This document shows positions 1-49,522 of a stretch of DNA of 49,522 nucleotides, piece by piece. Origin of the DNA: Blastocatellia bacterium (GTDB taxonomy: Bacteria; Acidobacteriota; Blastocatellia; RBC074). How positions within the stretch are numbered: the first letter of the stretch is position 1; each line of letters begins with the position of its first letter. The stretch is from NCBI GenBank assembly GCA_035275805.1, contig DATEMG010000417.1, forward strand, positions 1-49,522. Reading direction: 5' to 3'. Under the pieces are notes generated by a model. It made no database searches. It was not told the DNA's origin and saw only the letters and a list, made by a program, of their open reading frames with translations. A program made the translations under genes and the position numbers.

Positions 1-334
1 CCAGGCCTTGCAGTCGCCACAAGGCGACGTCTACGACCCAGCCTATGATCAGCGCGTAGTTGATGAACAGCCCGCCGCCCCAATTAAGCCCGGTTACTTC
101 GGCTGTCTGGCGGGCAGTTTCGCGGTAAGCCGCCGCCTGGCTCCAGTTGTGATAGAAGTGGTAAGCGCATGCTACGTGAACGATAAGACTGACGACCCCC
201 GCAGTCCATGCCGCTCGGGCCACCACATCCCAACTTCTCCTCCCGCGAGAAAGCAAGTAAACCGACGCCCCAATCACGTACCCGGCGAGCGCCAGCCAGA
301 CGGTTATTCTTGTGAAAATTTCGCCTTTTCCCAT
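1..334 (-). CDS. Small integral membrane protein (partial; 3' end outside window)
   Basis: Absent from the ORF track because it runs off the window edge. The reverse-complement reading from ATG (complement of 332-334) stays open to position 1: MGKGEIFTRITVWLALAGYVIGASVYLLSRGRRSWDVVARAAWTAGVVSLIVHVACAYHFYHNW... It contains several hydrophobic helices. It starts 25 nt downstream of the permease stop on the same strand. The + strand ORF 8..463 is its antisense shadow. Confidence 0.45.
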   Translation of the reverse strand, partial: MGKGEIFTRITVWLALAGYVIGASVYLLSRGRRSWDVVARAAWTAGVVSLIVHVACAYHFYHNWSQAAAYRETARQTAEVTGLNWGGGLFINYALIIGWVVDVALWRLQGL

Positions 335-359
335 CTTTTGAATTTACTTTTGGCGCCGA

Positions 360-3008
360 CTATTCACGGCGCAGCGCAATCATCGGATCGACCTTCGTCG
401 CGCGCCGCGCCGGAATCCAGCAGGCAAACACCGCGACTGCTGTCAGTAACAATGGAACCGTGAGAAACGTCACCGGATCCGCCGCGCTCACGCCGATCAA
501 CAGGCGTGACAGCAAGCGTGATAGCGCCAGCGCGAGTGTGGCTCCCACGACGACGCCGATCAGCGTCAGTTTCAGCCCCTGCCCGATCACCAGTCGCAAG
601 ATGTCGCGCGATTCGGCGCCCAGCGCCATCCGCAGGCCGATTTCGCCCGTCCGCTGCGACACGGCGTAAGAGATCACGCCGTAGATTCCCACGACGGCCA
701 GGCTCAGACCGAATAGACCGACTATCACCAACACTGTCGCCGCTACGCGTGGAAGGAAAAACGCCGTCGTCAGGTTTTCGCGCATCGTGGCGACTTCAAC
801 CAGTAAGCTTTTATCCAGCGCCAGGACGCTGTCGCGCACAGCGCTTCGCAGGAGGCTCGGCTCTCCGACTGTGCGCAAATGCAGCGCCATCTGCTGGCGG
901 TAGTTTTGCTGAGCAGACACGTAGAAGTACGTCCGCGTCTCTTCGCCGAGCGAACGATATTTACTGTCTTTGACGACGCCGACAACCTCGTAGTAAGTGC
1001 TGAGTTCATTCTCTTTTTCCATAAGACGCAGTCGTCGCCCCAGCGCGGACTGCGCTCCCGGCCAGAATCGTCGCGCCATTGTTTCATTGACAATGACGGC
1101 GAGCGGAGCTCCTTCGCCGTCCTGACTGGTGAATTCCCGCCCAGCTATAAGCGGAATGCCCATCGTTTCAAAGTAATGCGGCCCCACTGTGTTGAACATA
1201 AACACCGGAAAATCGCTGCCCGGCGCGTCATTCCCTTCGACCGCGACCCTGGAGGCGCGAACCATCTCCGATTTCAATGGGGTGAACTCGGCCAGACTCA
1301 CCCGCTGCACGCCCGGCGCATGCTCGAATCGATCGAGCAATTGCTGGTAAAAAAGGCGGCCGCGCGTTTTATCATATCTGGCCGCTCCCAGGTCCAATGT
1401 GACGGTCAGGATACGGTCGGTTTCAAAGCCGGGATCAACGTTGTGGACATTTTGCAGGCTGCGCGTGAATAGCCCGGCGCAGATCAACAGGATCAGCGAC
1501 ACCGCGACCTGAGCGATCACCAGCAAATTGCGAAAGCTGAACCTCGCCGTTTTTCCGCTGGCGCCGCGCCGGTCGTCCTTCAACATTGGGACGAGATTGA
1601 GTTTAGTGGCATGCCACGCAGGCGCCAGTCCGAACAGCACGCCCGAGAATATAGAGACGGCCAGCGTAAAACCCAGCGCGCGTGAGTCCAGAGCCACGTT
1701 GAGTTCAATTGAGACATCCGTAGGCGAGCGGAAGGATCGCAGCAGGGAAGTCAGCCAGAACGCCAACAGGCAGCCCGCGGCCCCGCCCGCGAGCGCCAGC
1801 AGTAAGCTTTCCGTGAGGAGTTGACGGATCAGGCGTCTTCGACTGGCGCCGAGCGCCAGTCGAATAGCCACTTCCTGCTGTCGCAGCGCGGCGCGCGAAA
1901 GCAGCAGATTGGCGACATTGACGCAAACAAGCAGCAACACCAGTCCGCCGATTACGGTGATCAATCCCAGGAAGACCTGAATGGCCCGCGTTGCGAAATC
2001 GGGAAGATGGTCCAGCGGATAAACCCTGGAGCCTTCCAGGTTGCGATTCACATCGGGATCCAGAGCGGGATAAGTTTCCGCCAGTCGCTTCGTAACCAGG
2101 CTGACCTCGGCCTGCGCCTGCGCCGGGCTGGCTCCTGGCTTCAGCTTGCCGAACACGTTCACAGACTCTGCGTTGCGATCACTGAAGAAATCCGCTCCCG
2201 GACGGAGTTGCGGCTGCATCAACGGCGCCCACAATTCAGGCGCGACACCGAAAGGCCACGTGCCGCGGAATCCTTCGGGCATGATTCCGATCACAGTGAA
2301 CTGATGCGCATTCAGCGTGATCGTCTGGCCCACTATCCGGGCATCGCCTCCGAAGCGGCGCTTCCAATATCCGTGGCTCATAACGGCCACTGGATGCGCG
2401 CCGGACCCATCATCCGTTTCCGTCCCAAAGGTGCGCCCAAGCGCTGCGGGAATTCCCAGCGCCGGAAAAAAATTGCCGGTCACAAACTCTCCGTAAACCC
2501 TTTCAATCGAATCTCCCTGGCCCAGATTCAAACTGCCGGAGCAGTGCGCGGCCAGCGTGGCGAAGGACTGTGTCCCCTCCGCCAGATCGCGATAGTTCGG
2601 AAAAGAGAAGAAGTTGCCCTGGCGCTTGAAGATCCGCAACAGTTGTTCGGGCTCCGCGACGACCTGAGGGCGCAGTAGAACACCGTTGACGAAACTGAAG
2701 ATCGCGGTATTCGCGCCGATGCCTAAACTGAGAGTGAGTATGGCCATCAAGGTGAAGCCGGGCTGTTTCAATAACATTCGCGCGCCGTAGCGCAGGTCTT
2801 GCCAGAATGTTTCAAGCGCGCCGAATCCCCACATCCCGCGCGCGGTCTCTTTGATCAATCCGACATTGCCGAACTCCCGTCGCGCCCCCGATTCGGCGTC
2901 TTTCGCGCTTTCGCCCCGTTGCATACGGTCGCGGATCGCCATTCGCAAATGGCTTTGGATCTCTTCTTCCAGTTCTTCTTCGCGTCGCCGCCAAGGTGGG
3001 AACTTCAT
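360..3008 (-). CDS. ADOP-family duplicated ABC-type permease (MacB-like periplasmic domain + FtsX, two copies)
   Basis: 882 aa. The N-terminus (EEELEEEIQSHLRMAIRDRMQRGESAKDAESGARREFGNVGLIKE...WQDLRYGARMLLKQPGFT) is the stereotyped leader of acidobacterial duplicated orphan permeases. There are two blocks of four TM helices. A 4-nt overlap (ATGA) links it to the upstream PadR gene. Confidence 0.9.
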   Translation of the reverse strand: MKFPPWRRREEELEEEIQSHLRMAIRDRMQRGESAKDAESGARREFGNVGLIKETARGMWGFGALETFWQDLRYGARMLLKQPGFTLMAILTLSLGIGANTAIFSFVNGVLLRPQVVAEPEQLLRIFKRQGNFFSFPNYRDLAEGTQSFATLAAHCSGSLNLGQGDSIERVYGEFVTGNFFPALGIPAALGRTFGTETDDGSGAHPVAVMSHGYWKRRFGGDARIVGQTITLNAHQFTVIGIMPEGFRGTWPFGVAPELWAPLMQPQLRPGADFFSDRNAESVNVFGKLKPGASPAQAQAEVSLVTKRLAETYPALDPDVNRNLEGSRVYPLDHLPDFATRAIQVFLGLITVIGGLVLLLVCVNVANLLLSRAALRQQEVAIRLALGASRRRLIRQLLTESLLLALAGGAAGCLLAFWLTSLLRSFRSPTDVSIELNVALDSRALGFTLAVSIFSGVLFGLAPAWHATKLNLVPMLKDDRRGASGKTARFSFRNLLVIAQVAVSLILLICAGLFTRSLQNVHNVDPGFETDRILTVTLDLGAARYDKTRGRLFYQQLLDRFEHAPGVQRVSLAEFTPLKSEMVRASRVAVEGNDAPGSDFPVFMFNTVGPHYFETMGIPLIAGREFTSQDGEGAPLAVIVNETMARRFWPGAQSALGRRLRLMEKENELSTYYEVVGVVKDSKYRSLGEETRTYFYVSAQQNYRQQMALHLRTVGEPSLLRSAVRDSVLALDKSLLVEVATMRENLTTAFFLPRVAATVLVIVGLFGLSLAVVGIYGVISYAVSQRTGEIGLRMALGAESRDILRLVIGQGLKLTLIGVVVGATLALALSRLLSRLLIGVSAADPVTFLTVPLLLTAVAVFACWIPARRATKVDPMIALRRE

Positions 3009-3364
3009 GCCTCACTCTCCTTCCTCGCCGGGTTCAGGACGCCCTCGACGGCTTCCGTGAGTCGTTCCCAGCGCGATCGTTCGGCGGCCAAATGCTTTTT
3101 CCCCGCGGCGGTCAGGCGATAGACCTTGACCCGCTGATTGTTCTCGGAGACCTTCCAATCAGAACTGATCCACTTTTGCCTCTCCAGCCGGTGCAGCGCC
3201 GGATAGAGCGAGCCGGTGTCTACTTGCAGCGTTTCGTTGGAATTGGTTCGGATCGCCTGGCTGATGTTGTAGCCGTGCTGTGGCCCCCATTGCAGCGTCT
3301 GCAGGATGAGCATGTCCAGCGTCCCCTGCAGCAACTCGATCCGGTTCTGGTATCGCGCTTTCAT
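3005..3364 (-). CDS. PadR-family transcriptional regulator (acidobacterial PadR type)
   Basis: 119 aa. GTLDMLILQTLQWGPQHGYNISQAI...GSLYPALHRLERQKWI...RVKVYRLTAAGKKHL is a classic PadR winged-helix. It is translationally coupled to the ADOP permease. Confidence 0.9.
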   Translation of the reverse strand: MKARYQNRIELLQGTLDMLILQTLQWGPQHGYNISQAIRTNSNETLQVDTGSLYPALHRLERQKWISSDWKVSENNQRVKVYRLTAAGKKHLAAERSRWERLTEAVEGVLNPARKESEA

Positions 3365-3493
3365 CTGCGGTTTCCTCCTTGAATCTCAAGCTGTAGGCAA
3401 TCTACACCAATGGCCGTAGAATGTCTACGGCTTTTTGATTTAGGGACTGTCTGTCAGGCGCTTGCCGAGGTTTTGCTGTTCGGTGGGATTGGC

Positions 3494-3646
3494 CCTGGGT
3501 ACGCGCCGCTTCCAGCGCGCAGTCTCGGCGGTAGACGTCTTGATAAGAACTAGACCTGGTACGCGTCACCTCTAGCGCAGGGGCGATTGATTCCAATCAA
3601 CCGGTCTTCCGCCGAGACTGCTCGCTGGAAGCGGCGCGTACCCAGG
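3494..3646. repeat. MITE-like palindromic element, copy A (38-nt inverted arms, 77-nt core)
   Basis: Left arm 3494-3531 is CCTGGGTACGCGCCGCTTCCAGCGCGCAGTCTCGGCGG. The right arm 3609-3646 is its reverse complement with 1 mismatch. The core holds a 14-nt palindrome TTGATTCCAATCAA (3587-3600). A homologous copy lies at 40260-40452. Confidence 0.75.
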
Positions 3647-3648
3647 TT

Positions 3649-4500
3649 TCAAGGCCGGATCGCGATGATTCGCGCAGGCCCTCCCGTCCCGCCTTTGATC
3701 TTCATAGGCAATGCGACGAGCGTCGCGCCTTTCGCCGGCAGGCTGTCGAGGTTCGCGACGTTTTCCAGGGCGTAAATGTTCGCGCCGTTCAAAATCTGGT
3801 GCGCGATGAAATCTTTCGAGGGGCCGTGATCGATGCTCGCCGTGTCAATGCCCACGCCGTCTATCTTTCTCCGCTTCGCCAGAAATTCGGCGGCTTCGCG
3901 CGAGAGGCCGGGGAAATGCAGGTTGGCTGTGTCGCCGGGCGCGTCCGTACCCAAATACCGCTTCCTATCCGGCCAGAACTTTCCCCAGCCCGACCGGACT
4001 AGCGCGATCGAATTGTCGGGTATCTGCCCGTTCGCCTTCTCCCAGGACGCGATGTCGTCAACGGTCAGAAGATAATCGGCGTTCTTCGCGGCGGCCTCGG
4101 AAATGTCGATCACGATGGCCGGCGCTACGAGGCGCGAAACCGGAATCTCGTCGGCGGCCAGCCTACCCTCGCCGAAATGTATCGGCGCGTCCAGGTGCGT
4201 GCCGCCGTGTTCGCTCGCGGCGTATCTGGCCGCGGTGTACCAGTAACCGCCCGTAGACCGCCCCCATGATTCTTTCTCCCATTGAAACGGCTTCGCCGTC
4301 GGCCAGTAAACGGTCTTCTCGTCGAAACTGTAGGTCAGGTCGACGATCTTCGATTCGTCGATCCTACTTTGATCATTGACTGACGGGCTGGCGGGCGGAT
4401 TCGAATTTTTTTCTGGGGCGTGCGAAGTGCGGTTGAGGGCGAAAAGCGCAAGGCCGCCGATGAAGACCGCCGTGACAATCGCCAGAATCAGTTTGCGCAT
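3649..4500 (-). CDS. Cyclase-family protein (kynurenine formamidase-like fold), N-terminally membrane-anchored or secreted
   Basis: The motif HGGTHLDAPIHFGEG matches the HxGTHxDAPxH signature of the putative-cyclase family. I chose the start at ATG 4500 (MRKLILAIVTAVFIGGLALFAL, preceded by GGAGAAG). The track's longer start at 4578 reads through the 14-mer repeat. Confidence 0.8.
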   Translation of the reverse strand: MRKLILAIVTAVFIGGLALFALNRTSHAPEKNSNPPASPSVNDQSRIDESKIVDLTYSFDEKTVYWPTAKPFQWEKESWGRSTGGYWYTAARYAASEHGGTHLDAPIHFGEGRLAADEIPVSRLVAPAIVIDISEAAAKNADYLLTVDDIASWEKANGQIPDNSIALVRSGWGKFWPDRKRYLGTDAPGDTANLHFPGLSREAAEFLAKRRKIDGVGIDTASIDHGPSKDFIAHQILNGANIYALENVANLDSLPAKGATLVALPMKIKGGTGGPARIIAIRP

Positions 4501-4518
4501 AATCTTCTCCGTTGAGGG

Positions 4519-4618
4519 TCGAGGATGGAGGATCGAAGATGGAGGATCGAGGATGGAGGATCGAGGACCGCCACACATATGACGGCGCGACCTTCCATCT
4601 TCGATCCTCCATCCTCGA
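4519..4618. repeat. Hairpin built from tandem 14-mers (GGAGGATCGA[G/A]GAT, about 3.3 copies) plus an inverted copy
   Basis: 4519-4543 (TCGAGGATGGAGGATCGAAGATGGA) is perfectly complementary to 4594-4618 (TCCATCTTCGATCCTCCATCCTCGA). It sits between the methyltransferase stop (4621) and the cyclase start (4500). Confidence 0.8.
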
Positions 4619-4620
4619 TG

Positions 4621-5238
4621 CTATGGTTTGGCCACGCCGCGATACATCTCGGCCAGAATCCGTGGCGCGTTCGGCAATAGGAAACGATCGAGCGTGGTGA
4701 TTTCAAAACCGGCGTTTCCGATCAGATCGTCGATCTTGCGATTCATATTGCATCCCGCGCCGATGATTTTCTGAATCGGATTGAAGCGGTCCTGGCGCCG
4801 CGCGACCTTCGGATCGTCGCTGCGCCCGTGCTCGAAGAATACGAACCGGCCTTCTGGTTTCAGGACGCGGCGAATTTCGGCCAGGGCCGCGGCGGTGTCA
4901 GGAATGGAACACAAAGTCAGCGTAGTTACGACCGTATCGAACCTGCGGTCTTCGAACGGCAATCGCCCTTGCGCATCGAGCCGCATTCTGGTCACGGGGA
5001 ACGGGCAGGCGGCGACGCGTTTTTCGACCCGGTCTTCCAACATATTCTCCGAATCGATCGCGGTCAGTTTCGTTACCGCTTCGGGGTAGTAAGGCAGATT
5101 CAACCCAGTGCCGAAGCCGATCTCAAGCGTCTCGCCGCGCGCCGGCACCAACGCCCTGCGGCGGTAATCGCCGAATTCGGGCGCGCCCACGCTCCAATCG
5201 AGAATACGAGGGAAGATATATTTCGCGTAAAAACCCAT
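4621..5238 (-). CDS. Class I SAM-dependent methyltransferase
   Basis: 205 aa. It carries the motif I region ETLEIGFGTGLNLPYY and post-I/II regions (LKPEGRFVFFEHG) typical of the Methyltransf_11 type. Confidence 0.85.
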   Translation of the reverse strand: MGFYAKYIFPRILDWSVGAPEFGDYRRRALVPARGETLEIGFGTGLNLPYYPEAVTKLTAIDSENMLEDRVEKRVAACPFPVTRMRLDAQGRLPFEDRRFDTVVTTLTLCSIPDTAAALAEIRRVLKPEGRFVFFEHGRSDDPKVARRQDRFNPIQKIIGAGCNMNRKIDDLIGNAGFEITTLDRFLLPNAPRILAEMYRGVAKP

Positions 5239-5253
5239 CTGCGTTCAATCCTA

Positions 5254-6495
5254 CTATTCAGGCCTGATCGGCTGCGGATTGAACAGCGTCTGACGGCCGC
5301 TTTTAAAGCCTGCGATGACCGCGCCCGACCGATCAACCTGATCCTTGCCGGCCAGGATCGCAAAATCAATCGCAAACTTGCGCGTCTCGTTAGGTTTGAG
5401 TTTCGGCACGCGACCGGCTTTGCGCTCGACGCTGCGGTTGGCGGGAAAACCCGTGCCCGGCTCCAATCCAGTCACATATCCTTCTTCAATCGCCGTAGTG
5501 TTCTTCCACAATGTGAAATAGGGCAATTGATCAATCAGGTAAGACATCGTTATGCCTTTGTCGCCCGCCGCGTTCCGCAGCATCACGGTGGCTCGATTGT
5601 TTTCATCGGCGAACGGAATGACGCCGTAAACCTGTTCGATGAAACCTTTGGTCGGCGCGGCGTATTCGGCGAATTGATTCAGACTCTTCGCCGCGTGCGT
5701 GTTGAACGGCCTGACCTCTTTGGCCGCGGCTACGAAGCGCGATCCGGCTTCGAGCAGCGGCGGCCCGTAATTCGCGTGATAGATGATCTGGAACTCCTGT
5801 TCGTACGCGCCGTAATTTTTGATCTCGTCCTCGATGCGGAAAGCGTTCGATCCGGGCTCGGTCGAAATCTCGGTCCACAATTCAAGCTTCGGCCCGTAAA
5901 ACATCCTCTCGTCGACGCGGCCGCGAATTCGGATTCGGTACGGCGCGGAACGGTCAATCACGACCTCGACTTCGGAAGCCGGAATATTTCCGACTTTGCC
6001 GTGCAGCGTTAAATCCATCTCGGCGTCATCGCCCGTGTTGTTGATGAACTTGTCTTTGCCCGGATGGCCCGCCCATTCCAGCCCGCAACGAACCATCCAT
6101 TCGTTGAAGCCTTCGAGCCAACCCAGGCCGCCGCGGCTCTGCAAATTGATGAACTGCGGATGCACAATCTCCTTAACCGGCGAATCCCAGCCGAGCCGGA
6201 TGTCGCCCATCTCGACCTTCGCCACGCTCATCCCGCGCGTCGGCGAGACGACGAAACTCAGGCGCCCGTTGTTGACGACGATCACATCAACGCCTTCCTG
6301 TTTACCTCCACGCAGCGTGTATTTCTGAACCGACCAGGGAGCGGTCGATTTGAAGTCGAAATCTCGGCTCGTGATCTGCCAGGTGTCGAGATGTATGTTG
6401 CGCGACACGCTGGTCAAAGTTTGACGAAAAGAGTCATCAGTTGAGGTAAATATAAAAGTCGAGGAGAACATGACGAGACAGATCAGCCTTAACAC
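5254..6495 (-). CDS. DUF4432 / aldose-1-epimerase-like family protein with N-terminal signal or anchor
   Basis: 413 aa. The blocks PTRGMSV...[22 protein letters not shown]...[12 protein letters not shown]...[13 protein letters not shown] match my memory of the DUF4432 mutarotase-like family. Confidence 0.7.
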
Positions 6496-6533
6496 GTCGC
6501 TCGCTCCTTGGAGGATTTGTGATATTGCCTGTT

Positions 6534-6551
6534 AAAACGGGCGCCCGTTTT
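6534..6551 (-). terminator. Perfect 18-nt palindrome AAAACGGGCGCCCGTTTT (possible bidirectional intrinsic terminator)
   Basis: A GC stem is flanked by A4 and T4 runs. It lies 51 nt downstream of the RAYT-like gene stop. Confidence 0.45.
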
Positions 6552-6601
6552 GATGACGATTGCGGCCCTTGATTTAGCACACCGGTTTTTCGGAAGCAAA
6601 C

Positions 6602-7291
6602 TTATATTGATTCTTTAGGTTCACTCTGCGGGTCCACGTCCCATTTCTTCCCGTATTCCAGAATCGGGTATTCGCGCCAGATCTTTTCCGCCATTTCTCG
6701 CCCGATGCGCTCAAGAAAATCTGTGGCGCTCGACCAGGGCCAGTCCTGCCATTTGTCAACGTGGCAGTGATGGATAGGATTGTTGTGGATGTAATTCACG
6801 GTCGCCCAAAAATGACGATACGATTTGATTGCCCGGTCAAAGCAATTATGCCAGACCTGTCGCCCGCGGCGCTGGTCTTCGCCATTCCATTTAAATGACC
6901 AGCGCCCATGGAACCTGCCGATCTCTTTGCGAAGCGCTTTGATCTGGTCGGTTTTGACCAAAATGTGATAATGGTTCGGCAGAATACACCAGGCGTAAAT
7001 GACGCCCGCGTAATTCCCGCAGACTTCAAGCAGGTCGTTTTCGCATTCGGTCATCCGCTCGTGGTTGACGCCGATGATGTGCGCGTGCTCGTAACAGGCT
7101 CCGGAAATGAAGAACTGTCTTTCGCCTTCAAAATTCCAATGCGGCGGCGAATGCCAGGGGCAACGTCGCTGTTGCCGATACGTTACGACCTCGTTCTGTT
7201 GTTCGGGCGAGAGATTGCGGTAGTAGTACATTTCCGAAATATCTTGGTAAATGAGTCGGCCGGCTGAAGCCGGTACTCTAAACGCTGTCAT
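6602..7291 (-). CDS. REP-associated tyrosine transposase-like protein (IS200/IS605 Y1 HUH family, COG1943 type)
   Basis: WCILPNHYHILV carries the HUH motif. RRGRQVWHNCFDRAI...NYIHNNPIHHCHVDKWQDWPWSS matches the RAYT C-terminal block containing the catalytic Tyr. The first 12 codons are encoded by a repeat arm, so the true start may be M21 (7231). Confidence 0.8.
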   Translation of the reverse strand: MTAFRVPASAGRLIYQDISEMYYYRNLSPEQQNEVVTYRQQRRCPWHSPPHWNFEGERQFFISGACYEHAHIIGVNHERMTECENDLLEVCGNYAGVIYAWCILPNHYHILVKTDQIKALRKEIGRFHGRWSFKWNGEDQRRGRQVWHNCFDRAIKSYRHFWATVNYIHNNPIHHCHVDKWQDWPWSSATDFLERIGREMAEKIWREYPILEYGKKWDVDPQSEPKESI

Positions 7292-7412
7292 TCGACGATT
7301 CTAGTATCATTTGATTGCCTGAGGAGATGGTTCGCCTCTTCCCATTAATTGTTCACACGCCCTTCCATTTTTCACTGAAACAGTCAGGAGACAGCGTTTA
7401 GAGTACCGGCTT
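7267..7412. repeat. REP-like inverted repeat (23-nt perfect arms, 100-nt spacer) abutting the RAYT gene start
   Basis: 7267-7289 (AAGCCGGTACTCTAAACGCTGTC) is the exact reverse complement of 7390-7412. Each arm extends imperfectly into a small GC hairpin (CCGGCTGAAGCCGG). Confidence 0.75.
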
Positions 7413-7451
7413 GCGGCCGGCTGAGATTAGACTCCAAGCCCTTTTTTCATA

Positions 7452-8459
7452 TCACAGCTTGATAACCAGCTTGCCCTGATTCGATCCCTCGAAGAGTTTG
7501 TTCACCGCTCGGGGCGCTTCCTTCAATCCTTCGACGACGTCCACGCGGTATTTAAGCTTGCCCTCCATATACCATTTGATCAGTTCGGGGATGGCTTCCT
7601 GGGCGCGAGGCAGGTAATCGATAACGATGAAGCCTTGCATTTTTGCGCGGCGGGCCAGGATGTTGATCAAATTGTATGGGCCGGGGACGGGCGCCGTGGC
7701 GTTGTATTGCGAGATCATTCCGCAGACGCTGATCCGCGCGCGCAAGTTGATCATCGCCAGTACGGCGTCGAGGATTTCTCCGCCGACGTTGTCGAAGTAA
7801 ATGTCTATGCCGTTTGGACAGGTCCGCTTCAATCCCTGGCGGACATTCTCGGTCTTGTAATTGATCGCGGCGTCGAAGCCGAGTTCATCCACGATCCATT
7901 TACATTTCTCGTCGCTTCCGGCTATGCCGACGACGCGGCAGCCTTTGAGCTTGCCGATCTGGCCGACTATCGAGCCGACAGCGCCGGCGGCGGCAGATAC
8001 GACGAGCGTTTCGCCCGACTGCGGATCCGTGATGTCCAGCAATCCGAAATAGGCGGTCAATCCGATGGCGCCGAACAGTCCCAGATAGGCCGTCAACGGT
8101 ATCGCCGGGTTGTTCGGAAGTTTATTCAACCCCGCGCCGTCGGAGGCGGCGTATTGCTGCCAGCCGAGAAAGCCCTGTACGTTGTCGCCTGCCTGAAAAT
8201 TCGGATTGCGCGACTCTTCAACCACGCCCACCGTTCCACCCAGCATCACGCTTCCGAGAGGAATCGGCGCCATGTACGAGCCTTCCTCCCTGACCCAACC
8301 GCGATTGGCCGGGTCGAGCGACAGATAGAGATTGCGGATGAGAACCTGCCCGTCCTGCAATTCGGGCACAGGCTCTTCAGCCCACTGAAAATCCGTCTCT
8401 TTGATCATCCCTACTGGGCGCGCGACCAGTCTCCACTGATGATTGATTCTTTGTGACAT
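7452..8459 (-). CDS. NADP-dependent oxidoreductase (MDR superfamily, alkenal/one reductase YncB/CurA-like)
   Basis: 335 aa. The N-terminus NHQWRLVARPVGMIKETDFQWAEEPVPELQDGQVLIRNLYLSLDPANRGW and the GAAGAVGSIVGQIGK Rossmann motif are typical of this family. Confidence 0.9.
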   Translation of the reverse strand: MSQRINHQWRLVARPVGMIKETDFQWAEEPVPELQDGQVLIRNLYLSLDPANRGWVREEGSYMAPIPLGSVMLGGTVGVVEESRNPNFQAGDNVQGFLGWQQYAASDGAGLNKLPNNPAIPLTAYLGLFGAIGLTAYFGLLDITDPQSGETLVVSAAAGAVGSIVGQIGKLKGCRVVGIAGSDEKCKWIVDELGFDAAINYKTENVRQGLKRTCPNGIDIYFDNVGGEILDAVLAMINLRARISVCGMISQYNATAPVPGPYNLINILARRAKMQGFIVIDYLPRAQEAIPELIKWYMEGKLKYRVDVVEGLKEAPRAVNKLFEGSNQGKLVIKL

Positions 8460-8476
8460 TCGATGTTCTCCTTTGA

Positions 8477-8537
8477 CAATGTGGGACGGACCTTAGTCCC
8501 TCCTTGTTCACGGAGAGACTAGAGCCCGTCCCACATT
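8477..8537. repeat. Imperfect 26-nt inverted repeat (AATGTGGGACGG...TTAGTCCCTCC)
   Basis: Arm 8477-8503 pairs with arm 8512-8537 with about 4 mismatches. It lies immediately upstream of the oxidoreductase start. Confidence 0.6.
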
Positions 8538-8991
8538 ATGACACGCCATTTCCTTTATCCCGGTGACAAATTGTCACGTCAATCGCCGTCGCCCAAATCG
8601 TTGGAGGCGCGTTGGCCTTGCAGAATCAGCGCGTTGTAGGAATGCGGAGATCTGGCGCCCGTTTTGCACATACGATTGGCGTCCTTGATCGACACTACGG
8701 GATAAGGATCGAAAGTTTTCAAACTGTTCCCACTATTGAAGTCGGATTGCTGGTCCGAACAACTCCGAATCAGAGGTGGCCTCAATAAAGACGCCGCCTC
8801 TGATTGGGGCTGACCAACAATCCATTGTGTAGCCTCATCCGTCCTTTCAAGTGGCAGTGTCTTTGGGGGACCTGTCGCTGATAGGCGCAGTCGATGCTCT
8901 TCAATCGAGGCCCGAAGGGCATCGGCTGTCCTGATGAAAGGAGCAAAAGGACACCGTCAAAAGCAACATCGAGTAGCCCCCCCCAGGAAGA

Positions 8992-9039
8992 GGGTGACAG
9001 GTTAAGGCGTGTACCTGTCACCCTCATTCTATTTATAAT
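8992..9039 (+). promoter_or_regulatory. Perfect 11-bp palindromic stem (GGGTGACAGGT-N10-ACCTGTCACCC) followed by a TATAAT hexamer
   Basis: Stem arms are 8992-9002 and 9013-9023. TATAAT at 9034-9039 lies 44 nt upstream of the kinase ATG. No good -35 hexamer is present at 17 nt spacing, because the palindrome occupies that position. Confidence 0.3.
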
Positions 9040-9082
9040 GATTTTCCGCTCTCCATATGTTAAAACGCCCCGTATCCCGGAA

Positions 9083-11542
9083 ATGAGACTCCTCATCGGT
9101 AATTCATTCCGCACAATCATATGGGCGATCGCCATCGTCGTCATTTCGACGCTTGCGGCGATAGTAGTGATATGGCGCGCGCCGGCTTTGAAACTGGCGG
9201 CGCGCGACGCGCTGGTCCGCGCCCGCGGCGCATCGAGCCCGCCGGATGAGGTCGTCATCTTGGCGATCGACGAGGCTAGCCTTAAACGATTTGGGCGGTT
9301 CCCCTGGCCGCGAAGCCTGATGGCGCAAGCCATTAACAAACTCTCCGACGCGCGTCCTAAAGTGATAGCGCTCAATGTGCTCTATACCGATCCGACGAAT
9401 GAATCCGACGACGCGGCGCTCGCGGAAGCCATCAAACGCGCGGGTAATGTCGTGGTCGCCGCCCAACTGGACAAAACGCAACAAGGCGACGCCAAATGGA
9501 CGCGTCCACTCCCAACGATTGAAAACGCGGCCGCTGCCACGGGGCACGGCAATGTGCCGACAGACTCCGATGGCGTGGCGCGATTTCTGACTCTGCGCAA
9601 AACCGATAACGAAGGGAATCCGTTCTGGGCAATTGCGGTCGAGGTGATACGCGTCGGCGACGGCTTGCGGCCGGATGATGCGCGTGACGTGCCCGACGCA
9701 GTGATGATCGGTTCTCGCGCCATTCCAATCGAAGCGGAGGCGGAGTCCGACGCTATCTCGACGGGCGATGCGGGAAGTTCCCCGCAAACGTACCGCGCCA
9801 GCCAAATGGCGATTGACTACATCGGGCCGGCGGGTTCATTCGCCGATCGGACGACGAGCATCGCCGATCTGATTGACGGCCGCGCCGGACCCGAAAAATT
9901 CAACGGCAAATACGTCCTGATAGGCTTGACGGCGGCGGCGATGGGCGACCGCGTGGCCTCGCCGTTCGCCGGCCGGAATGACGAGCTGACGCCGGGCGTC
10001 GAAGTTTTGGCCAACGCGATCACGACAATCCTGCGCTCGAGTTTTTACGGAGAGACGTCCGATTGGGTTTCGGCGCTGTGGGCGGCGATTATCGCGGCCA
10101 TCGTGGTCGGCGCGGTGCTCCTGGCGCAGGGCAAGCGCGAATCTATAAAGCAGATCGCCGCGCTCCTGGGAATAGCGGCGCTGACACTGGGCTTTTCATA
10201 TCTCGCTTTCGCTCGCTGGAATGTCGAGCCGCCATTAGTTTCGGCATTGGTCTCGCTCGTCTTCGCGTCGCCTCTGGCGCTGCTGCTGCGTTCGCTGATG
10301 GTCAGCGCGAGCCTGGACGACCGGATCGCGGAGATGACGAGGGAGAGCGCGCGCCTGTCGCCGTTCGCAATCGATAACAAGGCGGTCGCCGCGAAGCTGG
10401 CCTGGTGGCCGCGTGGGGCGTCGCGCAAGGCCCGCGCGCTAGGCGCGCTTCAAGAGCGGCTGCTCGCGCGGACGCAGTTCGTAGACCGGGCGCTTCAATC
10501 AGTCGAAGACGGCCTTCTGATCGCCGACGCCGCAGGGCGCATCGCTTTCGCCAACCCGCGCGCCGCCAGCATCCTCGGACTCGGCCAGCGCTCGCTGCTC
10601 GGCAGCAATTTGTTCGACCGCTTGAGTGAAATGGAGTACGGCGCGGACAGTCCCGCCGCCGACCGGGCCGGCGCCCTGTCGCGATTGCTCTACGATCGCG
10701 TCGCGATCGAACGGGAAATTGTTGTGGGGACGGCGGAGCCGCGATATTATACGCTGCGAATGGCGGCGGTCAGCGATGATTCGGGCGGGCTTGGCGCTCC
10801 GCTGGGCGTCGTCGCCACACTTTCTGATGTCACAAAACAGCGCGAGTTGCAGCGAATGCAGAACGACGTGATGCGCCTCGTGACGCACGAGATGAAGACG
10901 CCGTTGACCGCCATCAAGGGGATGAGCGAAGTGATGATTAAGTTCGACCCCGGCGCGGAGAAGCGGCGCGAGATGAACGCCGCGATCAACGAGGCGACCG
11001 AGCGGATGGCGCGGATGATTGACGATTATCTGGACCTGACGCGCCTTGAATCGGGCGCGCGAGAGACCCGACTGGCATGGCGCAAGGTCGAATCGCTGAT
11101 CGAACAGAATTTGCTGCTGCTCGATCCGGTCGCGGCCCGGCAGGGCATCACGCTCACCCGCAAGTTTGCGCCCGACTTGCCGCCGATTTTCGCCGACGCC
11201 GATCTGCTGACGCGCGCGCTGACGAACCTCGTCGCCAACGCGATCAAATACAGCCCCTCCGACACCGAGGTAGTGATCTCGGCCCAGGCCGGAGAAGACA
11301 ACCTGTTCATCACCGTCGCCGATCAAGGGTACGGAATTCCGCCGGAACACCTGGCGAGCATTTTCGAGAAATTCTTCCGCGTACCGCGCGTGGAAGACGC
11401 CGAGACGCCGGGAACAGGATTAGGGCTGGCGCTCGTCCGCGAGATAGCCGAATTGCACGGCGGGCGCGTTACGGTCGATAGCGAAGTCGGCGCTGGCTCG
11501 ATTTTTACTCTGCGATTGCCATTGAACCGGAAACCAATCTGA
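9083..11542 (+). CDS. CHASE2-domain sensor histidine kinase (CHASE2, 3 TM helices, PAS, HisKA, HATPase_c)
   Basis: The start is set at ATG 9083 (MRLLIGNSFRTIIWAIAIVVISTL). CHASE2 hallmarks: VVILAIDEASL..FGRFPWPR...IALNVLY. A hydrophobic block follows the extracytoplasmic domain. The PAS region reads LQSVEDGLLIADAAGRIAFANP. The H-box is VTHEMKTPLTAI. N/G boxes are NLVANAIKYSP and GTGLGLALV. Confidence 0.85.
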   Translation: MRLLIGNSFRTIIWAIAIVVISTLAAIVVIWRAPALKLAARDALVRARGASSPPDEVVILAIDEASLKRFGRFPWPRSLMAQAINKLSDARPKVIALNVLYTDPTNESDDAALAEAIKRAGNVVVAAQLDKTQQGDAKWTRPLPTIENAAAATGHGNVPTDSDGVARFLTLRKTDNEGNPFWAIAVEVIRVGDGLRPDDARDVPDAVMIGSRAIPIEAEAESDAISTGDAGSSPQTYRASQMAIDYIGPAGSFADRTTSIADLIDGRAGPEKFNGKYVLIGLTAAAMGDRVASPFAGRNDELTPGVEVLANAITTILRSSFYGETSDWVSALWAAIIAAIVVGAVLLAQGKRESIKQIAALLGIAALTLGFSYLAFARWNVEPPLVSALVSLVFASPLALLLRSLMVSASLDDRIAEMTRESARLSPFAIDNKAVAAKLAWWPRGASRKARALGALQERLLARTQFVDRALQSVEDGLLIADAAGRIAFANPRAASILGLGQRSLLGSNLFDRLSEMEYGADSPAADRAGALSRLLYDRVAIEREIVVGTAEPRYYTLRMAAVSDDSGGLGAPLGVVATLSDVTKQRELQRMQNDVMRLVTHEMKTPLTAIKGMSEVMIKFDPGAEKRREMNAAINEATERMARMIDDYLDLTRLESGARETRLAWRKVESLIEQNLLLLDPVAARQGITLTRKFAPDLPPIFADADLLTRALTNLVANAIKYSPSDTEVVISAQAGEDNLFITVADQGYGIPPEHLASIFEKFFRVPRVEDAETPGTGLGLALVREIAELHGGRVTVDSEVGAGSIFTLRLPLNRKPI

Positions 11543-11814
11543 ATCCAATTCACGTATTACTATTTAGCCAATAGTAGGATGGACTAAAATAGTTGTTAAA
11601 AAGCAAATGCGACAACAAGCGCGTAGCGATTCGCTGAATCGGTACGCCTTTCTCCGAAAGGTCGCGGTTCAACACATCGCGCCACGCTATAAACTAAGCG
11701 AGGTTGCGCTATTTTTTCAAAGGCCATTAGTCTGTCCCAGGTATTGTTGGCGGACAGACTTTAGTCTGTCCCACTTTAAAGGCGCCCCCATACACAAACG
11801 TTCTAACGCCACTA

Positions 11815-13272
11815 ATGACACAACCTCCCCAGATTTTGGTCGCCGACGACGATCGTCTGATTCGCCTGACCTTAGAGGCCGGATTGTCGCTGTACGGGTT
11901 TCGTGTCTCGCTCGCCAGGAGCGGGCGTGAAGCGCTCGACGCGGCCTTGGAAAAGAGGTTCGACGGTATCATCAGCGACGTTTATATGCCGGACGGCGAC
12001 GGGTTGATGGTGCTGCGCGAACTGCGCACTTCACAACCGGAGACGCCGATCATCCTGATGACCGCCGTTGGATCGGTCAATCTGGCGGTGCGCGCGATCG
12101 AAGAGGGCGCGACCGATTTCATTGCCAAGCCGTTCGAGGTCGAAGCCCTGGCCGATCTGTTACGCCGGCATTTGAAAGCCCGCGTCGATACCGGCGCGCG
12201 CCCTCATTCTCCACCGACGGAAGATGACGGCGCCTCGCAGCCGGAGGACTGGTTTCCCACAGTAAATGAGGAGGGTTTTTCGGGATTAATTGGACGCAGC
12301 CCCGCGATGGTCAAGACCTATAAACTGATCGCGCATGCGGCGCGGATGGACGCCACCGTCCTCATCACCGGCGAATCCGGCGCCGGAAAGGAGTTGGCGG
12401 CCCGCGCCATTCATGACTTCAGCGTGCGGCGCGACAAGGCTTTCATAGCGATCAACTGTTCGGGGCTTACAGACACGCTGCTGGAGGCGGAGCTGTTCGG
12501 ACACTCGAAAGGCGCGTTCACAGGCGCGGTCACGGAGCGCGCAGGTCTCTTCGAGGCCGCTGACGGCGGGACGCTGTTCCTGGACGAACTGGCTTCGACG
12601 AGCGCGGCGTTTCAGGCCAGCCTGCTGCGCGTGTTGCAGTCGGGCGAGGTGCGGCGCGTCGGCTCCACGCAAATCCGGCGCGTGAACGTCCGCGTCATCG
12701 GCGCGACCAACATGCCGCTGCGCGAGCTGGCCGAGCGGGGGGGCTTCCGCTCCGACCTCTATTACCGCTTGAGCGTCCTGACCGTCGACATGCCGCCGCT
12801 CAGAGAGCGGATGGGGGATGTGGAACTGCTCGCCCAACATTTCCTTCGGAAGCTGGGCGGCGGGACTGCCCCCTCCCAGATGACACGTGAAGCCCTCGAA
12901 GCCCTTCGCCACTATCACTTTCCCGGCAACGTCCGCGAATTGGAAAATGCGCTGACCCGGGCTGTCGCCCTTGCGACAAACGGCCCGATCACGCTAGATT
13001 GTTTGCCGCCGCATATTGCTGAAATCAATGAAAAACAGGCCCCCTCGACCGACGACCCGATGCGGAACCTAGCGAGCGACTGGCCTTCCCTGGACGAGTT
13101 ACAGCGCCGCTACCTTGCGATAGCGCTAGAGAAGAATCACGGCAACCGCCAACGCACAGCCGATATGCTCGGAATCACTCGACGCACGATTCAACGTCTG
13201 ATCGCGCGATACAATCTGAACGCGTTGAACGAAGCGGAAAGCCTTGATGGCTATGATGCCTTTGAAGAATGA
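11815..13272 (+). CDS. Sigma-54-dependent response regulator (NtrC family: REC, AAA+ activator domain, Fis-type HTH)
   Basis: REC: ILVADDD...DVYMPDGDG. Walker A: GESGAGKE. The GAFTGA loop is intact ([10 protein letters not shown]). The C-terminal HTH reads [20 protein letters not shown]. Confidence 0.9.
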
Positions 13273-13281
13273 AAGTTGGCT

Positions 13282-13311
13282 GTGGGCAGTTTCGATCCCC
13301 ACACTGCCCAC
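13282..13311 (+). terminator. Hairpin GTGGGCAGT-N12-ACTGCCCAC downstream of the response regulator gene
   Basis: 9-bp stem, 10 nt after the stop codon. There is no immediate U-run, so terminator function is uncertain. Confidence 0.3.
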
Positions 13312-13348
13312 GGCCCACTGCTACTTTTCGTCTGAAGGACTGTGAGAG

Positions 13349-16300
13349 ATGATTTTGCGTATAGATTCCATATCGCTCCGGCGCGGGATTCGCTGGTCGT
13401 GTCTCCTGTTCCTCCTAGCCGCTTCAATTCAATGTTTGGGCGCGACAGCGCTGGCGCAGGCCGTGGATGCGCGCGTCGCGAGCGTCAAGGGGACGGCCCT
13501 GCGACGCAACAATCAACGCTCCTTCATCCTCGCCCGCGGGGACTCGCTGAACCCCGGCGACGAGGTCGACACGCGCGGCGGCGGGCGTGTGGTCATCGAG
13601 CTGACCGACGGCAGCGTGGTCATCGTCCATCCGAATTCGCGAATCGTCATTAGCAATTTCCGCGCCGCCGCGTCGATGCGCGAGATGTTTCGGATCCTCA
13701 TAGGGCGCGTTCGCATCAAGGTCGCCCATTACGGCGGGAAACCGAATCCCTACCGGGTCAACAGCCCGACGGCGTCGATTCTGGTGCGCGGCACTGAGTT
13801 CAGCGTAGCCGTCGAGCCTTCCGGCGACACCAGGGTGGAAGTTTACGAGGGCCTGGTCGAGGTGCAGAGCCTCAGCGATTCGAGCCGCCGCGCTTTCCTT
13901 TCCAAAGGACAAGGCGCGCTGTTGAAGCCGAATGAAGACATCCGCTTCTACACTCCCGGCCAGGGGAACAGGACCGAGGAACGCGACGGCAGGAACGACC
14001 GCGGTGACGGCTCAAACGACGGCGATGGCGGCTCAGACGACGGCGCCGACGACAGAGACGACAAGGCAAGCCTTAATGCCAAGACGAACTCTAATTCCGG
14101 CGCCTCTCTCAACGCCAACACCAGCCTTAATACCAAGACGAACGTCAACGCTGGCAATAATGCCGACGACGGAGACGACATCGCCCGTCTTAATGTCAAG
14201 ACCGCCAAGACGAACGCCAACACCGGCGGCAATGCCAACACGAACGCCAACGCCGGCCATAATGCCGACACGGACGACAACGTCGGCGTGAATGCCAAGG
14301 CGGCCAAGACGAACGCCAACGCCGGCGCCAATGCCAAGACGAACGTCAACACGAACGCCAGCGCCGCCATGAAGGACAATGGCGGCGTGAATGCCAAGTC
14401 GAAGGACAACGGCGGCGTGAATGTCAAGGCGAACGCTAACGCCACCGAGAACGCCAACGCCGGCGTCAGCGCCAAGACTAAGGACAACGGCGGCGTTAAT
14501 GCCAAGACGAGCGCCAACGCCGTCACGAAGGACAATGGCGGCATTAATGCCAAGACGAACGCTAACTCCGCCGAGAAGGACAACGGGGGCGTTAATGCCA
14601 AGACTAAGGACAACGGCGGCGTTAATGCCAAGACAAACGCCAACGCCGGCGCCAGCGTCGCCGAGAAGGACAACGGCGGCGTGAATGCCAAGGCGAAGGA
14701 CAACGGCGGCGTGAATGCCAAGACGAACGCCAACGCCGGCGCCAGCGCCGCCGAGAAGGACAACGGTGGCGTAAATGCCAAAGCGAAGGACAACGGCGGC
14801 GTTAATGCCAAGACGAACGCCAACGCCGGCGTCGGCTCCGCCACGAACGCCAACGCCGGCCTTACTACCGCCACGAACGACGTCGGCCTTACTACCGCCA
14901 CGAACGACAACGTCGGCGCCGGCGTTGCCGGGAACGCCAACGCTGGCGCCAATGCCAGCCCTAACGCCAACGCCAAGCGCAATGACGTTGGTGGCGGAGC
15001 CGGGGCGGCTGGGAAGTCCGCCGCGCGTCGCCCTGACGGCAGTAGGATGGGAAGAGAGAGAGAGACGTCTGTAGAAGCGGCGGGAAAATCGGCGGCGCGC
15101 CCCTCTGGCCATGATAACCCGACTCGCGACGACGTGGCCGCCGATGCGACTACGAGCGCCAGGACATTACTGACCAATAACTCCGAAAGATATGTTGACA
15201 GCCTGGCTATGCGGGGCTGGTCGCTTCCGCTTCAGCGCTTCGCCGCATTTGCAGACTCCCATTTCGACAGCCTCGATAACCCGGCCTATTCGACCGAATT
15301 CGCTTCGATCGAAGGAAGAGCCTGGCTGATCCCATTTTTTAACAAATCGCGGAGCAGCGATTTGCAAAGCGGCTCCGCCGGTTTCCCCTTATCTGGCAAT
15401 CCTATAGGCCCATTCGATTCTGGCCTCCTGGCGCAGGCCGATTTCTTCATCCCGTTGGAGAAAGTACGCATGGTGATTGGCGGAGCGGTCGCCATCTCCA
15501 GCGACCGGTCTCAATCTTTAACCGTGGACCAGGCGTCCGCCTCACTGATCGGCCTCCTTCCTGGAGGCGGCCAGGTCTCTCGCAACATCGCCGTCTCGAC
15601 CGAGACAACTTCGATCACGGGTTCGCTGATGGCGGCGCGGCGCTTCGGCGATGACGGCCGCACGAGCGTCGGCGCCGGAGTGGAGTGGGTCAGCAGCGGC
15701 GACGACTTGCGCGGTCAGGTCGCGCTGGTGGACGGCGCCCGAGCGCTCGCTATCGAAGGTCTCGAAGCGGAGGCTCAAATAAGACGGCTCCGCTTCCGGC
15801 TCGGGATTACGCGCGCATTAGGCCGCGGCCACAAACTCGGTCTGGTTTATAGCCACGAGTTGGCGACCGCCGACGATGGCGACCGTTCGCGATTCTTCAC
15901 AGGCGGGCCGCTCGGCCTCGATTCGACGCGCCAGGAGGGACGGTCGTCGTCGGTCTCCATCAGATTACGCGGGCTGCTCACTCGGCGCCTGTTTTACGGC
16001 CTCCAAGGCTCCTTGCTCTGGGGCGAGAGCGATGGACAGATTCGTCGCTCGGCCGTCACGGACTCGACCACGCGGGCCGATGTGAATAGCGCCGCCCTCG
16101 GCTTCGGTGTGGGATTCGCTTTGCGGCGGGCGACGGTCTTGAGCTCGGACTTCGCCTTCGGCCTCTCGGGCATACACGAGGAACGGCTGGAAGACGCGAC
16201 CGGGAATCTGGTTGAGGGCAGGCGAGAGCGCGGGCGCTTCGTATCCGGGCGCGTGGGGTTACAAACAGACGTCTGGCGCAGCATGTTCTTCAGCGCGTCG

Positions 16301-16558
16301 ACGCTGGTTTTCAGGCGGGCGGACACGACCGACCTCGACCTCCGTCCCGATCTTTTCGGCCGGCGATTGACAAGTCTCGGCCTGGTCGAATTGAGTGGAC
16401 GCTCGCGCCGGAACTCGACGAGCATATTCTCGGACTTCGGCTCCGGCTGGCGTTTCAACCGGAATATGTTGGCCGAGTATATTTTCTCGATCAATAACGG
16501 TCTGGGGCCGACGCGACATGTTTTCCTATTGCGCTACACTTTCAAACGCGAGGATTGA
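13349..16558 (+). CDS. Exported FecR-domain protein with a long low-complexity repeat linker and a beta-barrel-like C-terminal domain
   Basis: 1069 aa. Signal peptide: LLFLLAASIQCLGATALAQA. FecR-like beta-sandwich block: GDEVDTRGGGRVVIELTDGSVVIVHPNSRIVI...ILVRGTEFSVAV...VEVYEGLVEV. About 350 aa of N/A/G/K/D repeats follow (KDNGGVNAKTNANAG...). The last ~470 aa show alternating hydrophobic strands and end in ...HVFLLRYTFKRED. Confidence 0.8.
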   Translation: MILRIDSISLRRGIRWSCLLFLLAASIQCLGATALAQAVDARVASVKGTALRRNNQRSFILARGDSLNPGDEVDTRGGGRVVIELTDGSVVIVHPNSRIVISNFRAAASMREMFRILIGRVRIKVAHYGGKPNPYRVNSPTASILVRGTEFSVAVEPSGDTRVEVYEGLVEVQSLSDSSRRAFLSKGQGALLKPNEDIRFYTPGQGNRTEERDGRNDRGDGSNDGDGGSDDGADDRDDKASLNAKTNSNSGASLNANTSLNTKTNVNAGNNADDGDDIARLNVKTAKTNANTGGNANTNANAGHNADTDDNVGVNAKAAKTNANAGANAKTNVNTNASAAMKDNGGVNAKSKDNGGVNVKANANATENANAGVSAKTKDNGGVNAKTSANAVTKDNGGINAKTNANSAEKDNGGVNAKTKDNGGVNAKTNANAGASVAEKDNGGVNAKAKDNGGVNAKTNANAGASAAEKDNGGVNAKAKDNGGVNAKTNANAGVGSATNANAGLTTATNDVGLTTATNDNVGAGVAGNANAGANASPNANAKRNDVGGGAGAAGKSAARRPDGSRMGRERETSVEAAGKSAARPSGHDNPTRDDVAADATTSARTLLTNNSERYVDSLAMRGWSLPLQRFAAFADSHFDSLDNPAYSTEFASIEGRAWLIPFFNKSRSSDLQSGSAGFPLSGNPIGPFDSGLLAQADFFIPLEKVRMVIGGAVAISSDRSQSLTVDQASASLIGLLPGGGQVSRNIAVSTETTSITGSLMAARRFGDDGRTSVGAGVEWVSSGDDLRGQVALVDGARALAIEGLEAEAQIRRLRFRLGITRALGRGHKLGLVYSHELATADDGDRSRFFTGGPLGLDSTRQEGRSSSVSIRLRGLLTRRLFYGLQGSLLWGESDGQIRRSAVTDSTTRADVNSAALGFGVGFALRRATVLSSDFAFGLSGIHEERLEDATGNLVEGRRERGRFVSGRVGLQTDVWRSMFFSASTLVFRRADTTDLDLRPDLFGRRLTSLGLVELSGRSRRNSTSIFSDFGSGWRFNRNMLAEYIFSINNGLGPTRHVFLLRYTFKRED
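14570..14839 (+). repeat. 3 x 90-nt near-identical in-frame tandem repeat inside the FecR-domain gene
   Basis: Units start at 14570, 14660 and 14750. Each encodes AEKDNGGVNAK[T/A]KDNGGVNAKTNANAG(ASx). More degenerate copies extend across roughly 13964-15029. Confidence 0.85.
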
Positions 16559-16689
16559 GACGCGAAACCGCGCAGCGGCGGCACGCGATACCACCTCTTA
16601 AAGGTTTAAGCGCGAGGAAGATGTGGCATATCCCGGAATCACGAAAATCGAAAATTTGCAGTAACTTGGCGATTTTATTTTTTTACAGA

Positions 16690-16719
16690 TTGACTTCGGG
16701 CGGCTTCATTGTGTTTAAT
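16690..16719 (+). promoter_or_regulatory. Sigma70-like promoter candidate (TTGACT-N18-TTTAAT)
   Basis: TTGACT is at 16690-16695 and TTTAAT at 16714-16719. The site lies in the AT-richer 430-bp gap upstream of the coiled-coil gene. This is a by-eye match only. Confidence 0.25.
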
Positions 16720-16997
16720 GATCCCATCAAGTGGTGGTATTTTCTAGCGGGATCTTTGCGATGGCTTTTCAGCCGGTAACTTTGTCTTGGACGCGTGTGC
16801 GCTCCAGGACCTGAGAAGATCGTCGCATGGCGCTTGAGTGGGTGCTGCGCCATATTCATCGCGGGAAATCAAAAAACGCTGTTCATATTCACCAAGCCCC
16901 GTATCCCTCACAATTTGTGTCCCTCTGATATTTCGCCCATTTTTCATGGGAATACATATACGGAATACTGATCGCGAAAGCGTTTGGGCTATTGCTT

Positions 16998-18275
16998 ATG
17001 CTGTCTGACAAAATCAACAGATTGCCGATAAGTCGCGTAGACTCCCCTCCAATAAACTCGTTCGAAGAACAGAACGCCGTTATCTTGATTAACAAGCAAG
17101 GCAACATTCTGTCTTTCGAGCATTCCAGGCGCAATTCTGGCGCCGTGACAAACCGAGATCGCTCAGAGAGCTCAACCGCTCAACCCAGCAAACCCGTCAC
17201 TTACGGCCTCAAGAACGGTTCGGAGGAGGTTGAAGTGGAAAGACGGCGAGCGGAGCTTGCCGCCATGGCGCGCGCCGCTGAGGCCAGAGCGAAGGAGGCG
17301 GAAGAGAAGGCCCAACAGGCTGAGGGCAGGCTGGAACAAGAATTGAGGGAGCGGCTGCTTGCCGAGCAGCGACTCAGAGAGCTTGAAGAGGATCGCTTGC
17401 GAAAACTGCAGGCGGGGATACCGATAGAGGCTCCGCAGCCTCGCACGGCTTCATGGGCGCAGCCGGGGACGGAAGCGCGGATGAAAGAGGCCGAAACGCG
17501 AGCCAAAGAATCCCAGACATGGGCCAAAGGGGCTGAAACCGAAATCCAAAGCCTCAGGGGCAAGCTGGCGGAGTCCGAGCAGAAGAGAACCAAGGCAGAG
17601 GCCGTTGCGCGAGCCGCGAGCGATAAATCGCGTGAACTGGAATTGCAAGCCAATACCACCAGGGGTGCGTTGGCGGATGCGAATCGGAAGACGGCCGAGG
17701 CGGAGAACACCTCGCGGATCATGGAGGAGAAGGCCCGAGCAATGGAAATTCTTCTCGCCGAAGCGGAATCCGTCGGGCGCCAGGCCACGGAAAAATATCA
17801 AACCGTCGAAGCCGAATTGCAGTCCGAAGCTAAACATAGGGCTGCGGCCGAACATAAACTCCAAGAGTTTGAGGACGAATTGGGTTCCTATCTCGAACTA
17901 GACTGGTCGAAGGACGAACCTGATATGAGCCGGGCCGTCGTCGTGCGGCAGGGTGGCGGGACCGAGGGGGGCCCAGCCCAGTTCCATGCTCAGGTCGAGG
18001 CCGAGCGGAGGGCGCGCCGGGAGGCGGAGGAAGCTCGATCCACCCTCGAATTCAGAATTCGGGATATGGAAAAGTCGCTTCGCATCGCCGAGGAGAACAA
18101 CCGCCAGATCGCCGCGTTCAATTTGGCGAAATCCGCCGATGACGATCAGACGTACACCGTAAAGAAACGAAAAGGGTACAAATACGAATTCAAGTTCTTT
18201 GGCTACGGCATGGCGGTCGCGCTGCTGTTAGTCGCATTGACTGTGCTGATTGCGATGGTCTCCTTGCAGATGTGA
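16998..18275 (+). CDS. Tail-anchored coiled-coil protein (E/A/R/K-rich, single C-terminal TM helix)
   Basis: About 425 aa. The track start 16992 is TTG; the first ATG is 16998. Long heptad-like segments (RRRAELAAMARAAEARAKEAEEKAQQAEGRLEQELRERLLAEQRLRELEE...). The C-terminus FFGYGMAVALLLVALTVLIAMVSLQM is a TM anchor. I recognise no family. Confidence 0.6.
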   Translation: MLSDKINRLPISRVDSPPINSFEEQNAVILINKQGNILSFEHSRRNSGAVTNRDRSESSTAQPSKPVTYGLKNGSEEVEVERRRAELAAMARAAEARAKEAEEKAQQAEGRLEQELRERLLAEQRLRELEEDRLRKLQAGIPIEAPQPRTASWAQPGTEARMKEAETRAKESQTWAKGAETEIQSLRGKLAESEQKRTKAEAVARAASDKSRELELQANTTRGALADANRKTAEAENTSRIMEEKARAMEILLAEAESVGRQATEKYQTVEAELQSEAKHRAAAEHKLQEFEDELGSYLELDWSKDEPDMSRAVVVRQGGGTEGGPAQFHAQVEAERRARREAEEARSTLEFRIRDMEKSLRIAEENNRQIAAFNLAKSADDDQTYTVKKRKGYKYEFKFFGYGMAVALLLVALTVLIAMVSLQM

Positions 18276-18288
18276 AAGATGTAAACTC

Positions 18289-18828
18289 TTGACGCATTTG
18301 AGTAGACAAACGACCATTCTGGTCGTCGTTTTGACGCTATTACTTTCAGCCGTCGGGGCGTTTGCGCAGGAACGGGCGCAGGAACAACTTTCCCCGGAGA
18401 GGATGAAGGAATTGCGTAAATTCGACCCAGTAGACGTGGAGCCGGAAATCCGCGAGAGGGAGCCTAGGGGGAGAGAGGATGGGAGAAGGAGAACGCAATC
18501 CAGGCGAACCGCCGGGTCTCCCGCTTCATCGGCGCCATTGTCTGCCGCGGTCGATTCCGTTTTACCCACTCAGGCGAGTCCTGCCTCCAAAGCGCCTGCC
18601 TCCTCTCGGACGTCGCCTTCGCTGACGACTAACGGCGCGGTTGTTATCACACAATCCGAAGTGACGAAGACTCGGCCATCGGAGCCTACTGCGCCTGCCG
18701 CATCTGTAAATAACTCCGCCAACTCCGCGGGGGCGCCATTGACTCTCATGTTTTTCCTAATCGGCCTGATATTGCTTGCTCTGGTCGCCGTCGCGTTTAA
18801 GTTGAAGAAGGACCTGAGTAAGCTTTGA
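18289..18828 (+). CDS. Small bitopic protein (signal peptide, Ser/Pro/Ala-rich region, C-terminal TM helix)
   Basis: The start is uncertain; candidates are TTG 18250, 18289 or 18298, and there is no upstream ATG. TILVVVLTLLLSAVGAFAQE resembles a signal peptide. C-terminal LTLMFFLIGLILLALVAVAFKLKKDL is a TM helix plus a basic tail. Confidence 0.4.
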   Translation: MTHLSRQTTILVVVLTLLLSAVGAFAQERAQEQLSPERMKELRKFDPVDVEPEIREREPRGREDGRRRTQSRRTAGSPASSAPLSAAVDSVLPTQASPASKAPASSRTSPSLTTNGAVVITQSEVTKTRPSEPTAPAASVNNSANSAGAPLTLMFFLIGLILLALVAVAFKLKKDLSKL

Positions 18829-19656
18829 AGCGGCGCCTGATTTATGTAAAGAGTTCTTTGACAAGTCAGCCCCATTGCTTCGCAGTCTGAAATGGAGAGA
18901 GGAAACAGTAGCGCCCGATCAACCTGAGCTTGCGAGAACCAGCGGTTTTAGAGCAATCCCCCAATAGCAAAAGCATAGACTGTCAGGCGCGTTAAGCACG
19001 CGCATGCGTCCTGTGGTTAGGCGCCAGCGACAGCGTTGGTGAAGGCGCCGAGCGCCTTCACGCGCCACGCCTGAACGTATATAACCGGGCGCCTCGTTTT
19101 GAATCGCCTGGCGAACTGACTCCCAAGGCGCGAGTGGTCGATGGCGTGCGCAAATGGCTGCTATGCGCCGCGAAAGAGATTATCGATCAACTTCTTAGCA
19201 AAGAAGCCTGAAGCGAGCCCGAAAAACAAGTCTAAATATAAAGGACGATTTCTGGTTGGTCAGTTGATTGCTTTGGCGAAGATTTTTTTTCACTCTTTAC
19301 TTGATTAAATAGAAGTAGTAACTCATTTGATTAAATCGATATCCTAATTCATCTGTGAATAGGAGTGGTGGCTCATTTATAAATAACGGATTGGCCGGAA
19401 ACTTGGTATCCTATAGTGACAAGATCCCCCAGGGGAAAGGTCGAAGGCTGAGGATCGCGCTAATCTCTGTGGGTGTGGGACGATCATTAATCTTCTACCC
19501 AAAATCGCGCGGCGAGTGGCGCTTGGCTCGTTGACTTCCAAAAACAAAATATTATTATTGTTGAACCGATTGCGGTTCTAATAAGCTCCTACAAGCCCCG
19601 ACAAGCCCCAAATCCTCCACGTCACAATCGAGCCCCATTAGATAGCTCTGCGTTCG

Positions 19657-19963
19657 TTGCGGAAGGGCTCTGCCATGCGATTTGCATTTTTACGAATGGA
19701 GGGGAGCGTCATCAAGAGGCGCATGCCGGCCTATCCGCTCACGGTCAGAAGTATGAACGCTTATGGGAATGTCGAGGCGCGGATAGCCATTTCGGAAGCG
19801 GGGCAGGTCATCGAGGCGACGGCGATCAGCGGGCGCCCGGCGTTGCGTAGCGTGGCTGTGGACGCGGCGCGCGAGTGGGTTTACAAACCGATGACGCCAG
19901 AACGGCAGCCCCACGAAGGTAGAAACCGTCTTGACTTTCACCTTTGCCCCTGGTTCTCAATAA
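19657..19963 (+). pseudogene. TonB C-terminal domain remnant (N-terminally truncated and frameshifted)
   Basis: EGSVIKRRMPAYPLTVRSMNAYGNVEARIAISEAGQVIEATAISGRPALRSVAVDAAREWVYKP matches the TonB_C pattern. The expected ending QNGSPTKVETVLTFTF(APGSQ*) is present only in the +1 frame, with its stop at 19961-19963. An upstream in-frame TAG is present, and there is no TM or Pro-rich region. Confidence 0.55.
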
Positions 19964-19976
19964 CAAAAATTCAATC

Positions 19977-21182
19977 ATGCTGTCTTCAAGAATAAAATCT
20001 CGCTTTGAATGCGCGCGTGAAATCTTCACACTGCCACTCTCAGTCGGTTTCCTGCTTTGCGTCTTGTGCGCAATGACGTTGGGACAGGCGGCGCCATCAA
20101 ATCCGTCTGGCTCTTCCGGAGAACTCTTCGGCGGGATCGAGCTTAGCAATGAGGGAGTCAAGGTGATGGTGCTGCAATCCTATCCGCCTCAAACTGACGA
20201 GGATCCTGGCATCAAGGGTGTTTATTCAGAAATGATTCGTCTAAGGCTGGGGCGAACGAGCGACGGGGAATTCCCTCTGCAAGCGTCGGAGGACGCCGCC
20301 CAGGCGGTCTCGACGGCGCTCACGCGATTGCGGCAGCAATATAAAGTGCCGCTCGATCGAATCTACTTCATCGGAGCCAGCGCATTGGGCGCCGATCACC
20401 CCGATGATCTGGAAAGCGTCCTTCGCAATACCACAGGCTTGACGTTGAAATTCCTGGGCGCCGTGGAAGAGGTCCAACTGAGCATCGCCGGGACGATCCC
20501 GCGGACCGGAAAGGTCGCCGGCGCCGCAATCGATAACCGAAACACGTCAATGATGCTACACATCGGCAACGTCAACACGCAGGTCGGTTGTGAGATGCTC
20601 AAATACTCCGCGTCCGATTCGTCGCCGTCAATGGATTTCGTTGCGATGAACATCCCTCAGGGCGTGGTGAGTTATGCAAATGAAATCAGCAAAGCCATAG
20701 GACGCAAGAGTTCTTTGTACACCTTCACTCGACAGGTCAAAACTTCCGGCGCCTTGGCCTTTCGCCAGGCGCTGCGCAGAGAGATGGAGAATAAGCCCAC
20801 ATTGATGCACCGCAAACGAGTTTTCCTGACGGGCAATCTGGTTTGGGCGGTGGTGACGATGCTCTATCCCGAGGATAGACAACCTATGGTCTCCCTGACA
20901 TTCGACGACATCATACAGTTTGCGGAAAAGATTGCGCGCGACCCGAGAGAATTGGCCTTTCGTAAGCTCACCTTCATCCGTGACAGGAGAGTGCGTCAGG
21001 AAGTCGAACAGGAGTTCGAGGCGGTAAGAGCCACATTCAAACCCGAGGAGCTAATCGCCGGCGCGGAGATGCTCAAGGCCGCGGCGGAGGAACTCAAGTG
21101 GCAGGACAAGAAGATCATTTTTGCGAGGCGCGGGCATTTAGGTTGCATTTTGAGCTATACCCGTTTATTTACTGGCAAATAA
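19977..21182 (+). CDS. Exported ASKHA-fold protein, divergent Ppx/GppA- or GDA1/CD39-like, with degenerate phosphate-binding loops
   Basis: The start is set at ATG 19977 (MLSSRIKSRF...). Signal peptide: LSVGFLLCVLCAMTLGQAAP. Block order resembles Ppx/NTPDase: GGIELSNEGVKVMVL (phosphate-1 position), IYFIGASALG, TGLTLKFLGAVEEVQLSIAG, MMLHIGNVNTQVG (phosphate-2 position). The canonical Asp and Gly residues are replaced. Confidence 0.5.
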   Translation: MLSSRIKSRFECAREIFTLPLSVGFLLCVLCAMTLGQAAPSNPSGSSGELFGGIELSNEGVKVMVLQSYPPQTDEDPGIKGVYSEMIRLRLGRTSDGEFPLQASEDAAQAVSTALTRLRQQYKVPLDRIYFIGASALGADHPDDLESVLRNTTGLTLKFLGAVEEVQLSIAGTIPRTGKVAGAAIDNRNTSMMLHIGNVNTQVGCEMLKYSASDSSPSMDFVAMNIPQGVVSYANEISKAIGRKSSLYTFTRQVKTSGALAFRQALRREMENKPTLMHRKRVFLTGNLVWAVVTMLYPEDRQPMVSLTFDDIIQFAEKIARDPRELAFRKLTFIRDRRVRQEVEQEFEAVRATFKPEELIAGAEMLKAAAEELKWQDKKIIFARRGHLGCILSYTRLFTGK

Positions 21183-21307
21183 AGCTTCCTGGGAGCGCCC
21201 GGGCGACCCTGGATGCGTAGTCTCATAAGCGGCGCAGGCATCGACGCCTGCGCTACCAAGGGAGCCGGAAGAATTCTGCGGAGCGTTAAATGCAGGCGGA
21301 GCGTTAG

Positions 21308-23173
21308 ATGCAAGAAGACGTCATAAACGTGTTTTGCCTTTCACATGGCTTTAGCTTTCCGGTTCAGGGATCAAATCGGATAGTCATATGTAAGGAGAAT
21401 CATGTCTTAAGCTATAATTTCCCGCACTCAGGCAGATGGTTTTATTGCTGCCTGTGCCAGAAGTTTTGGGTCGCGCCCAAGGGAGATGACCGGCAAGACG
21501 CATACTCCAAACAATGCCCATCCTGCAACCTGATCAAAAAAGCCCGCTATTATTCATGCGACCAGTGTAACATCACAATGATTGACTCCCTGGGCGCGAT
21601 CAACCGTAAGGGAGTGCACATCACGCCTTGGGGGGCTCCGCATCCGCATTGTCCCGGATGTCGTCAGCTTCCAAAGTCCGTCCCTCAATCGCACGCCTGT
21701 CCTGAGTTAAACGGATTGCTTACCACGGCTCGCGCCCAATGCCCTTTCTGTGAAGGGCAAAAGGCGCCAGAAAGCGTGGTTGATGGAGAAGTATTGAGAG
21801 ACGAAGTTGAAACGCCGCGAGTTCGAAGCCTGGATGAACCTGCCACCCCTTCTATCGTCGTCCTGGAGGAGCTTGAAAGAAGGTCTTCCGAGATCAAGGC
21901 GCTCGAAGTCGAGGCCGAAGCGCGCGAAGCCAAAGCGCAGGAGAGATTGCGACAGGTCGAGGCCAGACTACGGCAGGAAATGGTACGGCGCTCAGAGGTG
22001 GAGCGGAAATCCCAGGAGATCGAAGATGATCTGAAGCGACAGCACGAAATCGACCAGGGCCGCATGGAATTTGTGAGAGCGGCGACGGAGGCCGCCGGGC
22101 GATTTGAGGAGGAGAGGAAAGCGCGCATCGCGGCTGAACACTCGAAAGCCGAGGCCGAAGCGAAACTGCGTGAGATGGACGTCAGCGCCTCCAAAGCTGA
22201 AGAGCGGCTCCGGCAGACCGACGCCGGGTTACAACAAGCCGACGCCAAATTAAAACAAGCCGAAGCCAAGTTAAAACAAGCCGAAGCCAAGTCGCAACAA
22301 ACCGAAGCCCAGTTACAACAAACTGAAACCCAGTTACAACAAACCGAAGCCGGATTAAAACAAGCCGAAGCCGGATTAAAACAAGCCGAAGCCGGGTTAC
22401 AACAAGCCCAAGCCAAGTTACAACAAACCGAAGCCGGGTTACAACGAGAGGCCTCGAAGCGATCTCTGGCCGAAGAGAGGGCAAATGAGATCGAGATTCG
22501 ACTCGCCGCCGATAACGCCAAAGTCGTGTCCGAAGCTGAGGCGAAAATCCAGGGAGTCAGAGCGGAGGCGCGGCGAATTGAAGAGAATTACAAGGCCGAA
22601 ATCGGCTGGATCAGGGACGAACTGGAAATGCTGACGGAATCGGCGAAGCTGGCCGAGGAGAATCACATCGCCGAGATTGCCAGAATCACGGCTGAGGCCG
22701 AGGCCCGGACACAGCAAGTCGAGGCGAATACACGCCAGCAATACCAAATCAAAGTCGAACAGGCGATAGCCAACACTCAGGCCGCGTTGTTCAATCTCGA
22801 GGAAACGCAGAGAGTATTGGATGAGACAGAAGCCCGGCGCCAGGAGATTGAAGCCAAAGCGCGCCAGGTCGAAAACCTTTGCCGCCGCTTATTTCTGATC
22901 TCGAAACTGAGTTTTACCTCCGCAGAACAGATCATTGCAGAAACTCTCGGCGCCGGCGATGAAAATGAGAAAGACGCCCTGGTAATCCCCCTCGAACTTG
23001 CGACAGACACATACTCGGACGACTTCTCTTCCGAGGCGCCGGCGTCAGCCGCAAATGGTTCGCTGGATTACGAAAATTACCAGTTTTCAGCCAGGATGAA
23101 AGCCTTGTTCGAGGCTGCGGCGCGCGTGAACGCAACCGACGACAAGGGTGGCAGAGCGGATAGTGGGGAGTAA
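21308..23173 (+). CDS. Cys-rich (multi zinc-ribbon-like) N-terminal domain fused to a long coiled coil
   Basis: 621 aa. The first ~150 aa contain five CxxC pairs (CCLC, CPSC, CDQC, CPGC, CPFC). The remainder is E/A/Q/K/R coiled coil, including 11 heptads of the type QAEAKLK / QTEAGLQ. Confidence 0.7.
   Translation: MQEDVINVFCLSHGFSFPVQGSNRIVICKENHVLSYNFPHSGRWFYCCLCQKFWVAPKGDDRQDAYSKQCPSCNLIKKARYYSCDQCNITMIDSLGAINRKGVHITPWGAPHPHCPGCRQLPKSVPQSHACPELNGLLTTARAQCPFCEGQKAPESVVDGEVLRDEVETPRVRSLDEPATPSIVVLEELERRSSEIKALEVEAEAREAKAQERLRQVEARLRQEMVRRSEVERKSQEIEDDLKRQHEIDQGRMEFVRAATEAAGRFEEERKARIAAEHSKAEAEAKLREMDVSASKAEERLRQTDAGLQQADAKLKQAEAKLKQAEAKSQQTEAQLQQTETQLQQTEAGLKQAEAGLKQAEAGLQQAQAKLQQTEAGLQREASKRSLAEERANEIEIRLAADNAKVVSEAEAKIQGVRAEARRIEENYKAEIGWIRDELEMLTESAKLAEENHIAEIARITAEAEARTQQVEANTRQQYQIKVEQAIANTQAALFNLEETQRVLDETEARRQEIEAKARQVENLCRRLFLISKLSFTSAEQIIAETLGAGDENEKDALVIPLELATDTYSDDFSSEAPASAANGSLDYENYQFSARMKALFEAAARVNATDDKGGRADSGE
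22214..22444 (+). repeat. 11 x 21-nt in-frame tandem repeat (one coiled-coil heptad per unit)
   Basis: Consecutive units of the type CAAGCCGAAGCCAAGTTAAAA run from 22214 to 22444. They encode Q[AT][ED]A[KGQ]L[KQ]. Confidence 0.9.
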
Positions 23174-23174
23174 A

Positions 23175-23271
23175 GAATGCGGAATGCGGAATATTGATTC
23201 CGCATCTGCTGACTGGAACTGCAATTGAAATCTTCCGCATTCCGCATTCCGCATTCCGCATTCCGCATTCC
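23175..23271. repeat. Heptamer-based hairpin: (GAATGCG)x2 ... (CGCATTC)x5
   Basis: GAATGCGGAATGCGGAAT occupies 23175-23192. A local hairpin GCGGAAT-ATTG-ATTCCGC lies at 23186-23203. Five tandem CGCATTC units span 23233-23271. The element starts 2 nt after the stop of the 21308 gene. Confidence 0.8.
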
Positions 23272-23341
23272 CTTCTCCCCATTCCTTGTGATAATGTGAA
23301 CAGGTATTCAGGACTCTACCTTTTGGGGGGTACCATTAAAT

Positions 23342-24217
23342 ATGTTTTCTCAATCCCTTAAACACGCTTCTTCCACTCCTTCTCTCAACTCATCAACATG
23401 TCAGGTCGATTTGTCACGACGATCGTTTCGGTCGGTTTCGGATTTCGGGAAAGCGAAGCGGGACGGCCGGAAGATTTCGATGCTTAGCGTCTACGACGCG
23501 GTTTTCGCCAAGCTGGCAGTCGATGCCGGCGTGAACACTCTCCTCATAGGTGACAGTGTGGCGATGGCGCTCTACGGGTTCGAGAGCACGATTCACGCCA
23601 CGGTCGAGATGATCGCCGCTCACGTCGGGGCTGTTCGCCGGGCCTGTCCAGGCGCCTTTCTAGTCGCCGATCTTCCCTTCGGCTCGTATCGCAGAGGGTT
23701 GAAGACCGCCATGAAGGCAGTCGAGGCGATGGCTCGCGCGGGGGCGAGCGCGGTAAAGCTCGAAGGTGTCGCGGGAAATGAAAAGATCATCTCCCACATC
23801 ATTGAATCGGGCATTCCCGTCATGGGCCACATCGGATTGACGCCGCAATCCGTGCTCGCGCTCGGAGGGTATAAAGTACAGGGAGGAACTGAAGAGGGAG
23901 CGGCCCGGCTTATCGAAGACGCCAAGAAGCTTGAAGACCTTGGAGCTTTTTCTCTCGTCTTGGAATGCGTCAGCCGTAGCCTGGGTTCTCGCATATCCTC
24001 CCATCTGTCCATACCGGTTATAGGAATCGGCGCCGGCGTGGAGGTCGACGGGCAGGTGCTTGTGGCGTCCGATCTCTTAGGCCTGTCGCCGGGCCGCTCT
24101 CCCCGCTTTGTCCGCAGATATCTTGACGGCGCCACGATGGTGGCGAATGCCTTCGAGGAATTTTGTCGACAGGTCGGCCAAACGCAATACCCGAGCGAGT
24201 CGGAGAGCTACGATTGA
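23342..24217 (+). CDS. panB: 3-methyl-2-oxobutanoate hydroxymethyltransferase (ketopantoate hydroxymethyltransferase)
   Basis: KISMLSVYDAVFAKLAVDAGVNTLLIGDSVAMALYGFESTIHATVEMIAAHVGAVRR...FLVADLPFGSY...AVKLEG...IPVMGHIGLTPQS is a canonical PanB sequence. Confidence 0.9.
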   Translation: MFSQSLKHASSTPSLNSSTCQVDLSRRSFRSVSDFGKAKRDGRKISMLSVYDAVFAKLAVDAGVNTLLIGDSVAMALYGFESTIHATVEMIAAHVGAVRRACPGAFLVADLPFGSYRRGLKTAMKAVEAMARAGASAVKLEGVAGNEKIISHIIESGIPVMGHIGLTPQSVLALGGYKVQGGTEEGAARLIEDAKKLEDLGAFSLVLECVSRSLGSRISSHLSIPVIGIGAGVEVDGQVLVASDLLGLSPGRSPRFVRRYLDGATMVANAFEEFCRQVGQTQYPSESESYD

Positions 24218-25006
24218 ATGGATATGACAATGCAGGAATCACAACCCGAGATTCCATTGAATCATCCAAGGCGGATTTCTCTTCTGACCAGGGCCAGGCT
24301 CACCGAAGGGACTCGACAAGGAATTACGTCTCTTGACGGCCTCATCGCCCACGGAAGAGGTGAGGCGTTCGACTACCTCCTCGGAGAAAAAACGCGCGAT
24401 TTCGCTGCGCGGGCGATCTCAGCGGCGGCGGCTCTTTTTCTCGTCGCACGGCGTCCAGTGATTTCGGTGAACGGGAACGCGGCGGCTCTGGTCCCGCGAG
24501 AGTTGGCGGCCCTCTCGAAGCTTCTCGGTTCTCCGCTGGAAGTGAATCTCTTTCATGCGAGCCGGGAGCGCGAAGACCGAATACGCAACCAGCTTCTTTC
24601 GCACGGCGCAGCTCAGGTCCTTTTGCCGCAGCAGGAATTCGTTCTTCCTTACCTTGAGTCCAATCGGCGATTCGTGAACGGTCAGGGAATTTACCGAGCC
24701 GACGTGGTCTTTGTCCCGCTCGAAGACGGCGACCGCTGTGAAGCGCTCATTCGATCCGGACGAAAAGTCGTCACAATCGACTTGAACCCTTTATCCAGAA
24801 CCTCGAGGAAGGCTTCGATCACGATCGTCGATAATATTATCCGCGCGCTGCCGCTTCTCGTGGATCGTGTGACGACGCTCGCCTCGGAACCGAACTCGGC
24901 CCTGAATAATTTACTTGAGAATTATGACAACGGCCTGGCTCTTCGCGAAGCCGAGGCGACCTTGAGAGGGGTAGTTCAGGTCGCGGGCGACGATAAGAAA
25001 CCATAA
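24218..25006 (+). CDS. Archaeal-type phosphopantothenate synthetase homologue (4-phosphopantoate--beta-alanine ligase, DUF137/COG1701 family)
   Basis: HPRRISLLTRARLTEG...GLIAHGRGEAFDYLLGEKT...PVISVNGNAAALVP...EVNLFH...VFVPLEDGDRCEAL...VVTIDLNPLSRTSRKASITIVDNIIRALP matches the conserved blocks of archaeal PPS as I remember them. Its ATG directly follows the panB TGA. Confidence 0.75.
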   Translation: MDMTMQESQPEIPLNHPRRISLLTRARLTEGTRQGITSLDGLIAHGRGEAFDYLLGEKTRDFAARAISAAAALFLVARRPVISVNGNAAALVPRELAALSKLLGSPLEVNLFHASREREDRIRNQLLSHGAAQVLLPQQEFVLPYLESNRRFVNGQGIYRADVVFVPLEDGDRCEALIRSGRKVVTIDLNPLSRTSRKASITIVDNIIRALPLLVDRVTTLASEPNSALNNLLENYDNGLALREAEATLRGVVQVAGDDKKP

Positions 25007-25012
25007 AATGCG

Positions 25013-25102
25013 TGGTTCGTAGTCCCGCCTTCAGGCGGAAGCGTCAGCCGCAGACCCATTTCGCGATGCCTAACGCTTCCGCCTGAAGGCGGGACTACGA
25101 AC
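25013..25102. repeat. Perfect 31-nt inverted repeat (GGTTCGTAGTCCCGCCTTCAGGCGGAAGCGT), 28-nt spacer
   Basis: 25013-25043 is exactly complementary to 25072-25102. Each arm contains its own mini-hairpin CCGCCTTCAGGCGG. The element fills almost the entire PPS-coaX intergenic gap. Confidence 0.9.
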
Positions 25103-25124
25103 CGATTTTGTGAGGAGGGTCCGG

Positions 25125-25919
25125 ATGATTCTTTGCCTGGACGTAGGAAACACTCAGATCTTCGGCGGCGTCTTTAAAGACCACAAGCTCGTCAGCGCGT
25201 TTCGAAAGAGTTCGACGAATGTGGCGTCCTCTGACGAATTTGGTCTCTTCCTGCGCGCCGTTCTCCGTGAAAGCGGTTACGATCCGTTGGAGACGCGACA
25301 GGTGGCGATCTGTTCCGTCGTGCCGAACCTCGTTCATCCGCTACGCGCCGCGTGCCTCAAGTATTTCGGCGGCGAACCGTTTCTCCTCCAGCCGGGAGTG
25401 AAGACTGGGCTGAAGATCAATTACAGGAACCCGATCGAGGTGGGCGCCGACAGGATCGCGAACGCCGTCGGCGCCATTCATCAGTTCCCAAATACCAACC
25501 TCATCGTCCTCGACATGGGAACCGCGAGCACTATTTGCGCTGTCTCCGCCGACCGGCAATATCTCGGCGGGGCGATTACAGCCGGCCTACGAATCTCGAT
25601 GGAGGCGCTCGAAGCAAAAACCGCCCGCCTGCCGGCCGTCGAAATCCTCAAACCCCCTTCCGTGGTCGGACGCTCGACTGTAGAGAGCATTCAATCGGGG
25701 CTTTTTTTCGGCGCCGCCGGCTCGATCCGCGAGATCACAGGGCGGATGAAGGACGAATGTTTTCACGGGCAAACGGCGCCTTTAGTGATAGGCACCGGCG
25801 GGTTCAGCAGATTGTTTGAAGGGGAAGGTCTCTTTGATAAACTCATTCCGGATCTCGTCCTACACGGACTTTACACCGTTCTGCAGATGAATGGGGGTTC
25901 CGATGACGCGAATTCGTGA
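25125..25919 (+). CDS. coaX: Type III pantothenate kinase
   Basis: [17 protein letters not shown] is the typical CoaX N-terminus. Other matches: [24 protein letters not shown] and GTGGF. I chose ATG 25125 (GAGGAGG upstream) over the track's GTG 25110. Confidence 0.9.
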
Positions 25920-26167
25920 CTGGAAAGGAATGGGAGACAGGTCCGCTCGTCTCCTCAAGGAGCGAACCGGCGAGGATGTAGACGTGTGGAACCGGCGCGT
26001 CAAGAAGGAGAGCTTTAACCATGAGAAGGCCTCCGCAGCCCGGCGGACGGTTGCAGCCCTCCAAGATTCACAGCGCCATGCGACTCCAGATCAGCTTCAC
26101 GACAGGCGATGAGGTAGATTCCGAGGCGCTGGATTGGCTGCAGCGGGCATATGATCGGAGTTGCTGA
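25903..26167 (+). pseudogene. Probable remnant of a small DUF4287/DUF5655-like gene (internally deleted or frameshifted)
   Basis: The N-terminal part ([43 protein letters not shown]) and, in a different frame, a C-terminal tail (MRLQISFTTGDEVDSEALDWLQRAYDRSC*, stop 26165-26167) both look like the ends of one small protein family. The family assignment is from memory and weak. Confidence 0.25.
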
Positions 26168-26176
26168 CGGAACGAG

Positions 26177-26599
26177 ATGCGCAAGACCATTATCCTCTAC
26201 GGCGTCGCTTTGGCGGCGTTGACCGCAATTTTGAAGTTCATCGAATATCGCTTCTTCGTCCGAGACCTTTCGCTGGAATTTTATCTCGGCGCGGTGGCCG
26301 TCTTATTCGCCGGGATAGGCGTGTGGGCGGGACAGAGGCTCACCCGCAGAAAAGTCGTCATCGCTACGCCGGACTTTAAACTCAACGATGGGGAACTTCA
26401 GCGGCTCGGCATCAGCAAACGTGAGTACGAAGTGCTGGAACTGATGGCGCACGGGCTATCCAACCAGGAGATCGCCGATAAACTTTTCGTCTCGCTCAAT
26501 ACCATAAAAACCCACTCCTCTAATCTTTTTATGAAACTGGATGCGCGTCGGCGCACTCAAGCTGTCCGACGGGCGAAAGAACTCGGGCTGTTGCCCTAA
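26177..26599 (+). CDS. Membrane-anchored LuxR/GerE-family transcriptional regulator (2 TM helices + HTH)
   Basis: 140 aa. Two N-terminal hydrophobic helices. C-terminal ISKREYEVLELMAHGLSNQEIADKLFVSLNTIKTHSSNLFMKL is a LuxR-type HTH. Confidence 0.85.
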   Translation: MRKTIILYGVALAALTAILKFIEYRFFVRDLSLEFYLGAVAVLFAGIGVWAGQRLTRRKVVIATPDFKLNDGELQRLGISKREYEVLELMAHGLSNQEIADKLFVSLNTIKTHSSNLFMKLDARRRTQAVRRAKELGLLP

Positions 26600-26770
26600 C
26601 TTTCGGGTGATTTTTCTCCTCTGCCTTCAAAATCACACTTTCGGCTGATGCGGCCCCGCCCTGCTTCTGCTTATATTTCAGGCGATCGCACAGTATCGCA
26701 TCGGTACGGTACCGCCATGTGTTCCGATGTTGTACGCCCCGATTTGCATACGCTTACTAGGAGAAAAACT

Positions 26771-27307
26771 ATGCGAAAAGTGACTCTAACGTTCGGCTTG
26801 ATAGCCGGCGCCATCGTCTCTGGTTTCATGATCATTGGCTTAGCGCTTTATGAAAAAAACGGGAAGATATTCGTTAACGAGTTGATCGGCTACGCAACGA
26901 TGGTCATCGCGCTGTCGATGGTCTTTTTCGGGATCAAATCGTACCGCGACAATTATCAGAAAGGCGTGATCAACTTTTGGAAAGGATTTCAAGTGGGACT
27001 GCTCATTGCGCTGATCGCATCGCTCATGTACGCGATCACGTGGGAGGCCTACATTCAAACGCGTCCCGCGGGCGCCGCATCCTTTATGGATACGTACACC
27101 GATACTGTCATCAAAAAGAAGAAGGAGAAAGGCGCTTCGGCCGCGGAAATCGATCAGGAAGTCAAGAGAATGGACTATTTCAGGAAAATATATAGCAATC
27201 CGGCGTTTCGTTTTGGCATGACTCTGATGGAAATTCTGCCGGTGGGAATACTCATCACCTTGATCAGCGCGGCGGTGTTGAGGAAAAAAGAATTTCTTCC
27301 GGCGTGA
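26771..27307 (+). CDS. DUF4199-family membrane protein
   Basis: The start is set at ATG 26771 (AGGAGAAAAACT upstream). Four hydrophobic helices and a Lys-rich loop (VIKKKKEKGASAAEIDQEVKRM) are typical of DUF4199. The track's longer start lacks support. Confidence 0.7.
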   Translation: MRKVTLTFGLIAGAIVSGFMIIGLALYEKNGKIFVNELIGYATMVIALSMVFFGIKSYRDNYQKGVINFWKGFQVGLLIALIASLMYAITWEAYIQTRPAGAASFMDTYTDTVIKKKKEKGASAAEIDQEVKRMDYFRKIYSNPAFRFGMTLMEILPVGILITLISAAVLRKKEFLPA

Positions 27308-27347
27308 ATATAGAAGTCTCTAGCTACAGTATAGAAAGGAGCAACTT

Positions 27348-27719
27348 ATGGAATTAGGCGCGTTTTCAATTAGCCTGGCAGTCAAGGATCTCGGAGCTTC
27401 GAGGGCCTTTTACGAGAAGTTTGGTTTCAAGGTCTTCGCCGGTGATGCGTCGAAGAACTATCTGATGATGAAGAACGGAGATCACGTAATTGGGCTATTT
27501 CATGGAATGTTCGAGAAGAACATCCTCACTTTCAACCCGGGCTGGGACCAAAACGCCCAGAAACTGGCCACGTTCACCGACATCCGCGAACTGCAGCGTC
27601 AGTTGAAGGCCCAAGGCGTGCAATTGCAACATGAGGCTGACGAGAGCTCTACAGGGCCGGCCAGTTTCATCGCTATCGACCCGGATGGAAATCCGATCCT
27701 CGTCGATCAACACGTGTAA
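27348..27719 (+). CDS. VOC-family (glyoxalase/bleomycin-resistance fold) protein
   Basis: 123 aa. SISLAVKDLGASRAFYEKFGFKV...IAIDPDGNPILVDQH. An AAAGGAG RBS is present. Confidence 0.8.
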   Translation: MELGAFSISLAVKDLGASRAFYEKFGFKVFAGDASKNYLMMKNGDHVIGLFHGMFEKNILTFNPGWDQNAQKLATFTDIRELQRQLKAQGVQLQHEADESSTGPASFIAIDPDGNPILVDQHV

Positions 27720-27764
27720 GAATTTGATTCTGAAACGACAAACATTATCTTTCGAGGAACGCAG

Positions 27765-28148
27765 ATGAAGATAATATTGACCAGCGTGATGGTAGATGAC
27801 CAGGAGAAGGCCCTTAAATTTTACACTGAAGTTCTGGGCTTCGTTAAAAAGAACGACATACCACTGGGGGAAGACAGATGGCTGACGGTCGTCTCGCCCG
27901 AAGGGCCGGACGATGTGGAATTGTTGCTGGAGCCAATGGGATTTCCACCGGCCAGGACTTACCAGAAAGCGCTGTTCGAGGCGGGAATACCTTTGACATC
28001 ATTCGCCGTCGATGACATTCACAAAGAATACGAAAGAATGACGAAGCTGGGCGTGGTCTTCAAGACGGCGCCGACCCAAATGGGGCCAGTGACCATAGCT
28101 GTTTTTGAGGACACATGCGGTAATCTGATACAGATGGCGCAGGCATAA
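27765..28148 (+). CDS. VOC-family (glyoxalase/bleomycin-resistance fold) protein
   Basis: 127 aa. VMVDDQEKALKFYTEVLGFVKKNDIPLG..RWLTV...FAVDDIHKEYERMTKLGVVF...AVFEDTCGNLIQM. Confidence 0.85.
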   Translation: MKIILTSVMVDDQEKALKFYTEVLGFVKKNDIPLGEDRWLTVVSPEGPDDVELLLEPMGFPPARTYQKALFEAGIPLTSFAVDDIHKEYERMTKLGVVFKTAPTQMGPVTIAVFEDTCGNLIQMAQA

Positions 28149-28367
28149 GCTTTCACACCATTCTGCTCCGACCTCGGTCTTTGTTTATGCCGACATCGAA
28201 GCAGACCTGCGGCAGGCCGGCGCTTGGTAGCGCTTCGAAGAAGGGTCGTGAAATAGACTGCCCGGATGTGGAAAATTTCGCGGTACCGTGCAATCCTTTG
28301 CATAATTTCCGTTCGAAGATTTATCGGGCCTCGATATCCCAAGACACACAGACTGGAAAGGATTGAT

Positions 28368-28895
28368 ATGACAGTTGCGGTACGAACACTTTGGCTTTTG
28401 GGCTTTTGCCTTCTTTTCTGCCTCACTGTAGTGGCGCAGAGCAACCGCGGTCCTTCGACTCCGGAGGAACGCGCTACCGCAGTCAAGTCCGCGCGCTTAC
28501 TCGAAACGGATCCATTCAACAAAGACGCTAAAAAAGCTCGAGAATGGTTTTTAAAGTGGTTGATTGAAGTGCCAGACATTTCTGTTGAAATATGTACGGA
28601 CTACCTGTCTCCGCTTTATGGAAAGAAAAAAAATAATGAGGCCGAGCTTGCTATACAAATGACTCTTTCCAGCGCGGCTTTTATTATTGAAAATCCAGAC
28701 AAGGCGAAAGATGGAGTGGCGGTCAATCTGGCCGGAGTCGAAGGAACGCTCAAAATGTACGAGTCCATCCTCAAGAGCAAACCAGACGCGAAAAACGATT
28801 TTCTCGATCAACTAATCGCCAAACGCGATAAGGGAGAACTCAGGGCTTACGTCGAAGACATAGCCGCCAACAAATGCAAGGGTGGTAAAAAATAG
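28368..28895 (+). CDS. Secreted hypothetical protein
   Basis: The start is set at ATG 28368 (MTVAVRTLWLLGFCLLFCLTVVAQS is a signal peptide). Codon usage is AT-richer than in neighbouring genes. I recognise no family. Confidence 0.5.
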   Translation: MTVAVRTLWLLGFCLLFCLTVVAQSNRGPSTPEERATAVKSARLLETDPFNKDAKKAREWFLKWLIEVPDISVEICTDYLSPLYGKKKNNEAELAIQMTLSSAAFIIENPDKAKDGVAVNLAGVEGTLKMYESILKSKPDAKNDFLDQLIAKRDKGELRAYVEDIAANKCKGGKK

Positions 28896-28918
28896 GCGCA
28901 TCAGCTTTGTTCTTCATA

Positions 28919-29665
28919 TCAGCCATCATCGGCCTGCGCCTTGCCGAGTCGCTGCACCGCCGCCGAGAACGCCGAGCTTCGGCGTCGCGAGACTGGGATT
29001 CGAGCGCCGCAGCCGAGCGACGCGATCAGCGCGCCTGTGTGGTCTCGAATTAACTCTCGCACGCCGTCGAGTCGAACCAGCGCGCGCCGGTGGGCGCGGA
29101 TGAAACCGTGTTTGCGCATGCGCTCTTCCAATAATTGAAGCGACTCGCGCAGGAAATAACTGCGCGGACCGACCCATAATTGCGCGTAATTGCCGGCCGC
29201 TTCGATCCAGTCAATTTCGGCTATGTTGAGCACCGTTGCGCCTCTTGAGGTTGTCACCACGATGTTCTCGTCGCGCGTCGCCGTCGCCGCCGAACGCAGC
29301 CGTTTCATCAAGCGCTTCATCGTTGCGGCGAATCGCGCCTCGCTTACTGGCTTCACCAGGTAGTCGATCGCCTCGGCCTCGAACGCGCGGACTGCGAACT
29401 GATCGAAGGCGGTAAGAAACACCACTTCCGGCATCCGCTCTACGGTTCGGCGGCGGATAACTTCGAAGCCGTCTATGCCCGGCATCTGAATGTCGAGGAA
29501 GATCACGTCCGGCGCCGAGGCGTTCAGCGCCGCGAGCGCCTCGGCGCCGTTGCGACATTCGCCGGCGACGGTGAACTCCGGAAACGCCGCCAACAGTTGT
29601 CGCACGCCCCGGCGCGCGGCCGGTTCGTCATCGACTATCAGGACTTTCCACTCAGCTTGCATCAT
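28919..29665 (-). CDS. LytR/AlgR-family response regulator (REC + LytTR DNA-binding domain)
   Basis: VLIVDDEPAARRGVRQLL...DVIFLDIQMPGIDGF forms the REC domain. C-terminal IDWIEAAGNYAQLWVG...Y.LRESL..LEERM....FIRAHRRALV is a LytTR domain. A 4-nt overlap links it to the upstream kinase gene. Confidence 0.9.
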   Translation of the reverse strand: MMQAEWKVLIVDDEPAARRGVRQLLAAFPEFTVAGECRNGAEALAALNASAPDVIFLDIQMPGIDGFEVIRRRTVERMPEVVFLTAFDQFAVRAFEAEAIDYLVKPVSEARFAATMKRLMKRLRSAATATRDENIVVTTSRGATVLNIAEIDWIEAAGNYAQLWVGPRSYFLRESLQLLEERMRKHGFIRAHRRALVRLDGVRELIRDHTGALIASLGCGARIPVSRRRSSAFSAAVQRLGKAQADDG

Positions 29666-30927
29666 TGTTCGACTCCAGGGCTCGACTCTGGAACCATTTC
29701 ACGATACGGCGTTCTCAGCGTGGCGATTGTACCGCCTTCCGCGCGCCTGGCTATATCGAGCGAGGCGCGTTCGCCGTACAAAGCGCGCAATCGCTCTCGC
29801 GTGTTTTCGACGCCGTGGCCCTCCGGGCTGACGAGTTCCGCGTCAACGCCCGCCCCGTCGTCTGCGACCGAGAGTTCGAGCATTTCGCCCTCGCGACGCG
29901 CTGCTATGACCAGGCGGCCCGCGTCGGGGCTCCTCGCAATGCCATGACGAATCGCGTTCTCCACTAAATGTTGCAGCGCGAAGCTGGGCGTCGCGGCGGA
30001 CAAGAGCGAGTCGTCTATGTCGAATTCGGGGCGCAGCCGGTCGGAGAACCGCGCCTCTTCTATGGCGACGTATCGCCGGACGAGTTCAAGCTCTTCGCCT
30101 AGAGGAACTTCATTCGCGCGATGGCTGCTCAGGGTCGTCCGCAACACGTCGCTCAACTGTTCGACGATGCGCACGGCGGCCAGACGGTCGTCGTCGCGCA
30201 CGAGCACGGCGATCGTATTTAGCGTATTGAAGAGAAAGTGCGGATTCACCTGCGCTTGCAGCGCGGCGAAACGGGCGTTCGAGAGTTGCTCGGAAAGGCG
30301 GGCCAACTGCGCGTCGCGCTCGCGCGCTTCGACGAAGTAACGAACGGCATGTTCAACGCCGACTACACAGAGGTAGACGGCGACTCCGAACGGCAACGTA
30401 GTGAATATCCAGCTCAGCCAGTCCAGACCGGCCTTACGAAAAAACTGACCGGCCTCGATCGCCGCGCGCAGAGCGTTCGGATCTAACAACGCCATCAGCG
30501 CCCAATGCAGCAACTTGCCGCACGTTGCCCAGGCCACACAGAACAGCAGTGAGATCAGAAGATGCAGCGACGCGCGGCGCGCGAGATATGGCCTTACCAT
30601 CGGCAGGCGCTGCGAGATCGCGAAGACCATCGGAGTGAGAAAGGCGTAGAGAAACCAATCACCGCTCTCCCACAGCAGTTCGCGCGCAGTCACGGGATCC
30701 CACCCGCTTATATGCGTTTGGGCGATCCGGTTGATGGCGGCGAATCCAGCGGGCAGTATCCACGCGGCCGAAACGAGCATCCATGGTCTAAGAAATTGGG
30801 GTCGAAGACGTCGAGAGATTCGCACCCGTTCAAAGTATTGCAGGCAGGGCCTGGAGGCAAGAGTGGCGCGTACGCCCGTACGATTGATGACCGTTCGCGT
30901 CAGCAGACGCGCCGCTCGCGTATTCAC
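29662..30927 (-). CDS. LytS/YehU-type sensor histidine kinase (multi-TM, His_kinase, HATPase_c)
   Basis: QAQVNPHFLFNTLNTIAVLV is the diagnostic histidine region of this kinase class. HATPase blocks LVENAIRHG and DDGAG are present. The start is uncertain: GTG 30927 or ATG 30780. Confidence 0.85.
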   Translation of the reverse strand: MNTRAARLLTRTVINRTGVRATLASRPCLQYFERVRISRRLRPQFLRPWMLVSAAWILPAGFAAINRIAQTHISGWDPVTARELLWESGDWFLYAFLTPMVFAISQRLPMVRPYLARRASLHLLISLLFCVAWATCGKLLHWALMALLDPNALRAAIEAGQFFRKAGLDWLSWIFTTLPFGVAVYLCVVGVEHAVRYFVEARERDAQLARLSEQLSNARFAALQAQVNPHFLFNTLNTIAVLVRDDDRLAAVRIVEQLSDVLRTTLSSHRANEVPLGEELELVRRYVAIEEARFSDRLRPEFDIDDSLLSAATPSFALQHLVENAIRHGIARSPDAGRLVIAARREGEMLELSVADDGAGVDAELVSPEGHGVENTRERLRALYGERASLDIARRAEGGTIATLRTPYREMVPESSPGVEQ

Positions 30928-30989
30928 GGTTGTCGCCTAACATCCCACGACTTAGATTGCGGACTCCTAAGCGCTCAACTCGGAGAAAA

Positions 30990-31076
30990 GCCTTTGCGAC
31001 CTTTGCGCCTTTGCGCCTTTGCGAGAAGCTCGCCTCACGATGACTGGGTTCTCGCAAAGGCGCAAAGACGCAAAGG
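30990..31076. repeat. Octamer-based hairpin, copy A: (CCTTTGCG)x4 ... (CGCAAAGG)x3
   Basis: Left arm 30990-31027: GCCTTTGCGACCTTTGCGCCTTTGCGCCTTTGCGAGAA. Right arm 31049-31076: TTCTCGCAAAGGCGCAAAGACGCAAAGG. A second copy lies at 46198-46271. Confidence 0.8.
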
Positions 31077-31143
31077 TTTTCTGGTAGCCCGGCTCGGCCT
31101 GAGCGCGTGTGGCGTAAACATTAGACTTTCGGAGGTTACTACG

Positions 31144-32121
31144 ATGATTCTGCGAATTTCCATTGCTTCTCTTTTGTCATTCATTCTTGGCGCAGCGCTA
31201 TTCGCGGCCATCAATCCTGTCGATGGCTCCGTAGCGAAAGCTGCGACCGCGCAAACCCAGGACGACCGGGCGGCTGATGCGGCGGCCATCCGCGCGCACA
31301 TAGAGAGCATCTTCCAGGCCTTTATCGACGGCGACATTGAAAAGATTCAGGCGACGCATTCGGATGATTGGCGGGGATTCCTTGAAGGCTCCGACGTTCC
31401 GATCAAAGGCATTGACGAATACATGCGAGCGAACGGCATCGAGTGGCCGAGACCCGCCAACGCGCCAAAAACGATTCCTTATTTCCCGGCCGGCACGCGC
31501 TATCGGGTCAGTAACTTCGACGTCCACTTTTATAGCCCCGAGCTGGCGGTGGCCTCCTTTTTCGGCGACTTCGAAAGGAACGTCGGCGGCGTTACCATCA
31601 CGATGCGGCGATTCCGCATAATGGACGTCTACGCCAAACGGAAAGGGAACTGGATTCAGGTCGCGTCTCACACGGTGATTGATCCTGACTGGCGGCTGGA
31701 GCAAATGTCGAAGCCGGCGACCGTAACGCCACAAATTCGCCAGCAAGTGCTGGCTACGCGAGAAGCCGTTTGGAGGGCCTATTTCGCGAATGATCGGGCC
31801 GCATTGGAGAAGCTGGTTCCTGAAGAAGGGACCGCCATCGATAATGGTTCGGTTGAGTGGTCTGATCGAGCGGTGATCCTTGCTGACGCCAAAAGCTTTG
31901 CCGACAGTGGCGGGAAATTGGTGAGACTCGAGTTTCCGAAGACTGAGATGAAGATATACGGCAACGCCGTTATCGTTTACACTACTTACATCTGTGAAAT
32001 CGAAGCGAATGGGAAACGCAGGAAGGTAAGCGGTCGTGGCACGGAAATCTTTGTCCGGCGCGGAAATGAATTCGTCCACCCCCACTGGCACCTCGACTCA
32101 AAATCATTAGACGCCCAGTAA
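31144..32121 (+). CDS. Secreted protein with two SnoaL-like/DUF4440 (NTF2-fold) domains
   Basis: The start is set at ATG 31144 (MILRISIASLLSFILGAALFAA). There are two similar halves: IRAHIESIFQAFIDGDIEKIQATHSDDWRGF... and TREAVWRAYFANDRAALEKLVPEE.... The track ORF from 30562 is an antisense extension over the kinase gene and the repeat. Confidence 0.65.
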   Translation: MILRISIASLLSFILGAALFAAINPVDGSVAKAATAQTQDDRAADAAAIRAHIESIFQAFIDGDIEKIQATHSDDWRGFLEGSDVPIKGIDEYMRANGIEWPRPANAPKTIPYFPAGTRYRVSNFDVHFYSPELAVASFFGDFERNVGGVTITMRRFRIMDVYAKRKGNWIQVASHTVIDPDWRLEQMSKPATVTPQIRQQVLATREAVWRAYFANDRAALEKLVPEEGTAIDNGSVEWSDRAVILADAKSFADSGGKLVRLEFPKTEMKIYGNAVIVYTTYICEIEANGKRRKVSGRGTEIFVRRGNEFVHPHWHLDSKSLDAQ

Positions 32122-32131
32122 TCTTGCGCCA

Positions 32132-32314
32132 ATGTGTTCAAGACCAAGACCAATCCTTGAAGCCGAACACAGGCAGGGTCATGCGGCTATGGCGTCTACG
32201 TCGCACAACGGAAAGCTGATCATCGCCACACGCAGCGGCCACCACGTCCAACTCGATGAGCCGGAACTCCTGGTCAAGGCGATCCGCGACACGCTGGCGG
32301 CGGCGCGAAAGTGA
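32132..32314 (+). pseudogene. C-terminal fragment of an alpha/beta-hydrolase gene
   Basis: GKLIIATRSGHHVQLDEPELLVKAIRDTL is the typical catalytic-His end of alpha/beta hydrolases. Only about 40 relevant codons remain, and no upstream nucleophile-elbow region exists. Confidence 0.4.
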
Positions 32315-32333
32315 GGGTTAGCATGTTGAGCCT

Positions 32334-34940
32334 ATGACAAGCAAACAGGTTCGGTTCATTTTGGGCGGCGTCTTCTTCGCTTTGCTGTTGGTCTATTGCG
32401 CTACGAGCTTCTACATCTGGCTTTATCCGCCCGGCAGCGATGGGGGCTGGCATGGTTCAGCCTCCTATGGTGAGTTTCACATCACCTACATAGATCCGCA
32501 AAGCCCTGCGAAAGATTTGCGCCCGGGCGACAAAATTATAGCCATCAATGGCGTGAAGGTGGCGGAGCGTGTGGGCGCATTGAACGACGCAAATCGCCTG
32601 CCGCCCGGTTCGCGTTATTCGATGACCATCGGGCGCGACGGCCAGGAACTGACTTTCGACTGGCAAACCACTCCGCGCCGGCGCGGCTCATTTCCGTGGG
32701 ATAAGTTGATTTCGCTGTTATTTTGTCTCTCCGGGCTGATAGTGCTGTCGCTCAAAGCGGAGGATCAACAGGCATGGCTGTTGGCTTTGATGTTGGGCAG
32801 CTTTTCGACATTATTGAACAACGGTTGGCAGGCGCAGATACCGGCCAATTGGCTGGCGTTGCTGGTCGCTTTAGCGCATATCGGAGGGGTTTTCTCAGCC
32901 CCACTGCTGTTTCATTTATTCCTCTACTTTCCTCAACCGGCGCCCTGGTTGCGGCGCTGGCCGAAGTTGACGAGATGGCTCTACGCGCCACTCTGCCTGT
33001 TCATGCTGCCGACTTTTGGCGTCGGCCGGTTGCCTCTTGAATGGTATGGCCCAATCTTCATTTGGCCGCCGTTTCGTTGGTTGGGGGAGCATGGGCTGCC
33101 GGAGGCCGGCTATCTTACGCTGCTGGGCTATATATTGGCGGCGCTGTTCTGTCTGTGGCTGAGTTACCGCACGGCGGATACGGCGGGGCGGAGGCGTTTG
33201 CGCGTCGTGATGTGGGGCAGCCTGATCGGCTTCGGCAGTCTTTTTCTTATGCTCGTGATGGAGGTGTCAAAAGCGCGGGAGAAGTGGAACACCATTTATG
33301 TATGGTTGGTGTATTTAGTGTTTTTTACGTTGCCGCTCGTGCCGCTCAGCTTCGCTTACGCCATCGTCCGCCATCGCGTCATCCCGATCAGCCTGATTCT
33401 GCGGCGCGGCGTGCGTTACCTGCTCGTATCGCGCGGTTCGATTCTGTTGGTGTTGCTCTTCACCGGCCTCATCGTGACGGCGCTGCTGTCGCTGTTGTTC
33501 AAGTATCTGCGCCCGTCGGCCTTGACCGTCGGTTTGGTCTCGGCTGCCGAAGGCATCGCGGCGTGGCAGGCGGCGCGCTGGCTGCATCGGCGCTACGTTG
33601 CGCCGGTGATCGACCGCAAGTTCTTCCGGCAGGCTTACGACGCGCAGCAGATCGTGGCCGACTTGTCCGAGTCGCTGCGCACGACGACCGAGATTCCGCG
33701 CCTGCTCGGGTCGGTGGCGAAGGAGTTGCAGGCGGCGCTGCAAACCGAAAGCGTGGTGATCTTTTTGCGCGACGGACAGACTGGCGATTATCGCAGCGCT
33801 TATGCCTGCGAATACGACCGGGTGGAAGGTCGCGTGGTCGACTGTCCGCCCGCAGGCCGCCTGCCGCATTACGCTGCGACGCTGGCGCGGCTCGCGCAAA
33901 CGGGCGAACCGCTCGAACTCGACGGCGGCGATCCGGAGTTCGATTTGGCGGCCAAGACCACCTCGAGGTTGACGGCCGAAGAACTGCGAACGCTGCTCGA
34001 ACTGAAAGCCTCGCTGCTGCTGCCGCTCAAGACGAAAGACGCGCTGCCGGGCGTCGTCGCGCTCGGCTCGCGGCTCGGCGACCTGCCGTTTTCCGGCGAA
34101 GACAAACGGCTGTTGCAATCGGTCGGCGCCGCGGCTTCACTTGCGTTCGAAAACGCCCAACTGGTCGAAGGCATGCTCGCCGAAGCGCGCCGCCGCCAGG
34201 AGATCGAGGCCGAAAACCAACAGCGCGCGAAAGAGATGGAAGAAGCGCGCCAGTTGCAGCTTTCGATGCTGCCGAAGGGCGTTCCGCATTTGCCCCACGT
34301 CGAAATCGCGGCATCCATGAAACCTGCCAGCGAAGTCGGCGGGGATTATTACGATTGGCGCCTCAGCGCGGACGGAACGTTGACGATCGCCATCGGCGAC
34401 GCGACCGGGCACGGTTTGAAAGCGGGCACGATGGTGACGGTCACCAAGGGTTTGTTCAATCATCTGGCCGAACAGGCTGACCTTGTCGCCACGCTCAGCC
34501 AGACCTCGCTCGCGTTGAAGCGGATGAATCTGCGTTCGCTGTTTATGGCGATGACGCTGGTCCGGCTGAAAGGAAATCGATTGCAATGCAGCGTGGCTGG
34601 GATGCCGCCGATTTTGATCTATCGCGCGGCCACGCGAACCGTCGAAGAGATTCCCTTGCGCGGCGCGCCGCTGGGTGGGCTGACCGACTACACTTATCGT
34701 CAGGCCGAGACCTTCTTGTCGGTCGGAGATCTCGTGCTGCTGCTCAGCGACGGTTTGCCCGAACGGTTCAACGCGGCGGGCGAAATGTTCGGTTACGACC
34801 GCAGCAAAGAGTCGTTGGTGGCCAATGCGCATGCCTCGCCGCAAGCCGTCATCGAACGCTTGTTGCAAACGGGCGAAGATTGGGCGGCTGGCGCCGCGGC
34901 GGCCGATGACATGACTTTCGTCGCATTGAAAATGAAATAA
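32334..34940 (+). CDS. Membrane-bound PP2C-type (SpoIIE) protein phosphatase with N-terminal PDZ, polytopic TM region and GAF domain
   Basis: 868 aa. PDZ: LRPGDKIIAINGVKV. About 9-10 TM helices. A GAF-like region (ESVVIFLRDGQTGDY...LLLPLKTKDALPGVVALGS). SpoIIE/PP2C: QLQLSMLP...MKPASEVGGDYYDW...IGDATGHGLKAG...LLSDGLPE...DDMTFVALK. Confidence 0.85.
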   Translation: MTSKQVRFILGGVFFALLLVYCATSFYIWLYPPGSDGGWHGSASYGEFHITYIDPQSPAKDLRPGDKIIAINGVKVAERVGALNDANRLPPGSRYSMTIGRDGQELTFDWQTTPRRRGSFPWDKLISLLFCLSGLIVLSLKAEDQQAWLLALMLGSFSTLLNNGWQAQIPANWLALLVALAHIGGVFSAPLLFHLFLYFPQPAPWLRRWPKLTRWLYAPLCLFMLPTFGVGRLPLEWYGPIFIWPPFRWLGEHGLPEAGYLTLLGYILAALFCLWLSYRTADTAGRRRLRVVMWGSLIGFGSLFLMLVMEVSKAREKWNTIYVWLVYLVFFTLPLVPLSFAYAIVRHRVIPISLILRRGVRYLLVSRGSILLVLLFTGLIVTALLSLLFKYLRPSALTVGLVSAAEGIAAWQAARWLHRRYVAPVIDRKFFRQAYDAQQIVADLSESLRTTTEIPRLLGSVAKELQAALQTESVVIFLRDGQTGDYRSAYACEYDRVEGRVVDCPPAGRLPHYAATLARLAQTGEPLELDGGDPEFDLAAKTTSRLTAEELRTLLELKASLLLPLKTKDALPGVVALGSRLGDLPFSGEDKRLLQSVGAAASLAFENAQLVEGMLAEARRRQEIEAENQQRAKEMEEARQLQLSMLPKGVPHLPHVEIAASMKPASEVGGDYYDWRLSADGTLTIAIGDATGHGLKAGTMVTVTKGLFNHLAEQADLVATLSQTSLALKRMNLRSLFMAMTLVRLKGNRLQCSVAGMPPILIYRAATRTVEEIPLRGAPLGGLTDYTYRQAETFLSVGDLVLLLSDGLPERFNAAGEMFGYDRSKESLVANAHASPQAVIERLLQTGEDWAAGAAAADDMTFVALKMK

Positions 34941-34962
34941 GTAAGCCGCTAAATTTTACTGT

Positions 34963-34990
34963 TTGACGGGTTGGACGATTGTGTTATAAG
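34963..34990 (+). promoter_or_regulatory. Sigma70-like promoter candidate (TTGACG-N16-TATAAG with TGn extended -10)
   Basis: TTGACG is at 34963-34968 and TGTTATAAG at 34982-34990, about 75 nt upstream of the first gene of the 35-40 kb array. This is a by-eye match only. Confidence 0.35.
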
Positions 34991-35062
34991 CGATACGTTA
35001 GGCTTAGAGGCAAGAATCCAGCGCCAGGTCTTGCCCTTAAGTAATACTGCGGAGACCTCAAG

Positions 35063-35749
35063 ATGGTTCACAAAACAAAAGAGATGAAAATCCTTGCCAC
35101 GCCGGAAAAGGGAGAAGTCTCCGCGCTGCTGATTCGGCCTGCCGGCGCTAGCCATATGCTTGTCCTCGGCCACGGGGCCAGCACGAACATGCGGCATGCC
35201 ACACTCCAGACCATCGCGGAGCGGATGTCCGACGTAGGGATTGCGACCTTCCGCTACAACTTTCCTTACATGGAATACGGTAGGGGACGCGACTCACAGG
35301 AGGTTTGCACAACGACCGTTCGTTCAGCAGTCGCTGCGGCGCACAAGGCCGCGCCTGACCTCGCCCTCCTGGCCGGCGGCCACTCATTCGGCGGGCGCAT
35401 GACTTCCACGGCGGCCTCGGATGCCCCGCTCGAGAACGTAGACGGTCTGGTCTTTTTTTCCTTCCCGTTGCATCAACCTGGTAAGCCTGACACTAAGCGC
35501 GCGGACCATCTCAACGCGGTCGCGGTACCGATGCTCTTTCTAAGTGGCACGCGCGACGAAATGGCGAGCCTAGACCTTCTACAACCCGTCTGCAAAAAAC
35601 TCGGCAAACGCACGACACTCCACCTGCTGGACACCGCCGACCATGGCTTCCGCATTCTCAAACGCTCCCGCAAGAGCGATGAAGATGTGTTCGCCGAGAT
35701 GGCCCGCGTCCTCAAGGAGTGGGCCGGGAGTTGGCATACTGTGAAGTGA
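35063..35749 (+). CDS. Alpha/beta-hydrolase-fold protein (COG3571 / KANL3-Tex30-like)
   Basis: MLVLGHGASTNMRHATLQTIAERMSDVGIATFRYNFPYME and the nucleophile elbow GGHSFGGRM are present, followed by FLSGTRDEM and TADHGF. Confidence 0.8.
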   Translation: MVHKTKEMKILATPEKGEVSALLIRPAGASHMLVLGHGASTNMRHATLQTIAERMSDVGIATFRYNFPYMEYGRGRDSQEVCTTTVRSAVAAAHKAAPDLALLAGGHSFGGRMTSTAASDAPLENVDGLVFFSFPLHQPGKPDTKRADHLNAVAVPMLFLSGTRDEMASLDLLQPVCKKLGKRTTLHLLDTADHGFRILKRSRKSDEDVFAEMARVLKEWAGSWHTVK

Positions 35750-35773
35750 CGCCCTTTTCGTCTACAGGAGGTA

Positions 35774-36163
35774 ATGATGAAAGCATTGTTTAAGACCGCA
35801 TCGCCCTACGCCGACGACGCTATGAACCTTCCGGTTCAAAATGTCGATGCGGCGATTCCTTACTATGAAAAAGTCTTCAGCTTCCGCGTAGTGTCACGAC
35901 AAGACGCGCCGCATAAGTCGGTTATTCTCGGGCGAGACAGCATTCAGATCGGCCTGGCCGAAAACGGAGGCGACCCAACGCAGGAAGGATGTTTCTTCGA
36001 GGTGGACGACATCGAAACCGCCTTCGCGGAGTTGAAGTCAAATGGTTTAGAAAAAGAAGAAGCGGGCTTCCGCATTGACCGATACGGGGACACTTCCTGG
36101 AAAGTCTTTTTCGTCGTGGCGCCGGACGGTCTTTGTTACTGCCTCGGCGAACGGCAAGGCTGA
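35774..36163 (+). CDS. VOC-family (glyoxalase-fold) protein
   Basis: 129 aa. An AGGAGG RBS is present. LPVQNVDAAIPYYEKVFSFRVV...FFEVDDIETAFAELKSNG...FVVAPDGLCYCLGE. Confidence 0.7.
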   Translation: MMKALFKTASPYADDAMNLPVQNVDAAIPYYEKVFSFRVVSRQDAPHKSVILGRDSIQIGLAENGGDPTQEGCFFEVDDIETAFAELKSNGLEKEEAGFRIDRYGDTSWKVFFVVAPDGLCYCLGERQG

Positions 36164-36177
36164 GAATGGAGGTTAAC

Positions 36178-36609
36178 ATGGCCGAACTCAAGACAAAACG
36201 CAATGACGCTTCCATTGATGACTTTCTCAACGCCATCAAAGATGAACAGGTCCGCAAAGACTGTTGGACGATAGCCGAAATCATGCAGAAAGCCACGAAG
36301 GCAAAACCGCAAATGTGGGGTTCCAGCATTGTTGGTTTCGGCAGTTTTCGTTACAAATACAGCAGCGGTCGCGAGAACGAATGGATGCTGGCCGCATTTT
36401 CCCCACGCAAACAGAACATCACTCTCTACATCTGGCCCGGCTTCGAAGGCTACGGCGAACTGATGGCTCAACTCGGCAAATATTCGTGCGGTAAGGCATG
36501 CGTCTACATCAAGCGGCTCTCGGACGTCCATCTGCCGACGCTCAAGAAGCTAATCAATGGATCCGTCAAGCACATGCTCAAGACCAATCCGCCGGAAAAG
36601 CGGCGATAA
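36178..36609 (+). CDS. DUF1801 (YdhG-like) domain protein
   Basis: The start is set at ATG 36178 (MAELKTKRNDASIDDFLNAIKDEQVRKDC..., then MWGSSIVGFG.Y.Y.....EW..AAFSPRKQNITLYI). Confidence 0.8.
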   Translation: MAELKTKRNDASIDDFLNAIKDEQVRKDCWTIAEIMQKATKAKPQMWGSSIVGFGSFRYKYSSGRENEWMLAAFSPRKQNITLYIWPGFEGYGELMAQLGKYSCGKACVYIKRLSDVHLPTLKKLINGSVKHMLKTNPPEKRR

Positions 36610-36610
36610 A

Positions 36611-37438
36611 ATGACGCTGATAGGCGTCATTTCCGCCGATACGAAGATGCATTACGCCGTCGAAAAACTGCAACGGAGATTAACAGACGCCGCGGACCCG
36701 GACCGGGCCCCCTTGGGCCATGCGCGGCTTTCAGCGCTTGAAGTTGGAGAACGGTTGTATTTGGATTTCTGTGGGTCTCCTTTCGACGAGCCGTACCATG
36801 AGCTTTGTCAGACTCTCATCCTTCCAGATGTAGCTTTCAGGCTTGGCTCGTTGTCGCTACGGGCGCCAGCAGATGAGGCGTCGAATGGAACGCGTAACTG
36901 GAACTTAACACCTCTCGTTGAGGCCCAGGTATTATTTCCAAACCTGCGATCATTTTCAGTGGAGCAAAACAGCCCTGGAGATCATAACCGTATCATTGTA
37001 GCCGCCGATTACGACGAAGATGGCGTCATTGGGCGACTCCTCTGCAAGGCTCCTTCTCTTGAGGCTCTGACTGTTCCGACAGCTCCAGACAGGACATTCT
37101 TTGCGCTCGAAAGGCGCCTGCTGCGCTTCTTGAACGTCGACGCGGGTTATGATGCGCAAGGTTTCATTCGTAACATTGCCGATTCATCCTGCTTTCCTCG
37201 TTTGGAAACGCTTGAGTTTGGGGAGTTCAACGAAACGTATCTTGACGACTTTCCGTCTGGCTGTACGCCATTCGACGACTATCGCCGACTATTCAAATCA
37301 AAAGCCTTCTCAACAGTTCGGTTGTTTGTGTGGCGCAATCCGGTCTGCTCAGAAGCAGAAATCGAAGAACTGCGGTCACTGCGGCCAAAGAGCGACCTGC
37401 AGATTCAGATCGTGCAGTTCTCATCACGATACGTCTAG
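36611..37438 (+). CDS. Hypothetical protein, leucine-rich-repeat-like (resembles the STM4015-type family)
   Basis: The start is set at ATG 36611, 1 nt after the DUF1801 stop. Repeated L-x-x-L-x-L segments are present ([42 protein letters not shown]). The family call is from memory only. Confidence 0.45.
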
Positions 37439-37493
37439 CGCTATCAGAAAGGTTTGTCCGGCCAGATTCGTTTCGACATCTTCGGGACCTCGC

Positions 37494-38429
37494 ATGGGGA
37501 ATGTATCGATTCAACAAAAATTCGCTGAAGCGCTTGACGCGCTAATCGAGCAGGTGAAAGAGGACCGCTCCATTCTCGCGGCCATCCTCTGCGGCAGCCT
37601 GTCGCACGACGCGGTATGGGCGAAATCAGACATCGACCTCGTGCTGGTGACGATTGATGACAAAAAGGCGCCCCAGACAGGGCTGTCGCTCTATGCGGAC
37701 GGGGTGAATATTCACGCGTTCCTCATGCCGCGCGCAGAGTTTCGCAAGACAGTTGAGGGCTCGATCCACAACTCGTTCATGCATTCCTTTCTGGCCAAGG
37801 GAAGGCTGCTCTACACCCACGATCAGACGATAGCCGATCTATGCGAGAGGCTTCAGGAAATGGGCGAGAGAGACCTGCAGGTTCAACTCCTGCGCGCGGC
37901 GACCTCCGCGTTGCCGGCGATCTACAAGGCCCACAAATTTCTCATCACACGCGGCGACCTCGACTACACGGCGCTGTGGATTCTCTATGCCGCGACCCCG
38001 CTGGCGCGGATCGAGGTAATAGGCGCTCGTCTGCTGGCTGACCGTGAGGTGATTCCGCAGGCGATGAAATTGAACCCGGCGTTCTTCAAGATCGTATACG
38101 TCGACTTGCTAAACTCAAAAAAGACGCGGAAGGCTGTGCAGACGGCGCTGGACGCTATTGACCGCTACGTGGCGGAGCGCGCGGCGAGGCTGTTTGCGCC
38201 CGTGATCGATTATCTGCGAGAGGTCGGCGAAGCGCGATCGTGCAGTGAGATCGAAGACCATTTCAAAAGGAATTTCGACGTGGAAGGAGTGACTACGGCG
38301 TGCGAGTACCTGGCCGACCAGGGTCTTATCGGCAAGGCCTCGACGCCCGTCCGCCTCACGAAGAGGAGCAACGTCGAAGCGCAGGAACTGGCGTTTTTCT
38401 ACCTGGAGGAAGCTTCGGATGGACGATAA
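37494..38429 (+). CDS. Nucleotidyltransferase-fold (Pol-beta-like NTase) domain protein with a helical and possibly winged-helix C-terminal part
   Basis: The start is set at ATG 37494. The GS-X10-DxD motif ([20 protein letters not shown]) is typical of minimal or antibiotic-type NTases. The C-terminal region is SCSEIEDHF...[11 protein letters not shown]. The track ORF from 37149 overlaps the previous gene in another frame. Confidence 0.6.
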
Positions 38430-40257
38430 GACAATGGCAAAGCCAGCGCCCGAGTCCCCTGAGAAGAAGGGCCGCGCGCGCAGGGTGAGGAAGAATCTGA
38501 AGCAAGGGATGGCTCTCGCATGGGCGGCCTCGCCGCGTTCGCTGATCCGCTATTCGTTGCTGGGGATGATGAGCGCGACAATGCCTCCAGTCGCCGTCTT
38601 ACTGGGGGCCAGTCTCGTCAACCGAATCGCCGAGGCCCGCGCGCAGTCGCTCGCCTTCAGGGATCTGCTGCCCATCGTGGTCGGCTTGTGGATCGTGATC
38701 GGCGCGCAGCGGGCGATTGGCGCGTATATGGGCTACGGCAGAAATCTGTTCGTCCGGCGTGTTGAGTTGGAAGCGGAGCGGCGGTTGTTGGCCCAGGCTT
38801 CGAAGGTCGACATCGGACACTTCGACAACTCGGACTGGCACGACCGTCTGTCGCGCGCCAAGCGTGAGGTCTCCTGGAGGCCCGGAGACCTCACGTGGTC
38901 GATCCTGGGGCTGTCGGGCAACATTGTGACAATAGCATTGATGGCGACGCTCCTCGCGAGCCTTCACTACCTTCTGGTCGTTCTCGCGCTGGCGGCGGCG
39001 GCGCTCTCACTCGCGCTCGAGCGTCGCATGACTTTGCGTATATACGAGTTCTTCTACAAAGAGACGCCGGAAGAGCGAGAGCGCCAGTATATGGGCGATT
39101 TGCTGGCTCAGCCCCGCACGACAAAGGAAATCAGGGCCTACGTGCTGGCCGACTACCTGCTCGGAAGGCACCGCAACCTGTCAGAAGGGCTTTTCAAACA
39201 GAGGGAACAGATGTTCCGAGCGGGCACGCGCATCTCGATGCTGAGCGGCCTCGTGACCGGCACGGCCCTTGCGCTCGCGTATGCGTTTGTAGCCGTTCAG
39301 GGAATTTCAGGCGCCATTGACCCGGGCGGCGTCGTGCTGGTGATCGGCGCCTTCACATCGGTTGCGGGTACGCTGGGACAGGTTTCGAGCACGTTCGTGG
39401 CTGTTGATCAACACACCACATTCCTCGACGACTACTTTTCTTTTCTGGCCATAGAGCCGCTAGTGCCCGCGCCGGTCAAGCCTCGGTCCGCGCCGAACCG
39501 ATTTACCGAAGGTGTAGAGTTCGACAACATCACATTCTCATACCCCGGCGGAACCGAGCCTGCTCTTGCGGGATTGAGTTTGCGCATACGCGGCGGCGAA
39601 CTGATCGCGCTCGTTGGCGAGAACGGGGCCGGGAAAAGCACGCTCGTCAAACTGCTGCTTCGTTTTTACGACCCGGATGAAGGGGCGGTTCGCGCGGGTG
39701 GCGTCGATTTGAAGGATCTGGCCCCTGAAGAGCTGCGCAGACGGATCGGAGTGTTGTTTCAGGACTATGCGAGTTACGAATTGACAGTGCGTGAAAACGT
39801 CGTGATGGGCCGCCCCGACGTCAAGGTCGACGACGAACGGGTGATGGAGGCGTTGGAGGACGCCCGCAGCGAATGGCTGGTGAAGAAGATGCCGAACGGC
39901 CTCGATTCCAAGGTGGGACGTCTCTTCGAGGGCGGGCACGACCTCTCAGGAGGCGAGTGGCAGCGCCTGGCGCTGGCTCGACTTATGTATCGGGACGCCG
40001 ACATCTGGATTCTGGACGAGCCGACTTCCTCACTCGACCCGGAGGCGGAGGCGGCGATCTTCGCCGAACTGAAGGAGAACCTTAAAGGACGCATCGGCGT
40101 CGTGATCTCGCACCGGTTCTCGACAGTGCGCATCGCCGACAGAATCGCGGTGGTCGCCGACGGGCGCGTGACGGAATTGGGCACGCATGATGAATTGCTC
40201 GCGGCGCAGGGCCGCTATGCGCAACTCTTTGAGTTACAGGCCGCCGGGTATCGCTAA
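38419..40257 (+). CDS. ABC exporter, fused permease/ATPase (type I exporter, MsbA/ABCB-like half transporter)
   Basis: 612 aa. A six-helix TMD is followed by Walker A (GENGAGKST), the signature LSGGEWQR, Walker B (IWILDEPTS) and the H-loop (SHR). Its start overlaps the NTase stop by 11 nt; the alternative ATG 38434 lies 4 nt after that stop. Confidence 0.9.
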
Positions 40258-40259
40258 AG

Positions 40260-40452
40260 CCTGGGTACGCGCCGCTTCCAGCGCGCAGGCTCGGATGGCA
40301 GATCCATCGAAGGCCCAAGGCCTGCTTGGAACTGGGGGGCTCAGGCTCATAAGCAATAAGCGTCAAAATAAGCGAGTGGGTTTCGTGGGCGTTTGATTCC
40401 AATCAATGCGTCTTTTGCCGAGACTGCGCGCTGGAAGCGGCGCGTACCCAGG
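40260..40452. repeat. MITE-like palindromic element, copy B
   Basis: Left arm 40260-40294 is CCTGGGTACGCGCCGCTTCCAGCGCGCAGGCTCGG. Right arm 40417-40452 is GCCGAGACTGCGCGCTGGAAGCGGCGCGTACCCAGG. The same internal palindrome TTGATTCCAATCAA sits at 40393-40406. About 60 nt at the right end are nearly identical to copy A. Confidence 0.75.
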
Positions 40453-40503
40453 TTGTGGTCCTTGACACACAGGGGCTTCATACTAATGCGAAGGAATTAC
40501 GGG

Positions 40504-43458
<2,955 letters not shown>

Positions 43459-43480
43459 CCATTAAATAGAGATAAAGTTT

Positions 43481-43750
43481 ATGTGTAGGAATATCAAGAC
43501 GCTCTTCAACTTCGAACCGCCTGTGACGGACGAAGAGATACGAGCGGCCTCACTACAATTCGTGAGAAAGTTGAGCGGCTTCAATAAACCATCAAAATCC
43601 AACGAAGTTGCATTCCTGGCCGCCGTTGATGAGATCGAGGCAATCTCCAGAAATCTGCTGAACGCGCTTGAGACGAACGCGCCTCCGAGAAACCGTGAAG
43701 AAGAGGCCGCCAAAGCGCGTGCGCGTTCCGCCCGGAGGTTTCCCACGTGA
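43481..43750 (+). CDS. DUF2277 domain protein
   Basis: MCRNIKTLFNFEPPVTDEEIRAASLQFVRKLSGFNKPSKSNEVAF is the characteristic DUF2277 N-terminus. Confidence 0.8.
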   Translation: MCRNIKTLFNFEPPVTDEEIRAASLQFVRKLSGFNKPSKSNEVAFLAAVDEIEAISRNLLNALETNAPPRNREEEAAKARARSARRFPT

Positions 43751-43785
43751 ATGGCGCCTCCGGTGTTTGCGGCAAAGAACGAGTC

Positions 43786-43883
43786 AATAGAACGCGGATG
43801 ACACGGATGGGAGCGGATCTTCGCGGATAAACCCGGGAAAGATCGGCGTCAATCCGCTCAATCCGCGTCATCCGCGTTCTATT
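43786..43883. repeat. Heptamer-based hairpin (GCGGAT / ATCCGCG units), 23-nt arms
   Basis: 43786-43808 (AATAGAACGCGGATGACACGGAT) pairs with 43861-43883 (ATCCGCGTCATCCGCGTTCTATT) with 1 mismatch. Further GCGGAT/ATCCGC units lie in the spacer. Confidence 0.8.
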
Positions 43884-43940
43884 AACCCGTGCGCCGATGT
43901 GAAAACCAGTCTAAATGAGATACAGATCCGTGGAGGTCGA

Positions 43941-45464
43941 ATGAGGACAAAATTGTTCACACTGATTTTTGCGCTGACCGTGGGGCTATTGAGCGCAACA
44001 GCCGGAGGCGCTGGCGTCCAGCTTTTGCAGCCTGGTTATGTGGATGAATTTGTCGGAAATCCGCGCATCGTGGTGTTAAGCGATATGGGCAACGAGCCTG
44101 ACGACCAGATGTCTTTCGTGCGCCTGCTGCTTTATTCCAACGAACTGGACCTGGAAGCTTTGATCGCCACCACTTCTACGTGGCAGAAAAACAAAGTTCA
44201 ACCCGATACCATGCGTAAGCTGATCGCGGCCTATGGCGAGGCGCGGCCAAACCTGCTCAAACATGCTTCGGGTTGGCCGGAAGCCGCCAGGCTGGACGCG
44301 CTGGTAGCGTCCGGGCAGACTGCTTACGGCATGGCGGCCGTCGGGACCGACAAGATGTCTCCCGGCGCCGAGGCGATCGTCCGGGCTGTGGACCGGCCCG
44401 ATCCGCGCCCGCTTTGGATCACCATTTGGGGCGGCGCGAACACGCTGGCGCAGGCGCTTCTGCAGGTGCGAGCGACCAGGTCGCCGGCCGAACTGGACAA
44501 GTTCCTGATTAAACTCAGAGTCAACTCGATTTCGGATCAAGACGACGCGGGTCCCTGGATTCGTCGTGAGTTCCCCGGCTTGCATTACATCGTCAAACCG
44601 AGCAGTCCCGACGGCGGCGAATACTATTACGCCACGTGGACAGGCATCAGCGGAGACGCTTATTACCGAAATTGCGCAGGCGCCGATTCGACCACGGTCA
44701 CCAACGAATGGCTGGAAACGAACATCCGCGCCAAAGGCCCGCTGGGTAAGCTTTATCCGAAGTTCGCCTTCATTATGGAAGGCGACACGCCCTCCTTTCT
44801 CGGTCTCACGAACAACGGCCTCAATAGCTATCGCAATCCGAGCTGGGGCGGATGGGGCGGACGTTACGTCTATCGGCAGCCTTATGGCGAGACGCGTCCG
44901 ATCTGGACACAGGGCGGCGACCTCTTCAGTCGGGTCACCTCGCAAGACACCGTCACCGGGGCCGACGGTAAAACTTATGTGTCGGACCATGCGACGATCT
45001 GGCGATGGCGCACGGCCTTTCAACATGGTTTCGCCGCGCGCATGGATTGGACGGTCAAAGCTTACGCTGATGCGAACCACAACCCTTCGGTCATCGTGAA
45101 TGGGAAGGATGGCGCCGCCCCGGTCATCATCGAGGCGCAAGTTGGCGCGCCGGTCACACTCGACGCCAGCCTCAGTAGTGACCCTGACGGCCAAAGACTC
45201 AGTTATCAGTGGTTCCATTATCCCGAGGCGGGCTTTGTTCCGGGGCAGAACATGGCAGCTGTCACGATTTCGCAAGGCGACAAAGCCCGAGCCGTCGTAA
45301 CCGCTACGGCGGCGTGCAGCCCGAACTGGTTCCCAGCGAACAGGCCATGTTCGTCAGGAGTCGCTCACATTATCCTTGCGGTAACTGATAGCGGTTCGCC
45401 TTCCCTGACTTCGTACAGGCGCGTTATTCTGAAGGTCAGCGCCACGCGCAACAGCGCGCAATGA
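43941..45464 (+). CDS. DUF1593 (nucleoside-hydrolase-like) domain protein with an Ig-like C-terminal domain, secreted
   Basis: The start is set at ATG 43941 (GGAGG upstream; signal peptide MRTKLFTLIFALTVGLLSATAGG). PRIVVLSDMGNEPDDQMSFVRLLLYSNELDLEALIATTS is the DUF1593 signature. Confidence 0.75.
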   Translation: MRTKLFTLIFALTVGLLSATAGGAGVQLLQPGYVDEFVGNPRIVVLSDMGNEPDDQMSFVRLLLYSNELDLEALIATTSTWQKNKVQPDTMRKLIAAYGEARPNLLKHASGWPEAARLDALVASGQTAYGMAAVGTDKMSPGAEAIVRAVDRPDPRPLWITIWGGANTLAQALLQVRATRSPAELDKFLIKLRVNSISDQDDAGPWIRREFPGLHYIVKPSSPDGGEYYYATWTGISGDAYYRNCAGADSTTVTNEWLETNIRAKGPLGKLYPKFAFIMEGDTPSFLGLTNNGLNSYRNPSWGGWGGRYVYRQPYGETRPIWTQGGDLFSRVTSQDTVTGADGKTYVSDHATIWRWRTAFQHGFAARMDWTVKAYADANHNPSVIVNGKDGAAPVIIEAQVGAPVTLDASLSSDPDGQRLSYQWFHYPEAGFVPGQNMAAVTISQGDKARAVVTATAACSPNWFPANRPCSSGVAHIILAVTDSGSPSLTSYRRVILKVSATRNSAQ

Positions 45465-45634
45465 GCAATACACGGAGCCAACATTTCGAGCGCGTATGCG
45501 CGCCGCAAAAAAAATTATTCGACGTGTCGATTTCCCTCAAAATCATTCGACGTACTGATAGAGCGAGGGATTAGCCGGTCAATTCCGTCCGGAACCCCAG
45601 CTCCTAAATCTATAAACTATAAGGAGAAATTACG

Positions 45635-46060
45635 ATGCGAGTTATTGTCATGATTAGAGCCAATAAGGATACCGAAGCCGGCGTAATGCCGAGCGAAGAA
45701 CTGTTAACCGCGATGGGGAAATACAACGAAGAGCTTGTGAAGGCCGGAGTGATGCTCGCGGGCGAAGGGCTTCACCCAAGCTCGAAAGGCGCGCGCGTTA
45801 AGTCCGCCAAGGGCAAAATCACAGTGACCGACGGGCCGTTCACCGAGACGAAAGAGCTGATCTGTGGCTTCTGGATATGGCAGGTGAAGTCGATGGAAGA
45901 GGCGATCGAATGGGCCAGGCGCATGCCCAACCCGCATAACGAGGATGGCGAGGTCGAAATTCGCCCGGTCTTCGAGGCGGAGGACTTCGGCGAGGAGTTC
46001 ACTCCAGAACTCAGGGAGCAGGAGGATAGATTGCGCAGAGAGTTGGAATCAAAAAAATAG
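45635..46060 (+). CDS. YciI-family protein
   Basis: 141 aa. An AAGGAG RBS is present. MPSEELLTAMGKYNEELVKAGVMLAGEGLHPSSKGARV......VTDGPFTETKELICGFWIWQVKSMEEAIEWARR. Confidence 0.85.
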   Translation: MRVIVMIRANKDTEAGVMPSEELLTAMGKYNEELVKAGVMLAGEGLHPSSKGARVKSAKGKITVTDGPFTETKELICGFWIWQVKSMEEAIEWARRMPNPHNEDGEVEIRPVFEAEDFGEEFTPELREQEDRLRRELESKK

Positions 46061-46197
46061 CGGTGCGCAAACCCACAATCGCAAAACGGAAGGACGACAT
46101 ATGCAAAAGATCACCCTATTCCTGTGAGGGGAAATAGTCGCCGTAGCGACGGTTGAGAATAGGCCGGCGTTTATAGTCTTTGAGAAATAAATGGCCC

Positions 46198-46271
46198 GCC
46201 TTTGCGCCTTTGCGCGAGATTGGCTTCCTCGTTCGGGCGGCGGTTCTCGCAAAGGCGCAAAGGCGCAAAGG
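46198..46271. repeat. Octamer-based hairpin, copy B: (CCTTTGCG)x2 ... (CGCAAAGG)x3
   Basis: GCCTTTGCGCCTTTGCGCGAGAT occupies 46198-46220. TTCTCGCAAAGGCGCAAAGGCGCAAAGG occupies 46245-46271. The arm ends (..GCGAGA / TTCTCGC..) match those of copy A at 30990-31076. Confidence 0.8.
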
Positions 46272-46382
46272 ACGCGAAGGGAGACGCGCCTGCCATGGCG
46301 CCACTTAATTCTCAAAGACCATTAACGCCGGTGTCGAGTATTGACAAGCTTCATAATCGGGCGACCGTTTTCGGAGGCAAGC

Positions 46383-46790
46383 ATGAACGCGAAGAAGACC
46401 GTTAAAAGTAAAGGCCCAGGAGACGTGGGCGAATTCATGCGCGAGTTGGATCATCCTTTGAAGAGGGATATAGAGGCTGTTCGTCGGATCATCCTCAATG
46501 TCGATCCCGGGATCAGCGAAGCGATCAAATGGAACGCGCCGAGCTTTCGCACGACGGACTTTTTTGCGACCGTCAACCTTCGCTCCAGGGAATGCGTCCA
46601 ACTCATCTTCCACACGGGCGCAAAGGTGAAGGGCGCCGCGACGACGGGAATCAGTATCGCCGATCCCGCAGGCCTGTTGAAGTGGCTTGCCAAGGACCGC
46701 TGTCTCGTGACGCTCGGCGTCGGGAAAGACATTCAAATCAAGCGGGCGGCGTTTGAGGTCATCGTCCGCGAGTGGATCCGATGGGTATGA
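46383..46790 (+). CDS. DUF1801 domain protein
   Basis: The start is set at ATG 46383. VGEFMRELDHPLKRDIEAVRRIILNVDPGISEAIKWNAPSF is typical of DUF1801. Confidence 0.8.
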   Translation: MNAKKTVKSKGPGDVGEFMRELDHPLKRDIEAVRRIILNVDPGISEAIKWNAPSFRTTDFFATVNLRSRECVQLIFHTGAKVKGAATTGISIADPAGLLKWLAKDRCLVTLGVGKDIQIKRAAFEVIVREWIRWV

Positions 46791-46824
46791 TTCTCCGGAC
46801 GCGCGCTATCGATAAGGAGTTGAT

Positions 46825-47553
46825 ATGCCAGCAGGTGTGACCGCCGCGGAGTTTATCAAGAAGCTGAAAACTTACCGTTCGCCTGAAGAACTTAAGAAGA
46901 TTCAGCGATACTTCAAAACCGGCGCCGGCGAGTACGGCGAGGGCGATGAATTCATAGGCGTGCGCATGGGGCAGGTCTTCACGCTCGCCAAGGAGTTCAT
47001 TGAAATGCCGCCCGCTGAAATCGAGAAATTGCTCGAAAGCCCGATCCACGAAGCGAGGGCCGGCGCGTTGAGCATCATGGACAAACAAGCCCGCAGCAAA
47101 AAAACGCCCGAAAGTCGCAGGAAAGAGCTGTTCGATCTTTATGTCAGGCGTCATGACCGGATAAACAACTGGGATTTGGTGGACCTCGGCGCGCTCTACA
47201 TGGTCGGCAGCTACCTGTCCGACAAACCGCGAGACATCTTGTACAAGCTGGCGCGCTCTAAAAATATATGGGAACGCCGCACCGCCATCGTCGGCACGGC
47301 TTATTTCATCAGGAAAGGCGACGTGGCCGACGCGTTCAAGATCGCCGAGATATTGGTTAATGACAAAGAGGACCTGGTCCATAAGGCGACCGGGTGGATG
47401 CTACGCTTCGCCGGCGAGAAGGACCGTCAAAAGCTGCTGGGCTTTTTAGATCGCCACGCCGCCACTATGCCGCGAACCCTCTTACGTTACTCGATCGAGC
47501 GCCTTGATAAAAAACAAAGAGATCATTACATGGGATTGAAGAAGGCTGGGTAG
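46825..47553 (+). CDS. DNA alkylation repair protein (AlkD/AlkC-like HEAT-repeat glycosylase family)
   Basis: 242 aa. AAEFIKKLKTYRSPEELKKIQRYFKTG...EFIGVRMGQVF..AKEF...IHEARAGAL...NNWDLVD...WERRTAIV...HKATGWMLR. Confidence 0.85.
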   Translation: MPAGVTAAEFIKKLKTYRSPEELKKIQRYFKTGAGEYGEGDEFIGVRMGQVFTLAKEFIEMPPAEIEKLLESPIHEARAGALSIMDKQARSKKTPESRRKELFDLYVRRHDRINNWDLVDLGALYMVGSYLSDKPRDILYKLARSKNIWERRTAIVGTAYFIRKGDVADAFKIAEILVNDKEDLVHKATGWMLRFAGEKDRQKLLGFLDRHAATMPRTLLRYSIERLDKKQRDHYMGLKKAG

Positions 47554-47680
47554 CGCGACAGACCGCGGCCGAAAGCCTTGCGCTGCGGTTAACGGATTAT
47601 CGCGAACCTCGGCGCCGGGTTTTGCGTAAAGGTGAACAGCAACCCGACAGACCTTTATACTTTGGCCGAGGAGAAAGAAT

Positions 47681-49522
47681 ATGTTGAGATCGCTTGTCGC
47701 GCTGTTCAGTGTGATCGCGTCCGCTTCGTTTAGCCTTGCTCAAGCGCCGCAGCCGCTGCCTTTGCAAACGCCCGCAGTAAACCGCTCGCACATTGCTTTT
47801 GTTTACGCGGGCGAAATCTGGCTCGTCGAGCGCCAGGGAGGCGAAGCGCGCAAACTCTTCAATCAAGCAGGCGAGAAGGCAGCGCCGCGATTTTCGCCCG
47901 ACGGCTCACAAATCGCCTTCTCGCTGAATGTCGGCGACAACTTCGAGGTACACGTCGCGCCGGCTCAAGGTGGCGAGGCCAGGCGGTTGACCTGGCATCC
48001 TAAAGACGATTACCCCGTCGACTGGTCGCCCGACGGCAAACAGATTCTCTTTCGTTCATATCGCATCGCGGACGGCACGGCGCAACTGTTCAGCATCGCG
48101 GCGCAAGGCGGCTTTGAAACGCAATTGCCTTTCCCTCTGGCCTGGAATGGGTCGTTCTCGCCTGACGGCGCGCGCATAGCCTATTCGCCGACCAACGATC
48201 CGACCGTCGCCTGGCGCAATTATCGCGGCGGAACGAGCGCGCCGATTTGGCTGGCCAATCTGAATGATAGCGCTATCGAGCCGCTGCCGCGCGACAATTC
48301 CAACGACCGCTTGCCGATGTGGCTTGGCGACAGAGTCTATTTCGTCTCGGATCGCAGCGGGACGGCCAATCTGCACTGCTACGAAGTGAAGACCAGGAAG
48401 GTCAGCCAACTGACGAAGTTTGAAAAGTATGACATCCGCTCGGCCTCGACCGGCGGCGACGCGATCGTGTTTGTCCAAAACGGCGCGCTTCATCTTTACG
48501 ACTTGCAAGCGAATCAGGATCGCGTCGTGGCGGCGCGCGTGAAAGGTGATTTCGTCGAGACCAACCAGCGCGCGGTCAACGCCAATCGTTACATCCAGGC
48601 ATTTAATCTTTCGCCGAACGGCAGCCACGCCGTTTTTAGCGCGCGCGGCGATGTGCTCACCCTAAGCGACAAAGGCGAAGCGAGCAATTTGACCAATACA
48701 TCAGGCGTGGCGGAGCGATACGGCGTCTGGTCGCCTGACGGCAAATTGATAGCTTACTTTTCCGACGAATCGGGCGAGTATCAATTGCATTTGCGTCCCG
48801 CCGACGGCGTGGGCCAAGCGCGCAAGCTTGCGATTGAAAAGCGGCCGAGTTTCTATTCCGAGCCCGTCTGGTCGCCCGACTCCAGGAAGTTGGCGTTTTA
48901 CGATAAAGGTTCGGCGCTCTGGCTTGTAGATCTCGAAGCCGGGGAACAGAACGCAGCGCGGCGTCTCGACCAATCGGTACACCCTGAGAATGAATTCCTG
49001 AACAAGGCGTTTTCGCCCGACAGCCAATGGCTGGCTTACACGAAGAATCTGCCCAACCGGATGAAGGGGGTTTTTCTCTACTCGCTCGCCACAGGCAAAA
49101 GCTATCAGGTCAGCGACAGCCGTTTGTTCGCCGACTCTCCGGTCTTCGACGCCAACGGCAAATATCTCTACTTCACTGCAAGCGATAATTACGGTCCGCG
49201 CCGAGTCTTCGGCATGTCCGCCTTCCAATTCAGAACTCTGGCGACGCGCTATATTCACGCTGCGACGCTCAATGACGATGTCGTTTCGCCGGGCAATGCG
49301 GAACAAGCCAATTCTGGCGGCGCGAAAATCGATCCCGAAAACATTGACCGCCGCATCACCCGATTGCCGATGCCCGCGCGCGATTACGCCGGCCTGCTGG
49401 CCGGGAAAGCGGGTGTGCTCTTCGCCTATGAAGCGCGCAGCGACGGCCCTCCGGTGATTCATAAAATCGATGTCGCCGGGCGGCGCAACGAGCGGTTTTA
49501 TGAAGGCGCGAATAACTTCGCG
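47681..49522 (+). CDS. Tricorn-protease-like S41 peptidase with TolB-type beta-propellers (partial; 3' end outside window)
   Basis: Absent from the ORF track because it has no stop in the window. ATG 47681 follows GAGGAGAAAG. Signal peptide: MLRSLVALFSVIASASFSLAQA. Then HIAFVYAGEIWLVERQGGEARKL...PRFSPDGSQIAFS...WSPDGKQILF, with repeated SPDG motifs. I read the frame from 47681 to about 48810 and saw no stop, and it continues in frame with the tricorn-like motifs further on. The minus-strand ORFs at 48056-49462 are shadows. Confidence 0.8.
   Translation, partial: MLRSLVALFSVIASASFSLAQAPQPLPLQTPAVNRSHIAFVYAGEIWLVERQGGEARKLFNQAGEKAAPRFSPDGSQIAFSLNVGDNFEVHVAPAQGGEARRLTWHPKDDYPVDWSPDGKQILFRSYRIADGTAQLFSIAAQGGFETQLPFPLAWNGSFSPDGARIAYSPTNDPTVAWRNYRGGTSAPIWLANLNDSAIEPLPRDNSNDRLPMWLGDRVYFVSDRSGTANLHCYEVKTRKVSQLTKFEKYDIRSASTGGDAIVFVQNGALHLYDLQANQDRVVAARVKGDFVETNQRAVNANRYIQAFNLSPNGSHAVFSARGDVLTLSDKGEASNLTNTSGVAERYGVWSPDGKLIAYFSDESGEYQLHLRPADGVGQARKLAIEKRPSFYSEPVWSPDSRKLAFYDKGSALWLVDLEAGEQNAARRLDQSVHPENEFLNKAFSPDSQWLAYTKNLPNRMKGVFLYSLATGKSYQVSDSRLFADSPVFDANGKYLYFTASDNYGPRRVFGMSAFQFRTLATRYIHAATLNDDVVSPGNAEQANSGGAKIDPENIDRRITRLPMPARDYAGLLAGKAGVLFAYEARSDGPPVIHKIDVAGRRNERFYEGANNFA

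Follow-up and report, generated by a model that had tools for sequence, protein, structure and literature searches.

The CHASE2 domain was defined more than twenty years ago, and no ligand for it was found in the literature searched. In S. meliloti, signalling by the CHASE2 cyclases CyaK (SMb20776; PMC5498481), CyaD1 and CyaD2 requires NsrA, an outer-membrane beta-barrel protein, according to two reports (PMC7529298, PMC13001267). An ORF of about 1200 aa on pSymB abuts a CHASE2 cyclase gene on the same strand and encodes a signal-peptide region, FecR, TPR and a C-terminal region of about 600 aa. By size, position and published description, rather than by locus tag, this ORF appears to be NsrA. 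In Burkholderia, the 'BiofilmReg' operon encodes a CreB-type response regulator, a LysM-FecR protein, a CHASE2-PAS histidine kinase and a DUF4136 protein (PMC5192318), and a similar arrangement is also found in Eleftheria and many Proteobacteria. In Campylobacterota, the genes for a CHASE2 receptor and an outer-membrane FecR-domain protein lie in one cluster and were proposed to serve a single pathway (PMC9239204).

The locus described here is an acidobacterial operon for envelope signalling in which a CHASE2 kinase gene, a sigma-54 activator gene and a gene for an exported FecR-barrel protein follow one another. A preliminary description implied that such a relay would be novel. This was overstated, since an outer-membrane barrel-to-CHASE2 relay is known genetically from NsrA and its cyclases (PMC7529298, PMC13001267), and FecR-CHASE2 clusters had already been published (PMC5192318, PMC9239204). 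The operon is a new version of a known CHASE2/FecR partnership; the concept itself is not new.

A conserved three-gene operon

The operon lies in a 49.5-kb window, the whole stretch of DNA that was analysed, and its three genes are separated by gaps of 272 nt (kinase to activator) and 76 nt (activator to third gene). ORF and Pfam analysis upheld everything said earlier of these genes from the sequence, namely their domains, the GAFTGA loop, the signal peptide, FecR, the linker and the gaps. A longer kinase frame starting at an in-frame ATG at 8894 finds no support, in view of frame-breaking indels upstream of 9083 in comparison with a 78%-identical relative.

Table. Features of the operon and its upstream region, in window positions.
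Feature	Position	Strand	Description
Palindrome	8563-8577	.	GTGACAAATTGTCAC; candidate upstream activator site for an NtrC-type regulator
Sigma-54 -24/-12-like element	8653-8668	+	TGGCGCCCGTTTTGCA; 90 nt 3' of the palindrome
Structured leader	8669-9082	+	about 400 nt, conserved; from promoter to kinase start codon
Sensor histidine kinase	9083-11542	+	TM1, periplasmic CHASE2, three TM helices, PAS, HisKA, HATPase_c (Pfam, AF2)
Kinase CHASE2	9161-10111
Kinase PAS	10478-10849
Kinase HisKA	10859-11056		His602
Kinase HATPase_c	11195-11527
NtrC-type sigma-54 activator	11815-13272	+	REC (D55), AAA+, lid, HTH_8 (Pfam, NCBIfam)
Activator GAFTGA	12511-12528		aa 233-238
Third gene	13349-16558		1069-aa protein
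Signal peptide, third protein	13349-13459	+	aa 1-37, cleavage ALA/QA; read off the translation
FecR module	13460-13963	+	aa 38-205 (Pfam FecR aa 71-171); conserved
Low-complexity A/N/G/D/T/K linker	13964-15163	+	tandem decapeptide repeats, KDNGGVNAKT-like
C-terminal domain	15164-16555	+	short conserved helical segment (FDSLDNPAY), then 16-stranded beta-barrel ending RYTF

The first gene encodes a membrane receptor. CHASE2 occupies aa 27-343 (E=9e-50, Pfam), followed by the PAS, HisKA and HATPase_c domains. The AF2 model of aa 1-400 (pLDDT 90.6; helices 8-32, 327-347, 353-379 and 385-399) places CHASE2 in the periplasm between TM1 and three further TM helices; confident though it is, the CHASE2 model had no structural neighbour among PDB entries. 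The activator matched Response_reg, Sigma54_activat (E=5e-64), AAA_lid_14 and HTH_8 in Pfam, its acceptor residue is D55, and its score fell below all NCBIfam equivalog cut-offs. A REC, AAA+ (GAFTGA) and HTH_8 regulator together with a HisKA/HATPase kinase constitutes a two-component system of the NtrC family.

In the third protein, the only significant Pfam family was FecR (PF04773, E=2.6e-17). The signal peptide, MILRIDSISLRRGIRWSCLLFLLAASIQCLGATALA/QA, was called by direct reading of the translation. The FecR module is about as well conserved as CHASE2 and better than the barrel, with 47-59% identity in relatives whose barrels are 34-44% identical. The linker that follows (aa ~206-605; 20% A, 18% N, 13.5% G) is made up of tandem repeats whose units measure 30 and 90 bp (14111-14918). 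It varies even between close relatives: in one that is 96.8% identical (P0213), indels of 4, 4, 10 and 20 aa and 28 of the 34 substitutions fell within it. Measured between profile envelopes, the tether from FecR to barrel is 381 aa here, compared with a family median of about 16 aa. Since most family members have a short tether, the linker of about 380 aa in the window is an exception within the family and not its design.

That the C-terminal region should fold as a membrane barrel had been set as a test of the original proposal, and the models bear it out. The last 464 aa were modelled by AF2 as a barrel of 16 long strands (pLDDT 84.3, pTM 0.81), and the best 50 Foldseek matches in the PDB were all outer-membrane barrels, with FadL first (E=9.5e-12). 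TM-scores to transporters were only about 0.43, which is generic barrel similarity. The protein ends in ...FLLRYTFKRED, and the R, Y, T and F of the motif are invariant in 32 homologues. Loops after the odd strands of the model are long (22, 11, 5, 8, 6, 5, 18 and 5 aa), and turns after the even strands are short (4, 5, 2, 4, 2, 2 and 4 aa), an asymmetry that places the N-terminus at the periplasmic face, where the turns are short; the FecR module is thus predicted to be periplasmic. The barrel family comprises 196 representative clusters, and the barrel is essentially confined to FecR fusions. Most of the members listed have full query coverage and are longer than about 600 aa, and in these the barrel is preceded by 200-300 aa. 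Assignment to the type V autotransporters was rejected, there being no PF03797 match (Pfam) and, in the model, 16 strands and no POTRA domain.

The order of kinase, sigma-54 regulator and FecR-barrel gene was kept in all six context look-ups, over which barrel identity falls from 70% to 27%; the sixth of these, L009, has upstream a 725-aa gene that is truncated where its contig ends and has no annotated Pfam domain. Twenty-one species-level genomes of Acidobacteriota share this order, with members in Blastocatellia, Pyrinomonadaceae, Chloracidobacterium, Bryobacteraceae and Terriglobia, and genes of the module overlap by 4 nt in several family loci. The expected co-occurrence of the three genes in related genomes is thus borne out. 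Because synteny is conserved, a chance arrangement is excluded, and the three genes are a real, conserved module.

The adjacency of FecR and CHASE2 genes is nearly universal. A co-directional FecR gene adjoined the CHASE2 gene in 47 of the 51 loci with complete flanks and in 66 of 80 species-level loci overall, which confirms the frequent proximity of the two put forward in the preliminary description; Pfam confirmed all ten of the FecR calls sampled. The operon in the window belongs with these modules, its FecR (PF04773) protein having a signal peptide for export. The pairing is independent of the cytoplasmic output, which is a cyclase at two loci (L010, L012) and a kinase in the window (Pfam), with many further kinases known from precomputed annotation. 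The FecR domains beside CHASE2 are fused to the barrel seen in the window, to LysM, to Ig-like domains, to TPR plus another barrel, or to nothing. A paralogous module in the same phylum combines a short FecR protein, a sigma-54 response regulator and a CHASE2 kinase, and both types occur once in one MAG (L015 and L036). FecR, CHASE2 and the regulator thus travel as a unit.

A candidate activator site and sigma-54 promoter

The palindrome 5' of the kinase gene occurs just once in the window. In 23 family loci, the degenerate form G[CT]G[AG]CA-N3-TG[TC]C[AG]C occurred 31 times, compared with 0.49 expected, and 14 of these loci have it at the kinase gene's 5' end. With up to one mismatch allowed, the -24/-12 element alone in the window matches TGGCAC-N5-TTGCW, and it is kept in a relative (L001) to which the intergenic region (8460-9100) aligns with 81% identity and frame-breaking indels. 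Pairs of palindrome and -24/-12 element spaced by 60-160 nt were present in 12 of the 23 loci, where 0.01 would be expected. This recurrence points to autoregulation of the operon through the candidate palindrome and sigma-54 promoter, with the palindrome as the putative binding site of the regulator. In relatives, palindrome and -24/-12 element are also found 5' of genes for CarboxypepD_reg/TonB-type outer-membrane proteins, a small OMP_b-brl gene and genes for DUF5666-repeat proteins. The leader is predicted to fold at -154.7 kcal/mol (z=-6.1) and had no match in Rfam.

The FecR-barrel protein as a proposed co-sensor, and other readings

On balance, and with confidence a little better than even, we favour a role of the FecR-barrel protein as an outer-membrane co-sensor that feeds the CHASE2 kinase and, through it, the sigma-54 regulator. 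The protein would be seated in the outer membrane by its 16-stranded barrel and would hold its N-terminal FecR module in the periplasm, where the module would serve as the protein partner of CHASE2. A cue acting on the barrel or the outer membrane would alter the interaction between FecR and CHASE2. The kinase would then phosphorylate D55 of the regulator, which would bind the GTGACA-N3-TGTCAC palindrome and activate sigma-54 promoters. In the window the target would be the operon's own promoter; in relatives, genes for outer-membrane and secreted proteins would be targets as well. We infer both the direct contact of FecR with CHASE2 and the direction of signal flow.

Several observations count against a co-sensor. 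The short tether of most family members would be expected to keep FecR just beneath the outer membrane, while CHASE2, with TM helices on either side, is fixed at the inner membrane; direct contact would therefore require a narrow periplasm or an extended geometry. In addition, a need for the FecR partner in CHASE2 signalling is known for NsrA alone (PMC7529298), and smc02177, the FecR-domain gene beside cyaD1 in S. meliloti, is dispensable for perceiving the plant signal tested (PMC5498481).

Given the apparent autoregulation, the barrel protein could serve as an output, either in addition to its input role or in place of it. In the second case it would be an outer-membrane channel whose expression is under the control of the CHASE2 kinase and sigma-54 regulator, and its FecR module would gate or plug the pore or bind a target other than CHASE2. 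We regard this second case as unlikely. The third gene does lie inside the apparently autoregulated operon, other predicted targets in relatives are likewise outer-membrane proteins, its closest structural neighbours, FadL and CymA among them, are transport barrels, and a conserved helical segment precedes the barrel. However, the TM-scores to transporters reflect generic barrel similarity, and NsrA is needed for perceiving the signal and not just regulated (PMC7529298). An output role also leaves unexplained why FecR genes lacking the barrel (LysM-FecR, short FecR) accompany CHASE2, with any output domain, across the 47 of 51 loci.

It is rather improbable that the FecR module is instead an inhibitor or tether that holds CHASE2 off (or on) until it is released, so that the system would report envelope integrity or geometry and not a barrel ligand. 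FecR-family proteins are processed in the periplasm, and the release might come, for example, from proteolysis or from a change in envelope spacing. The genomic context argues for this role as much as for a co-sensor, and the wide spread of tether lengths (16 to 381 aa) and the outer-membrane protein regulon of relatives are consistent with it. Yet the conserved cluster yielded neither a cleavage motif nor a protease gene, and NsrA acts positively in signal perception (PMC7529298).

Autotransporter-like display, in which the barrel would export FecR and the repeat linker to the surface to serve there as an adhesin or receptor with no relation to CHASE2, is very improbable. The signal peptide, passenger-like N-terminus, repetitive hypervariable linker and C-terminal barrel do resemble type V secretion, linker repeat number differs among near-identical strains and the Foldseek matches include one autotransporter barrel (NalP), but there is no Autotransporter match in Pfam, the strands number 16 and not 12, a linker that could pass through the pore is nearly absent from most family members, CHASE2-linked FecR is elsewhere fused to LysM, which binds peptidoglycan and is hence periplasmic, and the loop/turn asymmetry places the N-terminus in the periplasm.

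The co-sensor reading may extend beyond this family. The near-obligatory pairing across phyla, together with NsrA genetics, makes FecR as the direct input of CHASE2 a testable hypothesis, and the partnership may explain what CHASE2 sensors detect. More tentatively, and at somewhat less than an even chance, CHASE2 in general could be a receiver for a protein partner and not a small-molecule sensor, its 'ligand' being the FecR domain of an envelope protein encoded alongside it, and the acidobacterial operon one wiring of a widespread unrecognised relay. If so, the place in the envelope at which a signal is received would be set by what FecR is fused to, whether the outer-membrane barrel of the present operon and of NsrA, the peptidoglycan-bound LysM of Proteobacteria, or no further module. 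The family in Acidobacteriota offers a compact, well-conserved version of the module, its candidate DNA site and promoter could serve as a reporter, and the natural variation of the tether could help to probe signal passage across the periplasm. The analysis also gives the Acidobacteriota, a phylum abundant in soil and genetically little studied, a conserved operon for envelope signalling together with candidates for its target genes.

Comparison with known systems

Like FecA-FecR-FecI, the operon would have a FecR domain (PF04773) acting in the periplasm, with an outer-membrane barrel on one side and a signalling protein of the inner membrane on the other. The polarity is inverted, however: here FecR is carried by the outer-membrane protein, and the inner-membrane partner is the CHASE2 kinase. 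The third protein was rejected as a Fec-type anti-sigma FecR, in that a signal peptide replaces the cytoplasmic anti-sigma domain and PF04773 stands alone, without FecR_C; it scored 19.7 bits in the NCBIfam FecR model, against a cut-off of 385. Neither an ECF sigma gene nor a gene for an STN-type TonB-dependent transducer was found among the window ORFs of at least 150 aa that were scanned, and relatives have CarboxypepD_reg/Plug outer-membrane proteins downstream without an ECF sigma factor. The earlier view that this FecR domain does not belong to an anti-sigma factor therefore stands.

The kinase and regulator resemble NtrB/NtrC in their HisKA/HATPase and REC-AAA+(GAFTGA)-HTH_8 architectures and in a candidate palindromic site about 90-100 nt from a -24/-12-like element. 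Their sensor sets them apart: it is a periplasmic CHASE2 domain, for which the same operon encodes a putative partner in the envelope. BiofilmReg and P. aeruginosa PA4035/PA4036 likewise combine, in one operon, a CHASE2-PAS kinase two-component system with an adjacent exported FecR protein (PMC5192318). In BiofilmReg, however, the FecR protein is placed on peptidoglycan through LysM, whereas here it is placed in the outer membrane through the barrel; the regulator there is of the OmpR/CreB type and not a sigma-54 activator, and gene order differs. The Campylobacterota cluster, which resembles the window by its published description, has a cAMP output and its TPR as a separate protein.

A close parallel is with NsrA. 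Its system leads from a cyclase to cAMP/Clr, whereas here a histidine kinase leads to a sigma-54 activator, and its gene order is partner then receptor, compared with receptor, regulator and partner here. NsrA has about 200 aa of TPR between FecR and a barrel region of about 600 aa; the third protein has no TPR match (Pfam). When profiles of the two proteins were compared with hhalign, the FecR domains alone aligned (probability 93.5%) and the barrels did not, so that the third protein was rejected as an NsrA orthologue for want of barrel and TPR homology. The third protein does share with NsrA a C-terminal outer-membrane beta-barrel, as predicted by AF2, Foldseek and the RYTF end, and in both systems an outer-membrane FecR protein is encoded beside an inner-membrane CHASE2 receptor.

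The operon and its conservation in Acidobacteriota

The preliminary description had placed three co-directional genes here, and ORFs were found on the forward strand exactly as claimed, with gaps of 272 nt between the kinase and regulator genes and 76 nt between the regulator and FecR-barrel genes. Its domain assignments were borne out as well. Pfam assigned CHASE2 (aa 27–343, E = 9e-50), PAS, HisKA and HATPase_c domains to the first product, a CHASE2 histidine kinase, and Response_reg, Sigma54_activat (E = 5e-64), AAA_lid_14 and HTH_8 domains to the second, an NtrC-type activator with an intact GAFTGA motif (aa 233–238) and Asp55 as acceptor. FecR (PF04773, aa 71–171, E = 2.6e-17) was the sole significant Pfam family in the third protein; its N-terminal sequence reads like a signal peptide, and the low-complexity linker and LLRYTF ending (...LLRYTFKRED) were also present. 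A longer kinase starting at the in-frame ATG at 8894 was rejected. Compared with L001, a relative with a 78% identical CHASE2 region, frame-breaking indels occur between 8894 and 9083, and the start at 9083 was kept because the frame upstream is not conserved.

The kinase-regulator gap (11543–11814) measures 57 nt in the closest relative. In the window, TTAGTCTGTCCCA is present there in two identical copies (11727 and 11761), a hint of a small insertion or a repeat element. The regulator and FecR-barrel genes overlap in many relatives; in the window, the gap between them holds a hairpin (CTGTGGGCAG...CTGCCCAC, 13281–13312) that could attenuate or stabilise the transcript.

Six homologues of the third protein, with barrel identities from 70% to 27%, were viewed on their contigs. 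A sigma-54 response regulator lay directly upstream in all six, and an annotated CHASE2-PAS kinase upstream of the regulator in five; in the sixth, the contig ends within this gene. One genome per species was scanned with a seven-sequence CHASE2 alignment, and the resulting 80 CHASE2 loci were screened with local profiles for the CHASE2, FecR, barrel and AAA+ domains. The trio proved to be conserved in related genomes: the order kinase, sigma-54 regulator, FecR-barrel was found in 21 species-level loci from several classes of Acidobacteriota, with 4-nt gene overlaps in several of them. Among relatives, conservation of the FecR module (47–59% identity) is close to that of CHASE2 (47–60%) and exceeds that of the barrel (34–44%).

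In six further acidobacterial loci (L035–L040), a paralogous module has its genes arranged differently, running from a short FecR protein of ~280 aa through a sigma-54 regulator to a CHASE2 kinase. L037 has a CotH/LTD (Lamin-tail-domain) gene inserted, and L040 is similar by position alone. One MAG holds both the paralogous module (L036) and the barrel type (L015). In a Pyrinomonadaceae MAG (L033), a copy of the FecR-barrel gene is missing most of the FecR module and has a frameshifted C-terminus. It was rejected as a barrel variant without FecR (4867–6321), the ORF being degenerate or frameshifted at both ends, and represents a pseudogene or else an error of assembly.

A coiled-coil gene downstream of the operon (16992–18275), whose product has a C-terminal TM anchor, was considered as a fourth member and rejected; it is conserved in the closest relative only (52% identity) and is unrelated to the extra gene of another locus, L004. 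The product of a second downstream coiled-coil gene (21308–23173) carries an N-terminal region that is rich in Cys and resembles a zinc ribbon, together with repeats of the AEAKLKQ type. Neither of these long coiled-coil proteins matched a Pfam family above the cut-off. Further signalling genes of the window lie at 28919–34940.

Coordinates of features in the window and of example paralogous modules
Feature	Position	Strand	Remarks
IS200-like Y1 transposase ORF	6602–7291	-	Y1_Tnp, E = 5e-6; two genes upstream of the operon
Perfect palindrome GTGACAAATTGTCAC	8563–8577		90 nt upstream of the -24/-12-like site; unique in the window
-24/-12-like site	8653–8668		One mismatch or fewer to TGGCAC-N5-TTGCW; divergent intergenic region upstream of the kinase
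Kinase gene	9083–11542	+	ORF
Regulator gene	11815–13272	+	ORF
FecR-barrel gene	13349–16558	+	ORF
Linker of third protein	13964–15163 (aa ~206–605)	+	A/N/G/D/T/K-rich; 30- and 90-bp tandem repeats
Pantothenate/CoA genes	23342–25919
LytTR response regulator and His_kinase pair	28919–30927	-
PDZ-GAF-SpoIIE phosphatase	32334–34940
Paralogous module, locus L036	5675–10409
Paralogous module, locus L037	2562–9865

The barrel domain and the linker

The last 464 aa of the third protein retrieved 95 homologues. Almost all full-length ones have an N-terminal FecR domain and are 650–790 aa long, and the named ones belong to Blastocatellia, Pyrinomonadaceae or Acidobacteriota. When 1.84 billion representatives were searched exhaustively, only 196 barrel relatives emerged. 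The majority of those listed cover the full query and exceed about 600 aa; 200–300 aa precede the barrel in these members, so the barrel is virtually confined to FecR fusions.

The C-terminal membrane barrel, proposed earlier from strand periodicity, was recovered in an AlphaFold2 model built from a 32-sequence alignment (pLDDT 84.3, pTM 0.81), in which 16 long antiparallel strands follow a short conserved helical segment. The best 50 Foldseek matches in the PDB were all outer-membrane barrels, including FadL, CymA, BcsC, BAM-associated barrels and TonB-dependent receptors; with TM-scores of only ~0.43, the fold class is clear and no specific barrel family is indicated. Outer-membrane proteins usually combine long loops with short turns. 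In the model, odd-numbered strands are followed by long loops (22, 11, 5, 8, 6, 5, 18 and 5 aa) and even-numbered ones by short turns (4, 5, 2, 4, 2, 2 and 4 aa). As modelled, this asymmetry puts the N-terminus on the side of the periplasm, and with it the FecR module.

The linker of the window's protein (381 aa) is an outlier, the family median being 16 aa between the FecR and barrel profile envelopes. Comparison with P0213, a 1089-aa protein 96.8% identical to the third protein, revealed indels of 4, 4, 10 and 20 aa; 28 of the 34 substitutions fall in the linker, 5 in the barrel domain and 1 in the FecR module. Because of this outlying length and these substitutions and indels, the linker is a fast-evolving, repeat-expanding spacer and no conserved functional part of the family. 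The repeat tract is hypervariable within an otherwise nearly invariant gene.

Candidate promoter, palindrome and leader

The -24/-12-like site upstream of the kinase gene is the sole site in the window within one mismatch of the consensus, and both this site and the palindrome are kept in relatives. In a degenerate form, the palindrome occurred 31 times in 23 family loci (0.49 expected). In 14 of these loci it is located at the kinase gene's 5' end, and in 12 of the 23 a -24/-12-like site follows 60–160 nt downstream, against 0.01 expected. Further palindrome/promoter pairs in relatives precede genes for CarboxypepD_reg/TonB-type outer-membrane proteins; other pairs precede genes for a small OMP_b-brl protein, DUF5666-repeat secreted proteins and a radical-SAM enzyme. 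The simplest reading of these sequences is that the system would activate its own operon and control envelope proteins, and we infer that the regulator binds the palindrome at 8563–8577. Additional sigma-54 sites in the window (895, 21132, 33715 and 39258), which include the region downstream of the barrel gene, were rejected, as each has two mismatches and no palindrome.

A leader of ~400 nt (8679–9082) separates the sigma-54-like promoter from the kinase start. The intergenic alignment that includes it (8460–9100) is 81% identical to a relative and contains frame-breaking indels. The predicted fold of the leader is unusually stable (-154.7 kcal/mol, z = -6.1), with hairpins at 8765–8808 and 8985–9030. 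An Rfam search of the whole window, leader included, gave no match. The leader may be a cis-regulatory RNA.

FecR as a proposed partner of CHASE2, and comparison with known systems

It had been stated in the preliminary description that FecR-domain genes often neighbour CHASE2 receptors, and the survey agrees. A co-directional FecR gene stood beside the CHASE2 gene in 66 of the 80 loci, and in 47 of the 51 with enough flank on both sides; since the loci were picked by similarity to an acidobacterial and a betaproteobacterial query and by two peptide patterns, the latter figure is no unbiased census of CHASE2 proteins. The association is very strong in this sample, which is biased toward relatives of the queries. 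The FecR gene directly precedes the CHASE2 gene in Proteobacteria, Chloroflexota and others. FecR calls were confirmed by Pfam in 10 of 10 sampled, with architectures comprising FecR alone, LysM-FecR, LysM-FecR-Ig, FecR-DUF5667 and one protein weakly matching the Wzi outer-membrane barrel. Across the 1.05 Mb examined, practically all FecR ORFs adjoin a CHASE2 gene. The Wzi-like protein, encoded beside a CHASE2 gene in an Armatimonadia MAG (L082, 1744–3480), may represent a third fusion of FecR to a barrel that arose independently.

The model of kinase aa 1–400 (window 9083–10282) was very confident (pLDDT 90.6, pTM 0.89). Foldseek found no structural neighbour of the CHASE2 model in the PDB (best E = 0.12), so the fold gives no hint of a binding partner or mechanism; the FecR region, searched by sequence in the PDB, gave no meaningful match.

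In the best-supported model, to which we lean slightly, the FecR module, anchored in the outer membrane, would serve as the periplasmic partner of CHASE2, and the kinase would then pass phosphate to the sigma-54 activator. The module spans aa 38–205 of the third protein, and the periplasmic domain of the kinase aa ~33–326. Of the envelope relay first proposed, three elements stand: conservation of the trio, the membrane barrel, and the linkage of FecR with CHASE2. Contact and signal direction are putative. Two features count against a partner role: the tether between FecR and barrel is short in most members, and helices on either side clamp CHASE2 to the inner membrane. Since the barrel gene is part of an apparently autoregulated operon, its product could instead be an output, and a regulated channel is an unlikely alternative. 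That the FecR-barrel protein acts as an inhibitor, tether or envelope-geometry sensor appears somewhat less probable still. Autotransporter-like surface display is improbable given the 16 strands and loop/turn asymmetry of the barrel model, the lack of an autotransporter match in Pfam, the short linkers of relatives and the fusion of FecR cousins to LysM.

Beyond this family, FecR as the general input of CHASE2 is a tentative proposal. One published result calls for caution. In Sinorhizobium meliloti, smc02177, a FecR-domain gene adjoining the CHASE2 adenylate cyclase gene cyaD1, proved dispensable for perceiving the signal under test (PMC5498481).

The kind of system described here is already known from NsrA, an outer-membrane barrel protein of S. 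meliloti, and from published gene clusters. The 'BiofilmReg' operon of Burkholderia comprises a response regulator, a LysM-FecR protein, a CHASE2-PAS kinase and a DUF4136 protein, and P. aeruginosa has a two-gene version (PMC5192318). A tblastn search of plasmids with the FecR module was too insensitive for NsrA; searching with the CHASE2 domain found a candidate. On pSymB of strain 1021, a ~1200-aa ORF at 1567300–1570884 runs with its stop codon into the start of a CHASE2-cyclase ORF, an arrangement that recurs in a Medicago isolate. Pfam assigned FecR (aa 85–179) and TPR repeats (~400–600) to the ~1200-aa product, followed by a ~600-aa C-terminus without assignment. The cyclase CyaK is SMb20776, the other two CHASE2 cyclases having chromosomal (SMc) locus tags (PMC5498481, PMC13001267), and the NsrA barrel is described as aa 600–1200 (PMC7529298); from these two points we infer that the pSymB ORF is NsrA. 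In a profile comparison with the acidobacterial family, only the FecR domains of this candidate align, and the barrels do not. What is new here is an acidobacterial family with its own 16-stranded barrel, a predicted sigma-54 output whose palindrome/promoter pair is defined and, quantitatively, a FecR neighbour beside nearly all sampled CHASE2 genes.

Follow-up and report, generated by a model that had tools for sequence, protein, structure and literature searches.

The four uncharacterized plus-strand genes at positions 16998 to 23173 of the window (the whole stretch of Blastocatellia bacterium DNA that was analysed, 49,522 nucleotides) are best explained as two separated halves of a lineage-specific Blastocatellia inner-membrane module. 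They encode a tail-anchored coiled-coil protein (CC1), a small membrane protein (P180, here protein X), an exported protein with an ASKHA fold, and a Cys-rich coiled-coil protein (CysCC). Transmembrane sensing is the most likely role of the module because an ASKHA-type domain elsewhere forms the extracytoplasmic part of membrane Ser/Thr kinases or is encoded beside them; the ASKHA protein would be the periplasmic sensing part, a reading held at a little under an even chance. The window copy appears to be a derived, decayed version of a conserved Acidobacteria membrane module because of its deletion junctions, the decay of its motifs and its place in a monophyletic 'split' clade.

Organization of the gene cluster

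All four genes that a preliminary description had outlined, with the features given for them, are present as open reading frames (ORFs) in the window. They had been taken for a single cluster and are indeed co-directional, but they do not form one tight operon, being split by an interruption at 18829-19976 that the description had missed. This ~1.15-kb non-coding scar sets apart two pairs (CC1–P180 and tonB'–ASKHA–CysCC), and its coding content is limited to a 112-aa ORF (19657-19995). The non-coding deletion scar itself (18829-19656) was mapped by blastn against four congeners (G007, G002, G006 and G005) and has no match in Rfam. Within it, 19379-19422 corresponds to the stretch that precedes the congeners' TonB-dependent receptor gene, and 19568-19690 to the one that precedes their tonB. 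The ORF at 19657-19995 (plus strand) encodes the TonB C-terminal domain only (Pfam TonB_C, 5.9e-9); it is missing the N-terminal ~240 codons, with the TM anchor and the Pro-rich spacer, and so is not a full TonB, whereas congeners carry genes for TonB proteins of 290-327 aa at this place. Between the two cluster halves, the congeners keep a TonB-dependent receptor and tonB, as in TonB uptake systems, together with a cupin gene; the window has no receptor gene there and retains tonB only as a relic. The receptor and cupin genes and the greater part of tonB have thus been deleted from the window.

The four genes appear to be still under constraint, as judged from dN/dS values against a congener (G001) of 0.34 for CC1, 0.40 for P180, 0.30 for ASKHA and 0.41 for CysCC, compared with 0.30 for NtrC and 0.11 for panB. 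RNA-library contigs from four libraries (three studies) span all four genes at 90-99% likeness, which points weakly to expression, as such contigs do not prove transcripts.

Distribution of the cassette

The ancestral unit in the class Blastocatellia, read from gene maps of 27 fetched loci, is contiguous and runs from a coiled-coil gene through X to ASKHA; its tail-anchored coiled-coil protein comes with or without an N-terminal domain named CysN. Protein X is encoded between its partners in 8 of 9 CysN-type loci and in 7 of 7 contiguous CC1-type loci. A survey of 201 genomes of the class placed ASKHA in 35 and CysN in 41. An ASKHA match lies less than 2 kb away on the same strand in 25 of the 28 best CysN places in these genomes (the exceptions are one that is not adjacent and two on tiny contigs) and is adjacent in 1 of 26 weaker places, counts that are drawn from related genomes and overstate independence. 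The suggestion that the four genes belong together is strengthened, since their families recur as a cassette in at least seven genera. CysN-type cassettes sit among coxSLM/coxG-type genes, neighbours that the sensing reading does not explain.

The preliminary description recognized no described system of this composition, and none was matched in Pfam, NCBIfam, PADLOC or the literature; PADLOC had no match for three of the cluster proteins and linked CysCC only to coiled-coil-type JetC (E 0.005). No account of the cassette in print was found among the literature searched.

Coiled-coil proteins and protein X

TM helices and signal peptides in all proteins were called from Kyte-Doolittle windows and alignments rather than with a dedicated predictor, and these calls, like the gene calls, are simple heuristics. 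CC1 (16998-18275, plus strand; 425 aa with the ATG at 16998 as start, in an ORF that opens at 16992) has an EAKRQL fraction of 0.59, and its single hydrophobic segment lies at residue ~400 of 427. Fifteen CC1 homologues have this tail anchor in common, as well as conserved blocks in the coiled coil, and the N-terminus carries a short conserved motif. In Pfam, CC1 yields only a sub-threshold Tropomyosin match. CysCC (21308-23173, plus strand) consists of the CysN domain (residues 1-~150, 21308-~21760) and a long coiled coil, and Kyte-Doolittle windows reveal no hydrophobic segment and hence no TM; this lack of an anchor is one of the derived features of the window copy. Neither protein has family matches beyond coiled-coil noise. 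The shared E/A/R/K/Q composition of the two coiled coils had been noted previously, and the similarity exceeds composition: hhalign of the CC1 and CysCC families gives a probability of 97.5 and an E of 7e-12 over 190 columns, scores that coiled-coil bias inflates.

The Cys/His-rich N-terminal 150 aa of CysCC are conserved and constitute a novel domain. Among 90 members, 13 Cys/His residues are invariant and 4 nearly so, in CxxC-type pairs, and these ~17 conserved residues probably form four zinc sites. The AF2 model of CysN has a pLDDT of 71.3. A Foldseek search with the domain returned no hit at E<=1e-3, the best VIA match was to a zinc-ribbon piece of TMEM55B (Z 3.8), and Pfam gave noise only (Cas12f1-like_TNB, 0.031). 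CysN has 266 representatives among 1.84 billion proteins. A mid-protein TM follows it in 103 of 127 long CysN proteins, and TPR, FGE-sulfatase and PKD domains occur C-terminal to it. In these architectures, CysN behaves as a cytoplasmic head of bitopic proteins.

P180 (18250-18828, plus strand; start probably near 18289) belongs to no Pfam or NCBIfam family; its hydrophobic segments lie at residues ~17 and ~157. Eleven aligned homologues share the layout of the bitopic protein X, which comprises a signal-like N-terminus, a conserved motif (consensus LPPEKKKxLSKxxPxDVFPE), a P/T/S/A-rich linker, a C-terminal TM and a basic tail. An HMM of these homologues, with P180 itself among its rows, finds P180 at E 9.1e-63. 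Protein X resembles TonB in its Pro-rich periplasm-spanning linker but is anchored at its C-terminus, the reverse of the TonB topology, and lacks a TonB_C domain. The hydrophobic segments and alignments uphold the predicted distribution of the components over the cytoplasm, inner membrane and periplasm that had been proposed.

The preliminary description had also left room for a structural role. The tail-anchored coiled coils would then form a membrane skeleton, tethered by X and ASKHA to periplasmic structures, that organizes the envelope and does not signal. Such a scaffold would suit coiled-coil proteins that are long and vary widely in length (427-790 aa) around conserved blocks, a Pro-rich linker in X whose length would let it span much of the periplasm, and a window ASKHA protein that looks non-catalytic. 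It is nevertheless improbable, as no conserved partner that resides in the outer membrane or binds peptidoglycan was found, the ASKHA domain is fused to kinases elsewhere, and the module is patchy within family f1 (25 of 55 genomes), an unusual distribution for a core structure of the envelope.

The ASKHA protein

The ASKHA gene (19977-21182, plus strand) encodes an exported protein of 401 aa that structure prediction and alignment assign to the Ppx/GppA fold as a motif-degenerate family member. The AF2 model has a pLDDT of 86.6 and a pTM of 0.82. A Foldseek search, which the preliminary description had recommended, placed Ppx/GppA exopolyphosphatases at the top of the PDB matches (E 1e-13 to 1e-11), followed by NTPDases; the match to PDB 8jgu (E 2.5e-13, TMq 0.58, TMt 0.72) corresponds to a two-domain ASKHA fold. 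In Atlas, an exopolyphosphatase cluster lies next to ASKHA, at 0.92. A profile search of PDB sequences recovers GppA weakly (E 0.008), hhalign aligns ASKHA with the Ppx of the same genome at a probability of 53.5 (E 1.3e-4), and Pfam PF02541 does not match the window protein at any E up to 10, with relatives scoring 20.8 and 21.6 bits, below the gathering score of 27 bits. The two-domain fold is shared with Ppx/GppA (PF02541; PDB 8jgu, 6pbz and 1t6c) at a target-normalised TM of 0.72, but the protein is exported instead of cytoplasmic, is ~13-16% identical, has the DIGGGSTE loop replaced and Glu for Asp in loop 1, and is linked to membrane signalling proteins. Legionella NTPDase1 (PDB 4brm; GDA1/CD39) represents the second-best group and likewise has an extracytoplasmic ASKHA fold (E ~1e-10, TM 0.46-0.51), but identity is ~8-10%, there is no GDA1_CD39 Pfam match and the gene context differs.

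A hydrophobic stretch at the N-terminus, on which the reading as an exported protein rests, precedes G/A-Q in each of the 33 aligned ASKHA homologues. Phosphate loop 1 carries an acidic residue, E55, in all 33, with Glu in place of the Asp of Ppx. Residue E165, which is E in 31 and D in 2 of the 33, falls on the EEA motif of this genome's Ppx in the hhalign alignment, and we take it to be the equivalent of the catalytic Glu. The DIGGGSTE motif, read from the same Ppx, is the catalytic and metal-binding loop; of the 33 aligned ASKHA members, 29 have K, Q or R in place of its final Glu and none has E. The broad family has well-formed motifs (GG[IV]E[IV]GSxG[VI]K, D[IV]GSGNTKGGY and YLSGGIVWA), the second of which most members keep. 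Where the wider family has D[IV]GSGNTK in loop 2, the window protein has LHIGNVNTQ; its phosphate-2 loop (LHIGNVNTQVGC) has been lost, as has the GG in the third motif. The degenerate catalytic loops noted in the preliminary description are thus borne out by the motif alignments. In a rough tree, the window protein falls in the monophyletic 'split' clade. It has lost most of the family's phosphate-binding motifs and, because of this loss, probably serves in binding or as a scaffold and not as a catalyst.

Elsewhere in the family, intact motifs would fit an enzyme as well as a sensor, which counts against the sensing reading. ASKHA could be a periplasmic phosphohydrolase (acting on polyphosphate, nucleotides or similar) that scavenges phosphorus or some other nutrient together with a TonB-dependent receptor and TonB, with CC1, X and CysCC as accessory anchors. 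The nearest folds, the conservation of E55 and E165 and the retention of D[IV]GSGNTKGGY agree with this alternative. TonB or TonB-dependent receptor genes also lie in or beside the cassette in four contexts (genus g1, G137:C124, G137:C10 and C429, the last beside the second ASKHA paralogue of the window genome), and G137:C124 is flanked by PhoD, a phosphoesterase and PhoX; this recurrence and these flanks point to nutrient uptake and away from signalling. However, Pho genes were seen at that locus only, and the block inserted in genus g1 holds TPP/cytochrome c enzymes in addition to the cupin and no phosphate genes. The motif losses of the window protein and the replacement of the DIGGGSTE Glu also tell against hydrolysis, the long cytoplasmic coiled coils are left without a role, and the association of the domain with receptor kinases suggests sensing. 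Nutrient scavenging is therefore considered unlikely.

Association with kinases and a putative sensing module

In another Acidobacteriota family (f26), the ASKHA-type domain sits behind a Ser/Thr kinase and a TM. Pkinase-TM-ASKHA fusion proteins of 733-740 aa are encoded in three fetched genomes of this family, and 4 of 8 genomes in the f26 sample match ASKHA in ORFs of 740-751 aa. ASKHA adjoins membrane-anchored kinases or TPR–TM proteins in two more Acidobacteriota families; the gene directly upstream encodes a membrane-anchored Pkinase in G027 and G061 and a TPR-TM protein in G031 and G056. Among 85 metagenome relatives of the fused ASKHA domain, Pkinase is present in 4 and TPR in 63. The trans-envelope signalling or structural assembly first proposed for the cluster gains in its signalling part from these fusions and adjacencies, but not in its trans-envelope part, as no conserved outer-membrane component was found.

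The fusions have the architecture of receptor Hanks Ser/Thr kinases (PASTA, FGE-sulfatase, TPR and others), with a cytoplasmic domain, a single TM and an extracytoplasmic domain, here ASKHA as the sensor. CysN proteins have the partner domains FGE-sulfatase, TPR and PKD in common with Hanks receptors. Unlike these receptors, the window cassette divides its cytoplasmic, membrane and periplasmic parts among three polypeptides, and its four proteins contain no Pkinase, sigma factor or other recognized output domain, the kinase being fused or adjacent only in other families. Because Pkinase is absent, the cassette may be said to work like a receptor Hanks kinase, not to be one.

The folds, the pattern of topologies, the linkage of the genes and the fusions are observed, and we infer the physical contacts, ligand and output of the sensing module. 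In it, the coiled-coil protein (CC1 or its paralogous CysN form) would be cytoplasmic and held in the inner membrane by its C-terminal tail anchor. Protein X would be fixed by its C-terminal TM and extend a Pro-rich linker of ~100 residues, ending in a short conserved tip, into the periplasm. There the exported ASKHA protein would bind, and perhaps hydrolyse, a phosphate-bearing ligand and, by way of X, would signal to the tail-anchored partner, with its coiled coil and putative Zn ribbon, at the cytoplasmic face of the membrane.

Regulation of the cluster

Three plus-strand genes assigned by Pfam lie upstream of the cluster and encode a CHASE2-PAS histidine kinase (8894-11542), an NtrC-type sigma54 activator (11815-13272) and a FecR-domain protein (13349-16558) whose 1069 aa include a long repeat region. 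The preliminary description suggested that the cluster is the output of this module, which would make it a sigma54-dependent regulon. Sigma54 promoters follow the consensus TGGCAC-N5-TTGCW (-24 GG / -12 GC). A window-wide scan allowing up to 2 mismatches gave 20 matches against 20.5 expected by chance, with none in 16559-16997 and none suitably placed before 19977 or 21308; a -24/-12 element is thus absent upstream of CC1 (16998), ASKHA (19977) and CysCC (21308). The sole 1-mismatch match in the window (8653-8668) precedes the CHASE2 kinase gene itself, and an alignment of the CC1 upstream region among congeners shows no conserved GG-N10-GC.

Linkage to the trio was seen in only four genomes of the genus (G000, G001, G007 and G002), in which the cluster follows it directly; the trio is absent before the cassette in two congeners (G005 and G004) and in other genera, and most cassettes of other genomes are without it. 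An RNA-library contig extends from the 3' end of the FecR gene into CC1, and in G015, G020 and G010 the CysN-type cassettes have NtrC-type genes at a distance of 2-3 kb, which would favour a regulon, but these distant genes share only ~40% identity, and a gene on the opposite strand lies between them and the cassette. Together with the conserved sigma70-like promoter before CC1, the evidence makes a sigma54 regulon very unlikely.

This candidate promoter (TTGACT-18 nt-TTTAAT; 16690-16719, plus strand) heads a conserved ~280-nt leader before CC1. Its hexamers and most of the leader block do not vary between the window and three congeners (G001, G007 and G002); a consensus promoter scan omitted the site because it requires A as the second base of the -10 hexamer. 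A second promoter-like site (TTGACT-16-TATTAT; 19531-19558) lies inside the scar, with 10 of 12 consensus matches in the scan. The sequence suggests that the cluster is organized as two sigma70-type transcription units rather than under sigma54.

The trio resembles the 'BiofilmReg' operon of Burkholderia which, in an excerpt of its published account (PMC5192318), combines a response regulator, a FecR-domain protein and a CHASE2 histidine kinase, the same three domain types in an operon-like row. As far as that excerpt goes (PMC5192318), the regulator is CreB-type in Burkholderia and NtrC-type in the window, the FecR protein of the window differs in its 1069 aa and long repeat region, and the fourth gene encodes DUF4136 in Burkholderia, where the window has the CC1 cassette.

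Gene layout of the window

In the window, genes for a CHASE2-PAS histidine kinase (8894-11542), an NtrC-type sigma54 activator (11815-13272) and a FecR-domain protein of 1069 aa (13349-16558), assigned by ORF map and Pfam, precede four further ORFs. These encode CC1, a coiled-coil protein (16998-18275); P180, a member of the protein X family (start at 18250 or ~18289, end at 18828); ASKHA, a putatively exported protein of predicted Ppx/GppA fold (19977-21182); and CysCC, which joins a Cys/His-rich N-terminal domain (CysN) to a long coiled coil (21308-23173). All lie on the plus strand, as do panB, an archaeal-type PPS_PS gene and coaX downstream of CysCC (ORF map, Pfam). The ORFs and Kyte-Doolittle windows agree with the preliminary description of the four proteins: CC1 has a single hydrophobic helix, at its C-terminus, P180 has two, N-terminal and C-terminal, ASKHA has one at its N-terminus and CysCC has none. 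The four genes do not form one contiguous cluster; 1.15 kb splits P180 from ASKHA. The only long ORF in this gap is a tonB relic of 112 aa (19657-19995, plus strand; TonB_C is its sole match, 5.9e-9). The four proteins give only coiled-coil noise against Pfam, NCBIfam and PADLOC, and Rfam has no match above noise in 16400-23400. The genome is 81% complete in 770 contigs, of which the window is contig C417; the closest named entries in public protein databases belong to MAGs of Blastocatellia.

The upstream trio resembles a Burkholderia operon (response regulator/FecR-domain/CHASE2-kinase; PMC5192318) which, in the part of that source consulted, is without this cassette. The FecR-domain protein (13349-16558) contains ~450 residues of degenerate, KDNGGVNAKT-like repeats (Decapeptide match weak, 0.0076), and its length varies between congeners from 729 to 1069 aa. 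An IS200-like Y1 transposase ORF (6602-7291, minus strand; Y1_Tnp 5.3e-6) lies 5' of the trio. Downstream, the archaeal-type phosphopantothenate/pantothenate synthetase gene (24218-25006; PF02006, 6.3e-66) lies between panB and the type III pantothenate kinase gene, an unusual coenzyme A pathway composition in a bacterium. Between CysCC and panB there is a hairpin (23164-23281) in which one 7-nt unit (GAATGCG/ATTCCGC) is repeated in inverted runs. Parts of it recur at 33 places in the genome, several of which are contig ends, and RNA-library contigs from many sources end at this point, with spikes in depth. The hairpin appears to be a dispersed element of heptamer repeats that disrupts assemblies as well.

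A conserved cassette in related genomes

HMMs for ASKHA, X and CysN were run on our own ORF maps of 27 fetched loci, and a recurring gene order was found, in which a coiled-coil protein with a tail anchor is followed by X and, in turn, by ASKHA in one or two copies. In type A cassettes the coiled-coil protein (294-427 aa in our ORF calls) carries a CysN head; X is matched in 8 of 9 fetched loci, and at the remaining locus there is an ORF of 180 aa whose topology is that of X. In type B cassettes the coiled-coil protein is CC1-like and has no CysN, and X is matched in all 7 contiguous fetched loci. A split form occurs in the window's genus and in another genus (G137:C124). Alignment places P180 in the X family, and the CC1 homologues have specific blocks and the tail anchor in common. 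The coiled coils of CC1 and the CysN proteins match with an hhalign probability of 97.5, subject to the usual coiled-coil caveat.

ASKHA is present in 35 and CysN in 41 of 201 genomes of the class. The best CysN places (E <= 1e-57) number 28, and 25 of them have an ASKHA match within 2 kb on the same strand; the exceptions are G002:C1, which is not near ASKHA, and G202 and G207, which are on tiny contigs. Such adjacency is found for one of the 26 weaker CysN places (G135:C76). The genomes counted are related, so these adjacencies are not independent events. The cassette is a real, conserved module. One unpublished genome, G009, is the source of two loci (L028 and L029) with their type A and type B examples and also supplies rows of alignments A1 and A4 and of the tree; no conclusion rests on it alone, and its data may be published only with the depositors' permission. 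At a single locus (L026, G017:C422, 2-6608) a type B cassette is directly followed by genes for an ECF sigma factor, a 282-aa membrane protein and a 414-aa TonB_C protein, a layout that could be a link to cell-surface signalling.

Deletion and constraint in the window copy

In four congeners (G007, G002, G006 and G005) and in G137, which is of another genus, the order is CC1, X, a TonB-dependent receptor, (cytochrome c/TPP enzyme), cupin, TonB, ASKHA and CysCC. By blastn, window positions 19379-19422 correspond to the region just 5' of the receptor gene in congeners, 19568-19690 to that just 5' of tonB, and 19697-20090 to the 3' portion of tonB together with the beginning of ASKHA. Because of these placements, the window is judged to have lost ~5.4 kb (receptor and cupin) and ~0.7 kb of tonB. 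The deleted arrangement is also present in G001, a relative with 90-95% identity. The dN/dS values of the four genes against G001 are 0.30-0.41 (NtrC 0.30, coaX 0.37, panB 0.11), rough values owing to low divergence, and the four genes look as if they remain constrained. Within the scar, contigs of three RNA libraries skip exactly 123 nt (19067-19189) and G001 has ~510 additional nt at the junction 19189/19190; this region is a variable insertion site.

The ASKHA protein

The ASKHA family is predicted to be exported because a hydrophobic N-terminus followed by G/A-Q is present in all 33 homologues. The AF2 model of the window protein (pLDDT 86.6, 33-row alignment) has Ppx/GppA enzymes as its best PDB fold matches, followed by NTPDases. 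These are the nearest known proteins by predicted fold only: the links to Ppx/GppA are weak at the sequence level, and the window protein is not called by Pfam. Key positions were mapped by hhalign against the genome's own Ppx. The invariant E55 aligns with the Asp of phosphate loop 1, and E165 with the second Glu of the EEA motif. At position 195, which aligns with the Asp of DIGGGSTE, the 33 rows have D (16), H (8), E (7) or N (2); at position 202, which aligns with its final Glu, 29 rows have K/Q/R and none has E.

The wider family, including kinase fusions, keeps GG[IV]E[IV]GSxG[VI]K, D[IV]GSGNTKGGY and YLSGGIVWA well; the window protein has GGIELSNEGVK, LHIGNVNTQVGC and FLTGNLVWAV. In a FastTree tree of 41 domains (root arbitrary; clades given without support values) copies of the split type group together as a single clade, and the middle motif is lost step by step in the direction of the window and G001. 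The copy in the window is a decayed example, and the contiguous cassettes and kinase fusions of relatives are better experimental subjects. A second, shorter paralogue (348 aa) is encoded elsewhere in the window's genome (C429; L055:6273-7319, minus strand), 5' of genes for a TonB-dependent receptor (1064 aa) and a cytochrome c/Cu-monooxygenase-like protein, at a contig end.

The fold, together with the receptor and TonB genes of the congeners, would also suit a periplasmic phosphohydrolase in service of TonB-dependent uptake, a reading that is unlikely and that must accommodate the substitutions at position 202. If motif-intact members are enzymes instead of sensors, these would act as exported proteins resembling a polyphosphatase or an NTPDase and would be relevant to extracellular phosphorus cycling. 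Polyphosphate-related phosphorus cycling is usually treated as intracellular, according to the part of the source consulted (PMC13318637). A phosphate-regulon reading was rejected, with Pho-type neighbours at one locus only and none in the window.

The CysN domain

Searched against 1.84 billion proteins, a CysN profile built from 14 sequences retrieves 266 representatives (E <= 1e-3), in nearly all of which the domain is N-terminal. In representatives of at least 250 aa, a mid-protein hydrophobic segment follows CysN in 103 of 127, a tail segment in 4 and none in 20. Partner domains in 90 scanned members include TPR_2 (20), FGE-sulfatase (14), DZR (13) and PKD-type (~9). Because of its N-terminal place, the mid-protein segment and these partners, CysN appears to behave as the cytoplasmic head of bitopic proteins, the position that a kinase or anti-sigma domain occupies in other receptors. 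Thirteen Cys/His residues are invariant and four nearly so, a set that would fit four zinc sites.

The AF2 model of CysN is of middling confidence (pLDDT 71.3), and its likeness to solved folds is limited to zinc-ribbon pieces. Foldseek against pdb returns no match at E<=1e-3, only weak zinc-finger pieces; VIA wide gives a best Z of 3.8, and an Atlas search a best score of 0.82, at the level of a lead only. Since the model is only of middling confidence, missing fold matches are not proof of a new fold. One locus (L036, G030:C15, 5753-11141) encodes three tandem CysN-TM proteins with FGE-sulfatase, PKD/Big_9 and TPR outer domains. The G030 genome has no ASKHA match, which suggests that CysN receptors work without an ASKHA partner too.

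Kinase fusions and a possible role in sensing

In a phylum-wide sample, ASKHA-type matches occur in 9 of 401 genomes. Four of the nine belong to another Acidobacteriota family (f26), where the domain lies within ORFs of 740-751 aa; all three fusions fetched have Pkinase (~10-256), a TM segment (~344) and the ASKHA domain (~378-725). In G027 and G061 the ASKHA gene stands by itself and has a gene for a membrane-anchored Pkinase directly 5' of it; in G031 and G056 this place is taken by a TPR-TM protein gene. In G137:C5 there is a kinase-TPR gene ahead of a type B cassette. Among 85 metagenome relatives of the fused domain, Pkinase is found in 4, TPR families in 63, precomputed PF02541 in 12 and nothing in 10. 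With the ASKHA alignment as query, no longer fused forms (747-2130 aa) were found; the true fusions (730-782 aa) fall between the two length ranges searched and were found by whole-genome search and a fused-protein query. No report of Ppx-GppA domains joined to protein kinases, or of the cassette itself, was found in the open literature.

Fusion to kinases, kinase and TPR genes as neighbours, and a CysN domain that behaves as if part of a receptor together make a transmembrane sensing module the best-supported reading of the cassette, one that falls a little short of an even chance. The coiled coils and tail anchors would also suit a structural scaffold, which is improbable beside the fusions to kinases. 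Two recurring contexts are explained neither by sensing nor by its rivals: coxS/L/M-type and coxG genes flank the type A cassettes, and LVIVD beta-propeller genes recur 3' of type B cassettes.

A more specific and doubtful form of the sensing reading is that the Ppx/GppA-fold domain is a new class of extracytoplasmic phosphate-ligand sensor, working through a fused kinase or a kinase-less relay. The exported domain would detect phosphate-rich ligands in the periplasm (nucleotides, polyphosphate or similar), possibly imported via neighbouring TonB-dependent receptors. In some Acidobacteriota it would drive a fused Hanks kinase; in Blastocatellia the relay would run from ASKHA to X (a reversed-TonB-like tether) and on to the tail-anchored coiled-coil protein with its new four-zinc head, and this would amount to a new kind of transmembrane signalling system. 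Among known systems, Hanks-type receptor kinases that carry an extracytoplasmic sensor domain come nearest. Soil Acidobacteria are abundant and poorly studied. If sensing is the true role, the domain would be an additional bacterial extracytoplasmic sensor domain, CysN a new Cys-rich cytoplasmic domain family, and the cassette a testable handle on how these bacteria sense the periplasm.

Regulation and expression

Each of the four genes is covered, with 90-99% likeness, by contigs of four RNA libraries from three studies, and the contigs bridge FecR/CC1, P180-scar-ASKHA and ASKHA/CysCC; such contigs can show neither transcripts nor strand, and DNA carry-over is possible. The spacer between the FecR gene and CC1 contains a block invariant in four congeners with a promoter-like site, TTGACT (16690-16695), 18 nt and TTTAAT (16714-16719). 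It is followed by a long leader (16720-16990), highly conserved in the four congeners up to the CC1 start, with a small hairpin (16724-16737) and no Rfam match, which could act as a regulatory 5' UTR. Another site that resembles a promoter (19531-19558) lies within the kept region upstream of tonB.

The position of the cassette 3' of the NtrC gene invites the view, also raised in the preliminary description, that it is the output regulon of the sigma54 activator. A search for sigma54 promoters found none before CC1, and matches to the consensus with up to two mismatches are at chance number across the window (20 vs 20.5 expected); this reading is very unlikely. The NtrC-type genes near CysN-type cassettes in three genomes (G015, G020 and G010) were considered as counterparts of the window's NtrC and rejected; they are ~40% identical, lie beyond an opposite-strand gene and are treated as probable unrelated paralogues. 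The only one-mismatch sigma54 match in the window, TGGCGCCCGTTTTGCA (8653-8668), lies ~230 nt 5' of the CHASE2 kinase ORF, and this candidate site could serve in autoregulation of the signalling trio.
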